From the NCBI RefSeq assembly GCF_006345805.1, contig NC_043025.1:13826001-13890000 (forward strand): DNA of 64,000 nucleotides. The letters are read 5' to 3'. The DNA is from Octopus sinensis. Lineage: Eukaryota. The notes beneath the pieces were generated by a model, which searched no databases, was not told where the DNA came from, and worked only from the letters and a program-made list of their open reading frames with translations. Position numbers and translations under genes: made by a program. Below, one piece after another: positions 1 through 64,000 of the stretch (the stretch's first letter is position 1; each line of letters begins with the position of its first letter).

Positions 1-267
1 ATATATATACATACATACACACACACACATGTATATACATAGCAGCAACATTTTTTGTCCATTTCCCATGCTTTATATGTGTATGTGTTTGTATTTATGT
101 ACATGTGTACACACACACACACACACATCCTTTCTTTTATGTGGAACATTTTTTGAGTCTGCTCATAAAAAAAGGCACCTACGTTATTATTTCTGACTCC
201 CTCTTATTATTCGCATCATCCTGTACGTAGCAAGGCAGTCAAGTATTTATGAATTTCCACCAATATA

Positions 268-677
268 GGTGCAGGAGTGGCTGTGTGGTAAGTAGCCTGT
301 TTACCAACCACATGATTCCAGGTTCAGTCCCACTGCGTGGCACCTTTGGCAAGTGTCTTCTACTATAGCCTCAGGCCGACCAAAGCCTTGTGAGTGGATT
401 TGGTAGACGGAAACTGAAAGAAGCCCATCGTATATATATGTATATATATATATGTGTGTGTATATGTTTATGTGTCTGTGTTTGTCCCCCTAGCATTGCT
501 TGACAACCGATGCTGGTGTGTTTACGTCCCCGTCACTTAGCGGTTCGGCAAAAGATACCGATAGAATAAGTACTTGGCTTACAAAAGAATAAGTCCTGGG
601 GTCGAGTTGCTCAATTAAAGGTGGTGCTCCAGCATGGCCACAGTCAAATGACTGAAACAAGTAAAAGAGTAAAGAGT
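268..677 (+). mobile_element. tRNA-derived SINE family A (bipartite, internal (TA)n(TG)n linker)
   Basis: A-box-like TGGCTGTGTGG, B-box-like GGTTCAGTCC, tail AAGTAAAAGAG; about 20 copies in the window. Confidence 0.9.
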
Positions 678-721
678 AATAAGTCCACATTTTTACTACA
701 CACTTGTATATATATGTATAT

Positions 722-1380
722 ATCATCATCATCATCATCGTTTAACGTCCACTTTCCATGCTGGCATGGGTTGGACGATATGACTGAGGCCTTGCGAACC
801 AGATGGCTGCGCCAGACTCCAATCTGATCTGGCAGAGTTTCTACAGCTGGATGCCCTTCCTAATGCCAACCACTCTGAGAGTGTAGTGGGTGCTTTTATG
901 TGCCACCGGCACAAGGGCCAGTCAGGCAGTACTGGCAACGGCCATGCTCAAATGGTGCTTTTTATGTGCCACCTGCACAGGAGCCAGTCCAGCGGCACTG
1001 GTAACGACCTCACTCGAATGTTTTTTCACGTGCCACCAGCACAAGTGCCAGTAAGGCGATGCTGGTAACAGTCACGCTCGAATGGTGTTTTTAATGTGTC
1101 ATTGGCACAGAGGCCAGCTTGTTGCTCTGGCAACGATCACACTCAGATGGTGCTCTTAGTGCTCCACTAGCACAGATACCAGTCATCGAATTTAATTTTG
1201 ATTCCTATTTCACTTGCCTCAACAGGTCTTTGCAAGTAGTGTCCAATGAAGGGAAGGTACGCATAAGTGGGCTGGTTACACCCCTGGCATCGGCCACAAG
1301 GTTATGGTCTCACTTGGCTTGACGGGTCTTCTCAAGCACAGCATATTTCCAAAAGTCTCGGTCACTGGTCATTGCCTCAC
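722..1380 (-). mobile_element. Family D interspersed repeat with internal GTGCCACCGGCAC subrepeats and (ATG)n 3' tail; other copies 3535-3855, 15070-15400, 22985-23322, 39025-39370, 48575-48840
   Basis: Shared CCATGCTAGCATGG...ACGTTAAACGATGATGATG end, as expected for an RTE-type tail. Confidence 0.8.
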
Positions 1381-1692
1381 AATTTGTTTATGTGTCTATA
1401 TATATATATATATGGAAAGTTTCTTGTCGAAGATACGTCTTGCTTTTATCCTTCGAAACGTAGAGTAGATGAAAGCTTTAGCGACTGAAGAAGGGGTTTT
1501 TTCTTTGTGTTAATTGTCCTGTACTCTATTTTTTTGCTGTTTTTAAAAAAATGTCCAGTTCCTTTGGTTTGTGTCTATGTTTTCGTTTCTCATTGTGTTC
1601 GACGTCCTTTTGGTGTCCTGTACTCATATATGTGTGTATATGTACATGTAGAGGTAGGTACGTACATATATGTTTATATATGCATATGTTTT

Positions 1693-1747
<55 letters not shown>

Positions 1748-2257
1748 GGGAGAGTTTACAAAAAAAAGAAAAGACAAAGACAGGTGGTGTACAAAACAAA
1801 CAGAAGATGTATTAGTATAACGCTCAGGAATAAAAAAAAAAGTCTTTTATGTTTTGAGCCTACGCTCCTGTACAGAAAGGGACACAGAGAAAAAACAAGG
1901 AGAGACACAAGGAGAGAAAAAAAATGTGTGAAGTGGCTAACAATCTATCAGTCACCACTTTATTTATATTTGAAAATTTTTCTCTTACACGGTACAGGCA
2001 AATAAATATTCTCTATTTGTATGGTTACAAGGCTACCAATGGTTTCATGCACAAGATCTTCACAATTGTTCAATCATGTCACATAGAAATGCTGGTAGTA
2101 TACACACACACACGCACACACATGCACACATATATACATATGTGTGTGGGGGGTTGCATTTACATTTGTTATCCCTCACCACTGCTTGATGGCTGGTGTT
2201 GGTCTGTTTACATCCCTGTGACTTAGCTATAAAGTATAAGAAACTGATCGATTAAGT

Positions 2258-2644
2258 ACTCTTTTACTTGTTTCAGTCAATTGACTGCAGCCATGCTGGA
2301 GCACCGCCTTTAGTCAAACAAATCGACCCCGGGACTTATTCTTTGTAAGCCCAGTACTTATTCTATCGGTCTCTTTTTGCCGAACCGCTAAGTGATGGGG
2401 ACGTAAACACACCAGCATCGGTTGTCAAGCGATGGTGGGGGGACAAACACAGACACATACATATATATATATACATATATACGACAGGCTTCTTTCAGTT
2501 TCCATCTACCAAATCCACTCACAAGGCATTGGTCGGCCCAGGGCTATAGCAGAAGACACTTGCTCAAGGTGCCACACAGTGGGACTGAACCCAGAACCAT
2601 GTGGTTGGTAAGCAAGCTACTTACCACACAGCCACTCCTGCGCC
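2258..2644 (-). mobile_element. SINE family A
   Basis: Full-length reverse copy. Confidence 0.88.
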
Positions 2645-3291
2645 TCTAGACTTCAAAAAAACGAAATATTGAATTCAATTCCCTTGACCAAAACCCTTTA
2701 AGGCAATGCTCCAGCATGGCCACACTACAATGACTGAAACAAGCTAGAGGACAAAAGATAAACAAACATTTTGTCTGCGCCATCAACAATGCCAAAAAGC
2801 AATTTCTTCATAAAAATCTCTCAAGGTGTTTTGAATGTGTTTACCTGTTGATAAGGCCTCAACCTGAAGGAAACTAAGTCGTGACAACCGAAGTCATGGA
2901 ATGAATTCATTTGCATATGATTAACATATCATTAGCATAATGTTGAATGATAACCTCTTGTTTTGTTTTGATAGGCAATTTTTTGAGGGCAGTTGAGGGT
3001 GGGTTTGTGGGGTTCTGACATATATTGAGGGCCTACATGTGACTGGGGACGTATTGGAATATAATCGGTGATACTGGCTGTGTGTGTGTGTGTTTTTGTG
3101 TGTATGTGTGTATGTGTGTTTGTGTGTGTGTATGTGTGTGTGTGTGTGTGCACGTGTGGTGTATGTGTGTGTATGAATAATGTTGGTTTTGGATGTGTGT
3201 ATGTATGTGAGTATGTATGTAATGTTGATTATGTGTGTGTGTGTGTAATGTTCGCTTTGTGTGAATGCATGTATGTATGTGTGTATGTTGG

Positions 3292-3333
<42 letters not shown>

Positions 3334-4211
3334 CTGTCCCCCCAGCATCGGTGACAACCAATGCTGGTGTGTTTACATCCCCGTAACTTAGCAGTTCGGC
3401 AAAAGACACCGATAGAATAAGTACTAGGCTTACAAAGAATAAGTCCTGGGGTCGATTTGCTCGACTAAAAGGTGGTGTTCCAGCATGGCCACACTCAAAT
3501 GACTGAAACAAGTAAAAGAGTATATATATAAAGGCCGATGCCAGTGCCGCCTCGAATGGCTTCCGTGCTGGTGGCACGTAAAATGCACCATCCGAACGCG
3601 GCCAATGCCAGTGCCACCTTGACTGGCTTCCGTGCCGATGGCACATTAAAAGCACCACCCGATCAGGGCCACTGCCAGACTCCCCTGGCACCTGTGCCAG
3701 TGGTACGTAAAAAGCACCCACTACACTCACGGAGTGGTTGGCATTAGGAAGGGCAGACTGGAGCCTGGTGCAGCCTCCTGGCTTCTCAGAGCCCAGTCGA
3801 ACCGTCCAACCCATGCTAGCATGGAAAACGGACGTTAATCGATGATGATGATGATATATGTATGTATATATGATATTTACCACATGAACAACGATGAAAA
3901 GAATATGAGAAAGATATGGTATATAACTTTTTTTTAAGGGTTACACATAAGGGTTAAAAGGGTTGAGAAACACTGGTTATGAGTAAGGGTGCGTAATGTG
4001 GTGGGAAGGAAGGAGGGCAACAAGAAGAATTGAAGGAAATCAGAAATGGAATGAATCAAAGAACAAAGGAAGGAATTCTCTACTTACTTTTTCTCCCTTG
4101 TCCGTATAAGTGGTCTGGAATACAGAAGGAAATATCCATTAATTACTACATATACAAAATTTATAAACATGCACATATATTCCTATGAGGGGTGCTGAAA
4201 AGACCCTGGTT

Positions 4212-5784
4212 TTAACCCTTTCATTACTGTATTTATTTTGAGATGCTCTCTCTCTCTCTTTTACTCTCTGACTCGTTTCAGTCATTTGACTGCGGCCATG
4301 CTGGAGCACCGCCTTTAGTCGAGCAAATCGACCCCAGGACTTATTCTTTGTAAGCCTAGTACTTATTCTATCGGTCTCTTTTGCCGAACCGCAAAGTGAC
4401 GGGGACGTAGACACACCGGCATCAGTTGTCAAGCAATGCTAGGGGGACAAACACAGACACACACACACACACACACATACACATACATATATATGACAGG
4501 CTTCTTTCAGTTTCCGTCTACCAAATCCACTCATAAGGCATTGGTCGGCCCGGGGCTATAGCAGAAGACACTTGCCCAAGATGCCACACAGTGGGACTGA
4601 ACCCGGAACCATGTGGTTGGTAAGCAAGCTACTTACTACACATCCACTCCTGCTCTGTATTTCTTTGAATAAATTTTAAATATAACAAAGAATTTAGTAA
4701 AATAACTTAGTTATCATTCAGCTAGTGTTAGGAACATAAATTGTGACTAAGGTTGGTGGAAGATTTTTATCAGAACTTATGAAAACAAGACTTTGTCCTA
4801 AAGAGCCAGAAGTGGTTTCATCAAACCAGGATGGTATCAAAAGGGTTAAGAAATGTTCTCTATTATATATTTTAACCCTTTTGTTACCATATTTCTGTTG
4901 AGATTGCTCGGTGTTTCTTTAAATTAATTTAAATATAACAAAGAATTTAGTGAAATAACTTAGTTATCATTCAGCTGGTTGGTTTAGGAACATAATTGTG
5001 ACTAAGTTTGGTGGAAGATTTTAATTCAGAACTTATGAAAACAAGACATTTGTCCTAAAGAGCCAGAAGTGGTTTCCAAACCAGGATGGTATCAAAAGGG
5101 TTAAGAATTGTTTCTCTATATATATTTTAAACCATTTTGTTACCATATTTGTTGAGATGCTCTGTGTTTCTTTCACAATTAATTTAAATATAACAAAGAA
5201 TTTAGTAAAATAACTTAGTTATCATTCAGCTGGTGTTAGGAACATAAATTGTGACTAAGGTTTGGTGGAAGATTTTAATTCAGAACTTATGAAAACAAGA
5301 CATTTGTCCTAAAGAGCCAGAAGTGGTTTCAACCAGGATGGTATCAAAAGGGTTAAGAATTGTTTCTCTATTATATATTTTAACCCTTTTGTTACCATAT
5401 TTCTGTTGAGATGCTCTGTGTTTCTTTCAATTAATTTAAATATAACAAAGAATTTAGTAAAATAACTTAGTTATCATTCAGCTGGTGTTAGGAACATAAA
5501 TTGTGACTAAGGTTTGGTGGAAGATTTTAATTCAAAACTTATGAAAACAAGACATTTGTACTCAGAGCCAGAGGTTTTTCACCAGGTTGGTACCAAAAGG
5601 GTTAAGAATTGTTTCTCTATTATATATCTTTACCTTTTGTTACCATATTTCTGCTGAGATGTTCTGTGTTTCTTCAATTAATTTAAATATAACAAAGAAT
5701 TAGTAAATAACTTAGTTATCATTAATCTAGTGTTAGGAACATAAATTGTGACTAAGGTTTGGTGGAAGATTTTAATTCAAAACT
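4212..5784 (+). mobile_element. Tandem array of a piggyBac-type MITE (~225 bp, period ~250 bp) running into the gap; first copy split by a SINE
   Basis: TTAA-CCCTTTTGTTACCA...TGGTATCAAAAGGG-TTAA (e.g. 4872-5104, 5380-5605); CCC/GGG termini with TTAA flanks. Confidence 0.8.
4261..4653 (-). mobile_element. SINE family A nested in a piggyBac-type MITE
   Basis: MITE sequence resumes on both sides (GAGATGCTCT / GCTCTGTATTTC). Confidence 0.85.
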
Positions 5785-5884
5785 NNNNNNNNNNNNNNNN
5801 NNNNNNNNNNNNNNNNNNNNNNNNNNNNNNNNNNNNNNNNNNNNNNNNNNNNNNNNNNNNNNNNNNNNNNNNNNNNNNNNNNNN
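5785..5884. other. Assembly gap (100 N)
   Basis: Run of N. Confidence 0.99.
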
Positions 5885-6019
5885 CCGGTTTCAGTCATTG
5901 AGACTTTTTCAACTGTAAATATGGAAAACAATTTAGAAAAATTAAAAGAAAAGTTTTTTTTTAAAAGAAATCTTTGCATCACAGCATACATGAACACTAC
6001 AACATAATTTCTTTTCCTC

Positions 6020-6290
6020 AACAGGCCTGCCCTATTTAACATTGTCCCGAAGAGATCAAAGAGGAAAAGGATCCCATCACAACTTTAAAACGGAGTCTGG
6101 ATAGATTCCTTCAAGGAATACCAGATAAACCACCCATAATTGGATACAACTCACCTAACAAAAACTCACTACTTGAATGGACCATAAACAAAACTTGACT
6201 TAAACAGGATTCAGATAATCCTGTCAGGTGGTGCTATTAAGTTTGACATGGCCTGGACCAATCTTTGGTCGAAACATATCTAAGTTTTAT
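6020..6290 (+). mobile_element. CR1/L2-type LINE extreme 3' fragment
   Basis: Encodes ...FKRSLDRFLQGIPDKP...NSL-like terminus. Confidence 0.55.
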
Positions 6291-7203
6291 CTAAGTTTAG
6301 TGTTCAAATATAAGTGGAATTTTCCTTGTTTTTACCTGTCTCTGTGTCTCTTGTTTACTCTTGTGGGTTCAAGGTCTTTGTGAATATATTTATAAATATT
6401 TAAAATGAGGCTGAGAAATTGGATATTAATTTAATTAACATCAATTTAACACAAGTGATATATATATATGTATATGAAATTGGATATTAATTTAATTAAC
6501 ATCAAATTAACACAAGTGATATATATATATTAATATAATTATAATTAGGTAAACGTTAAAAAAACACAAACTGGGACAAGAACGTGAAACATTTTGAAGA
6601 CGACAAAAAAACACACAACGGGACTTTCGAAGCTCTCAGTCATCAGTCAAGAACCATATCATCTTCGCATTTCGGCTGATTAATCTTGAGATTGCTCCAA
6701 TCTGGGCAGCCCGCCAAGGAAATCTAAGCCAATCGCATTAGATTCCTTGGAAGAAAACCTCGAATTACACAACACGGTGACGGAAAAACGGACGATGTTA
6801 CTCGAAAAAAATTCAAAAAGACGTAAAAACAATAAAGATAGCACGGATAAAAATACAGAATAACGTAAAAACAATAATAACAAAACCAGGATAATTATAA
6901 TTATATATATAAGCCTAGTGAATGGATTTGGTGGACGGAAACTGAAAGAAGTCTGTCATACATATATATATATTAATATATATATATATAGTGTAGGAAG
7001 AAATGGAGCTGAACGAAGATTTAACAAAATTCCTTTTCATTATTTTCTACATATGTTTCAAAGGCTGCAAAGTCCCTAATTCGGATTGAATAAGAGAGTC
7101 CATTTTCTGTTGTGATTTTTGCTACCCCAGGTATCGGTTATCATTTGAATTATCCGTAATAAGATAATTCATTTATCTACTTCAATAATCATATATAAAT
7201 ATA

Positions 7204-7243
<40 letters not shown>

Positions 7244-7246
7244 TAT

Positions 7247-7279
<33 letters not shown>

Positions 7280-7304
7280 TATATATATTATATTATATAT
7301 AGTG

Positions 7305-7357
<53 letters not shown>

Positions 7358-7807
7358 TAATTATATATTTGTAAAAAATGAAGTTCGAAAATGCTGCTGT
7401 ATTATACAATTTTTAATTTTTATATATACATTATAACATGTTTCAGTTCCTGAAATGAACCTTATCAAAAAAAGTTATATATAAAAAGAGACAGCTCATG
7501 CCGTCAAACACAAGAAATTCATGTATAATACACAACGGAGTCAGACATCTTAGAGTTCATGTAGTTTTGATATATAGTTTCATGTATAGTTGATATATAG
7601 TTTGAAGTATATGTTCAAAGTGTTCGATGCAGTGGCCCACGGTGGCGATACGTATTCAATACAAAAACAGATCAAGTGGTGGAAAGCGGTCAATACAGAA
7701 GATTGATGTTTCCGAAAGAGCGAGGAATTCATTTTTACCTCAAGCAATTGTGATGACCCATGGTGGAAGTTCATATATATAGTGTATATATTATATATAT
7801 AGTGTAT

Positions 7808-7851
<44 letters not shown>

Positions 7852-8633
7852 ATATATATAGTGTATATATATATAGTGTATATATATATATATATATATA
7901 TAGTGTAATAAATAAAATATATGCATACATACAAACATATATGTACGTACCTACATCTACATGTATATATACATGCATATATAAATATATATACGTGTGT
8001 ACAGGACACCACAAATAGACGTAGAACTCAACGAGAAACGAAAAAGTAAAATCAGTATGGAACGGGGCATTTTTTTAACAACGAAAAAACAGAGTACAAG
8101 ACAAACTACACAAGGAAAAATCCCCCTTCATCAGCTGTCCCTGGTTCAAATCCAGCATACAATTATATAGATATATAATAATATATAATATATATATGCA
8201 TGTGTATATGTACATATACACACACATGACAGTTATGGTTAAAGATTTCTGTTCTCAACCCCATGGTTTAAGGTTTAGTCCCACAGTATGGCACTCTGGT
8301 GGTGGTGGTGGGGGAGCACAAGTGTCTTCACATATACCCCTGCCCCACCCCCCACCCCTCCGAGCAGTGATTTTTCTGTTGGAAACCTTGAATTGTGTCT
8401 GTGTGTGTGTATGTATGTGTGTGCGTGTGCGTGTGTGTGTGTGTGCGTGTACATGTGTGTGTGTGTGTATGTGTGTACAGGCATTCAGATGTACCTCAGG
8501 GGGTTTTGCAGCGAAGATGGGTGAGATGGGGGTGGAGAGTGGTGATGGGGGTGGGAAGTGGTGTTGGGTAGGAGGGAGTGGTGGGAGGAGATGAAAAAAC
8601 TAGACCAGGGAGGACATTGACAGTGTTGCCATC

Positions 8634-8683
<50 letters not shown>

Positions 8684-10314
8684 GCACGCACGCACGCGTC
8701 TCCCCCCACCCCCACCGCCGAATGTCACCCTCCCCCCCTCACGCCCCACTCCCATTCACTACCAGATGTATATGTTCTCATTCACCTCCAATGTCTCATC
8801 ACCACCACCACCACCATCACCACTTACACATAAACCCCCACCCCGTTCCACCCCACTATCATCACTACCACCACCACCACCACCACTGCCGACACTGTCA
8901 CCAGCATCACTCCCCCCATTGGCCTGTTTCGGCTCCCAGACACAAAACCTTTCTAGAAACCAAACTATCTACCCCCACCCCACCCCACACACGCACCCGT
9001 CCTCGGCACCCCAACACCCAAGCAGCACCTTCTTCACTTCACACACGACCTACCCCCACCCCGTTCCACCCCACTATCATCACTACCACCACCACCACCA
9101 CCACTGCCGACACTGTCACCAGCACACTCACTCCCCCCATTGGCCTGTTTCGGCTCCCAGACAACAAACCTTTCTAGAAACCAAACTATCTACCCACCCC
9201 ACCCCACACACGCACCCGTCCTCGCACCGCCCCCCAACACCAAGCACACCTTCTTCACTTCACACACGACCTACCCCCACCCCGTTCTTGCCCCGCCACC
9301 ACACGTCACGTCACACCACCACCACCCCGATACCCATCCATCCATCCATCCACCCGTCCATCCACCCGCTCCACAGATAACTAAGAAACAGAAAGGGAAA
9401 ACCAAAAAAATAGAAAAAACGGGGAAAACGATGTCAGGCAAAGGTCAAACGTATGTGGAAAGAGAGTGAGAAGAGAGGGTCATGTCGGGAGCGAGGGAGA
9501 CGAGCAATTGGTGGGGGGGAGGAGAGATGTGGAAAGGAGGAAGAAAGAGAGAGAGAGAGGTAGATAGAATGTGAGAGAAGGAGTGAGAAGTGAGGGTCGT
9601 GTCGGGAGAGGGGGACGAGTAATCGGTGGGGGGAGGAGAGATGTGGAAAGAAGAAAGAGAGAAAGAGAGGGGGAGAGAGATATAGATAAAGGGTGAGAGA
9701 GGACAAGGCAGAGAAGGAGAAAGGCAGTGGGGCTAACAATGGAGGGGTCGGGGTACCGAAAGGGGTCGTGGTGGATAGGGGATGGAGAGGGAGGTTGAGC
9801 CAATAGATATGATATGAGGATGAGTAGCTGGCTGGGTGGAGGGTGGAGGGGGGTCTTGATGAGTGGAGGGTGGGCGGGTGGGTGGTGGAGGGGAGGATGC
9901 GATTAGTGAAAGGGTTAAAACACAAATCCACCCCACCCCCTCGTAAACAAAAGTAAACAACTGAACACCCACCCCTCCATGCCACCCACGTCTTCGCTCA
10001 ACCCCCCCCCGCAATCCCACCCCTTTCCGCTACACCAAGTCCTCTCTCTCTCTCCTCTCTCTTTCTGTCTCACCCAGATGTATTTACCATTTACCTGATG
10101 AGGACTTCCAGGGTGTCGGTGGAGGGGGGGTGAAAAGGGGGGATACGCGGGGGGGGACTGAGGGGTAGGATGTAGTGAGGGTAGGCGCTGATGTAGGGTT
10201 CTTTTACTCATTTGAGCAGTAGAATATTGGGCCACTTTCATAGATATTATCATAGACATTATCATTCCACCCATGCCCATCTCTCCTCTTATACTCCCAT
10301 ACTCAACACCCAGA

Positions 10315-10830
10315 CGTGGCTGTGTGGTTAAGAAGATTGCTTACCAACCAAATGGTTCCAGGTTCAGTCCCACTGCGTGGCACCTTGGGCAAGTGTCTTC
10401 TACTACAGCCTCAGACAGACCAAAGACTTGTGCATGGTTTTGGTAGGACGGAAACTGAAAGAAGCCCATTGCATGTATACATAGGTGCAGGCGTGGCTGT
10501 GTGGTAAGTAGCTTGCTTCCCAACCACATGGTTCCAGGTTCAGTCCCACAGCGTGGTACATCAGGCAAGTATTTTCTGGTAGACGGAAACTGAAAGAAGC
10601 CCGTCGTATATATGTATATATATGTGTGTGTGTGTGTTTGTGTTTGTCCCCCCAACATCGCTTGACAACCGATGCTGGTGTGTTTACGTCCCTTTAAACT
10701 AGCGGTTCGGCAAAAGACACCGATAGAATATGTACTAGGCGTACAAAGGATAATTCCTAGGGTCGATTTGCTCGACGGTAGGCGGTGCTCCAACACGGCC
10801 GCAGTCAAATGACTGAAACTATTAAAAGAG
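10315..10830 (+). mobile_element. SINE family A, partial head followed by a second copy
   Basis: Two successive heads and one 3' half. Confidence 0.82.
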
Positions 10831-11077
10831 TATTTTTGCTAAGCCTGATAGTTATTCCATCAGTCACTCAAGCCAAACCGCTAAGTTACGGGGACATAAA
10901 CACGCTAGCATTGGTCGTCAAGCGGTAGAGGGGGACAAACACACACACACACACATACGATGGGGGTATACACGAGTGTGTGTGAAAAGTTCCTGGTTTT
11001 GGGTAAAAGAAAATAGAAGAGGATCAGTTAATTATGATTTTATTCACCATATTCCCCTCTCAGATTCACACACAATA

Positions 11078-11468
11078 GGCGCAGGAGTGGCTGTGTGGTA
11101 AGTAGCTTGCCAACCAACCACATGGTTCCGGGTTCAGTCCCACTGCATGACACCTTGGGCAAGTGTCTTCTACTATAGCCTCGGGCCGACCATTGCCTTG
11201 TGAGTGGATTTGGTAGACGGAAACTGAAAGAAGCCTGTCGTATATATGTATATATATGTATGTATGTGTATGTATATGTTTGTGTGTCTGTGTTTGTCCC
11301 CCTAGCATTGCTTGACAACCGATGCTGGTTTGCTTACGTCCCCGTCATTTAGCGGATAGAATAAGTATCCTAGGCTTACAAAGAATAACTCCCGGGGTCG
11401 ATTTGCTCGACTAAAGGCGGTGCTCCAGCATGGCCGCAGTCAAATGACTGAAACAAGTTTAAAAGAGT
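11078..11468 (+). mobile_element. SINE family A
   Basis: Full-length copy. Confidence 0.88.
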
Positions 11469-12068
11469 ACTTATTGCACTGGACCTTCAGGTTCTTTTCA
11501 GCTCTGTAAAAGAACTCGGAAGTTTGGGCCTCAAGCCTGGCCTTTTGCGGCACCCCATAGAGCCAGCGACTTTTCAGCATGCCCTCGCATGTTCCCACGC
11601 CGGGCGAAATGCTTTGCGGTATTTCGTCTGCCGCTACGTTCTGAGTTCAAGTTCCGCTGAGGTCGACTTTGCCTTTCATCCTTTCGCGGTCGATAAATTA
11701 AGTACCAGTTACGCACTGGGATCGATGTAATTGACTTAATCCCTTTGTCTGTCCTTGTTTGTCATCTCTGTGTTTAGCCCCTTGTGGGTAGTAAAGAAGT
11801 AAACCTCAAGACACACACATACATATCTACATACGCTTTAACTACATATAACGCACAGAATAGTACCCCACGGTCCCCCCATACAATACACACCCACGCC
11901 ACCCCGTCTATCACACCCACCCTTTTCCCACCCCTTTGCCACTGTTCATTAAAAAAACATTTGCCATATTTAGAACAGATGTCAACTTATCTCGATAACG
12001 GGTTTCGATTCGCGAGGTCAAGGTGAAGGGGAGATAACTACGACAACAACTTGATACTGCTGTGTCTA

Positions 12069-13305
12069 TTTAACCCAAGGTCAGTCCTGTTCCAGAAAGA
12101 TCTATGATCAAAGACGTTCCAGCTGTGACCATCCTGTCTTTTATTCAGACATAGTGTACCTAGGACTACATTATCGAATGTGCCCTTCTTAGTTATTATT
12201 GTTTATTTTAGCCCCAGGTCAGTCCTGATCCAGCTGACCTATGATCAAAGACGTTCCAGCTGTGACCATCGTGTCTTTTATTCAGACATAGTGTACCTAG
12301 GACTACATTATCGAATGTGCCCTTCTTAGTAATTATTGTTTATTTTAGCCCCAGGTCAGTCCTGATCCAGCTGACCTATGATCAAAGACGTTCCAGCTGT
12401 GACCATCGTGTCTTTTATTCAGACATAGTGTACCTAGGACCACATTATCGAATGTGCCCTTCTTAGTTATTATTGTTTATTTTAGCCCCAGGTCAGTCCT
12501 GATCCAGCTGACCTATGATCAAAGACGTTCCAGCTGTGACCATCCTGTCTTTTATTCTGGCATAGTGTATCTAGGAGTACATTATCTAATGTGTCTAGTC
12601 ATTATTGTTGTTGTTATTTTAGCCCCAGGTCAGACCTGATCCAGCTGACCTATGATCAAAGACGTTCCAGCTGTGACCATCCTGTCTTTTATTCAGACAT
12701 AATGTATCTAGGACTACATTATCGAATGTCCTTCCTTGTTCGTGTTGTTTAGCCCCAGGTCAGTCCTGACCCAGACTTAGGATCAAAGACGTTCCAGCTG
12801 TGACCATCCCGTCTTTGATTCAGACACGGTGTACCTAGGACTACATTAGCGAATGTACCCTTCTTTGTTATTGTTATTAAATCCCAAGTCAGTCCTGATC
12901 CAGATAGACCTATGATCAAAGACGTTCCAGCTGTGACCATCCTGTCTTTTATTCAGGCATAGTGTACCTAGGACTACATTATCTAATGTGTCCTTGCTGT
13001 TGTTTAGCCCCACGTCAGTCCTGATCCAGCAGACCTATGATCAAAGATGCTCCAGCTGTGACCATCCTGTCTTTTATTCTGGCATAGTGTATCTAGGACT
13101 ACATTATCTAACGTGTTCTCCCTTATTATTGTTTAGCCCCAGGTCAGTCCTGATCCAGCTGACCTATGATCAAAGAAGTTCCAGCTGTGACCATCCTGTC
13201 TTTTATTCAGACATAGTGTATCTACGAGTACATTATCTAATGTGTCCTTGATGTTTAGCCCCAGGTCAGTCCTGATCCAGACTGACCTATGATCAAAGAT
13301 CTATG
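12069..13305 (+). repeat. ~120-138 bp tandem repeat, ~10 units
   Basis: Unit TTAGCCCCAGGTCAGTCCTGATCCAGCTGACCTATGATCAAAGACGTTCCAGCTGTGACCATCC... repeated head to tail. Confidence 0.92.
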
Positions 13306-14282
13306 TTCCAACTGATCCAGTGATCCAGAGGAGGCACGTGGCTTAGTGGTTAGGGTGTTGGACCCATGATCGTAAGATTGTGGTTTCAATTCCTGCCCCA
13401 GGCAACGCATTGTGTTCTGGAGCAAAAAGCTTCATTTCAAATTATTGCAGTCCACTCAGCTGTAAAGAGGGTCACCCTCAGAGAGACCAGCCTTCTGGTC
13501 GGCAGGGGAGTGGGGGAAAATTGGCCTGTTCCTCACCAAGCCAGTGGTGGAGAGGGCATCATTTGAGAGCTGAAACAGTGCAAAGCGCACTGTGACCAGC
13601 GATGTACAACAACATCTGATAGTCTCTCGTTGGCCACGTCGTCACATTCGTACAATAGCAACACAACTTTCTTATCAAGACATGCACTTCATATAAACAT
13701 ACGCACACACACACACACTCACACATTCACACACACACACACAAACACTCACACACACACATTCTCACATACACACACACAATCCATATCACTACATTCA
13801 CACACACACACATGTATACACACGCACACAAACATGCAGGCCATGCATACACACACACATTTCTTATCACTCCACCCCTATATACACACACACTTCTTAT
13901 CACTCCACCCCTATATACACACACACTTCTTATCACTCCACCCCTATATACACACACACTTCTTATCCCACCCGACACACACACTTCTTATCACTCCCAC
14001 CCTTACACACACACACCCTTCTTACCACTCACCCCTATACACATACACAACACACACACACTCATACACACATACTGCTTATCACCCCACCCCTGCACTT
14101 CTCATTACCCCACCGCTACACACATACACAGACACACTCACACACACATATACATACACACTATATCACTGTATTCACACAAATACAAACAAACACACAC
14201 CCTACACACATACTCCATACAACCACAGATACACACATATCACACAACACTCCCACACATTGTATCACCATACACACCCATC

Positions 14283-14560
14283 CTATTGAATACACACACA
14301 CACACATACTAACACTGCATATCGTCATACACACACACACACATACTAACACTGCATATCGTCATACACACACACACACATACTAACACTGCATATCGTC
14401 ATACACACACACACACATACTAACACTGCATATCGTCATACACACACACACACACATACTACACTGCATATCGTCATACACACCACACACACATACTAAC
14501 ACTGCATATCGTCATACACACACACACACACATACTAACACTGCATATCGTCATACACAC
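14283..14560. repeat. 34-36 bp tandem repeat, ~8 units
   Basis: (AC)nATACTAACACTGCATATCGTCAT. Confidence 0.9.
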
Positions 14561-14641
14561 ACAGACAGCCACAAACGCACACCCATCCACACAAGCAAAT
14601 AATGAAATTTTAAAAAAATCAAAACAAAATTGCATTAATTA

Positions 14642-15048
14642 GGCGCAGGAGTGGCTGTGTGGTAAATAGCTTCTTTACCAACCACATGGTTCTGGGTTCA
14701 GTCCCACTGCGTGGCACCTTGGGCAAGTGTCTTCTACTATAGCCTCGGGCCGACCAAAGCCTTGTGAGTGAATTTGGTGAGCGGAAACTGAAAGAAGCCC
14801 GTCGTATATATGTATATATATATATGTGTGCGTGTATGTTTGTGTGTCTGTGTTTGTCCCCCAAGCATTGCTTGACAACCGATGCTGGTGTGTTTACGTT
14901 GCCGTCACTTAGTGGTTCGGCAAAAGAGACCGATAGAATAAGTACTCGGCTTACAAAGAATAAGTCCTGGAGTCGATTTGCTCGACTAAAGGCGGTGCTC
15001 CAGCATGGCCGCAGTCAAAAAACTGAAACAAATAAAAGAATAAAAGAG
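14642..15048 (+). mobile_element. SINE family A
   Basis: Full-length copy. Confidence 0.88.
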
Positions 15049-15778
15049 TAATATTTATTTTGAAATACATAGGGTCGCCTTAGTGGCACGTGAACAAAAC
15101 ATTCGAGCGAGGCCATTGCCAGTACTGTTGGACTGGCACCTGTGCAGGTGGCACATAAAAAACACCATTTGAGCGTGACCGTTGCCAGTACAGCCAGACT
15201 GGCCCTCGTGCCGGTGGCACGTAAAAGCAGCCGCTACACTCTTGGAGTGTTTGTCATTAGGAAGGGCATCCAGCTGTAGAAACTCTGCCAGATCAAGATT
15301 GGAGCCTGGTGCAGCCATCTGGCTTGCCAGTCCTCAGTCAAAATCGTCCAACCACTGCTAGCATGGAAAGCGGACGTTAAACGATGATGATGATAATGAT
15401 GATAGCCTTTCCTTAATTAAAACAATATTTTTTATGTGTGATTAGATATACATATATAAAAATGTGTGTGTGTGTGTATCAATATCTCTTCTCTATATAT
15501 AAAACTGAAATGCGTTTTTACCGCTTGGTTTGCTTTCAATGCCACTACATCCCGTCCGATTCGCTCCAAAATTTACAGGGACATGTAGAATGAGGTGACG
15601 ATGCCCTATCTTAAAAATTGTGGTTGCTAGGGGCCATCTTCCTCACTCACGCTATTTCCTCCAGTACCCTCTCACTCCTCTTCATATGACAATGCCACTC
15701 CCATTATTTAATGTAAAGTCTTCCTCAAATCACTCTCTCGCTATTTCCTCTCTTCCAAGAACATTTTCACTCACTCTA

Positions 15779-16672
15779 TAATAATAATAATAATAATAAT
15801 TGTGTACAGTGCTCAGGTGCACTACAACTCATCTAAAGTGTATATATAATCAGGTGTAGTTTCGGCGGATTTCGGAAAGCATAGGGCCTTAATGTATGCA
15901 GTGTCATGGCAGTCAACAACTGACGCAGGCAGTTTATTTCCATGCTTCAGCAACTCTGAGCGTGAAAAAATGTTTCGAAAGTCATGGGAGCTGTATTGTT
16001 TTCTGACTTTGTAGGCATGTCCACGTGTGTTAGACACATGGAGATCAAAAGGTGTTCGTGTTGTTGTTGGTGAGGTGGTTGATAACTTTGTGGGTGTTTA
16101 CCAAGTCCGTCGCCAAACGCCGGAGCTTCAGTGAATCCATGCCCAGGGAAACAAGGCGCTCAGAATATGGTAGGTGTCTGATGGAGGGTATGCGTTTGGT
16201 TGCACGTCTCTGGACAGATTCCAGGAGGTCAATGTTCTGTGCAAGATAGGGGTTCCAACTGATGATGCGAATTCCAAGTGTGTCGTACCATAGCTGTAAT
16301 AACAGTTTTAAATAAATAGATGGCTGGAGAGCGGCTAACAAAAGACCTGCTGAGTGATGCCAAGACAAACCTCGCCTTCCTGACAATCTTAGAGATATGC
16401 TTTGACCAACGCAAATCACTGCTGACAGTGATGCCTAGGTCATGCTCGCAAGAGGATTTCTTGATATCAGTGTTGTGGAGGGAGTAAGTGAACGCAGGGT
16501 TTTTTCTCCCAAAATGCATGGTGGTACACTTGTCCACAGCCAGTTTCAGTTGCCAGTCTGTGATCCATTGCTGCATTGTGTCTAGGTCTGATTGCAGGAA
16601 AGAGTTGTAGACATCAAGATCTGTCCTCTTGATTTCAAGGTACAGCTTGATGTCGTCTGCATATTTCAATAC
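15779..16672 (-). mobile_element. CR1-clade LINE 3' fragment (RT C-terminus, frameshifted) with (ATT)n tail
   Basis: KYADDIKLY, DLGITVSSDLRWSKHI, WNPYLAQNIDLLESVQRRATKRI, LRRLATDL, TRGHAYKVRK. Confidence 0.9.
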
Positions 16673-16853
16673 TGTCTCTTAGCTTCCCATACATTTTACT
16701 CATGTATCTGTCTCCGTTCATAGACAGAAACAAATATTCCATCGCAATCGCCTAAGCTGGCCGTGACTAGTCGATCCTACGACGACCTACCTAGCAAAGT
16801 AAATAACACAAATACACAATGTAAGAATCGACTAGTCATGACTAGCTGGCGCG

Positions 16854-19800
16854 TGTGCTTGTTCTTGTCTGTGTGTGTGTGTGGGTGGTTGTTCTTGTCT
16901 GTGTGTGTGTGTGGGTGGTTGTTCTTGTCTGTGTGTGTGTGTGGGTGGTTGTTCTTGTCTGTGTGTGTGTGTGGGTGGTTGTTCTTGTCTGTGTGTGTGT
17001 GTGGGTGGTTGTTCTTGTCTGTGTGTGTGTGTGGGTGGTTGTTCTTGTCTGTGTGTGTGTGTGTGTGGTTGTTCTTGTCTGTGTGTGTGTGTGTGCTTGT
17101 TCTTGTCTGTGTGTGTGTGTGTGCTTGTTCTTGTCTGTGTGTGTGTGTGTGTGTACTTGTTCTTGTCTGTGTGTGTGTGTGTGTGTACTTGTTCTTGTCT
17201 GTGTGTGTGTGTGTGTGTACTTGGACTTGTCTTGTGTCTGTGTGTGTGTGTGTGTGTACTTGTTCTGTCTGTGTGTGTGTGTGTGTACTTGTTCTTGTCT
17301 GTGTGTGTGTGTGTGTGTACTTGTTCTTGTCTGTGTCTGTGTGTGTGTGTGCTTGTTCTTGTCTGTGTGTGTGTGTGTGCTTGTTCTTGTCTGTGTGTGT
17401 GAGTGTGTGTGCTTGTTCTTGTCTCTGTGTGTGTGTGTACTTGTTCTTGTCTGTGTGTGTGTGTGTGCTTGTTCTTGTCTCTGTGTGTGTGTGTACTTGT
17501 TCTTGTCTGTGTGTGTGTGTGTGCTGGTTTCTTGTCTGTGTGTGTGTGTGTGTGCTTCTTGTTGTCTTGTCTGTGTGTGTGTGTGTGTGTACTTGTTCTT
17601 GTCTGTGTGTGTGTGTGTGCTTGTTCTTGTCTGTGTGTGTGTGTGTTGCTTGTCTTGTCTGTGTGTGTGTGTGTGTGTTACTTGTTCTTGTCTGTGTGTG
17701 TGTGTGTGCTTGTTCTTGTCTGTGTGTGTGTGTGTGCTTGTTCTTGTCTGTGTGTGTGTGTGTGTGTACTTGTTCTTGTCTGTGTGTGTGTGTGTGCTTG
17801 TTCTTGTCTGTGTGTGTGTGTGTGCTTGTTCTTGTCTGTGTGTGTGTGTGTGTGTACTTGTTCTTGTCTGTGTGTGTGTGTGTGCTTGTTCTTGTCTGTG
17901 TGTGTGTGTGTGCTTGTTCTTGTCTGTGTGTGTGTGTGTGTGTGTTGCTTGTTCTGTCTCTGTGGTTGTGTGTACTTGTTCTTGTCTGTGTGTGTGTGTG
18001 CTTGTTCTTGTCTGTGTGTGTGTGTGTGCTTGTTCTTGTCTGTGTGTGTGTGTGTGTGTACTTGTTCTTGTCTGTGTTGTGTGCGTGTGCTTGTTCTTGT
18101 CTCTGTGTGTGTGGTGTGTGCTTGTTCTTGTCTCTGTGTGTGTGTGGTACTTGTTCTTGTCTGTGTGTGTGTGTGTGCTTGTTCTTGTCTGTGTGTGTGT
18201 GTGTGTACTTGTCTTGTCTGTGTGTGTGTGTGTGTTTGTTCTTGTCTGTGTGTGTGTGTTTGTTCTTGTCTGTGTGTGTTTGTTCTTGTCTGTGTGTGTG
18301 TGTGTGTTTGTTCTTGTCTGTGTGTGTGTGTGTGTTTGTTCTTGTCTGTGTGTGTGTGTGTGTTTGTTCTTGTCTGTGTGTGTGTGTGTGTTTGTTCTTG
18401 TCTGTGTGTGTTTGTTCTTGTCTGTGTGTGTGTGTGTGTTTGTTCTTGTCTGTGTGTGTGTGTGTGTTTGTTCTTGTCTGTGTGTGTGTGTGTGTGTACT
18501 TGTTCTTGTCTGTGTGTGTGTGTGTTGCTTGTTCTTGTCTGTGTGTGTGTGTGTGTGTACTTGTTCTTGTCTGTGTGTGTGTTGTGCTTGTTCTTGTCTG
18601 GTGTGTGTGTGTGTGCTTGTTCTTGTCTGTGTGTGTGTGTGTGTGCTTGTTCTTGTCTGTGTGTGTGTGCTTGTTCTTGTCTGTGTGTGTGTGTGTGCTT
18701 GTTCTTGTCTGTGTGTGTGTGTGTGTGCTTGTTCTTGTCTGTGTGTGTGTGCTTGTTCTTGTCTGTGTGTGTGTGTGTGCTTGTTCTTGTCTGTGGGTGT
18801 GTGTGTGTGTTTGTTCTTGTCTGTGTGTGTGGTGCTTGTTCTTGTCTGTGTGTGTGTGTGTGCTTGTTCTTGTCTGTGTGTGTGTGTGTGTGTGCTTGTT
18901 CTTGTCTGTGTGTGTGTGTGTGCTTGTTCTTGTCTGTGTGTGTGTGCTTGTTCTTGTTCTGTGTGTGTGTGTGTGCTTGTTCTTGTCTGTGTGTGGTGTG
19001 TGTGTACTTGTTCTTGTCTGTGTGGTGGTGTGTGCTTGTTCTTGTCTGTGTGTGTGTGTGTGTGTACTTGTTCTTGTCTGTGTGTGTGTGCTTGTTCTTG
19101 TCTGTGTGTGTGTGTGTCTTGTTCTTGTCTGTGTGTGTGTGTGTGTGTGTACTTGTTCTTGTCTGTGTGTGTGTGTGTGCTTGTTCTTGCTTGTCTGTGT
19201 GTGGTGTGTGTACTTGTTCTTGTCTGTGGTGTGTGTGTGCTTGTTCTTGTCTTGTGTGTGTGTGTGGGTACTGTTCTTTCTGTGTGTGTGTGTGTGCTGT
19301 TCTTGTCTGTGTGTGTGTGTGTTGCTTGTTCTTGTCGTGGTGTGTGTGTGTGCTTGTTCTTGTCTGTGTGTGTGTGCTTGTTCTTGTCTGTGTGTTGTGT
19401 GTGGCTTGTTCTTGTCTGTGTGTGTGTTGTGTGCTTGTTCTTGTCTGTGTGGTGTGTGCTTGTTCTTGTCTGTGTGTGTGTGTGTGTGCTTGTTCTTGTC
19501 TGTGTGTGTGTTGTGTGTGCTTGTTTTGTCTGTGTGTGTGTGTGTGCTTGTTCTTGTCTGTGTGTGTGTGTGTGTGTACTTGTTCTTGTCTGTGTGTGTG
19601 TGTGTGTGCTTGTTCTTGTCTGTGTGTGTGTGTGTGTTTGTTCTTGTCTGGTGTGTGTTGTGTGTGTGCTTGTTCTTGTCTGTGTGTGGTGTGTGTGGTA
19701 CTTGTTCTTGTCTGTGTGTGTGTGTGTGCTTGTTCTTGTCTGTGTGTGTGTGTGTGCTTGTTCTTGTCTGTGTGTGTGTGTGTGTGCTTGTTCTTGTCTG

Positions 19801-21705
19801 TGTGTGTGTGCTTGTTCTTGTCTGTGTGTGTGTGTGTGCTTGTTCTTGTCTGTGTGTGTGTGTGTGTGTGCTTGTTCTTGTCTGTGTGTGTGTGTGTGCT
19901 TGTTCTTGTCTGTGTGTGTGTGTGTGTACTTGTTCTTGTCTGTGTGTGTTGTGTGCTTGTTCTTGTCTGTGTGTGTGTGTGTGCTTGTTCTTGTCTGTGT
20001 GGTGTGTGTGTGTACTTGTTCTTGTCTCTGTGTGTTGCTGGGTTGCTTGTCTTGTCTGTGTGTGTGAGTGTGTGGTTGTTCTGTCTCTGTGTGTGTGCGT
20101 GTGCTTGTTCTTGTCTGTGTGTGTGTGTGTGTGCTTGTTCTTGTCTCTGTGTGTGTGTGTACTTGTTCTTGTCTGTGTGTGTGTGTGTGTACTTGTTCTT
20201 GTCTGTGTGTGTGTGTGTGCTTGTTCTTGTCTGTGTGTGTGTGTGTGCTTGTTCTTGTCTGTGTGTGTGTGTGTGTGTACTTGTTCTTGTCTGTGTGTGT
20301 GTGTGTGCTTGTTCTTGTCTGTGTGTGTGTGTGTGTTTGTTCTTGTCTGTGTGTGTGTGTGTGTTTGTTCTTGTCTGTGTGTGTGTGTGTGTGCTTGTTC
20401 TTGTCTGTGTGTGTGTGTGTGTTTGTTCTTGTCTGTGTGTGTGTGTGTGTTTGTTCTTGTCTGTGTGTGTGTGTGTGTTTGTTCTTGTCTGTGTGTGTGT
20501 GTGTGTTTGTTCTTGTCTGTGTGTGTGTGTGTGTGTTTGTTCTTGTCTGTGTGTGTGTGTGTGTTTGTTCTTGTCTGTGTGTGTGTGTGTTTGTTCTTGT
20601 CTGTGTGTGTGTGTGTGTTTGTTCTTGTCTGTGTGTGTGTGTGTGTTTGTTCTTGTCTGTGTGTGTGTGTGTGTTTGTTCTTGTCTGTGTGTGGTGTGTG
20701 TGGTACTTGTTCTTGTCTGTGTGTGTGTGTGTTTGTTCTTGTCTGTGTGTGTGTGTGTTGCTTGTTCTTGTCTGTGTGTGTGTGTGTGTTTGTTCTTGTC
20801 TGTGTGTGTGTGTGTGTGTGCTTGTTCTTGTCTGTGTGTGTGTGCTTGTTCTTGTCTGTGTGTGTGTGTGTGTTTGTTCTTGTCTGTGTGTGTGTGTGTG
20901 TTTGTTCTTGTCTGTGTGTGTGTGTGTGCTTGTTCTTGTCTGTGTGTGTGTGTGTGTGTACTTGTTCTTGTCTGTGTGTGTGTGTGTGCTTGTTCTTGTC
21001 TGTGTGTGTGTGTGTGTGTGCTTGTTCTTGTCTGTGTGTGTGTGCTTGTTCTTGTCTGTGTGTGTGTGTGTGCTTGTTCTTGTCTGTGTGTGTGTGTGTG
21101 TGTACTTGTTCTTGTCTGTGTGTGTGTGTGTGCTTGTTCTTGTCTGTGTGTGTGTGTGTGTGTACTTGTTCTTGTCTGTGTGTGTGTGTGTGCTTGTTCT
21201 TGTCTGTGTGTGTGTGTGTGTGTGCTTGTTCTTGTCTGTGTGTGTGTGTGTGTGTGCTGTTTTCTGTCTGTGTGGTGTGTGTGTGCTTGTTTTGTCTGTG
21301 TGTGTGTGTGTGTGTACTTGTTCTTGTCTGTGTGTGGTGTGTGTGCTTGTTCTTGTCTGTGTGTGTGTGTGTGTACTTGTTCTTGTCTGTTGTGTGTGTT
21401 GTGCTTGTTCTTGTCTGTGTGTGTGTGTGTGTGTGCTTGTTCTTGTCTGTGTGTGTGTGCTTGTTCTTGTCTGTGTGTGTGTGTGTGCTTGTTCTTGTCT
21501 GTGTGTGTGTGTTGTGTGCTTGTTCTTGTCTGTGTGTGTGTGTGTGCTTGTTCTTGTCTGTGTGTGTGTGTGTGTGTGCTTGTTCTTGTCTGTGTGTGTG
21601 TGTGTGTACTTGTTCTTGTCTGTGTGTGTGTGCTTGTTCTTGTCTGTGTGTGTGTGTGTGTGTGCTTGTTCTTGTCAGTGTGTGTCTGTGTGTGTGCTTG
21701 TTCTT
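16854..21705. repeat. ~4.9 kb compound satellite of (GT)n + GCTTGTTCTTGTCT units (~27-30 bp)
   Basis: Core (g/a/t)CTTGTTCTTGTCT repeated with variable GT tracts; roughly 160-180 units by length estimate. Confidence 0.95.
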
Positions 21706-21917
21706 TTCCATTCTGTTTCTATGTTTTTCCCTGGGTTTCTCGAGTATAGATATAACGACATTATACCAGCAATGTCTCATCTTAAAAAAAAACCTTGCTT
21801 ATTTCTTCTCACCTGCTTCAGGTGTGTATGTAAATTCCGCCAATTTCCAACAAGAAAAACAGAATCGAAGTTTATGCATCGCAAATATCAGGAAACCAGA
21901 ATGCCGTATCGGTTATA

Positions 21918-22530
21918 CTACTCTTTTACTTGTATCAGCCATTTGACTGCGGCCATGCTGGAGCACCGCCATTTAGTTGAGCAAATCGACCCCAAGACTT
22001 ATTCTTCATAAGCCCAGTACTTATTCTATGGGTCTCTTTTGCCGAACCGCTAAGTTACGTGGACGTATACACACCAGCATCGGTTGTCGAGTGTTGTTGG
22101 GGGACAAACATACACACATATATATATATATATATAGGCGCAGGAGTGGCTGTGTGGTAAGTAGCTTGCTAACCAACCACATGGTTCCGGGTTCAGTCCC
22201 ACTGCGTGGCACCTTGGGCAGGTGTCTTCTACTATAGCCTCGGGCCGACCAAAGCCTTGTCAGTGGATTTGGTAGACGGAAACTGAAAGAAGCCCGTCGT
22301 ATATATGTATATATATATATATGTATGTGTGTGTTTGTGTTTGTCCCCCCTAGCATTGTTTGACAACCGATGCTGGTGTGTTTACGTTCCCGTCACTTAG
22401 CGGTTCAGCAAAAGAGACCGATAGAATAAGTACTGGGCTTACAAAGAATAAGTCCCGGGGTCGATTTGCTCGACTAAAAGCGGTGCTCCAGCATGGCCAC
22501 AGTCAAATGGCTGAAACAAGTAAAAGAGTA
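21918..22530. mobile_element. SINE family A: minus-strand 3' half (21918-22110) back to back with a plus-strand full copy (22137-22530)
   Basis: The two 3' halves form an inverted repeat. Confidence 0.85.
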
Positions 22531-23334
22531 ATACCTCACCTTATAAGAACCTGCTCTACGAGACCCTGGGTTTACAAGTTTTTTTCCACCTCACTTTTCT
22601 ATGATGAGCTAAAATTTTTCAAGTACAAGATCCATATATTGAATGAATTCCAAAAGTTTCTACTACCATAACAAATGCTTCTGCGTATTACCACGAAATA
22701 TATAGAGGGCAAAAACTCTAGACTTGTTTTTTAAAAAGAGATCTACAGGTCTGTCCATGAGTGCTTGTGAATTGGTGATTGTGTCTACAAGTGATGGTGT
22801 GTTTAAGTCCAGTGAAAATGAAAGTAATTCAGAAAACCATAATAATAATAATAATATTTTTTTATTATAAATGATCTTAACATTCTTTTTATTTTACAAA
22901 AAATATTTTTTACATTCTCCTGTTGTTTTATTGCCATTTATTTACAAGTATTATAAATTTTACAGGTAGAATATTTTTCTGGGAACCAATTGCCAGGACC
23001 CCTGGACTGGTGGCACGTAAAAAGCGCTATCCGTATCGTGGCCGATGCCATTGCCGCCTCGACTGGCTTCCGTGCCGGTGGCACGTAAAATGCACCAATC
23101 CGATCATGGCCGTTGCCAGCGTCACCTGGCACCTGTACAGGTGGCACGTAGAAAGCACCCACTATACTCATGGAGTGGTTGGCGTTAGGAAGGGCATCCA
23201 GCTGTAGAAACACTGCCAGATCAGACTGGAGCCTGGTGCAGCCTTCTGGCTTCCCAGATCCCCGGTCGAACCATCCAACCCATGCTAGCATGGAAAGCGC
23301 ACGCTAAACGATGATGATGATGAATTAGGAGTTA

Positions 23335-24010
23335 AAACGCTGCTCCTATGGGAGATTATTGTTCTGTTTTACAAGTTTCCGGTTTACAAGCAGACTCTGT
23401 GAAACGCTGCTCCTATGGGAGATTATTGTTCTGTTTTACAAGTTTCAGGTTTACAAGCAGACTCTGTGAAACGCTGCTCTATGGGAGATTATTGTTCTGT
23501 TTTACAAGTTTCCGGTTTACAAGCAGACTCTGTGAACGCTGCTCCTATGGGAATTATTGTTCTGTTTTACAAGTTTCCGGTTTACAAGCAGACTCTGTGA
23601 AACGCTGCTCCTATGGGAGATTATTGTTCTTTTTTACAAGTTTCCGGTTTACAAGCAGACTCTGTGAAACGCTGCTCCTATGGGAGATTATTGTTCTGTT
23701 TTACAAGTTTCCGGTTTACAAGCAGACTCTGTGAAACGCTGCTCCTATGGGAGATTATTGTTCTGTTTTACAAGTTTCCGGTTTACAAGCAGACTCTGTG
23801 AAACGCTGCTCCTATGGGAGATTATTGTTCTGTTTTTACAAGTTTCCGGTTTACAAGCAGACTCTGTGAAACGCTGCTCCTATGGGAGATTATTGTTCTG
23901 TTTTACAAGTTTCCGGTTTACAAGCAGACTCTGTGAAACGCTGCTCCTATGGGAGATTATTGTTCTGTTTTACAAGTTTCCGGTTTCCAAGCAGACCCTG
24001 GGAACTCCCA
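23335..24010 (+). repeat. 67-bp tandem array, ~10 units
   Basis: Unit GAAACGCTGCTCCTATGGGAGATTATTGTTCTGTTTTACAAGTTTCCGGTTTACAAGCAGACTCTGT. Confidence 0.95.
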
Positions 24011-24291
24011 TATCAAGGCATTATTTTACATATATTTGTGTGTGTGAAACTGATTAACTAAATACACGTTCAGGTGTAGTTTTATTGGGATTAAAATACC
24101 AGCAATGTCAGAGCAAAACTTTTTACAACAGTTCACCTGCATTTAATCAGGCACTCTCTCTTTTTCGTTGCGGTAGTCTTATTCTACTAGCGACACAAAC
24201 AGGACGTGTGTTGTGTTTTATTATTCCTAAGATAACCTTATAGAAGATATTACCTTCATAGAAAGAATTATGATACAGATACAATTACTCA

Positions 24292-24667
24292 CTAGCAGTA
24301 TCGCCCGGCATTGCTCGGGTCTCTAAGGGAAATAACTATAAAGCATTTTCAGAGATGTAAAGTATAATAGCCATCGCAATTTGTTACTGTAGCCTTTTAC
24401 TTTCTGAGATTTAATAATACATTTTTAGAGAGTTACTTCCCTTATATAATAGCAAAAAATTGAATTAAAAATGGGGAAAAAAATGATGGTAAATTTCTTT
24501 TTAAATCGTACACTCATCGTAGACGCGCGCTAATACCCAGAAGGGCTCGATATGAATCACGACTATAAGATACCTGCTTTTGGTTACACTACACCGCAAA
24601 ATGTGGGAGTAGTTAGGAATCTAAATCGTAGGAGACAGATACACAACTTCACTTTTATATATAAAGA
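24292..24667 (-). mobile_element. Non-autonomous Helitron-type element (376 bp)
   Basis: Minus strand starts TC (TCTTTATATATAAAAG), ends with hairpin CCCGAGCAATGCCGGG then CTAG, and lies between A and T. Confidence 0.8.
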
Positions 24668-24834
24668 TATTACAGTGATATGGCTTCTCCCATGCAAAAA
24701 TGTATTTATGTATATAGTTAAGTTAGCATTTTGAAAGAAGGATGTATTATAGATTTTTCAGCCGCAAGAATGGATTTGTGTTTAGTTAGCTGATTATTTT
24801 GAGAGAATGATTTATCACAGTGATATGGCTTTCC

Positions 24835-25854
24835 TCACGTATGTGTAAGTTTGTGTCTAGCCAAGCTATTTTTTATAGAAAATGATTTATCACAGATCTC
24901 ACACTGATATGGCTTTTCTCCTGTATGAACACGTCTGTGATTAGCTAAGTGATCCCTTCGAAAGAAAGATTTACCACAGATATCACAGTGGTATGTCACC
25001 TCTATTATATGAACAGATTTGTGTCTAGTGAAGCAACTGCCATCAGAGAATGATTTACCACAGATATCACACCGATATGGCTTCTCTCCTGTATGAACAC
25101 GTCTGTGTGTAATTAGAGTATGTTTCTGAGTAAATACTTGACCACAAATGTCACACCGATATGGCTTCTCTCCTGTATGAACACGTTTGTGTTTAGTTAA
25201 GAGATCACTTAGAGAGAATGATTTACCACAGATATCGCAGTGATATGGCTTTTCCCCTGTATGAATGCGTTTGTGTCTAGATAGTCGATTTCCTTCAGGG
25301 AATGATTTACCACAGATATCACAGCGATGTGGCTTCTCTCCTGTATGAATGTGTTTGTGTCTAGTTAAGTGATTATTTCGATAGAATGTTTTACCACAGA
25401 TATCACACCGATATGGCTTCTCTCCTGCATGAACAAGTTTGTGTGTAGTCAAGTAATTGCTTCGAGAGAATGATTTACCACAGATATCACACCGATATGG
25501 CTTTTCTCCTGTATGAACACGTTTGTGTATAGTTAAGGTATGCGCTTGAGAGAATGATTCACCACAAATGTCACAGTCAAATGGCTTCTCTCCTGTATGA
25601 ATGCGTTTGTGTCTAGATAGTTGACTTCCTTCAGAGAATGATTTACCACAGATATCACAGCGATGTGGCTTTTCTCCTGTATGAATACGTTTGTGAACAA
25701 TGAGATTACCTTTTTGAGAGAATGACATTTTACATATATCACAAGAATAGGGTTTTTGCCGTCCGTCTTTTCGCTTCTCATCAAGAAAATCATTATTGTC
25801 CAACTCTGATTTACATTTAACACTGCCGCCTTCACAGAATTCGTTTTCCATCAT
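24835..25854 (-). CDS. C2H2 zinc-finger protein, 339 aa, 11 tandem fingers, single coding exon
   Basis: Intact ORF: short acidic N-terminus (MMENEFCEGG...) then 11 C-x2-C-x12-H-x3-H units, mostly with TGEKP linkers. Confidence 0.93.
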   Translation of the reverse strand: MMENEFCEGGSVKCKSELDNNDFLDEKRKDGRQKPYSCDICKMSFSQKGNLIVHKRIHTGEKPHRCDICGKSFSEGSQLSRHKRIHTGEKPFDCDICGESFSQAHTLTIHKRVHTGEKPYRCDICGKSFSRSNYLTTHKLVHAGEKPYRCDICGKTFYRNNHLTRHKHIHTGEKPHRCDICGKSFPEGNRLSRHKRIHTGEKPYHCDICGKSFSLSDLLTKHKRVHTGEKPYRCDICGQVFTQKHTLITHRRVHTGEKPYRCDICGKSFSDGSCFTRHKSVHIIEVTYHCDICGKSFFRRDHLANHRRVHTGEKPYQCEICDKSFSIKNSLARHKLTHT

Positions 25855-26270
25855 TTTCTTCCTCTTACCACAATGTTCAGATGTTTTACTTTTTCCAAAC
25901 TAAATTTTGTTTTTATTAACAAATATTTATTCTCTTTATATTTCCTGAATCTTCTGTTATCTGAAGATGCCTCAAACTCCTTTGTCATCCAAGTTTAATT
26001 AGAATACCATATCATCTTCAAAACATTCCAGACAGTGAAGAAGTAGAGATATTTCGCTAACAGTCTTACTCGGAAGAAATATTCCACAGTAATTCCACCA
26101 TGTGTTTACATATTCTGTGTGATATCTGTTCCCTGTGATGTTCTCCTTTAATCTTTGAAAGATGGCAAACGTCGATTCTGACCACTGAAGTATTCTTTGC
26201 TGCCAATGTCTTCTGGTTATCTGAAATATCAGAGAAACTGCGTCAATCAGGGAGGAGACATAGAAATTTA

Positions 26271-26606
26271 AGGTTAGTTAGTTAGTTAATTTTTTGGCTT
26301 AAAAAGCAAAAAGCAAGGCCATGTAGGGGGACATGGAGTTATGTACAGGGTGGTGTTCATGTAAAGAGTTCGTCTTTGAACTGAGCGGTCGTCGGCATCT
26401 TCACCATCTCGTCCGGCAGCTTATCCCACGGATCCGCAACCCGGACGGGGAAGGCCCCTCTCCTTCGATTGAGATGAAATCGTCGCAGATAGATGTTTTC
26501 GGAATGACCCCGCAGCCGACGCTCTGGAGCAGGAGTGAAGAACAGCTCTTTCGAGAGGTTACACTTTCCACTTATGGTGTTGTGAGCAAGAATGAGATCA
26601 CCACGG
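26271..26606 (-). mobile_element. Mirror copy of the intronic CR1 3' fragment
   Basis: Reverse complement of ~33745-34090. Confidence 0.88.
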
Positions 26607-26850
26607 GACTTACTCTTTGTAAGCCCAGTACTTATTCTACCGGTCTCTTTTGCCGAACCGCTAAGTGACGGGGACGTATACACACCAGCATCAGTTGTCA
26701 AGCAGTGCTAGGGGGACAAACACACACACATGCATATATATATATATACATATTACAGGCTTCTTTCAGTTTCCGCCTACCAAATCCACTCACAAGGCAA
26801 TGGTCGGCCCGGGGCTATAGCAGAAGACACTTGCCCAAGACGCCACGCAG
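26607..26850 (-). mobile_element. SINE family A, truncated at both ends
   Basis: Internal portion between the CR1 and RTE fragments. Confidence 0.82.
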
Positions 26851-27960
26851 CCTTGCACACCACATCTGACGCTTCTTATGTCCAGCATTTCTCTCAGGGT
26901 GCTTACACTCTGTCGTGCGTGCAGACTGACATTACACATCCAGCGGATCATGCTAGCTTCATTTCTTTCAAGTCTACGCATGTCCTCTGCAGTCACAGCC
27001 CATGTTTCACTATCGTGAAGCATGGCAGTTCGCACACATGCATCATACAATCTACCTCTCACTCAGAGCGAGAGACCCTTTGTCGCCAGTAGGGGTAGGA
27101 GCTTTCTGAACTTTGCCCAGGCTATTCGTATTGTAGTGGTGATACTCTCTGAGCATCCACCTCCACTACTAACTTGGTCACCCAGGTAGCGGAAACTATC
27201 AACTACTTCTAGTTTCTCCCCCTGGAGTGTGATGGAATCTGTTTTCTGAGTGTCTGTGGTGTCTATTGTCCCTGTGCATCTGCCGCACATGAAAGCTATC
27301 TTATCAGTTAATTTCCCTTTAATGTTGCTGCACCTCTTATGCGTCCATAGCTTACATTGGGTGCATCTTATGGAGTTTCTACCTACAACTTTCCTACAGA
27401 TCGAGCAGGGCCACCTTCCCGAGGGTGTGTGTGCTGAGTTCGCCTTTCTGCTTACTATAACTTTGGTCTTTGCTACATTTACTCTAAGGCCCTTTGATTC
27501 TAACCCTTGCTTCCACACCCAAAATTTCTTTTTTAGTTCCGGTAGTAATTCTGCTATGAGACCCAGGTCATCAGCATAGAGGAGCTCCCAGGGGCATCCT
27601 GTCTTGAATTCCTCTGTTATTGCCTGGGGGACTATGATGAATAAAAGGGGACTGAGGGCTGAGCCTTGGTGTACACCTACTTCTACCCGGAATTCTTCAC
27701 TATATTCATTTCCAATCCTAACGTTGCTGACAGCCTCTCTGTATAGAGCCTGTACAGCCTTATTAGCCTTTCGTCAATCTCCAGTTTCTTCGCTCGCCAC
27801 CAGACAAGGGATAGGGGAACCCTGTCACAGGCTTTCTCCAAGTCCACAAAAGCTATGTAGAGGGGGTTTATCTTTAGCTTACTTCTCCTCCAGTTGTCGG
27901 ACCAGGATATAGCATCAGTGGTGCTTCTACCTGGCACAAAACCGAACTGCATCTCATCTA
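26851..27960 (-). mobile_element. RTE-clade LINE fragment (RT domain, PHD-like insertion, thumb region)
   Basis: [32 protein letters not shown] (CTCCTCTATGCTGATGAC), SFRYLG, MLHDSETWA; several frameshifts. Confidence 0.9.
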
Positions 27961-27995
27961 AGCAATATATATGTATATATATAAATATATGTATG

Positions 27996-28051
<56 letters not shown>

Positions 28052-28646
28052 TATGTATGTATTTATATATATATATGTATTTTATATTAATACATTTATA
28101 TATATATATATATCGTACATATACATGTATGTATTATATATATATATACATACATATTTATGTATTTATATATATATATATATATATACATATATATGTA
28201 TGTATTTATATATATATATATACACATACATACATATATATGTATGTATGTATATATATATGCATACATATTGATATTAATAACTTCACCACACACCCAC
28301 ACATTCAACCCCTTAATAATAACAACAACAGATCCTAAACATGGTACCATGGCCTTTTCTTTGATAATATCTTTCTTGCTTATTCAAATTCAGTTCAATG
28401 CAAACTTGCCTTCAGCCAACCATTTCTCTTTGTGTGTGTGTGTGTGTATGTTTTTGATAATCGTTTAGAACAAGTAGTTTTACACCTATGACACTATTTT
28501 GTCCATTTCTTTCTGGCCCGGGTCAAACACTTATAGTTTAAAGGCCATGGACCTTTTTTGTTTTTTGTGCCCGGGTCAAACGCTTTAGTTTGACCCATTA
28601 ACCAACACTATCGAAGTGAAATGGCGATCGTGTACTTCCGGAAGTG

Positions 28647-29096
28647 GGCGATCTTACGGCATTTCGTCTGCCGTTACGTTCTGAGTTCAAATTCCGCCGA
28701 GGTCGACTTTGCCTTTCATCCTTTCGGGGTCGATAAATTAAGTACCAGTTACGCACTGGGGTCGATGAAATCGACTTAATCCCTTTGTCTGTCCTAGTTT
28801 GTCCCCTCTGTGTTTAGCCCCTTGTGGGTAGTAAAGAAATAGGTATAAGTACCGCTGTACTTCCGCAAGTACGGGATACGTTTCAAAAAAGGTTTTTTTT
28901 TTTATATATATGGGGGGGTTAGGGTTAGGGTATGTGGCGATCCTTCGGTATATGTACACACGGGGCTTTACATTTCTGAAGATAAAAGAAACCCTTTTCT
29001 GCCACCCCGAACACAAACCCTAACCCTAACACCCCATATATAAAAAAAACACCCACTTTTTTTAAATGTATCCGGTACTTATACCGTAAGATCGCC
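28647..29096. mobile_element. MITE with 24-bp TIR GGCGATCTTACGGTATAAGTACCG and internal inverted TTAGGG/CCCTAA motifs, interrupted by a SINE; mirror copy 30180-30601
   Basis: TIRs at 28647 and 29074-29096; GGTTAGGGTTAGGG ~28918 and ACCCTAACCCTAAC ~29017. Confidence 0.65.
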
Positions 29097-29131
29097 AGCG
29101 AAATAATAGTTTAACCATAGAGAGGCCTTAC

Positions 29132-29400
29132 CTGTCGACCGAGGCGGGACGAGCGATCGCTGCCCTTAAATTGAAGAAAACCAGGGTCCTGCCACCCTTG
29201 CCGTCTCTCATTGAATTGCGCCGACGTGCTTTCTGTCCGCGCATGCGGCCGTGGCCTGCAGTCTTCACTTCCGTTTACCTCAATATGCAATCCCCGTGAC
29301 CATCACCCCAGAGCTCATTAAAACCCATAACGCCCACGCATACGATTTTACGAAGACCGAACTTTGTGCGCGCGAGTTCGAGGAGCTTTACGATGGTACT
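29132..29400 (-). promoter_or_regulatory. CpG-rich promoter and inferred non-coding exon 1 of the minus-strand ZNF gene
   Basis: NRF1-like GCGCATGCG 29239-29247, ETS-like CACTTCCG 29266-29273; minus-strand donor CAG|GTAAGG at 29132/29131; matching acceptor TTTCAG| at 26221/26220. Confidence 0.6.
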
Positions 29401-29536
29401 ACTCGAGAACAGTGGTCCCGGTGCGCGCACTCGCCTAAGCTAGCCGTGATTAGTCGATCCTACGACGACCTAATTAGCAAAGTAAATAACACAAAAACAC
29501 AATGTAAAGATCGACTAGTCATGACTAGCTGGCGCG
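29395..29536 (+). mobile_element. Truncated GGTAC-TIR MITE (left arm); mirror copy 29737-29878; further fragments 16748-16853, 35504-35592, 40493-40525
   Basis: Same TIR sequence as 40581-40801; second TIR truncated after GCTGGCGCG. Confidence 0.7.
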
Positions 29537-29879
29537 TGTGCTTGTTCTTGTCTGTGTGACCGATAAAAAAATTCTGGGCTTATGAAGAATAAGTCCCGGG
29601 GTCAATTTGCTCAACTAAATGGCGGTGCTCCAGCATGGCCGCAGTCAAATGACTGAAACAAGTATGTAATGTCGTTATGTCTATACTCGAAAACCCACGG
29701 AAAAACATAGAAACAGAATGGAAAAGAACAAGCACACGCGCCAGCTAGTCATGACTAGTCGATCCTTACATTGTGCTTTTGTGTTATTTACTTTGCTAAT
29801 TAGGTCGTCGTAGGATCGACTAATCACGGCTAGCTTAGGCGAGTGCGCGCACCGGGACCACTGTTCTCGAGTAGTACCA

Positions 29880-30144
29880 TCGTAAAGCTCCTCAAACGCG
29901 CGCACAAAGTTCGGTCTTCGTAAAATCGTATGCGTGGGCGTTATGGGTTTTAATGAGCTCTGGGGTGATGGTCACGGGGATTGCATATTGAGGTAAACGG
30001 AAGTGAAGACTGCAGGCCCCGGCGGAAGAGCCACGGGCGCATGCGCGGACAGAAAGCACGTCGGCGTAATTCAATGAGAGATGGCAGGACCCTATTTTTC
30101 TTCAATTTAAGGGCAGCGATCGCTCGTCCCGCCTCGGTCGACAG
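29880..30144 (+). promoter_or_regulatory. CpG-rich promoter and inferred non-coding exon 1 of the plus-strand ZNF gene
   Basis: CGGAAGTG 29998-30005, GCGCATGCGC 30037-30046; donor CAG|GTAAGG at 30144/30145; acceptor TTTCTCTGATATTTCAG| at 34141/34142. Confidence 0.6.
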
Positions 30145-31058
30145 GTAAGGCCTCTCTATGGTTAAACTATTATTTCGCTGGCGACCTTACGGTATAAGTA
30201 CCGGATACATTTAAAAAAAGTGGGGGTTTTTATATATGGGGGTTAGGGTTAGGGATTGGAGAAAAGGGTTTACCTATACCGAAGGATCCCCACATACCCT
30301 AACCCTAACCCATCATATATATAAAAGAAACCCTTTTTTGAAACGTATCCCGTACTTGCGGAAGTACAGCGGTACTTATACCTATTTCTTTACTACCCAC
30401 AAGGGGCTAAACACAGAGGGGACAAACTAGGACAGACAAACGGATTAAGTCGATTTCATCGACCCCAGTGCGTAACTGGTACTTAATTTATCGACCCCGA
30501 AAGGATGAAAGGCAAAGTCGACCTCGGCGGAATTTGAACTCAGAACGTAACGGCAGACGAAATACCGTTAAGCATTTGGGTACTTATACCGTAAGATCGC
30601 CCACTTCCGGAAGTACACGATCGCTATTTCACTTCGATAGTGTTGGTTAATGGGTCAAACTAAAGCGTTTGACCCAGGCACAAAAAACAAAAAAGGTCCA
30701 TGGCCTTTAAACTATAAGTGTTTGACCCGGGCCAGAAAGAAATGGACAAAATAGTGTCATAGGTGTAAAACTACTTGTTCTAAACGATTATCAAAAACAT
30801 ACACACACACACACACAAAGAGAAATGGTTGGTTGAAGGCAAGTGTGCATTGAACTGAATTTGAATAAGCAAGAAAGATATTATCAAAGAAAAGGCCATG
30901 GTACCATGTTTAGGATCTGTTGTTGTTATTATTAAGGGGTTGAATGTGTGGGTGTACGGTGAAGTTATTAATATCAATATGTATGCATATATATACAAAT
31001 ACATATATATGTATATATATACATACATATATATGTATTTGTATATATATATGTATTT

Positions 31059-31436
31059 TGGTAAGTAGCTTGCTAACCAACCACATGGTTCCGGGTTCAG
31101 TCCCACTGCGTGGCATCTTGGGCATGTGTCTTCTGCCATAGCCCCGGGCCGACCAATGCCTTGTGAGTGGATTTGGTAGACCGAAACTGAAAAGAAGCCC
31201 GTCGTATATATGTATATATATATATAAGTGTGTCTGTGTTTGTCCCCCTAGCATTGCTTGACAACCGATGCTGGTGTGTTTACGTCCCTGTCACATAGCG
31301 GTTCGGCAAAAGAGACCGATAGAATAAGTACTGGGCTTACAAAGAATAAGTCCCGGGGTCGATTTGCTCGACTAAAGGCGGTGCTCCAGCATGGCCGCAG
31401 TCAAATGACTGAAACAAGTAAAAAGAGTAAAAAAGA
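31059..31436 (+). mobile_element. SINE family A
   Basis: Near full-length copy. Confidence 0.85.
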
Positions 31437-31614
31437 AAAGAGAGTATACATACATATATATATAAATACTTATATATATGTAAATGCATATATATATATA
31501 AATATATACATATATTTATATATATATATACATATTATATTAAATTAGAATCAAAACCACTATTATGCAAATCAAACAAAGAAATACTTAAGCCAATACA
31601 TAAAATAATTTATA

Positions 31615-31735
31615 TAACCACTACGATCGTTTCGTGTCAGCACATCTTAGACATTCTTCAGGTGGTTTCTAACCTTCTTAGAAACCACCTGAAGAATGTC
31701 TAAGATGTGCTGACACGAAACGATCGTAGTGGTTA
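31615..31735. ncRNA. Perfect 58-bp inverted repeat carrying a minimal hammerhead motif on each strand
   Basis: Plus strand: AACCAC-CTGAAGA-ATGTC..GACAC-GAAAC-GATC-GTA-GTGGTT (31683-31734); arms 31615-31672 and 31678-31735, loop CCTTC; A-C mismatch at the base of stem II. Confidence 0.7.
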
Positions 31736-31997
31736 TTCATTTGTTAAATTTTAATTTATATAAATTATTTTATGTATTGGCTTAAGTCTTTCTTTGATTT
31801 GCATAAAAGTGGTTTTGTCTCTAATTTATTATAATATAATATTTTATTATAAAATTGGATTCAATCTTAAATCTGATTTTTCCTTGTAAATTTGGATTTA
31901 TTCCTTAATATTTATTATTATATATATACATATATAATTATATATGTATATACATACATGCATGTATATATATACATACATATATATATATATATAT

Positions 31998-32036
<39 letters not shown>

Positions 32037-32118
32037 CACACACACATACATACATACTTATATATATATATACACATACATATATATATATGTACACACG
32101 CACACATACATACATACT

Positions 32119-32157
<39 letters not shown>

Positions 32158-33020
32158 ATATATATATGGGTGTGTGTGATTGTGTATAGAAGAATTATTA
32201 ATAAAAAGAATTCCAACCTTGTCTGATTTTCACGTTTTATTTACAATCTTATAATGATATATTATAAGATAATATATTATAATTGAATAAAATAAAATGA
32301 AATAGTAGAATGTTAAATATTCATTCTGATTGAACTAGTACTTTCATGCATTGAATTCTGCAATCTTCGGGTTCATGTAGTAGTGTTGACAGTCATGCTT
32401 CACAATTTTTGACTGTAGCAAGATGATTGATTCTGTGCTATAAATACAGCTGGGTAGGCTCCAGAGTGCTAGTTTTGCAAACTGTATTCTGACCAATCAG
32501 TGTGTAGTATCACTCAATTACTTAAGCTGATTGGTTGGTTGAGCTGATTGGTTTAGGCATCACGCTTTGTTGGACATGTCAAGAGTCCTGTATCTTGACC
32601 CTGGCCGAAGCAGCAATTGTTGGGTTATTTTTAGAAATGTTGTAAATATCCTTTATACATATACAACAAATGTTGTAAATATCCTTTATACATATACAAC
32701 AAATGTTGTAAATATCCTTTATATATATACACACACATACATACATATTTATATACATATATATATATATTCTAGCAGTATAACCCAGTTTTGCCCGGCA
32801 TTAAGTTAGGATTATTAAGCTAAAGATGTTCTTTATTTCAAACCAAACAGAATACATTCCTTGCCACCGGTACAACACTCACCGACAAACCGCCGCCAAG
32901 CAGCTCGAGAAATTCCGTTTGTCTCGTCAAAAGCCAGCACACCAAACTGACCGACGCATGCGCGGGAAGCAAGCTTCTTACCCTGTACCTATGGTAGAAT
33001 TTTTCAGAAATCCTACAGGA

Positions 33021-33405
33021 TTGGCTGTGTGGTAAGTAGCTTGCTAACCCACCACATGGTTCCGGGTTCAGTCCCACTGCATGGCATCTTAGGCAAGTGT
33101 CTTCTGCTATAGCCTCGGGCTGACCAATGCCTTGTGAGTGGATTTGGTAGACGGAAACTGAAAGAAACCTGTCGTATATATGTATATATATATATATATG
33201 CGTGTGTTTGTCCCCCTAGCATTGCTTGACAACCGATGCTGGTGTGTTTACGTCCCCGTTACTTAGCGTTCGGCCAAAGAGACTGATAGAATAAGTACTG
33301 GGCTTACAAAGAATAAGTCCCGGGTTCGATTTGCTCGACTAAAGGCGGTGCTCCAGCATGGCCGCAGTCAAATGACTGAAACAAGTCAGAGAGTAAAGAG
33401 TAAGA
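33021..33405 (+). mobile_element. SINE family A
   Basis: Near full-length copy. Confidence 0.85.
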
Positions 33406-33544
33406 GTATCTAACCTTCCAGCAGTGTATAAACAGAACATCAGGACATCTATTTCTTTGGCTTCATTTAAATTTTACTTCCAGATTGATTCAATTATGAA
33501 ACTGCCAAGGAATTTTCAATTTGTGAAATACTGTCAAATTTCTA

Positions 33545-34090
33545 TTATTCCTACCGCTCTATGTCGTGCTGGTGAGACCCATATTGGAGTACGGGATTCA
33601 AGCCTCTTCTCCTTATCTCCTCAAAGACATACAGCATCTCGAAAGAGCCCAGAAGCTGGCTACCCGCATGGTTCTTTTGTCTTATGAAGAAAGGCTGAAG
33701 ACGTTAGACCTTTATTCTCTAGAAAAACGATGTTGCCGTGGTGATCTCATTCTTGCTCACAACATCATAAGCGGAAAGTGTAACCTCTCGAAAGAGCTGT
33801 TCTTCACTCCTGCTCTAGAGCGTCGGCTGCGGGGTCATTCCGAAAAGCTCTATCTGCAACGATTTCATCTCAATCGAAGGAGAGGAGCTTTCTCCGTCCG
33901 GGTTGCGGATCCGTGGGATAAGCTTCCGGACGAGATGGTGAAGATGTCGACGATAGCTCGGTTCAAAGTCTCCCTTGACCACAAGTGGCCTGAACTCTTT
34001 ACATGAACACCCCCTGTACATAACTCCATGTCCCCCTACATGGCCTTGCTTTTTGCTTTTTGACCCAAAAAATTAACTAACTAACTAACC
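33545..34090 (+). mobile_element. CR1-clade LINE 3' fragment with (TAAC)n tail in the ZNF intron
   Basis: LVRPILEYG, LERAQKLATRMV, RGDLI, RLRGHSEKL, FSVRVADPWDKLP. Confidence 0.9.
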
Positions 34091-34504
34091 TTCAATTTCT
34101 ATGTCTCCTCCCTGATTGACGCAGTTTCTCTGATATTTCAGATAACCAGAAGACATTGGCAGCAAAGAATACTTCAGTGGTCAGAATCGACGTTTGCCAT
34201 CTTTCAAAGATTAAAGGAGAACATCACAGGGAACAGATATCACACAGAATATGTAAACACATGGTGGAATTACTGTGGAATATTTCTTCCGAGTAAGACT
34301 GTTAGCGAAATATCTCTACTTCACTGTCTGGAATGTTTTGAAGATGATATGGTATTCTAATTAAACTTGGATGACAAAGGAGTTTGAGGCATCTTCAGAT
34401 AACAGAAGATTCAGGAAATATAAAGAGAATAAATATTTGTTAATAAAAACAAAATTTAGTTCGGAAAAAGTAAAACATCTGAACATTGTGGTAAGAGGAA
34501 GAAA

Positions 34505-35443
34505 ATGATGGAAAACGAATTCTGTGAAGGCGGCAGTGTTAAATGTAAATCAGAGTTGGACAATAATGATTTTCTTGATGAGAAGCGAAAAGACGGAGGG
34601 CAAAAACCCTATTCTTGTGATATATGTAAAATGTCATTCTCTCAAAAAGGTAAACTCATTGTTCACAAACGTGTTCATACAGGAGAAAAGCCATATCGGT
34701 GTGATATCTGTGGTAAATCATTCTCTCGAAGTGATCACTTATCTAGACACAAACGCATTCATACAGGGGAAAAGCTATTTGACTGTGACATTTGTGGTGA
34801 ATCATTTACTCAGAAAGATATTCTAATTAAACACAAACGTATTCATACAGGAGAGAAGCCATATCACTGTGATATCTGTGGTAAATCATTCTCTCAAAGC
34901 GATCACTTGACTACACACAAACGCAATCATACAGGAGAGAAGCCATTTAACTGTGACATTTGTGGTGAATCATTTACTCGGAAAGATACTCTAATTAAAC
35001 ACAAACGTATTCATACGGGAGAGAAGCCATATCAGTGTGATATCTGTGGTAAATCATTCTCTTATAGCAGTAGCCTCACTAAACACAAACCTGTTCATAC
35101 AGGAGACAAGCCATATCAGTGTGATATCTGTGGTAAATCATTCTCTTATGGCAGTAGCTTCACTAAACACAAACCTGTTCATACAGGAGAGAAGCCATAT
35201 CACTGTGAGATCTGTGGTAAATCATTTACTGAGAAAGGTGCTCTAATTAAACACAAACGTGTTCATACGGGAGAGAAGCCATATCAGTGTGATATCTGTG
35301 GTAAATCATTCTCTCGAAGTGATCAATTAGCTAATCACAGATATGTTCATACAGGAGAGAAGCCATATCACTGTGAGATCTGTGGTAAATCATTTTCTGT
35401 AAAAAATAGCTTGGCTAGACACAAACTTACACACACGGGATAA
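34505..35443 (+). CDS. C2H2 zinc-finger protein, 312 aa, 10 tandem fingers; inverted paralog of the 24835-25854 gene
   Basis: Intact ORF, near-identical N-terminus to the minus-strand copy, 10 C2H2 units, ends [13 protein letters not shown]. Confidence 0.93.
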   Translation: MMENEFCEGGSVKCKSELDNNDFLDEKRKDGGQKPYSCDICKMSFSQKGKLIVHKRVHTGEKPYRCDICGKSFSRSDHLSRHKRIHTGEKLFDCDICGESFTQKDILIKHKRIHTGEKPYHCDICGKSFSQSDHLTTHKRNHTGEKPFNCDICGESFTRKDTLIKHKRIHTGEKPYQCDICGKSFSYSSSLTKHKPVHTGDKPYQCDICGKSFSYGSSFTKHKPVHTGEKPYHCEICGKSFTEKGALIKHKRVHTGEKPYQCDICGKSFSRSDQLANHRYVHTGEKPYHCEICGKSFSVKNSLARHKLTHTG

Positions 35444-35556
35444 AAGCCATATCACTGTGATAAATCATTCTCTCAAAATAATCAGCTAACTAAACACAAA
35501 TCCACTTTGCTAGGTAGGTCGTCCTAGGATCGACTAGTCACGGCTAGCTTAGGCGA

Positions 35557-36501
35557 GTGCGCGCACCGGGACCACTGTTCTCGAGTAGTACCATCGTAAA
35601 GCTCCTCAAACTCGCGCGCACAGGAGAGAAGCCATGTCACTGTGATATCTGTGGTAAATCATTCTCTGAAGGAAATCAACTATCTAGACACAAACGCATT
35701 CATACAGGAGAGAAGCCATTTGACTGTGACATTTGTGGTGAATCATTTACTCGGAAAGATACTCTAATTAAACACAAACGTATTCATACAGGAGAGAAGC
35801 CATATCACTGCGATATCTGTGCTAAATCATTCTCTCAACAAAAATATGTAACTAGACACAAACGTATTCATACAGGAGAGAAACCTTATCACTGTGAGAT
35901 CTGTGATAAATCATTCGCTTTGAGCAGTAACTTAACTAGACACAAACGTGTTCATACAGGAGAGAGGCCATATCAGTGTGATATCTGTGGTAAATCATTC
36001 TCTGAAGGAAGTCAACTATCTATACACAAATTCACTCACACAGGAGAGAAACCCTATCACTGTGAGATCTGTGGTAAATTATTTACTGAGAAAGGTACTC
36101 TAATTACACACAAATGTATTCATACGGGAGAGAAGCCATATCGGTGTGATATCTGTGGTAAATCATTCTCTGATGGCAGTGGCTTAACTAGACACAAACT
36201 TGTTCATATAGGAGAGAGGACATACCACTGTGATATCTGTGGTAAATCATTCTCCCGAAGTGATCACTTAGCTAATCACAGACGTGTTCATACAGGAGAG
36301 AAGCCATATCGGTGTGATATCTGTGGTAAATCATTCTCTGATGGCAGTTGCTTCACTAGACACAAATCTGTTCATATAATAGAGGTGATATCTGTGGTAA
36401 ATCTTTCTTTCGAAGGGATCACTTGGCTAGACACAAACTTACACATACGTGAGGAAAGCCATATCACTGTGATAAATCATTCTCTCAAAATAATCAGCTA
36501 A
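35557..36501 (+). pseudogene. Second C2H2 array (9 intact fingers) lacking the normal N-terminus and frameshifted in finger 10
   Basis: Fingers begin ~35620 after a foreign 119-bp insert; ORF start is a GTG inside the insert; after HKSVHIIEV a 13-nt deletion relative to the minus-strand gene shifts the frame. Confidence 0.7.
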
Positions 36502-36789
36502 CTAAACACAAATCCATTCTTGCGGGTGAAAAATCTATAATACATCCTTCTTTCAAAATGGTAACTTAAATATACATAAGTAAACTTTTGCATGGGGGAA
36601 GCCATATCACTGTGATATCTGTGATAAATCATTCCCCAAAAAGACAATTCATTACACAAGTAATGTGTTTGTAAAGGGAACTGGTTGCTTCTGTAGACTT
36701 TTGGGGTGCAACACAATTTCCTTTCTTTTTGTTTCTAGATACTACCAGTCAGGAACAAAACGCAAGCTTAAAAATATATACAATTCTTT

Positions 36790-37140
36790 ATGTTAGTTAG
36801 TTAATTTGGCTCAAAAGCAAATAGCAAGGCCATGTAGGGGGACATGGAGTTAAGTACAGGGTGGTGTTCATGTAAAGAGTTCAGGCCCCTTGAGGTCCAG
36901 GGAGGCTTTGAACAAAGCGGTCGTCGGCATCTTCACCATCACGTCTGGCAGCTTGTTCCACAGATCCGCAACCCGGATGGAGAAAGCTCCTCTCCTTCGA
37001 TTGAGATGAAATCGTCGCAGGTAGAGCTTTTCAGAATGACCCCGCAGCCGACGCTCTGGAGCAGGAGTGAAGAACAGCTCTTTCGAGAGGTTACACTTTC
37101 CGCTTATAATGTTGTGGGCGAGAATGAGATCACCACGGCG
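36790..37140 (-). mobile_element. Third copy of the same CR1 3' fragment, downstream of the finger arrays
   Basis: RGDLILAHNIISGKCNLSKELFFTPAPERRLRGHSEKL...ELFT and (TAAC)n tail. Confidence 0.88.
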
Positions 37141-37802
37141 GCGGTGATCTTGGTTCAACAATGAACACGATGGTATACTGGTTGGTATCCACCTAGTTCA
37201 ACACAGCAAGGCTGAATTCTAACGTTTGTAAGCTTCTTAGAATAATTCAGGAGCAATAGAACAGGTGAAATCCTAAGCGTCTGGGATAGGAGAATAGGCT
37301 GATCACAAGTTTAAAATACGTCCTTTCACTTCTATCGCCGTGTCTCAAGTCAACGACGCTATTAAGGAACGCGATAGAATTTCTTCTTCAGTCTCTAGCA
37401 CAAGTGCATGGGGGAACTTCCTTATGCCTTTCCAGAAGGTTCCAACCCCGCACACGCACACTGAAGAAGAACGTTGTGTGTGCGCACACTGGAATATGAC
37501 GTCACTACATGTTCATACAAGTGAGTAATTGTATGTGTATCATAATTCTTTCTATGAAGGTAATATCTTCTATAAGATTATCTTAGAAATAATAAAACAC
37601 AACACACGTCCTGTTTGTGTCGCTAGTAGAACAAGACTACCGCAACGAAAAAGAGAGAGTGCCTGATTAAATACAGGTGAAATGTTGTGAAAAGTTTTGC
37701 TCTGACATTGCTGGTATTTTAATCCCAATAAAACTACACCTGAACGTGTATTTAGTTTATCACTTTCACACACACAAATATATATAAAATAATGCCTTGA
37801 TA

Positions 37803-39017
37803 TGGGAGTTCACAGAGTCCGCTTGTAAACCGGAAACTTGTAAAACAGAACAATAATCTCCCATAGGAGCAGCGTTTCACAGGGTCCGCTTGAAAACCGG
37901 AAACTTGTAAAACAGAACAATAATCTCCCATAGGAGCAGCGTTTCACAGGGTCCGCTTGAAAACCGGAAACTTGTAAAACAGAACAATAATCTTCCATAG
38001 GAGCAGCGTTTCACAGGGTCCGCTTGAAAACCGGAAACTTGTAAAACAGAACAATAATCTCCCATAGGAGCAGTGTTTCACAGGGTCCGCTTGAAAACCG
38101 GAAACTTGTAAAACAGAACAATAATCTCCCATAGGAGCAGCGTTTCACAGGGTCCGCTTGAAAACCGGAAACTTGTAAAACAGAACAATAATCTCCCATA
38201 GGAGCAGCGTTTCACAGGGTCCGCTTGAAAACCGGAAACTTGTAAAACAGAACAATAATCTCCCATAGGAGCAGTGTTTCACAGGGTCCGCTTGAAAACC
38301 GGAAACTTGTAAAACAGAACAATAATCTCCCATAGGAGCAGCGTTTCACAGGGTCCGCTTGTAAACCGGAAACTTGTAAAACAGAACAATAATCTCCCAT
38401 AGGAGCAGCGTTTCACAGAGTCTGCTTGTAAACCGGAAACTTGTAAAACAGAACAATAATCTCCCATAGGAGCAGCGTTTCACAGAGTCTTCTTGTAAAC
38501 CGGAAACTTGTAAAACAGAACAATAATCTCCCATAGGAGCAGCGTTTCACAGAGTCTGCTTGTAAACCGGAAACTTGTAAAACAGAACAATAATCTCCCA
38601 TAGGAGCAGCGTTTCACAGAGTCTTCTTGTAAACCGGAAACTTGTAAAACAGAACAATAATCTCCCATAGGAGCAGCGTTTCACAGAGTCTGCTTGTAAA
38701 CCGGAAACTTGTAAAACAGAACAATAATCTCCCATAGGAGCAGTTTTTCACAGGGTCCGCTTGAAAACCGGAAACTTGTAACACAGAACAATAATCTCCC
38801 ATAGGAGCAGCGTTTCACAGAGTCTGCTTGTAAACCGGAAACTTGTAAAACAGAACAATAATCTCCCATAGGAGCAGCGTTTCACAGAGTCTGCTTGTAA
38901 ACCGGAAACTTGTAAAACAGAACAATAATCTCCCATAGGAGCAGCGTTTCACAGGGTCCGCTTGAAAACCGGAAACTTGTAAAACAGAACAATAATCTCC
39001 CATAGGAGCAGTGTTTT
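37803..39017 (-). repeat. 67-bp tandem array, ~18 units, inverted paralog of 23335-24010
   Basis: Same unit on the minus strand; the ORF track repeats every 67 bp. Confidence 0.95.
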
Positions 39018-39816
39018 AAATCCTAATTCATCATCATCATCGTTTAGCGTGCGCTTTCCATGCTAGCATGGGTTGGACGGTTCGACCGGGGATCTGGGAA
39101 GCCAGAAGGCTGCACCAGGCTCCAGTCTGATCTGGCAGTGTTTCTACAGCTGGATGCCCTTGCTAACGCCACCCACTCCGTGAGTGTAGTGGGTGCTTTC
39201 TACGTGCCACCTGTACAGGTGCCATGCGAGGCTGGCAACGGCCACGATTGGATTGGTGCATTTTACATGCCACCGGCACGGAAGCCAGTCGAGGCGGCAA
39301 TGGCATCGGCCACGATACGGATAGTGCTTTTTACGTACCACCAGTCTAGGGGTCCTGGCAATTGGTTCCCAGAAAAATATTCTACCTGTAAAATTTATAA
39401 TACTTGTAAATAAATGGCAATAAAACAACAGGAGAATGTAAAAAATATTTTTTGTGAAATAAAAAGAATGTCAATATCATTTATAATAAAAAAATATTAT
39501 TATTATTATGGTTTTCTGAATTACTTTCATTTTCACTGGACTTAAACACACCATCACTTGTGGACACAATCACCAATTCACAAGCACTCATGGACAGACC
39601 TGTAGATCTCTTTTTAAAAAACAAGTCTAGAGTTTTTGCCCTCTATAAATTTCGTGGTAATACGCAGAAGCATTTGTTATGGTAGTAGAAACTTTTGGAA
39701 TTCATTCAATATATGGATCTTGTACTTGAAAAATTTTAGCTCGTCATAGAAAAGTGAGGTGGAAAAATATGTAAACCCAGGGTCTCGTAGAGCAGGTTCT
39801 TATAAGGTGAGGTATT

Positions 39817-40022
39817 ACTCTTTTACTTGTTTCAGCCATTTGACTGCGGCCATGCTGGAGCACCGCTTTTAGTCGAGCAAATCGACCCCGGGACTTATTC
39901 TTTGTAAGCCCAGTACTTATTCTATCGGGCTCATCTGCCGAACCGCTAAGTGACAGGGACGTAAACACACCAGCATCGGTTGTCAAGCAATGCTAGGGGG
40001 ACAAACACATACACACACACGC

Positions 40023-40053
<31 letters not shown>

Positions 40054-40210
40054 TACGACAGGCTTCTTTCAGTTTCCGTCTACCAAATCCACTGACAAGG
40101 CTTTGGTCGGCCCGAGGCTATAGTAGAAGACACTTGCTCAAGGTGCCATGAAGTGGGACTGAACCCAAAACATGTGGTCAGTAAACAAGCTACTTACCAC
40201 ACAGCCACTC
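39817..40210 (-). mobile_element. SINE family A (mirror of 22137-22530)
   Basis: Shares the ATGGCTGAAAC variant and the flanking unique sequence. Confidence 0.85.
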
Positions 40211-40244
40211 AAGAAATTAGATATTTAAATGTTTTGTTTTCAGA

Positions 40245-40492
40245 GTATTTTTATTTCCTTTGCCAAGGACTCCAAACTTGCCATCGAGATGTAAGACAAG
40301 ATACTGCGATAGCCTGGGCTTCAGAGGTCCACAGCTCTTCAATATCTTCCCGAAGGACCTGAGAGACCTGCATGGGGTGGATGCAGATGTCTTTAAAATA
40401 AAGCTGGACCTCTTCCTGTCAGGTGTCCCAGATGAACCAACTTCACGGCAGGAGGTGCAGATGAGGGCAGCTGCATCAAACTCTCTCATGCT
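40245..40492 (+). mobile_element. CR1/L2-type LINE extreme 3' fragment
   Basis: GFRGPQLFNIFPKDLRD...FKIKLDLFLSGVPDEP...NSL. Confidence 0.7.
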
Positions 40493-40580
40493 AGTCGTGA
40501 CTAGTCGATCCTACAACGATTACCTAGCAATTCCCAAAACCGAGTTCAAGTATAAGCAACTCTCAAAACCGGTTTTCGCG

Positions 40581-40801
40581 GGTACTACTTAAGAAGAGTG
40601 GTCCCGGTGCGCGCATCCGCGCTAGCTAGTCATGACTAGTCGATACTTACTTTGTGTTTTATTTACTTTAAAAAAATTATTTTGTGTAAAAAAAATTTAT
40701 TATTTTGTGTTTTATTTACTTTGCTCGTAGTCGTAGGATCGACTAGTCACGACTAACTTGCGCGAGTGCGCGCACCGGGACCACTGTTCTTAAATAGTAC
40801 C
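40581..40801. mobile_element. Complete MITE with ~65-bp TIRs beginning GGTACTA
   Basis: GGTACTACTTAAGAAGAGTGGTCCCGGTGCGCGCA... and its reverse complement at the right end around an AT-rich core; no TSD seen. Confidence 0.75.
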
Positions 40802-40802
40802 C

Positions 40803-41640
40803 GAATTCTTTAGAGATTTCAAATCCATCTGTTACCATCCTGGGCTCTTCATTCACTTTCTTCATTGCGCTTGTGTATTCACGAATGAGTCCCTTACCTT
40901 CATATGTAGATGGGACAACAGTAACACTTGTTTTTAGGTTCCCTCCTATTTCATTTTCTTTGTATAATTCTGTTGTATCCTCAGCATCATGTTCAGGAAA
41001 TAATCTCCGATATGTTTGTTCAGCATTCTTCCTTAAATGTTTCGTTAAAAGGTCCAGAAAACGACTCACCTTTAAATTTCCTTGGGTTATGTAAATACCT
41101 CAACAGAGTCAAGGTTTCCACATTTCTTCTCTTATTATTTCTATGTATAAGTCTTTCACGAAGATTTAGAGCCAAAGGGTTGCCGAAATTATTAAGTTTA
41201 TTCAATAAAAATTCTATAGAATATTCCTCTTTCACTAAACCCGAATCATCAGCGCAAATAGCCTTCGAAATAATTTCTACTGAATGCAGAATTTTTCATA
41301 TAGTAAATCGAGAGATTTCCATTCTTCGTCAGCGATGGGCATCTGTGGAAAGTTTGCTCTTGTAGAGCATTTGGAATGCAGCTTTTCTCTCAATCATATG
41401 GAATTCCCAAATTCCACCGAGTTCTGCCAATCCAGTAGAAGTTTATATTCTCTGTTATCAAAGTTCGCTCCTACAAAATCTTGCAAAATTTCATTCTTTT
41501 TGTAGGAGATTTACGGAAAAGTATTGAATTTTTCTTACCTTATTTAAAACTTTGTTAAATTCAGGTTTTAGCTGGGGGGAAAACAAGCATTTTCGTGAGC
41601 CAAATCTGTTTGACAGTTGGCTTATGTCAGCTTCATCATC
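40803..41640 (-). pseudogene. Degenerate hAT-superfamily transposase fragment
   Basis: Across frameshifts reads VLNKVRK..FRKSPTK(N)EILQ..KLLLD..RTRWN (hAT TRWN motif) and RRNVETLTLLRYLHNP; cut at ISKEF by the GGTAC MITE. Confidence 0.75.
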
Positions 41641-41908
41641 ACTGTCGTCTGTTACGGCGATCACTGTCGTCTGTAACAACTGATGCCGGAATCAGTCAAT
41701 GGGAGACAACTCGTACTGGCTTGCTTCGTCTGGTTGCCGTTAAGGCAAAGGTGTTTGGACGACGTGTTCTTATCTGTAGTGAAAGACGCTCCAGCCGAGA
41801 CCGTCATGCCTTTGATTTGGATATATTCTATGTTCTGCTGTTGCTGGTGGTGTTTAGCCCTCGACTAGTCTTGATCCAGCAGACCCATGAACAACATGTT
41901 CCACCTAT

Positions 41909-43123
41909 AGGCGCAGGAGTGGCTGTGTGGTAAGGAGCTTGTTTAACAACCACATGGTTCCGGGTTCAGTCCCACTGCGTGGCACCTTGGCCAAGTGTCT
42001 TCTACTATAGCCCCGGGCCGACCAAAGCCTTGTGAGTGGATTTGGTAGACGGAAACTGAAAGAAGCCCGTCGTATATATGTATGTGTTTGTCCCCCTAGC
42101 ATTGCTTGACAACCGATGCTGGTGTGTTTATGTCCCCGTCACTTAGCGGCAAAAGAGACCAATAGAATAAGTTCCGGGGTCGAGTTGCTCGATTAAAGGC
42201 GGTGCTCCAGAATGGCCGCAGTCAAATGACTGAAACAAGTAAACGAGTATATATATGTGTATGTATGTATGTGTGTATATGTATGTGTGTGTGTTTGTCC
42301 CCCTAGCATTGCTTGACAACCGATGCTGGTGTTTTATGTCCCCGTTACTTAGCGGTTCGGCAAAAGAGACCGATAGAATAAGTACTGGGCTTACAAAGAA
42401 TAAGTCCCGGGGTCGATTTGCTCGACTGAAGGCGGTGCTCCAGCATGGCCGCAGTCAAATGACTGAAACAAGTAAAAGAGTATGACCATCATGTCTTATT
42501 CACACGTAGCCTATCCAGCAGTGGCTCACGATCGTAATGTCTTGAGTTCGATCAAAGGGTTTGGATGGGTGTTGATGAAGGAGCAAGGACTCCTGAAATG
42601 TGGCGCATACAACCATTACCCATTTTCCTATCTTTGATCTCACCGTTTCGATATTCACTGAATCCTGATGTAAGATCAGGCATAGAAAATGTCAAGACAA
42701 AATCAGTGCCGGTCAGAATTTCTTCAGAAAAATCTCTCTTTTTTTTTTTTACTTGTTTCAGTCATTTGACTGCGGCCATGCTGGAGCACCACCTTTAGAC
42801 GAGCTAATCGACCCTTGGACTTATTCTTTGTAAGCCCAGTACTTATTCTATCGGTCTCTTTTGCCGAACCGCTAAGTGACGGGGATGTAAACACACCAGC
42901 ATCGGTTGTCAAGCAATGCTAGGGGGACAAACAACACACACCACATATATATTATATATACGACAGGCTTCTTTCAGTTTCCGTCTGCCAAATCCACTCA
43001 CAAGGCATTGGTTTGCCTGAGGCTATAGCAGAAGACACTTACCCAAGGTGCCACGCAGTGGGACTGAACCCGGAACCATGTGGTTGGTTAGCAAGCTACT
43101 TACCACACCGCCACTCCTGCGCC
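41909..43123. mobile_element. SINE family A cluster (41909-42248 +, 42292-42481 + 3' half, 42750-43123 -)
   Basis: Same head and tail motifs. Confidence 0.82.
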
Positions 43124-43291
43124 TGTAGAGGAAACAGTTTCTTCAAATTACTATTCCATATTTTTTGGATGAGGAATAATGTACATTATTTACAATGGAC
43201 GGATAGATGTACTCACCTTGCTTGTTGTTAGAAAATTACTAGTTTTAAAACCTTACAACGTGAGTTATTCAGCAAAAGTACTTTGTAGTGG

Positions 43292-43527
43292 AGATGGTTT
43301 GCCAACATGACACGGAAGTCTTGATTTAGGACGAATGTTGCTGTAATTTAGCCCCAGGAGACATCGTCTCCAGCTGGCTATACGACATGATCTGTGCCCT
43401 TATATGTTTGAAAATATAAGGACACACATCATATCATGTAGCCATCTGGAGACGATGTCTCCTGGGGCTAAATTACAGCAACATTCGTCCTAAACCAGGA
43501 CTTCCGTGTTCTGTTGGCAAACCATCT
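43292..43527. repeat. Fold-back (MITE-like) element with ~110-bp arms
   Basis: AGATGGTTTGCCAACA...GGAGACATCGTCTCCAG mirrored. Confidence 0.85.
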
Positions 43528-44661
43528 TTGTTGTTATCACCTTTTGGCTGATGTACTCTCCAGCCTCATTCAGGTATTCTGGTGGAATTTTTGAACCCAA
43601 CCCTTTATTTAACTGATGGGGTACACTGTTCTCACTCCTAAGGTATGTTCATTCGTCGCCCCTTTTCAAGCCTAGCCAGGCTCATGGGCCCGGTTTCTGT
43701 GGTGTATGTGTTCCCCCCAGCTGGACAGGACACCAGTCCATCACAGCATTACTCAAAAAACAGGAAGAGAGAGGGAGAGAAAGTTGTGGCGAAAGAGTAC
43801 AACAGGGGTCGCCACCACCCCCTGCCGGGGCCGCGTGGAGCTTTTAGGTGTTTTTGCTCAATAAACACACACAATGCCCAGTCTGGGAATTGAAACCACG
43901 ACCCTCCGACCGCGAGTCCGCTGCCCTAACCACTGGGCCACTGGCTAGGCTTGAAATAGGCAACGTTTTTTTCGTTTCATGTAAACTGCCAAATGCAATC
44001 CAAACACCTGGAGCAATGGATCTATGCCACAACACATCCACTTTACAACACTCTACCACACACAACGAATTAAATTTATAAATTTATTTCTAAAAAAAAT
44101 GTATAAAATTCATCTTAAAAATTTATAAATTCTTTTCAGTAAAAAAGAGAAAAAAAAAAAAGGAAAAAAAGATTCATTTTGATAAAAAAAAACACCCCAT
44201 GACAGTCTTTTTAAAAATAAATAATTTTCATATTTACTGAATTCCAAATATTTCCCGATTCAAGAATCTGTTGCCATGACGAATCTTTTTTCTCACATCA
44301 ATATTTTTTTTCTTTTCCCGCCAAAAAAGTGTATTTTGAACAAATATTCACATAACCTGTTGATGATGTTGTTGATGATATTGTTGTTTGTCACGACTGG
44401 ATACTTTTTTTTTTTTTTTTTTTGCTTTTTTTCACAGGTGAGGGGCATGGCTGGATTCAGTCTTATTACGCAGCACTTTGGGACAAAGGTCTTCTACAAT
44501 GATTGCAGACTGATCAATGCCTTCTGCGTAGAATTCATAGACCAGAAACTGTGCCAAAGCCTGTTGTGTTGTGTGTGTGTGTGTGTGTGTGCGTGTCTGT
44601 CAATATATATATATATGTATATATTATATATACACATATGTATGTATGCGTATATACCTAT

Positions 44662-44717
<56 letters not shown>

Positions 44718-44838
44718 TTAATAAGGGTGAGAGAATTAGATACTAATTTAATAGTATATATATTCTACACCAAGTGGCCTAGTGCTCCGAGAAACCTGGA
44801 TTATTATAATATTTTATAATATATTATAATATTTTTAC

Positions 44839-45273
44839 AAAATAAATATAAGAGAGTGGTCACTATATGGCTCACTCTAGCACCAGTTAATCCACACGTG
44901 AGCTAACAATCGTACTGACTTTCATGGGAAACATGTATTTTTGTGGTTGAACCTTTTGGATTAACTGGTGCTAGAGTGAGCCATATAGTGACCACTCTCT
45001 TATATTTATTTTATATATATATATATAATATATATATATATATATTATAAAAATAGGGTTCAGTAAAATAATTTACTTTACCACACACCAAACTTTTTAG
45101 AAATAGCAGCCAAAAATGTTAACTATTTCTTCTACTGTAAGAAAAATCTCCCAGACAATGTATACTCAAAAATAACTACAGTAGAAGAAATAGCTAAAAT
45201 TTTTGACTGCTATTTCTAAAAAGTTCGGTGTGTGGTAAAGTAAATTATTTTACTGAACCCTATTTTTATAATA
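44839..45273. repeat. Two adjacent inverted repeats (44839-45012, 56-bp arms; 45043-45273, ~95-bp arms)
   Basis: Direct reverse-complement matches. Confidence 0.85.
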
Positions 45274-45369
45274 CAATATTTCAAATATACCTTAAATGGT
45301 CTTCTTACATACTGAACACTACTTGGTAAAATTAATTAATAATTAATTAGTTTTACCCTTTTATTATTG

Positions 45370-45409
<40 letters not shown>

Positions 45410-45603
45410 CATACACATTAAATATAATGTATTATATAATACATACATATTATATACATCTATGTATACATACATAGATGTATATGAATGTATATGTGTG
45501 TGTGAGTATTGTATATATATTATATAATCATATATGTGATTGCATGTGCAGGTATGTGTGTGTGTATATATTTGTATCTATCTATCTATATATCTATCTA
45601 TAT

Positions 45604-45795
45604 GGCGCAGGAGTGCCTGTGTGGTAAGTAGCTTGCTAACCAACCACATGGTTCCGGGTTCAGTCCCACTGTATGGCACCTTGGGCAAGTGTCTTCTGCT
45701 ATAGCCTCGGGCCGACCAAAGCCATGTGGGTGGATTTGGTAGACAGGAAACTGAAAGAAACCCGTCGTATATATGTATATATATATATATATATA

Positions 45796-45832
<37 letters not shown>

Positions 45833-46020
45833 TTGTCCCCCTAGCATTGCTTGACAACCGATGCTGGTGTGTTTACGTCCCCGTCACTTAGCGGTTCGGC
45901 AAAAGAAACCGCTAGAATAAGTACTGGGCTTACAAAGAATAAGTCCCGGGGTCGAGTTGCTCGATTAAAGGTCGTGCTCCAGCATGGCCGCAGTCAAAAT
46001 GACTGAAACAAGTAAAAAAA
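45604..46020 (+). mobile_element. SINE family A
   Basis: Full-length copy. Confidence 0.86.
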
Positions 46021-46535
46021 AAAGAAATATATATATATATACATACATACACACAGTAGTCAACACCCTTATTATATAGACATGTAACAAAGCGTGCGTG
46101 TCCATAAATATCATACTGGTGTGTGTGTGTGTATATATATATATATTGTCTGTATGTCTGTTTTCTTATCACCATTTCAAAGAAAAAAAAAAGCCCAAAA
46201 TTACAACAAAACAAAACAAGAACAAAAAAAAAATCAAAAAAATACTAAAAATGTACAAAACACGTCTGTTTTTTTTTTTTTTTTTTTTCTTTTTTGCCCT
46301 CTGAAATGACATCAACAACAACAACATCACGAATAATAATTTACCAGACTTTAAAAAAAAACAACAGAAAAAAAAATATATATATATATAAAAAAGAAAG
46401 AATATTTTGGTGGATTAGTCGTGATCACCAAGCAAAACCCTTTTTTACGTTGGGGTAGCCCTAACACCCAAGCAGGGCCCCGCAGTCAGTGAATTTATAT
46501 ATGAGTATACATAAATATATTTATATATATATTTT

Positions 46536-46618
46536 CTTTCCTGATGAGAAGATGGCATAATGCACCCTTTATTCCTTCAGAATTAAGAGTATGCCGTCTT
46601 CGAAACATGTGTCGAGAG
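46536..46618 (+). ncRNA. Minimal type I hammerhead ribozyme motif (Penelope-like element type), copy 1
   Basis: Stem I CTTTC/GAGAG; core CTGATGA 46541-46547; 12-bp stem II GAAGATGGCATA/TATGCCGTCTTC; GAAAC-ATGT-GTC with predicted cleavage after 46613. Confidence 0.85.
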
Positions 46619-46716
46619 TAAAGGAAGTTTGTTAAATTTATGAGTATAAAAGTATATGTATTTATCAAAAGTCCATTGTAAAAAATAATAATAATGGTTT
46701 TAAATTTTGCCACGGT

Positions 46717-47525
46717 GGCAGCCATTTTGTGGGAGAGGAGATGAGTCGATTACATCGACCCCAGTGCATAACTGGTACTTTGTTTTATCGGCCACGGAAG
46801 GACGAAAGGCAAAGTCAGCCCCACTGGGATTTGAACACAGAACATAAAGACAGATGAAATGCTGCTAAGCAATTTGCTCAGCATGCTAACAATTCTGCCA
46901 GCTCGCTGCCTTAATAATAATAATAATAATATATGCACACCCACATACACATATGTGAAGTTGAAAATGCTCTTGGAGTTCTTTAGATTGTTTATTTTCA
47001 GAGGCTTAACTGGTTTCAAATTTTGCAGCCATTTTGTGGGAGTGGAAACGAGTCGATTACATCGACCCCAGTGCGTAACTGGTACTTTGTTTTATCAGCC
47101 ACGGAAGGATGAAAGGCAAAGTCAGCCCCGCTGGGATTTGAACACAGAACATAAAAGCAGATGAAATGCCGCTAAGCAATTTGCTCAGCATGCTAAGAAT
47201 TCTGCCAGTTCGCTGCCTTAATAATAATAATAATAATAATATATGTACACCCACATACACATATGTGAAGTTGAAAACGCTCTTGGAGTTCTTTAGATTG
47301 TTTATTTTTAGAGGCTTATCTGGTTTCAAATTTTGCAGCCATTTTGTGGGAGAGGAAATGAGTCGATTACATCGACCCCCAGTGTTTAACTGGTACTTAT
47401 TTTATCAACCCCGAAAGGATGAAGCGCTAAGTGGGCCTCGGTGGAATTTTGAACTCACAACGTCGCTACAGGTGAAATATCGTTAAGCATTTCGTCCAGC
47501 GTGCTAACGATTCTGCTAGCTCATT
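46717..47525 (-). mobile_element. Three tandem ~307-bp units, each containing a family B SINE
   Basis: Core GTCGACTTTGCCTTTCATCCTTTCGGGGTCGATAAA..GTACCAGTTACGCACTGGGGTCGAT (reverse); units start ~46717, 47024, 47334. Confidence 0.85.
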
Positions 47526-47975
47526 GGCTTAATAATAATAATAATAATAATAATGATGATAATGAAAAAATAGAAAAGGGGGAGGTAACTCACATAACCA
47601 TTCGGTGACTAGAGATATACAAAAAATGAACTTGAGTGAAAACACTTCGAACACTGTGTTGCTATGAAAATGAGTTTCAATGTCTTTTGATACCAGTAAT
47701 TATTGTGGGTTGGAGTTTGTCAACATCTGAGTACAGTGCTGGGAAAGAGGGAGGGGTATGTAAATGGTTTTATATTAAAGTTTTTTTTTGTATTATTGTT
47801 TCTGGTTTCTTTTATTTTTTTCCTTATAAAAAAAATTGTAAAAAAAAAAATTGGTGAAAAATATAAAAACAAAAAAAAAAGTATGTTTGGTTTTCTTTCT
47901 TTCATCATGTTTTCATATAAAAGTTTTTCGTTGGTTAAATATATGCATACATAAATATATTTATATATATATTTT

Positions 47976-48058
47976 CTTTCCTGATGAGAAGATGGTATAA
48001 TGCACCCTTTATTCCTTCGGAATTAAGAGTATGCCGTCTTCGAAACATGTGTCGAGAG
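47976..48058 (+). ncRNA. Minimal type I hammerhead ribozyme motif, copy 2
   Basis: Same architecture 1440 bp downstream; core CTGATGA 47981-47987, GTC 48051-48053; the stem II C>T change gives a G-U pair. Confidence 0.85.
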
Positions 48059-50030
48059 TAAAGGAAGTTTGTTAAAATCTTCGTTCGACTCCATTCTTTC
48101 ATATATATATATATATGAGTATATATACTCACACACATATACACACATGCGTGTATATGAAGTCAAATATACATTTATGTACATATACAATATATATATA
48201 TATATATACATATACACACACACGTGTGTGTGTGTTTGTGCGTTTCTTGCTCATTTATATATACATGTATATAAATATACATAGGTATATATATCTTCGG
48301 TTTCATGGTTTGTAATTCAATGTTTTGAAATGGTCCACATACAAAGGGTGATAAAAAAGTTTCAATTTGGGATTTGGATACATATACACACAGACAAACA
48401 CACAAACGGCACACAAGACAAACATATATATATACATATAATTGTAGCGTGGAAGGTGTTTATAAGCCATTTAAGAAACACACAAAGTCCGTTAGATTCA
48501 CTTCGACATTTAAATTTAATTTGCCAAAATATTTTCGTCGCTTTGAGACCACGACCTGCTCACTGACGAAATTCCGTGCTGCCGTGCCAGTGGCAAGTAA
48601 AAAGCACCATCCGAGCGTGGCCGTTTGCCAGCCTCGTCTGGCACCTGTGCAGGTGGCACATAAAAAGCACCCACTACACTCTCGGAGTGGTTGGCGTTAG
48701 GAAGGGCATCCAGCTGTAGAAACACCGCCAGATCAGACTGGGCCTGGCGCAGCCTTCTGGCTTCCCAGACCCCAGTTGAACCGTCCAACCCATGCTAGCA
48801 TGGAAAACGGACTTTAAACGATGATGATAATGATGATGATATATATATAACGGATTTTGTGTTTCTTAAATGGCTTATAAAAACCTTCCACGCTGCAATT
48901 GTTTTCGTTCCAGCACATGATCTCAGATCAGGTCACTTGCTATGCAAGTACATCTCCAAAATATATACACACACGAATAACTAGAAAAAAAAGCAAGAAT
49001 CCACACACATATTTCTAAATATACACGGATACTGAAACATGTCACACGGGTACAATACGATCCTCCATACATGAGTATTCTCTTGAGGAAAATATATATT
49101 TAGTGCAATTTTGGGGAGTAAATATGGTTACATATATATGCATGTGTATGGCTATATGTCTGTCTGTTGGTATGTTGCCATGGATATGATTTACAACGAT
49201 TTCCAGTAGTAAGGCCCTGGTCTGGGAATTCCAGGATTTTGTGGAATCACTTAGCTCCTGTCGTTCCAAGGTCTACACTGAACCAAGGATTTGGCCTAAA
49301 TGCTTGCTGCAACAGTCTGGACTCTCACAGGCCAGGCAGCGATGAGATCTGCTTCACTACATCACAGCTATGGGTTAATTCGCATATTAGGGGGTTGCCT
49401 GCCTTTGCATGTGAAGCCTGGGTCAGGCAGGCTCTGGAGAAGAAATCTTCATGGTTCAATGGAGGGGTGGGCAGTTGTAGCAATGCTTTGTGGAGTGTGG
49501 AGACCAAGATGACGCAAGTTACACACATTGATCATCCACAGCATCTTTCTCCATCCCTGGTTGTTTTGACCTGGTCTTACCCCCGTATTGAAGATGGTCA
49601 CAGATGAAAGAGGGAGATAGACAGTGCAGAAATCTTCATTTTAAACAAAGTCTTCAGACAAGTCGTCATCCTTAATGATGATTAGACAGGCCTTGTTGCT
49701 TCAACACATGTACAAGATAACATATTTGTATATATATATCACCGTGATTGACCAGGCTATCAGATGTTGTTACACATCGCTAGCCACAATGTGCTTCACA
49801 TTGTTTTAGCCTTCAAATGATGCCACCCCTCTGGCTAAGCGAGCAGAAGAAAGAGTGAGAGAAAGTTGTGGCGAAAGAGTACAGCAGGGATCGCCACCAC
49901 CCCCTGCCGGAGCCTCATGGGGCTTTAGGTGTTTTCACTCAATAAACACTCACAACGCCCAGTCTGGGAATCGAAACCGCGACCCTACGACCACGAGTCT
50001 GCTGCCCTAACCACTGGGCCATTGCACCTC

Positions 50031-50068
<38 letters not shown>

Positions 50069-51225
50069 GGCATAGGAGTGGCTGTGTGATAAGTAGCTTG
50101 CTCACCAACCACATGGTTCCGGGTTCAGTCCCACTGCGTGGTACCTTGGGCAAGTGTCTTCTACTATAGCCTCGGGCCACTAAAAAGTTCGTGATAGATG
50201 TAGGGCAGCTCTACATCGTATATTTATGTTAACCGCGGAGAGGCAAGCAAAAGTGTGATCGCATATTTGCGTCAACCGTTGCCAAGGGGTTCCCATCCGC
50301 TGGTGTGTGTGTGCGTATGTGTGTAGACCTGCATGAGATGAACCAGTCACCCACTGTGACACTCGTAAAAGCCAAAGGAGCTAATAAAGTGCCAGTCTAA
50401 AGCTTCAGTACCAATAAATTAAATGTGCCTGGTGTACCCTTATTGGTGGGTAGTCATGGTGGGTATACTGGGCTTCGTATATTTTACCCCAGTCTCACTT
50501 TGATGGCAAACACTGCTCTCTCACTCAATAATAATAATAATAATAATAATGATCTTTTCTACTAAAGGCACAAGGCCTGAAATTTTGGGGGCAAGGACAA
50601 GTTGATTACATTGACCCCAGTGCGTAACTGGTACTTAATTTATCGACCCTGAAAGGATGAAAGGCAAAGTCGACCTTGGCGGAGTTTGAACTCGGAAGAT
50701 GAATGCCGATGAAATGCAGCTAAGAGTTTTGTCCAGCATGCTAACGATTCTGCCAGCTCACCACCTCTTTTATAATAATCATCATCATCAGCATCATCAT
50801 CGTTTAACGTCCATTCTCCATGCTAGCATGGGTTGGACGGTTCGACCGGGGATCTGGGAAGCCAGAAGGCTGCACCAGGCTCCAGTCTGATCTGGCAATG
50901 TTTCTACAGCTGGATAAGACTGGAGCCTGGTGCAGCCTTCTGGCTTCCCAGATCCCCGGTCGAACCGTCCAACCCATGCTAGCATGGAGAACGGACGTTA
51001 AACGATGATGATGATGATTATTATTATAAATTTTGACACAAAGCCAATGATTTTGAGAGAAGAGGGCCAACCAATTACATTGACAAATGTTGACCTCGGC
51101 AAAAAAACATTGTTTTTTAGACAACAGTAGATAATCTCCTGTAATCTACAATGTTAATCCATGATTAATCTGCTGCAAGTGAATCGATTAGGTTTTAGTT
51201 CTTTCATCTTATATGAACTATATTG

Positions 51226-51258
<33 letters not shown>

Positions 51259-52157
51259 GGTGATGATGATGATGATGATGTGCTTGGCACCAGAACCAAG
51301 ATGCGACTGGACCGTAGAATGTATTTGGAATTGAGACACACACTGTTGAAGGGCATAGAAGCACCACCCTGCATTCTGCAAGTATGTTATGAAAGATTCT
51401 TCAGGTTAGAGGACAATTCTACGCGTTAAACCTCCTTGAATTAGCTTTGAAATAATAAAAATAATAATAAAATTTAAATGTTGAAGTGAATCTAACTGGT
51501 TTTTGTGTGTTTCTTAAATGGCTTACAAACACCTTCCACGCAGCGATTGTTTTCGTTCCAGCACACGATCTCAGATCAGGTCACTTGCTATGCAAGTACA
51601 TCTCCGTAAAATAATAACAATCTTTTCTACTATAGGCACAAGGGCCGTAATTTGGAAGAAGAGGAAACTGAAAGAAGCTCAAACGGTAGTGCCCCAGCAT
51701 GGCCACAGCTCGTGAGCTGAAACTGAATGAAATAAAAAATGAAATAAAATAAAATACACACATACACACACACAAAGGCTGAAACCTACAGTTACTATCA
51801 ACATTCTGTATCAAAACCTATTCAAACAGGGTACATTTGACAAGGTACCCTCTTATGACATCACCTGACGAGACTCCTGTGCACCGAGGGACACCTGACA
51901 ACAAGTTGTGCAGTATTCCACCCGTGAAGGATCGATGCAGGATGGATTATATATAGAAAGAGGAAGTACAAGGTGACTACTTATGCATGGAACTTAATAT
52001 ATATATCTTTGGTATCCAATATAAAGATTTTTATATGTATATATGTTAAGGGGGACCTCAAGATAACTACTTATGGATGACAATTAAGTAACAGGTTGTA
52101 TATCTTTGGAGCTGTAAAATCTTAAGGAGTATTTTGAGTATCAATGGTACTGTATAA

Positions 52158-52195
<38 letters not shown>

Positions 52196-52540
52196 GTGTA
52201 TATATATACATGTGTATATATATATATATATATATACATGTGTATATATATATATACATGTGTATATATATATATATATACATGTGTATATTTACGATCT
52301 AACTACAAAGAAAAGAATGTTCTCTAGAGAACATTCTTTTCTTTGTGTTAGATCATATGTGATCTCCTTCTAGCATGTTAGATGTCCACATAGTAGTTTT
52401 TAGCCCTAAATGTACACATGCATTGCAATTTTGTCTGATTTTTTCAGATTTTTCTATATGCTGGGCTGCTGGTTCTTAAATTGATATTAATTAAATTAAT
52501 ATTCAATTTATCATCCTTGTTATTTAACTTAATATATCTA

Positions 52541-52574
<34 letters not shown>

Positions 52575-52774
52575 CACATATATACACACACATATGGCCT
52601 GCTTGCTTAGCCAGCGGGGTGGCGTCATTTCAAGGCTAAAACAATGTGAAGCGCATTGTGACCAGCGATGTGTAACAACATCTGATAACCTGGTCGGTCA
52701 CGGTGATATACACACATATGTATATATATATATATATATATACACGTACAAAAATACACAACACATTTTACATG

Positions 52775-52806
<32 letters not shown>

Positions 52807-52986
52807 CACACTGGTCTGATAAAATAACATTTACTTAATTATATAAAAGTACTCCAGAACCAGTCCTTTACAGTCTGCCCCGATCCAGACTAGTTCAGAC
52901 CAATTCTCTCTTCAGTGGGGGCCACATTAGCAACAATTTTTTCTGTACAGGTGAGAAGAGGAATGGGTCCCGTGTAGGCTGGAACT

Positions 52987-53257
52987 TCAGAGGGAGCAAA
53001 GGTATTTATGTAAATGATCGAGTGAAAAGGTCGAATCAACTAGGAATGTTCGGTGCAGGAAGGTCTGGGCCAGTTTGATGTTCTCGGGGTCATCGTCCAA
53101 CAGAAGGATGTTCTCGGCTTTGATGTCCAGTGATGGAGACTGGTCGCAGAGCTGCGCCACCACCCAGGAGATGTGTTCTTCCTTGCCGGCCGTCCACTGG
53201 CTGTGGTTGTTTATCCAGTCGGGAGTGTTTCCGCGGACGATGATCTGGCTGGTGTTT
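52987..53257 (-). CDS. Exon 2 (terminal) of the HAD-superfamily protein; joined CDS 573 nt = 190 aa
   Basis: Polypyrimidine tract plus TAG acceptor; phase 2 matches exon 1 (AG+A = Arg, then NTSQIIVRG); GKEEH (motif III Lys) and ILLLDDD (motif IV); stop at 52987. Confidence 0.88.
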
Positions 53258-53589
53258 CTAGCAGCAGGCGGTAAGGGGAAAGAGAAAGAAAGACAGAAAG
53301 AAAAAAAAAGAAAAGAAAACAATTTTTTGAGTTGTACTTTAGAAATAAAATATGCAAATAATAATGATGATGATGATGATGATGATGACAACAAGGTCAA
53401 CAAATGATGATGATGATGATGATAATAATAATGATGATGATAATAATAATGATGATAATAATAATGATAATGATGATGATGATGATGATAATAATAATGA
53501 TGATGATGATTATATGATGATGTTGATGATGATAAATAACAACAACAACAAAACAACAATAATGTTGATGATTTCAAATTTTGGCACAA

Positions 53590-53781
53590 GACCAGCAAGT
53601 TCAGCGGGAAGGGATAAGTCAATTGCATTGACCCCAGTATTCAACTGGTACTTATTTTATTGACCCCGAAAGGATGAGAGGCACAGTCGACCTCAGCGGA
53701 ATTTGAACCCAGAACATCAAGACAGATGGAATTCTGCCAAGCATTTGGCCCGACACAGTAACAATTCTGCCAGTTTCCCAC

Positions 53782-53815
<34 letters not shown>

Positions 53816-54305
53816 TATCATTATTATTATTATTATTATTTCTACTCTAGGCACAAGGCCTTAAAAATTTTGGGGAAGGGGGAAATTTGATTATATCGAC
53901 CCCAGTGTATAACTGCTACTTATTTCACCAACCCCCAAAAGGATGAAATGCAAAGTCAACCTCAGCAGGATTTGAACACAGAACATAGCGGCAGATGAAA
54001 AACCGCTAAGCATTTCGCCCGGAGTGCTAACAATTCTGCCAGCTTGCCACCAAATAATAATAATAATAATAAATATTTCTTTATTGCCCACAGGGGGTTA
54101 AACATAGAAGGGACAAACAAGAACAGACAAACGGATTAAGTCGATTACATTGACCCCAGTGCGTAACTGGTACTTAATTTATCGACCCCGAAAGGATGAA
54201 ATGCAAAGTCAACCTCAGCAGGATTTGAACACAGAACGTAGCGGCAGATGAAAAACCGCTAAGCATTTCGTCCGGTGTGCTAACAATTCTGCCAGCTTGC
54301 CACCA
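53590..54305 (-). mobile_element. Three family B SINE copies separated by (AAT)n; further B copies at 11590-11805, 28660-28841, 30383-30578, 50590-50760
   Basis: Same core motif with tRNA-like head (TGAGTTCAAATTCC B-box-like). Confidence 0.82.
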
Positions 54306-54704
54306 AATAATAATAATAATAATAAAAATAACAATAATATCAAAATTAAAAGAAGAGTGCCATTGTCACCTGGTGAATGATATTTTGACATCTTGTCTGT
54401 CTTCAACAGGTTCAAAAGATAATTTTGTCAATCTACTGTCCAACCCATGCCAGCATCGAAAACAGATGTTAAACAATGATGATGATGAAAGAAGCCCATC
54501 ATATATATATATATGCACGACGGGCTTCTTTCAGTATCCGTCGACCAAAAATCCACTCACAAGGCTTTGGTCGGCCCAAGGCTATAGTAGAAGACACTTG
54601 CCCAAGGTGCCACACAGTGGGACCGAATTCCTGCGCAATTTATGGCAAAACTAAATTGCATTTCCATAATTAGCACACATAATTTAATTTGCATAACCAG
54701 ATTA

Positions 54705-55083
54705 CTCTTTTACTCTTTTACTAGTTTCAGTCATTTGACTGCGGCCATGCTGGAGCACCGCCTTTAATCGAGCAAATCGACCCCCGGGACTTATTCTTTT
54801 GTAAGCCCAGTACTTATTCTGTCGGTCTCTTTTGCCGAACCGCTAAGTAACGGGAACATAAACACACCAGCATCGGTTGTCAAGCAATGCTAGGGGGACA
54901 AACACTGACACACACGTATACATATATACGATGGGCTTCTTTCAGTTTCCGCCTACCAAATCCACTCACAAGGCATTGGTCGGCCCGAGGCTATAGAAGA
55001 AGACACTTGCCCAAGGTGCCACGCAGTGGGACTGAACCCGGAACCATGTGGTTGGTAAACAAGCTACTTACCACACAGCCACT
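54705..55083 (-). mobile_element. SINE family A
   Basis: Full-length reverse copy. Confidence 0.86.
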
Positions 55084-55496
55084 TCTGCAGATTGGTAAAG
55101 AAATTGAACAAAAGTTTTTTAAAATACGAAATCTATGTCAGCAACCAAAGAGATCCGCAATCTTACATTTAAGCAAGCCATTCATGAAGGCCCTCCACCC
55201 TCGTCAAACGCCACGTGGTACTATAACACAAACCACACACAACAAAGAAAACGATGGATGCCCCCATCGCCACCACCACCACATATACGCACAATGACTC
55301 ACCAAACTCAAGTGCCCTCGAGGGCCCTCAAGGGTCCCTCTCCTATTTCTCGCCCAAGACAACCTCAAATTATATTGATTCGGCAAAGACGAGTGTTCAC
55401 AAGTGTTTAATTCCCGTTTGTTGCCACAGATATACACAGCTGTGCATTTAGGACAAGCACATTAGTTATGTAGGTCCACCTTTCATAGAATTATCT

Positions 55497-56168
55497 AGGC
55501 ACAGGAGTGGCTGTGTGGTAAGTAGCTTGTTTATCAACCACATGGTTCCAGGTTCAGTCCCACTGCATGGCACCTTGGGTAAGTGTCTTCTACTATAGCC
55601 TCAGGCCGACCAATGCCTTGTGAGTGGATTTGGTAGACAGAAACTGAAAAGAAGCCTGTTGTATATATGTATATACAAAGGCGGCAAGCTGCCAGACTCG
55701 GTAGCACGCCGGGTGAAATGCTTAGCAGTATTTCGTCTGCCGCTACGTTCTGAGTTCAAATTCCGCCGAGGTCAACTTTGCCTTTCATCCTTTCGGGGTC
55801 GATTAAACAAATACCAGTTATGCACTGGGGTCGATATAATCGACTTAATCCGTTTGTGTATCCTTGTTTGCCCCCTCTGTGTTTAGCCCCTTGTGGGTAG
55901 TAAAGAAATATGTATATATATATATATATATGTGTGTGTGTCTGTGTTTGTCCCCCTAGCATCGCTTGACAACCGATGCTGGTGTGTTTATGTCCCCGTT
56001 ACTTAGCGGTTCGGCAAAAGAGACCGATAGAATAAGTACTGGGCTTACAAAAGAATAAGTCCCGGGCTTACAAAAGAATAAGTCCCGGGGTCGATTTGCT
56101 CGACTAAAAAGGCAGTGCTCCAGCATGGCCGCAGTCAAATGACTGAAACAAGTAAAAGAGTAAAGAGT
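55497..56168 (+). mobile_element. SINE family A with a family B SINE (55680-55910) inside its microsatellite linker
   Basis: A head, B element, then A 3' half in series. Confidence 0.8.
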
Positions 56169-56719
56169 AAAGCAACGCCCCCCACCTCTCTTTTTCACTC
56201 ATATTTCCCCCCCCCCCTTCAAGTGGTACTTGAGGAACTCGACAAAAGCCTGGTCTGAGCGATGTCACATTGGCCTCAAGCCCAGCTGACGGTCACACTA
56301 CGTACACCAGTTTCCACAAGTGTAGCAACCACACTCCTACCATTTCAAGGGCGGTGCCCCAGCATGGCCGCAGTCTAATGACTGAAACCAGCAAAAGATT
56401 CATGCTGGCAGAGGAAACCAGATGAGTCACAGCTTCACAACAGACTCGACTCAGAACCAATTCAATTTGTTATCGTTTTAAATGTCCACTTATTCATTCC
56501 ATAACTGATGTGGGTTGGACAGGATTTGTCACAGAAGATATTCTATAGCCAAATGCCATTCCTATCCCCAATCGTCACCTGTTACCAACCTAGGGTGATA
56601 TTCTGCCACACAGAAGACAGGCAACAACAGACACCGTTTATAAGGTGATGGCAGTTGTTTACGATTATCACAGGTTACGACATCGGTATACATGTCTGGT
56701 GTGAAATGCTATTACACAT

Positions 56720-57195
56720 AGTCATCAAATCTAAGTAGAGACTTCAAACTTGAAATCTTCAAAGCCACAGTCGAACCAATTCTACTATATGGCTCAGAAA
56801 CCTGGACGTTATCAAAGAAGCTTGAGAGGCGGTTGGATGGAACCTACACTCGCCTCCTTATGAGAGCTCAAAATCTCTCGTGGAAGCGCCATCCAACCAA
56901 AATGCAAATATATGGGAAACTACCACCTGTGTCATCTCTTGTGAAAGGTGGAAGAGTCCAGTTTGCTGGACATTGTTGTAGAGCTGAAAAAGAGGTAATC
57001 TCTACTCTTCTCCTCTGGAAGCCATCTACTCGCAATACCAGAGGGCTCACACTCTCCTACCCTGATGTAATCTCCAGGGATACAGGCATCCAGCAACAGG
57101 ACCTCCGTAATGCCATGATGGACCGTGAAGTCTGGCGTAGCATGGTAAATTCCATTGTCTCGACCACGGTCGAACAATGAGGATGAATGAGGCTA
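56720..57195 (+). mobile_element. RTE-clade LINE 3' fragment
   Basis: IFKATVEPILLYGSETW, QFAGHCCR, DREVWR and a short TGAGGATGAATGAG tail. Confidence 0.88.
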
Positions 57196-57491
57196 TTACA
57201 CAAATAAATAGATGTCTTTACTCTTTTACTTGTTCTGTGGCCTATTGGCATTAGGAAGGACATCCAGCTGTAGAAACGATGCCAAAGCTGACAGTGGAGC
57301 CTGATAATAGAATAGGCCAATAGAATAAGTACTAGGCTAACAAAGAATAAGTCCTGGAGTCGATTCACTCGACGAAAGGTGGTGCTCCAGCATGGCCACA
57401 GTCACATAACTGAAACAACAAGTAAAAGAGTAAAGAGTATATATATACACACACACACACGTATGTATATATATGATACATATATATATAT

Positions 57492-57895
57492 AGGCGCAGG
57501 AGTGGCTGTGTGGTAAGTAGCTTGCTAACCAACCACATGGTTCCGGGTTCAGTCCCACTGCGTGGCATCTTGGGCAAGTGTCTTCTGCTATAGCCCCGGG
57601 CCAACCAATGCCTTGTGAGTGGATTTGGTAGACGGAAACTGAAAGAAGCCCGTCGTATATATGTATATATATATATATATATGTATGCGTGTGTGTGTTT
57701 GTCCCCGTAGCATTGCTTGACAACTGATGCTGGTGTGTTTACGTCCCCGTCACTTAGCGCTTCGGCAAAAGAGACCGATAGAATAAGCACTGGGCTTACA
57801 AAAAGAATAAGTCCCGGGGTCGATTTGCTCGACTAAAGGCGGTGCTCCAGCATGGCCGCAGTCAAATGACTGAAACAAGTAAAAGAGTAAAAGAG
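57492..57895 (+). mobile_element. SINE family A
   Basis: Full-length copy. Confidence 0.86.
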
Positions 57896-58324
57896 TATAT
57901 ATATATATATAATATATATATATCCAGGATATATCTCTCCTCGCTTTGTGTCATGCTCCCCACCTTTCAAAGAAAGTTGATTGCCAGCGAACACAAAAAA
58001 TACAAAGAATTTTAAGTGGAATTGTCGGTGCTGAAATTCCTTCCTCTCCTGTTTCCTGTTGACTCAAACATGTTGTTGTTGCTGTTGTCGTGGGCAATGA
58101 AAGTCCTCTTTGTCAATCGGACTTAGTGTATAGTGATGCTGACGTTGTCGTCGTCCGGGCAACAGTCATCCTCTCAAACAGCTGGTTTATGATCAAGAAC
58201 AATCCAGCGGCAACTTCCCAATATATATACACACACACACACATAAATTGTTTCGTTTAATGTCCGTTTTCGTGCTGGCACATATGTGTATATTTGTGTA
58301 TGTTTATGTGTATACATACATGGT

Positions 58325-58695
58325 GGAGGTGCAATAGCCCAGTGGTTAGGGCAGCGGACTCGCGGTTTCGATTCCCAGACCGGGCGTTGTGAGTGTTTAT
58401 TGAGCGAAAACACCTAAAAGCTCCACGAGGCTCCAGCAGGGGATGGTGGTGATCCCTGCTGTACTCTTTCACCACAACTTTCTCTCACTCTTACTTCCTG
58501 TTTCTGTTGTACCTGTATTTCAAAGGGCCGGCCTTGTCACTCTCTGTGTCACGCTGAATATCCCCGAGAACTACGTTAAGGGTACACGTGTCTGTGGAGT
58601 GCTCAGCCACTTACACATTAATTTCACGAGCAAGCTGTTCCGTTGATTCGGATCAACCGGAACCCTCATCGTCATAACCGACGGAGTGCTTCCAT
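58325..58695 (+). mobile_element. tRNA-derived SINE family C; reverse copies 43650-43945 and 49745-50030; related head 13330-13630
   Basis: TAGCCCAGTGGTTAGGGCAGCGGACTCGCGG..TTCGATTCCC head, shared body TTTATTGAGCGAAAACACCTAAAAGCTCCACGAGG. Confidence 0.8.
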
Positions 58696-59659
58696 TACAT
58701 ACATACACACACACACACATACATATATAAATAGATGAGTATATTTTTCCCTCGTTAACAATTAACACGGAAAAAATAGATAAATAGTTACCAGGGTAGC
58801 AAAAAAATCACACAAGTAAAGAGGTTGCAACTCCTTGTTTTTAAAGGTAGAAACTTCAGGCTTATGTGGAAATTTTTTGTATAATATATAAATAAATAAA
58901 TGGAGTTTAACGCAAGTGTAATTCAAATACTTTTACTTCCGACACGTGTTTCGAAGATATCACTGATATTATTCCAAATGCTGCAAAAGGCCAGATCACC
59001 TGTACTAGTCCACAATTCCTCTCTCAGGTTTGTTCTCTTATTGCAGCTGCCCTTCAGTTTTTTTCTAAACCCCATAAAAGAACCCGAAAGCTCGGACCTC
59101 CAACTAGGCCTTTCGCAACACCCTTAAAGTCAGGAACCATTAGACCGCGGCCATTTATTCCTTTGGAATAATATCAGTGCAATCTTCGAGACATGTGTCG
59201 GAAGTAAAAGTATTTGAATTATACCTGCATTAAACTCCATTTATATACACACACACACACACTGTATTCTATTATGTATAAAGAAACCTTATGTATAAGT
59301 AACCCCTGAATTTTTTGGACTTAAAATTTGGGAAAAAGATTTTGTGAGGAATTACAATACTATCCACGTATAAGAAATTCCCCTATTTTTTTAACCAAAT
59401 GTTTGACAAAAAAAGGGTTCCTTATACACGTTAAAAATACGGTATCATCATTATTATCATTAGACATTTGCTTTCCATGCTAGCATGGGTTGGACGATTT
59501 GACTGAGGACTGGCAGGGGTTGGTGGCGACCCATGTTGTACTCTTTCACCCCAACTTTCTCTAACTCTTTGTTCCTGTTTCTTGAGTAATGCTGCCTTTA
59601 GTAGAAAGGATTATTATTACATTCTAAATGAAGACAACCCTGACCAGAGAGTTGAATTC

Positions 59660-60279
59660 TGTAAGTAGTACCTGGGCAAATGGACTTTTTTATAATGGGG
59701 ACATCTCAAAAATAAGTTTTACACCTCAAAACCAGCAACATTCGATGAGCTGAGACAGGAAATTGAAAAACAATGTCTCTCACAGTTCTGAATAAAAGAA
59801 TTCGTAATGGTTTTTAATCCATTAGTCCATGGTATCAGCTGTGTTTGGAGAGTGGTGGTCATCAGTTTGAACATCTATAAAAATGCATTTATCCACTTTG
59901 GGTTTAACAATTAATCCTTGTCAATAAACAATGCGTTTATTGTCATTTAAAGAGTGAAAGCATCTTTTGACCATGTTTTTGAAACACATGTCGGAAGTAA
60001 AAGTATTTGAATTACACTTGCGTTAAACTCCATTTATTTATTTATATATTATACAAAAAATTACATGTAAATCTGAAGTTTCTCCTTTTAAAAACAAGGA
60101 GTTACAACCTCTTTACTTGTGTGATTTTTTGCTACCCTGGCAACCATTTATCTATTTTTTCCGTGTTAATTGTTACTTGTTTTTTTAAAATTTGAACCAT
60201 TAATCTAGTTTCCAAGTCAATAGACATTGAATTAATTGTCATTTAAAGTGTGAGTACATTTTTTTGTGGACACCCTGTA
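59660..60279 (+). mobile_element. Tc1/mariner transposase 3' relic with right TIR
   Basis: Degenerate DF..WG.LK..Y...P.TFDELRQEIE ... SGGHQFEHL*; TIR end TGTGGACACCCTGTA at 60265-60279. Confidence 0.65.
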
Positions 60280-60284
60280 TATAT

Positions 60285-60511
60285 ATGTGTGTGTATAATA
60301 AGAGATATGTGTATATATATATATGTGTGTATATATATATATATATGTGTGTGTATATATATATATATGTGTAATATATAATATATATATATATGTTGTG
60401 TAATATATATATGTGTGTATATATATATATATATAATATATGTGTGTGTATATATAATATATATGTATATTATATATATATATATGTGTGTGTATATATA
60501 TATATATGTAT

Positions 60512-60563
<52 letters not shown>

Positions 60564-60684
60564 GTGTTATATTATGTGTGTGTATATATATATATATATA
60601 TATAATATATATATGTGTGTGTATATATATGTGTGTGTATATATATATATTATATAATATATATATGTGTGTAATAATATATAG

Positions 60685-60722
<38 letters not shown>

Positions 60723-61061
60723 TATATATAGTGTGTGTGTGATATATAATATGTGTATAATATATATATATATATATATATATATGTGGTGTTTGTTATA
60801 TATATATGTGTATATATATATATATGTGTGTGTATATATATATTGTGTATATATATATATATATATATGTGTGTTTATATATATATAGTGTATAATATAT
60901 TATGTGTATATATTATATTAGATATGTATATTATATTTGTATATATATATATATGTGTGTATTATATATATATATGTGTGTGTTCTATATATATATATAT
61001 ATGGATAATATATATATATATATATATTATGTGTGTATATATATATATGTGTGTATATATG

Positions 61062-61092
<31 letters not shown>

Positions 61093-61164
61093 ATATATTA
61101 TATATATATTATATATATATATATATGTGTGGTGATATATATATATATGTATATTATATATAAT

Positions 61165-61209
<45 letters not shown>

Positions 61210-61222
61210 ATATAATATGTGT

Positions 61223-61259
<37 letters not shown>

Positions 61260-61325
61260 TGTGTATATATATGTGTGTGTATATATATATATATATAGAT
61301 ATATATATATGTGTGTTATTTATAT

Positions 61326-61384
<59 letters not shown>

Positions 61385-61603
61385 ATATATATATATGTGT
61401 ATATATATGATATATATATATATATATATATGTGTGTGTTGTATATATATATATGTGTATATATATATATATATGTGTGTGTAGATATATATATTATGAT
61501 ATATATATATATATATTAGTGTGTGTATATATATATATACTGTGTATATATATTATATGTGTATATAATATATATATGTATATATTATGTGTATATATAT
61601 ATA

Positions 61604-61634
<31 letters not shown>

Positions 61635-61635
61635 T
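60285..61635. repeat. ~1.35 kb (TA)n/(TG)n microsatellite field in the HAD gene intron
   Basis: Direct inspection; smaller fields at 7160-7360, 27962-28262, 31920-32170, and (GATA/GACA)n at 62342-62745. Confidence 0.95.
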
Positions 61636-61727
61636 AAGTCAAGTACATCAACATCAAAAAATCAAATGGAAATTGTATTTGTGATACCTGTGCCGGTGGC
61701 ACGTAAAAAGCACCAACCGATCGTGGC

Positions 61728-61780
<53 letters not shown>

Positions 61781-62835
61781 ATATGTTTGTGTGTCTGTCA
61801 TTGTCCTCCCAACATTGCTTGACAACCGATGCTGGTGTGTTTACGTCCCCGTAACTTAGCAGTTCGGCAAAAATAGACCGATAGAATAAGTACTGGGCTT
61901 ACAAAGAATAAGTCCTGGGGTCGATTTGCTCGACTAAAGGCGGTGCTCCAGCACGGCCACAGTCAAATGAATGAAACAAGTAAAAGAGAGTTAAAGAGTA
62001 TATATATACATATATATATATACAGTGGCAGACTGGCCAGGTTACCAGATGGCAAGTGGGGCCCTGCACCACTCGAATCCATATTTGGGGGCCCAGTTAG
62101 TATCTAAGAGGCCCATCCCCTCAAGTCTGAGAATTTTTTATTCACTCCTGGAAGAATACATTAATTATTTCAGCCTGGCTGTGTTTGTAGACATTTGAAA
62201 AGAATTCTTATAAGAAAAAGGAAAAATTAAATGATAGCAGTTGCAGGAATATGCAAGTTGGACAGGTTAATAAATAAAGTATATTAAATACATGAAATAC
62301 AAAAAAATATATGTGTTTATATACAAACAGGTCCTACTTACAATGGATGGATGGATGGATAGATAGATGCACAGGGAGACAGAGAAGATAGATAAATAGA
62401 TAAACAGACAGACAGATGGGTAGATGGATAGATACGTACATAGATAGATAGATAGATAGATGGATGGATAGATAGATAGACAGACAGATAGATAGACAGA
62501 CAAACAGATGGATAGATAGACAGATAGATAGATAGATAGAAAGATAGACAGACAGATAGATAGACAGACAAACAGATGGATAGATAGACAGATAGATAGG
62601 TAGATAGATAGATGGATAGACAGTCAGACAGATGGGTAGACAGAAAGATAGACAGACAGACAGACAGATAGATAGACAGACAGACAAACAGATGGATAGA
62701 TAGACAGACAGATAGATGGATGGATGGATAGATAGATAGATAGGTAAGTATGACGGTGAAGAGACAGGGGGGGGTGATTGGATGTAGCAGGTAAGTAGAT
62801 TAAGAAGATAAAAACAAGACTTTCTTTTGCCTCAC

Positions 62836-63137
62836 CTGTGCGATAAAGCCAGAGCAAGTAATTCATGGATGAGCCACGGTTGCATGGAATAAGTGACGAT
62901 GGAAACCTTGATGGAGTTCGGTTCGTCCAGGGCTGCATCTATGAGCTGTAGCATGGCCGGTCTGATGTGTTCGAGGAGGTCCTCCACGCCGTCCGTCCAC
63001 ATCCCGCCCGTGTGGATCTCCAATAGAGTCTGGTCGAAGTCTATGGCCAACAGTAAGATCTTCTTGCGACGGAGCTCGGCTACGATGTCGTTCATGTTGG
63101 TCTTCGGCTTTTTCTTGGACAACCAAGAATTGGACAT
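62836..63137 (-). CDS. Exon 1 of a HAD-superfamily phosphatase-like protein (resembles the so-called p36-like HAD family)
   Basis: MSNSW...LLAIDFDQTLLEIHTGG (HAD motif I DxDxT) and VSIVTYS (motif II); ends at AG|GTGAG donor, phase 2. Confidence 0.88.
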
Positions 63138-63366
63138 GGTTTCCTGGTCTCACCCCAAAACACCACGAAAACTCTGTCGGCCCTCGATCCGTTAAATGCT
63201 GGCTTGGGTTAACTACGTTGAGGCCAAACAAAAGTGCGCAGCGCTTCAGCACTCCTCTTTCAGTTTCTGCTATATATATATATATATATATATTTTATAG
63301 GGTCGCGGTTCAAAGCATGGGTGTACAACACAGGGTAGTGGCCTTTCACGAATCTAAATGAACAAT

Positions 63367-63407
<41 letters not shown>

Positions 63408-64000
63408 ATGTGGTTTCTTATCAATAAATAAATATCAGAGGGGGCCACTACATTGATTTCCGTTGAGGGGGTACTTTAATACTACAAAACGACTGTGTAT
63501 ACACACAGATATATATATGGATAATTTAATCTTACTTGTTCAGTCCTGTAAGGCAGAGCACCGGATAATATGTCATATTATATATATGTGTATATATATG
63601 TATATATATATATATATATGTAAGCTTTTTTTTTGTAGTTGTTGTTCGGTTTTTCTTTCTTTTTTCGACGTTTTCTAAAGTTGAAAGTGACTTCGAAGTA
63701 TAAAGTTCCCGTCTTTACCGGTCTGATTTGTCAAAAAATGATCTTGGATTCTACATCACCAGATCCTTGTTTTGAATTTTCCTTCTTTTTTATTTTTAGT
63801 GTTAATATATGTTCTACAGGCATCCTAGAAATATATATATACATGTAATATATATATATATATTATATAGATATATATATATACGAGTCTATTTGGACAT
63901 GCGTGTATACACAACTACATATATATATATACACACATATATATGTATATATATATATATGTATGTATATATGTATAAAATGTTCCTTTTTGTCTCTTTG

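Follow-up and report, generated by a model that had tools for sequence, protein, structure and literature searches.

A genuine-looking inverted duplication with a divergent pair of zinc-finger genes in an octopod genome

Two intact ORFs for C2H2 zinc-finger (ZNF) proteins lie 8.65 kb apart in the window (the whole 64-kb stretch of DNA that was analysed) and are transcribed divergently (Table 1). The left gene is on the minus and the right gene on the plus strand, in agreement with the head-to-head pair described in an earlier sequence-only reading of this DNA. The gene looks single-exon, and its arrays consist of tandem C-x2-C-x12-H-x3-H fingers with TGEKP linkers. Pfam zf-C2H2 matched the arrays of 11, 10 and 9 fingers with E values of 7e-62, 2e-62 and 4e-48, respectively. 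KRAB, SCAN and BTB were absent among the best 25 Pfam matches for each of the three arrays, all of which were to zinc-finger or small metal-binding families. The 36-aa N-terminus had no relative in a collection of 5.8 billion proteins, and exact-product look-ups of the ORFs gave no match. Both genes are presumed to be functional. No other ZNF gene was found in the 64-kb window, so that no clustered expansion is visible here, and a ~2 kb segment previously called intronic lies between the two divergent genes, where nothing marks it as an intron.

Table 1. Coordinates of the genes, repeats, duplication arms and junctions in the window
Feature	Position	Strand	Description
Copy A	16743-22136	+	abuts left arm; order z-satellite-flankR-SINE tail
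z2 in copy A	16744-16858		
28-bp satellite in copy A	16853-21705		~167 units, 4.85 kb
flankR in copy A	21706-21763		followed by a 160-bp extra piece
SINE tail e2 in copy A	21916-22136		
Left arm	22144-29558		7.4 kb, colinear inverted chain
Left outer SINE-like element a	22140-22533	+	full length
67-bp tandem array, left	23335-24004		10 units, one subtype
Left C2H2 ZNF ORF	24835-25854	-	339 aa, 11 fingers, 36-aa non-finger N-terminus
Ultra-conserved block	25762-26268	-	~410 bp upstream of ATG to finger 1; partner ~34093-34597
LINE 3' tail just upstream of left ZNF	26357-26606	-	partner 33736-34100 (+)
Left-only non-LTR retroelement fragment	26851-27965	-	RT C-terminus and PHD-like finger (Pfam PHD match)
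z1, MITE-like hairpin element	29427-29541	+	33-nt imperfect TIRs
Junction J1	29558/29559		region 29550-29565; satellite unit ending in GTCTGTGTG joined to SINE position 277, ACCGATA
Single-copy centre (spacer)	29559-29723		165 bp; SINE tail and 57 bp of flankR
SINE tail of centre	29558-29664		SINE consensus positions 277-383
flankR in centre	29667-29723		contiguous with right arm
Right arm, inverted copy	29724-40210		10.5 kb, colinear inverted chain
z3, mirror copy of z1	29732-29846	-	98.7% identical
Right-only SINE copy	31059-31436	+	inserted in AT-rich microsatellite
Right C2H2 ZNF ORF (array A)	34505-35443	+	312 aa, 10 fingers, N-terminus as in left gene
Filler between arrays A and B	35509-35620	+	112 bp, templated
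Right array B	35557-36501	+	9 fingers and frameshifted L10/L11 finger fusion, no ATG
Extra right-only LINE 3' tail copy	36788-37139	-	
67-bp tandem array, right	37809-39016		18 units, about half of right-private subtype
Head of right outer SINE a'	40100-40210	-	probable hybrid part
Inverted block	22144-24004 and 40210-38345		95.7% (BLAST)
Inverted block	24005-24293 and 37808-37520		96.5% (BLAST)
Inverted block, fingers included	24899-26606 and 35460-33736		89% (BLAST)
Inverted block	28186-28959 and 31056-30268		92.9% (BLAST)
Inverted block	29014-29552 and 30258-29721		92.8% with gaps, ~96% by substitutions only (BLAST)

The two genes differ in their finger arrays and agree most closely at their 5' ends. 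The extra array that had been noticed on the right is array B. Left fingers L2, L9 and L10 matched fingers B1 (95%), B9 (99%) and B8 (94%), and by its sequence array B is positionally orthologous to left fingers 2-11. The right arm carries, between fingers 1 and 2, a block that the left arm lacks, made up of A2-A10, a stop, 70 nt of 3'UTR and the 112-bp filler, which is a reverse-complement copy of arm sequence ~29355-29466 (z and arm-specific flank). The block around the start codon, which holds a TATAAAG motif at -86, differs between the arms by one substitution in ~507 bp. Divergence in this promoter/5' block was 0.9%, compared to 3.6% for the rest (99.1% vs 96.4% identity, p=9e-5).

Self-comparison and arm alignment gave a colinear inverted chain, bearing out the ~18 kb inverted duplication with mirror-image order that had been proposed. 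The chain is far above chance (E = 0 for kb-scale blocks; BLAST, arm vs arm), and ~73% of the left arm is alignable to the right arm. The right arm is enlarged by the extra finger array, by SINE and LINE-tail insertions and by 8 more 67-bp units, in line with the longer array reported there. The left-only retroelement piece, called an RTE fragment in the sequence-only reading, is here a non-LTR RT C-terminus/PHD fragment; its RT best matches were all to Octopus bimaculoides, in keeping with an octopod host. Substitution divergence between the arms is ~3.1%, spread along their length, with a longest identical tract of 229 bp; together with the large arm-specific insertions this upholds the claim of independently changing arms and a real duplication. 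The ~3% divergence, the heavily reshuffled arrays and the several TE insertions indicate that the duplication is old, and so not the snapshot of ZNF birth that had been suggested. The unique sequence of the arm was not met with again in the 64-kb window, so that the gene-bearing segment is present in two copies only, and no arm-body homology was found left of 16743.

A partial copy of the right arm's inner end, copy A, abuts the left arm and extends only from z to the SINE tail. To judge from sequence comparison it is the older sister of that inner end, and its position against the left arm reveals that rearrangement of an earlier layer took place at this locus. The centre between the arms has the same order as copy A (z-satellite-flankR-SINE tail), and the SINE tails e2 and e3 have four private derived states in common, among 19 tails. 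Three features did not appear in the sequence-only reading: the third partial copy with its expanded satellite, a hybrid-looking outer SINE and the templated filler.

The asymmetric centre, GTG joined to ACCGATA, was placed at 29558/29559 (J1), as had been described; the spacer given as a ~110-bp SINE fragment (29559-29665) was right as to its SINE part and too short in extent, since the centre also takes in flankR. Microhomology at J1 is at most 1 nt. Neither inverted microhomology (2-8 bp) nor a hybrid repeat was found at this junction, with no inverted k-mer longer than 4 nt or above chance. The left arm ends 17 nt past the z hairpin, within the first satellite unit. Its 9 nt of satellite (GTCTGTGTG) are missing from the right arm as it now stands, which counts against a fold-back in that a later contraction has to be assumed. 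Such satellite contraction may have erased evidence of homology at J1.

The z element has the size, TIRs and copy number of a MITE (~115 bp, with 33-nt TIRs at 74-80% complementarity). Three full copies are present, with pieces at 35509-35620 and at 40480-40803, the latter diverged and a short way beyond the right arm; on the left, homology between the copies stops at different points, 29395 in the arms and the right flank and 29426 in copy A. As single-stranded DNA, z1 and z3 folded at -22.95 kcal/mol (z=-3.2 vs shuffles) and -24.6 kcal/mol (z=-3.6), respectively, and the z2 hairpin was not significantly more stable than shuffles (z=-1.65). The idea that the duplication was nucleated next to MITE TIRs holds for proximity, the hairpin lying 17 nt from J1, and fails for the TIRs as pairing site, because complete copies are present in both arms. 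Three rearrangement signatures within 25 kb coincide with z or adjoin it, namely J1, the inter-array filler and the 4.85-kb satellite of copy A. A further speculation, which we consider unlikely, is that z and its GT-rich satellite seed form a recurrent fragile or fork-stalling site which, across octopod genomes, gives rise to fold-back duplications, templated insertions and bursts of satellite and in this way specifically powers the growth of the C2H2-ZNF family.

At the outer edge, both arms end in a ~397-bp SINE-like element with at least 25 copies or fragments in the 64 kb; it has box-like motifs by eye, and ARAGORN and Rfam gave no tRNA match. The first ~8 nt of the SINE, present in a, are missing from the right element, a'. 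Differences between a and a' are concentrated in the head (11/78, vs 10/273 in the body; p=0.0017). Against the consensus, the head of a' is the most diverged of 16 copies (9/78, vs 11/273 in the body; p=0.022), whereas a is homogeneous from head to body (p=0.74). The body of a is the closest relative of a', with 10/273 mismatches vs 16-25 to other copies. The hybrid look of this head, on ~78 nt of sequence, and the collapse of arm homology inside the outer SINE suggest that a' is a probable hybrid, which would place the second junction, J2, at ~40100-40135. Clustered mutation or gene conversion could also account for the divergent head. The colinear chain and the homogeneity of a suggest that the left arm is probably the copy sitting in its ancestral context.

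The locus thus presents adjacent inverted colinear copies and a single-copy spacer that runs on into one arm and is ordered as in copy A. Fold-back duplications are marked by a single-copy spacer and by hybrid repeats or short homology (PMC3907307). Based on the order of the spacer, the hybrid-looking outer SINE and the z hairpin 17 nt from J1, we favour, at a probability of roughly 0.6, a fold-back or intra-fork template-switch duplication that was later remodelled by finger-array reshuffling and the 112-bp templated filler. The stall-and-switch order of events, and which arm is the original, are what we infer as follows. An ancestral segment of ~7-8 kb would have carried one apparently single-exon C2H2 poly-zinc-finger gene and its promoter region. 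Synthesis through the left copy would have stalled just past the z hairpin, in the first unit of the GT-rich 28-bp satellite, and the 3' end would have primed anew on the complementary template, a few hundred bases further along, where position 277 of the SINE-like tail lies, creating J1. From there copying would have returned across flankR, z, the ZNF gene and then the 67-bp array, and left the template inside the SINE through homology with another, older SINE, yielding the hybrid SINE and J2. The product would have two arms and two divergent ZNF genes, with a single-copy spacer of 165 bp joined to the inverted arm. Later changes would include ~3% point divergence, finger-array reshuffling, the difference in the block between fingers 1 and 2 (right only), 67-bp copy-number changes, TE insertions, and satellite contraction in the arms with expansion in copy A. 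The ≤1 nt of microhomology at J1 counts against a fold-back, as documented fold-back junctions usually have 2-8 bp.

The nearest alternative, which we regard as unlikely, begins with a fold-back that gave a perfect or longer palindrome, whose unstable centre subsequently lost sequence in an asymmetric deletion that joined satellite to mid-SINE. Long palindromes with short centres are deletion-prone, and J1 lacks microhomology, as expected for an end-joined deletion. The right arm has flankR and the SINE tail, which are missing from the left, and within the inner arm similarity is highest in the 230 bp closest to the centre (97-100%). However, this history needs one event more than a primary spacer, left no remnant of a second flankR/SINE-tail copy on the left, and would have to arrive at a 165-bp centre with exactly the form of a fold-back loop (PMC3907307). 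The trimmed palindrome centre of the sequence-only reading is not needed, since a fold-back or template switch leaves such a single-copy spacer from the start, in the order seen in copy A.

An assembly artefact, with two haplotypes or two collapsed paralogues from elsewhere joined in inverted orientation, is very improbable. The assembly is scaffolded and the region very repeat-rich; however, the nearest N run, 100 Ns at 5785-5884, lies 16 kb away from the left arm, and neither junction has a gap. Octopod heterozygosity is reported as 0.08-1.1%, and the 3.1% divergence of the arms is about three times that or more (PMC9795677, PMC6472339). Looking for signs of a haplotype mis-join, we found neither divergence at the allelic level (3.1% vs ≤1.1%) nor a join at a gap. 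The arms also differ by kb-scale non-homologous replacements, the extra finger array and the private 67-bp subtype, and J1 is a clean join whose right side continues in copy A order. The divergence above ~1.1%, the private repeat subtype and the arm-specific insertions argue for a real, fairly old duplication rather than mis-joined haplotypes. Collectively, the locus in this octopod genome looks like a real inverted segmental duplication whose arms evolved independently.

Equally improbable is a history in which the ZNF segment was first duplicated in tandem (direct orientation) and one copy was then inverted by recombination between SINEs or MITEs lying in opposite orientation. The window is SINE-dense (at least 25 pieces), the right arm and spacer are flanked by SINE sequence in opposite orientation, 29558-29664 (+) and 39813-40210 (-), one of these bounding SINEs looks hybrid, and copy A with the left arm resembles 1.x tandem units. 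Such a history, however, would leave full-length hybrid SINEs at both ends, whereas at J1 satellite meets SINE position 277 without any homology; it needs at least two large events, and arm-body homology is lacking left of copy A. There is next to no chance that the arms are two nearby, opposite insertions of a large mobile element carrying a ZNF gene: octopus genomes are TE-rich (PMC12988792) and the arms are bounded by repeats, but their ends fall inside a SINE body and a satellite unit rather than at element termini, terminal repeats and target-site duplications are absent, and the unique arm sequence has no further copy in the window.

The favoured fold-back or template-switch duplication resembles human constitutional inverted-duplication fold-backs (Hermetz et al. 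2014, PMC3907307), which likewise have inverted arms and, between them, a short single-copy spacer that continues into one of the arms, with signs of templated insertion nearby; they also have a junction within a hybrid interspersed repeat, as a' probably is. In the human cases the spacer is 766 bp to 70 kb, compared to 165 bp here, and microhomology is usually 2-8 bp, compared to ≤1 nt at J1. The probable octopus hybrid repeat lies at the far rather than the spacer junction, and the event is interstitial with no visible terminal deletion, and evolutionarily fixed and old rather than de novo. Fission-yeast palindromic chromosomes and ODIRA (PMC10766183) are similar in having a hairpin-capable inverted repeat and a repetitive tract at the switch point, and in the proposed switch from the leading strand to the lagging-strand template. 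In contrast, the octopus MITE TIRs, whole in both arms, are not the switch site, and ODIRA predicts an inverted triplication where only two copies of the gene-bearing segment are seen. An inverted-repeat-nucleated palindrome or ODIRA does not fit the locus, as the centre is SINE tail and flankR rather than the z loop and a direct-inverted-direct triplication is absent in the window.

Gene palindromes on mammalian sex chromosomes also have kb-scale inverted arms, a short spacer and a gene in each arm, and their arms are homogenised by arm-to-arm exchange to >99.9% identity. The octopus locus shares this layout, and regional differences in identity, but its arms are only ~97% identical. Near-identity is confined to the promoter/5' block, so there is no evident sign of gene conversion still acting along the whole arms.

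Octopods have hundreds to thousands of C2H2-ZNF genes, an expansion for which the usual account is plain tandem duplication. The locus is a base-pair-resolved example of another route, in which an inverted, fold-back-type duplication copies a gene with its promoter and yields a divergent ZNF pair at once, whose finger arrays afterwards grow apart through reshuffling. It also illustrates the appearance of such events once a few percent of divergence has built up, which is of use in distinguishing true palindromic duplications from assembly errors where mollusc genomes are rich in repeats. By itself a single locus changes no current view, and this is a clear but ordinary case of zinc-finger family growth, its mechanism and gene family being of known kinds. 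As in published cephalopod C2H2 expansions (Albertin et al. 2015; PMC9795677; PMC12513265), the genes are octopod poly-C2H2 genes with TGEKP-linked fingers and no KRAB, SCAN or BTB, duplicated locally in a repeat-rich region. The words 'inverted', 'orientation' and 'head-to-head' are absent from the 2025 cephalopod C2H2 survey. Whereas those expansions have been published as tandem duplications and clusters, the genes described here form an isolated inverted pair in 64 kb.

The sequence-only reading had described an inverted duplication of ~22140-40210 carrying a head-to-head pair of ZNF genes. A colinear antidiagonal chain linking the two arms was recovered by both a seed-and-extend scan and self-BLAST, which bears out the duplication. 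This chain of blocks defines the left arm as 22144-29558 (7.4 kb) and the right arm, its inverted copy, as 29724-40210 (10.5 kb), with ~73% of the left arm alignable to the right. We rejected a palindrome extending outward at low identity: apart from pieces resembling the MITE-like element z, the outer flanks of the two arms are unrelated (score of 19 for the right flank versus the mirrored left flank, null 18.8, z-like pieces excluded). C2H2 fingers within the 64-kb window are confined to the two arms. The two complete ZNF ORFs lie on opposite strands and point apart, as a head-to-head pair should; they have a common N-terminus, MMENEFCEGG..., and their ATGs are 8.65 kb apart.

Coordinates of features of the inverted arms (window positions)
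Feature	Left arm	Right arm	Orientation or strand	Identity or product
Arm block	22144-24004	40210-38345	inverted	95.7%
Arm block	24005-24293	37808-37520	inverted	colinear chain
Arm block	24899-26606	35460-33736	inverted	89%
Arm block	28186-28959	31056-30268	inverted	92.9%
Arm block	29014-29552	30258-29721	inverted	92.8%
Non-homologous replacement (kb-scale)	24294-24664	36621-37519		
Non-homologous replacement (kb-scale)	26851-28185	31437-33735		
Right-only SINE		31059-31436		
Right-only LINE tail		36788-37139		
Left ZNF ORF	24835-25854		minus	339 aa, 11 fingers
Right ZNF ORF (array A)		34505-35443	plus	312 aa, 10 fingers
Array B, start-less ORF		35557-36501		9 fingers

The centre had been taken for a SINE spacer. 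A piece of SINE is indeed present (29558-29664, consensus positions 277-383 of a ~397-bp SINE-like repeat), but the spacer also contains flankR, the right flank of a satellite, so that it spans 29559-29723 (165 bp) and is more structured than proposed. Sequence at 29426-29558 matches 16743-16875 at 94% and comprises the left flank and first unit of this satellite, which has a 28-bp unit, while 29667-29737 matches the reverse complement of its last unit and right flank at 96%. Read on the minus strand, the inner end of the right arm runs from z through half a satellite unit and flankR to a SINE tail (e3). The order is identical in copy A (16743-22136), a third, partial copy adjoining the left arm, which consists of z2, ~167 satellite units, flankR, 160 extra bp and the SINE tail e2. 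The two tails have four derived states in common that are present in none of 17 other SINE tails, which makes them sister copies of one composite unit; these private states and the same neighbour, flankR, exclude independent SINE insertions. On the left, only z and the first 23 nt of satellite precede the break; the 165 bp therefore occur in single copy, continuous with the right arm. The sole novel join at the centre, J1, lies between 29558 and 29559, where the joining of GTG to ACCGATA described from the sequence was found. Microhomology at J1 is at most 1 nt, and no inverted k-mer exceeded chance.

Element z is located at 29427-29541 (z1), mirrored at 29732-29846 (z3), and is also found at 16744-16858 (z2). 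It has 33-nt imperfect terminal inverted repeats, and in single-stranded form both z1 and z3 give a stem of ~35 bp (-23 and -24.6 kcal/mol; z-scores against shuffles, -3.2 and -3.6). The start of the 28-bp satellite coincides exactly with the right inverted repeat of z. Nucleation of the duplication beside MITE terminal repeats had been proposed; the junction does lie 17 nt past z, but the complete element is retained in both arms, so its terminal repeats were not the pairing site. In copy A the satellite occupies 4.85 kb (16853-21705; GT-rich unit GTGTGCTTGTTCTTGTCTGTGTGTGTGT, 87% matches). The arm copies of z have merely 0.5-0.8 of a unit at the position where it starts, and the copy A satellite looks to have grown out of a MITE-adjacent seed. 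A more novel but improbable reading, based on co-occurrence in one window, is that z and the satellite seed make up a recurrent breakage site fuelling ZNF birth. Directly left of copy A is a minus-strand reverse transcriptase fragment with a YADD motif (16229-16669), whose best relatives, with identities of 70-83%, are all 'jockey-like' RT copies from O. bimaculoides, in keeping with an octopod host. Diverged z-like pieces (40480-40803) form a small hairpin just beyond the right arm (hairpin arms 40579-40647 and 40735-40803, 88% complementary). Ahead of this hairpin lies the C-terminal end of a LINE-like ORF (40260-40592), a hint of kinship between z and a LINE 3' region.

At its outer edge each arm ends in a SINE-like copy. 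The bodies of these two copies are mutual closest relatives (10/273 differences, versus 16-25 to any other copy), and their heads differ at 11 of 78 sites (p=0.0017 versus body). The head of the right outer SINE is the most diverged among 16 copies (9/78), is heterogeneous with its own body (p=0.022) and is without the element's first ~8 nt, while the left outer SINE is homogeneous (p=0.74). The simplest reading of this alignment is that arm homology stops within the SINE and that the right copy is a hybrid, representing a second junction (J2). A hybrid left copy templated by the right arm was rejected when realignment made the right outer SINE the outlier, which reversed the inferred direction of copying. 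'Decayed heads' in two other right-arm SINEs were 5'-truncation artefacts on realignment. The ~397-bp family contributes at least 25 copies or fragments, roughly a tenth of the window, and carries an internal (TA)n/(TG)n tract (for example, 271-672, 2257-2648, 4256-4653, 14641-15048 and 57492-57895). Its head has pol-III box-like motifs yet is not recognised as tRNA-like by ARAGORN or Rfam. ARAGORN found no tRNA over 21800-40400, Rfam at gathering threshold gave no match in the whole window, and permissive Rfam matches on the SINE were chance miRNA matches.

For the inverted duplication we favour an intra-fork fold-back or template-switch origin, the signature of which is a single-copy spacer on one arm together with a hybrid repeat or short homology (PMC3907307). 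Leading-strand synthesis through the left copy would have stalled on meeting the hairpin of z and the GT-rich satellite. Its 3' end would have switched to the lagging-strand template and re-primed a few hundred bases further on, at position 277 of the SINE tail, creating J1. From there flankR, z, the gene and the 67-bp array would have been copied in the reverse direction, until homology of the copied SINE to an older one in opposite orientation allowed return to the chromosome and left the hybrid at J2. Such a course would involve two junctions and no extra deletion, and would keep the left arm in its ancestral setting beside copy A. Its weak points are a J1 without microhomology, 9 nt of satellite found only on the left and a short hybrid signal. 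Less probably, a longer palindrome was trimmed afterwards, which would need one event more. Tandem duplication followed by SINE-mediated inversion should have produced a full-length hybrid SINE at each end, and J1 is not one. Two insertions of a ZNF-carrying element fit poorly with arm ends that are not element termini.

Counting substitutions only, the non-coding, non-array arm blocks are 93-99% identical and 3.1% divergent overall. Divergence is significantly heterogeneous among blocks (chi-square p=7e-4), and differences are dispersed along the whole length, the longest perfect run being 229 bp. In the 67-bp array there are 10 copies on the left and, as the sequence-only reading had it, more on the right (18; 37809-39016). 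About half of the right-hand units are of a subtype (TTTTCAAGCGGACCC) with no member in the left array; this private subtype accounts for the extra units, and the right array is a local expansion after the duplication. No clear target-site duplication was readable at the right-only SINE, which has AT microsatellite surroundings. For octopods, reported heterozygosity ranges from 0.08 to 1.1%, and the divergence of O. vulgaris from O. bimaculoides is ~8% (PMC9795677, PMC6472339). Set against this heterozygosity, the arm divergence and structural differences, with the sole N run of the window at 5785-5884 (100 N, scaffold gap), make an assembly artefact of two mis-joined haplotypes unlikely. The 3.1% divergence, private 67-bp subtype and non-homologous segments instead uphold the view of independently differing arms and a real duplication. 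At roughly 0.4 of the vulgaris-bimaculoides distance, the duplication is fairly old, so that the supposed 'snapshot' of ZNF birth is rather the remodelled survivor of an old event.

Remodelling is evident in the finger arrays. The extra array claimed for the right arm (array B) was confirmed, and it is linked to array A by a filler (35509-35620), a 112-bp copy of arm sequence at ~29355-29466. The source is ~6 kb away in the same arm. This templated insertion is ~3.6% diverged from it, the same as arm from arm, and is about as old as the duplication. It has z2-like (ancestral) states where z1 and z3 have common derived ones, suggesting either later homogenisation of z1 and z3 or an origin before the arms were duplicated. 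Finger-by-finger comparison paired left-gene fingers L1 with A1 (98%), L2 with B1 (95%), L9 with B9 (99%), L10 with B8 (94%) and L11 with A10 (92%), and both A3 and A5 with B2 (98%). B10 is a frameshifted L10/L11 fusion, with L11 contributing, and the middle fingers reach only 76-90%. By this pairing, the right gene corresponds to the left gene with fingers 1 and 2 separated by a block (A2-A10, stop, 70 nt of 3'UTR, filler); the other possibility is loss of the block from the left gene through unequal exchange between linkers. Divergence between orthologous fingers was 11.9% in the recognition helix versus 6.2% (p=0.026), a weakly positive signal driven by one finger pair, and we do not claim positive selection on recognition helices.

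The genes differ by one substitution in a stretch of ~507 bp that starts ~410 bp before the ATG and runs to finger 1 (25762-26268 and ~34093-34597). Divergence of this promoter/5' block is 0.9% versus 3.6% elsewhere (p=9e-5), with neighbouring sequence at 3-6%. The block begins at the end of a LINE 3' tail and has TATAAAG at -86 from the ATG. Its conservation could be accounted for by purifying selection acting on the two promoters or by a tract of local gene conversion. A search with the left ZNF protein returned solely generic vertebrate and arthropod poly-ZNFs at ~50% identity, uninformative on species or orthologues; the non-finger N-terminus gave zero candidates in a protein search, and neither ORF had an exact-product record in public assemblies.

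Simple repeats were also observed. AT-rich TA/TATG-type microsatellite tracts (GC ~20%; 60276-61640, 7164-7993, 27965-28261 and 31908-32167), the largest ~1.4 kb, cross-match one another on both strands. GC-richer (52%) low-complexity stretches at 8000-10000 and 13630-14312 contain long Pro/His/Thr-rich ORFs on both strands and are probably simple repeats rather than genes. A 33-bp tandem repeat (32635-32731; 2.9 copies, 98% identity) lies in right-arm-only sequence.

Established phenomena include short-spacer inverted segmental duplications, hybrid breakpoint repeats, templated insertions and zinc-finger arrays that reshuffle rapidly. In octopods, clustered or tandem C2H2 expansions have been well documented (PMC9795677, PMC12513265), and a 2025 survey of cephalopod C2H2 expansions contains no discussion of orientation or inverted duplicates. 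The locus described here is a well-resolved, fresh instance of these established phenomena.
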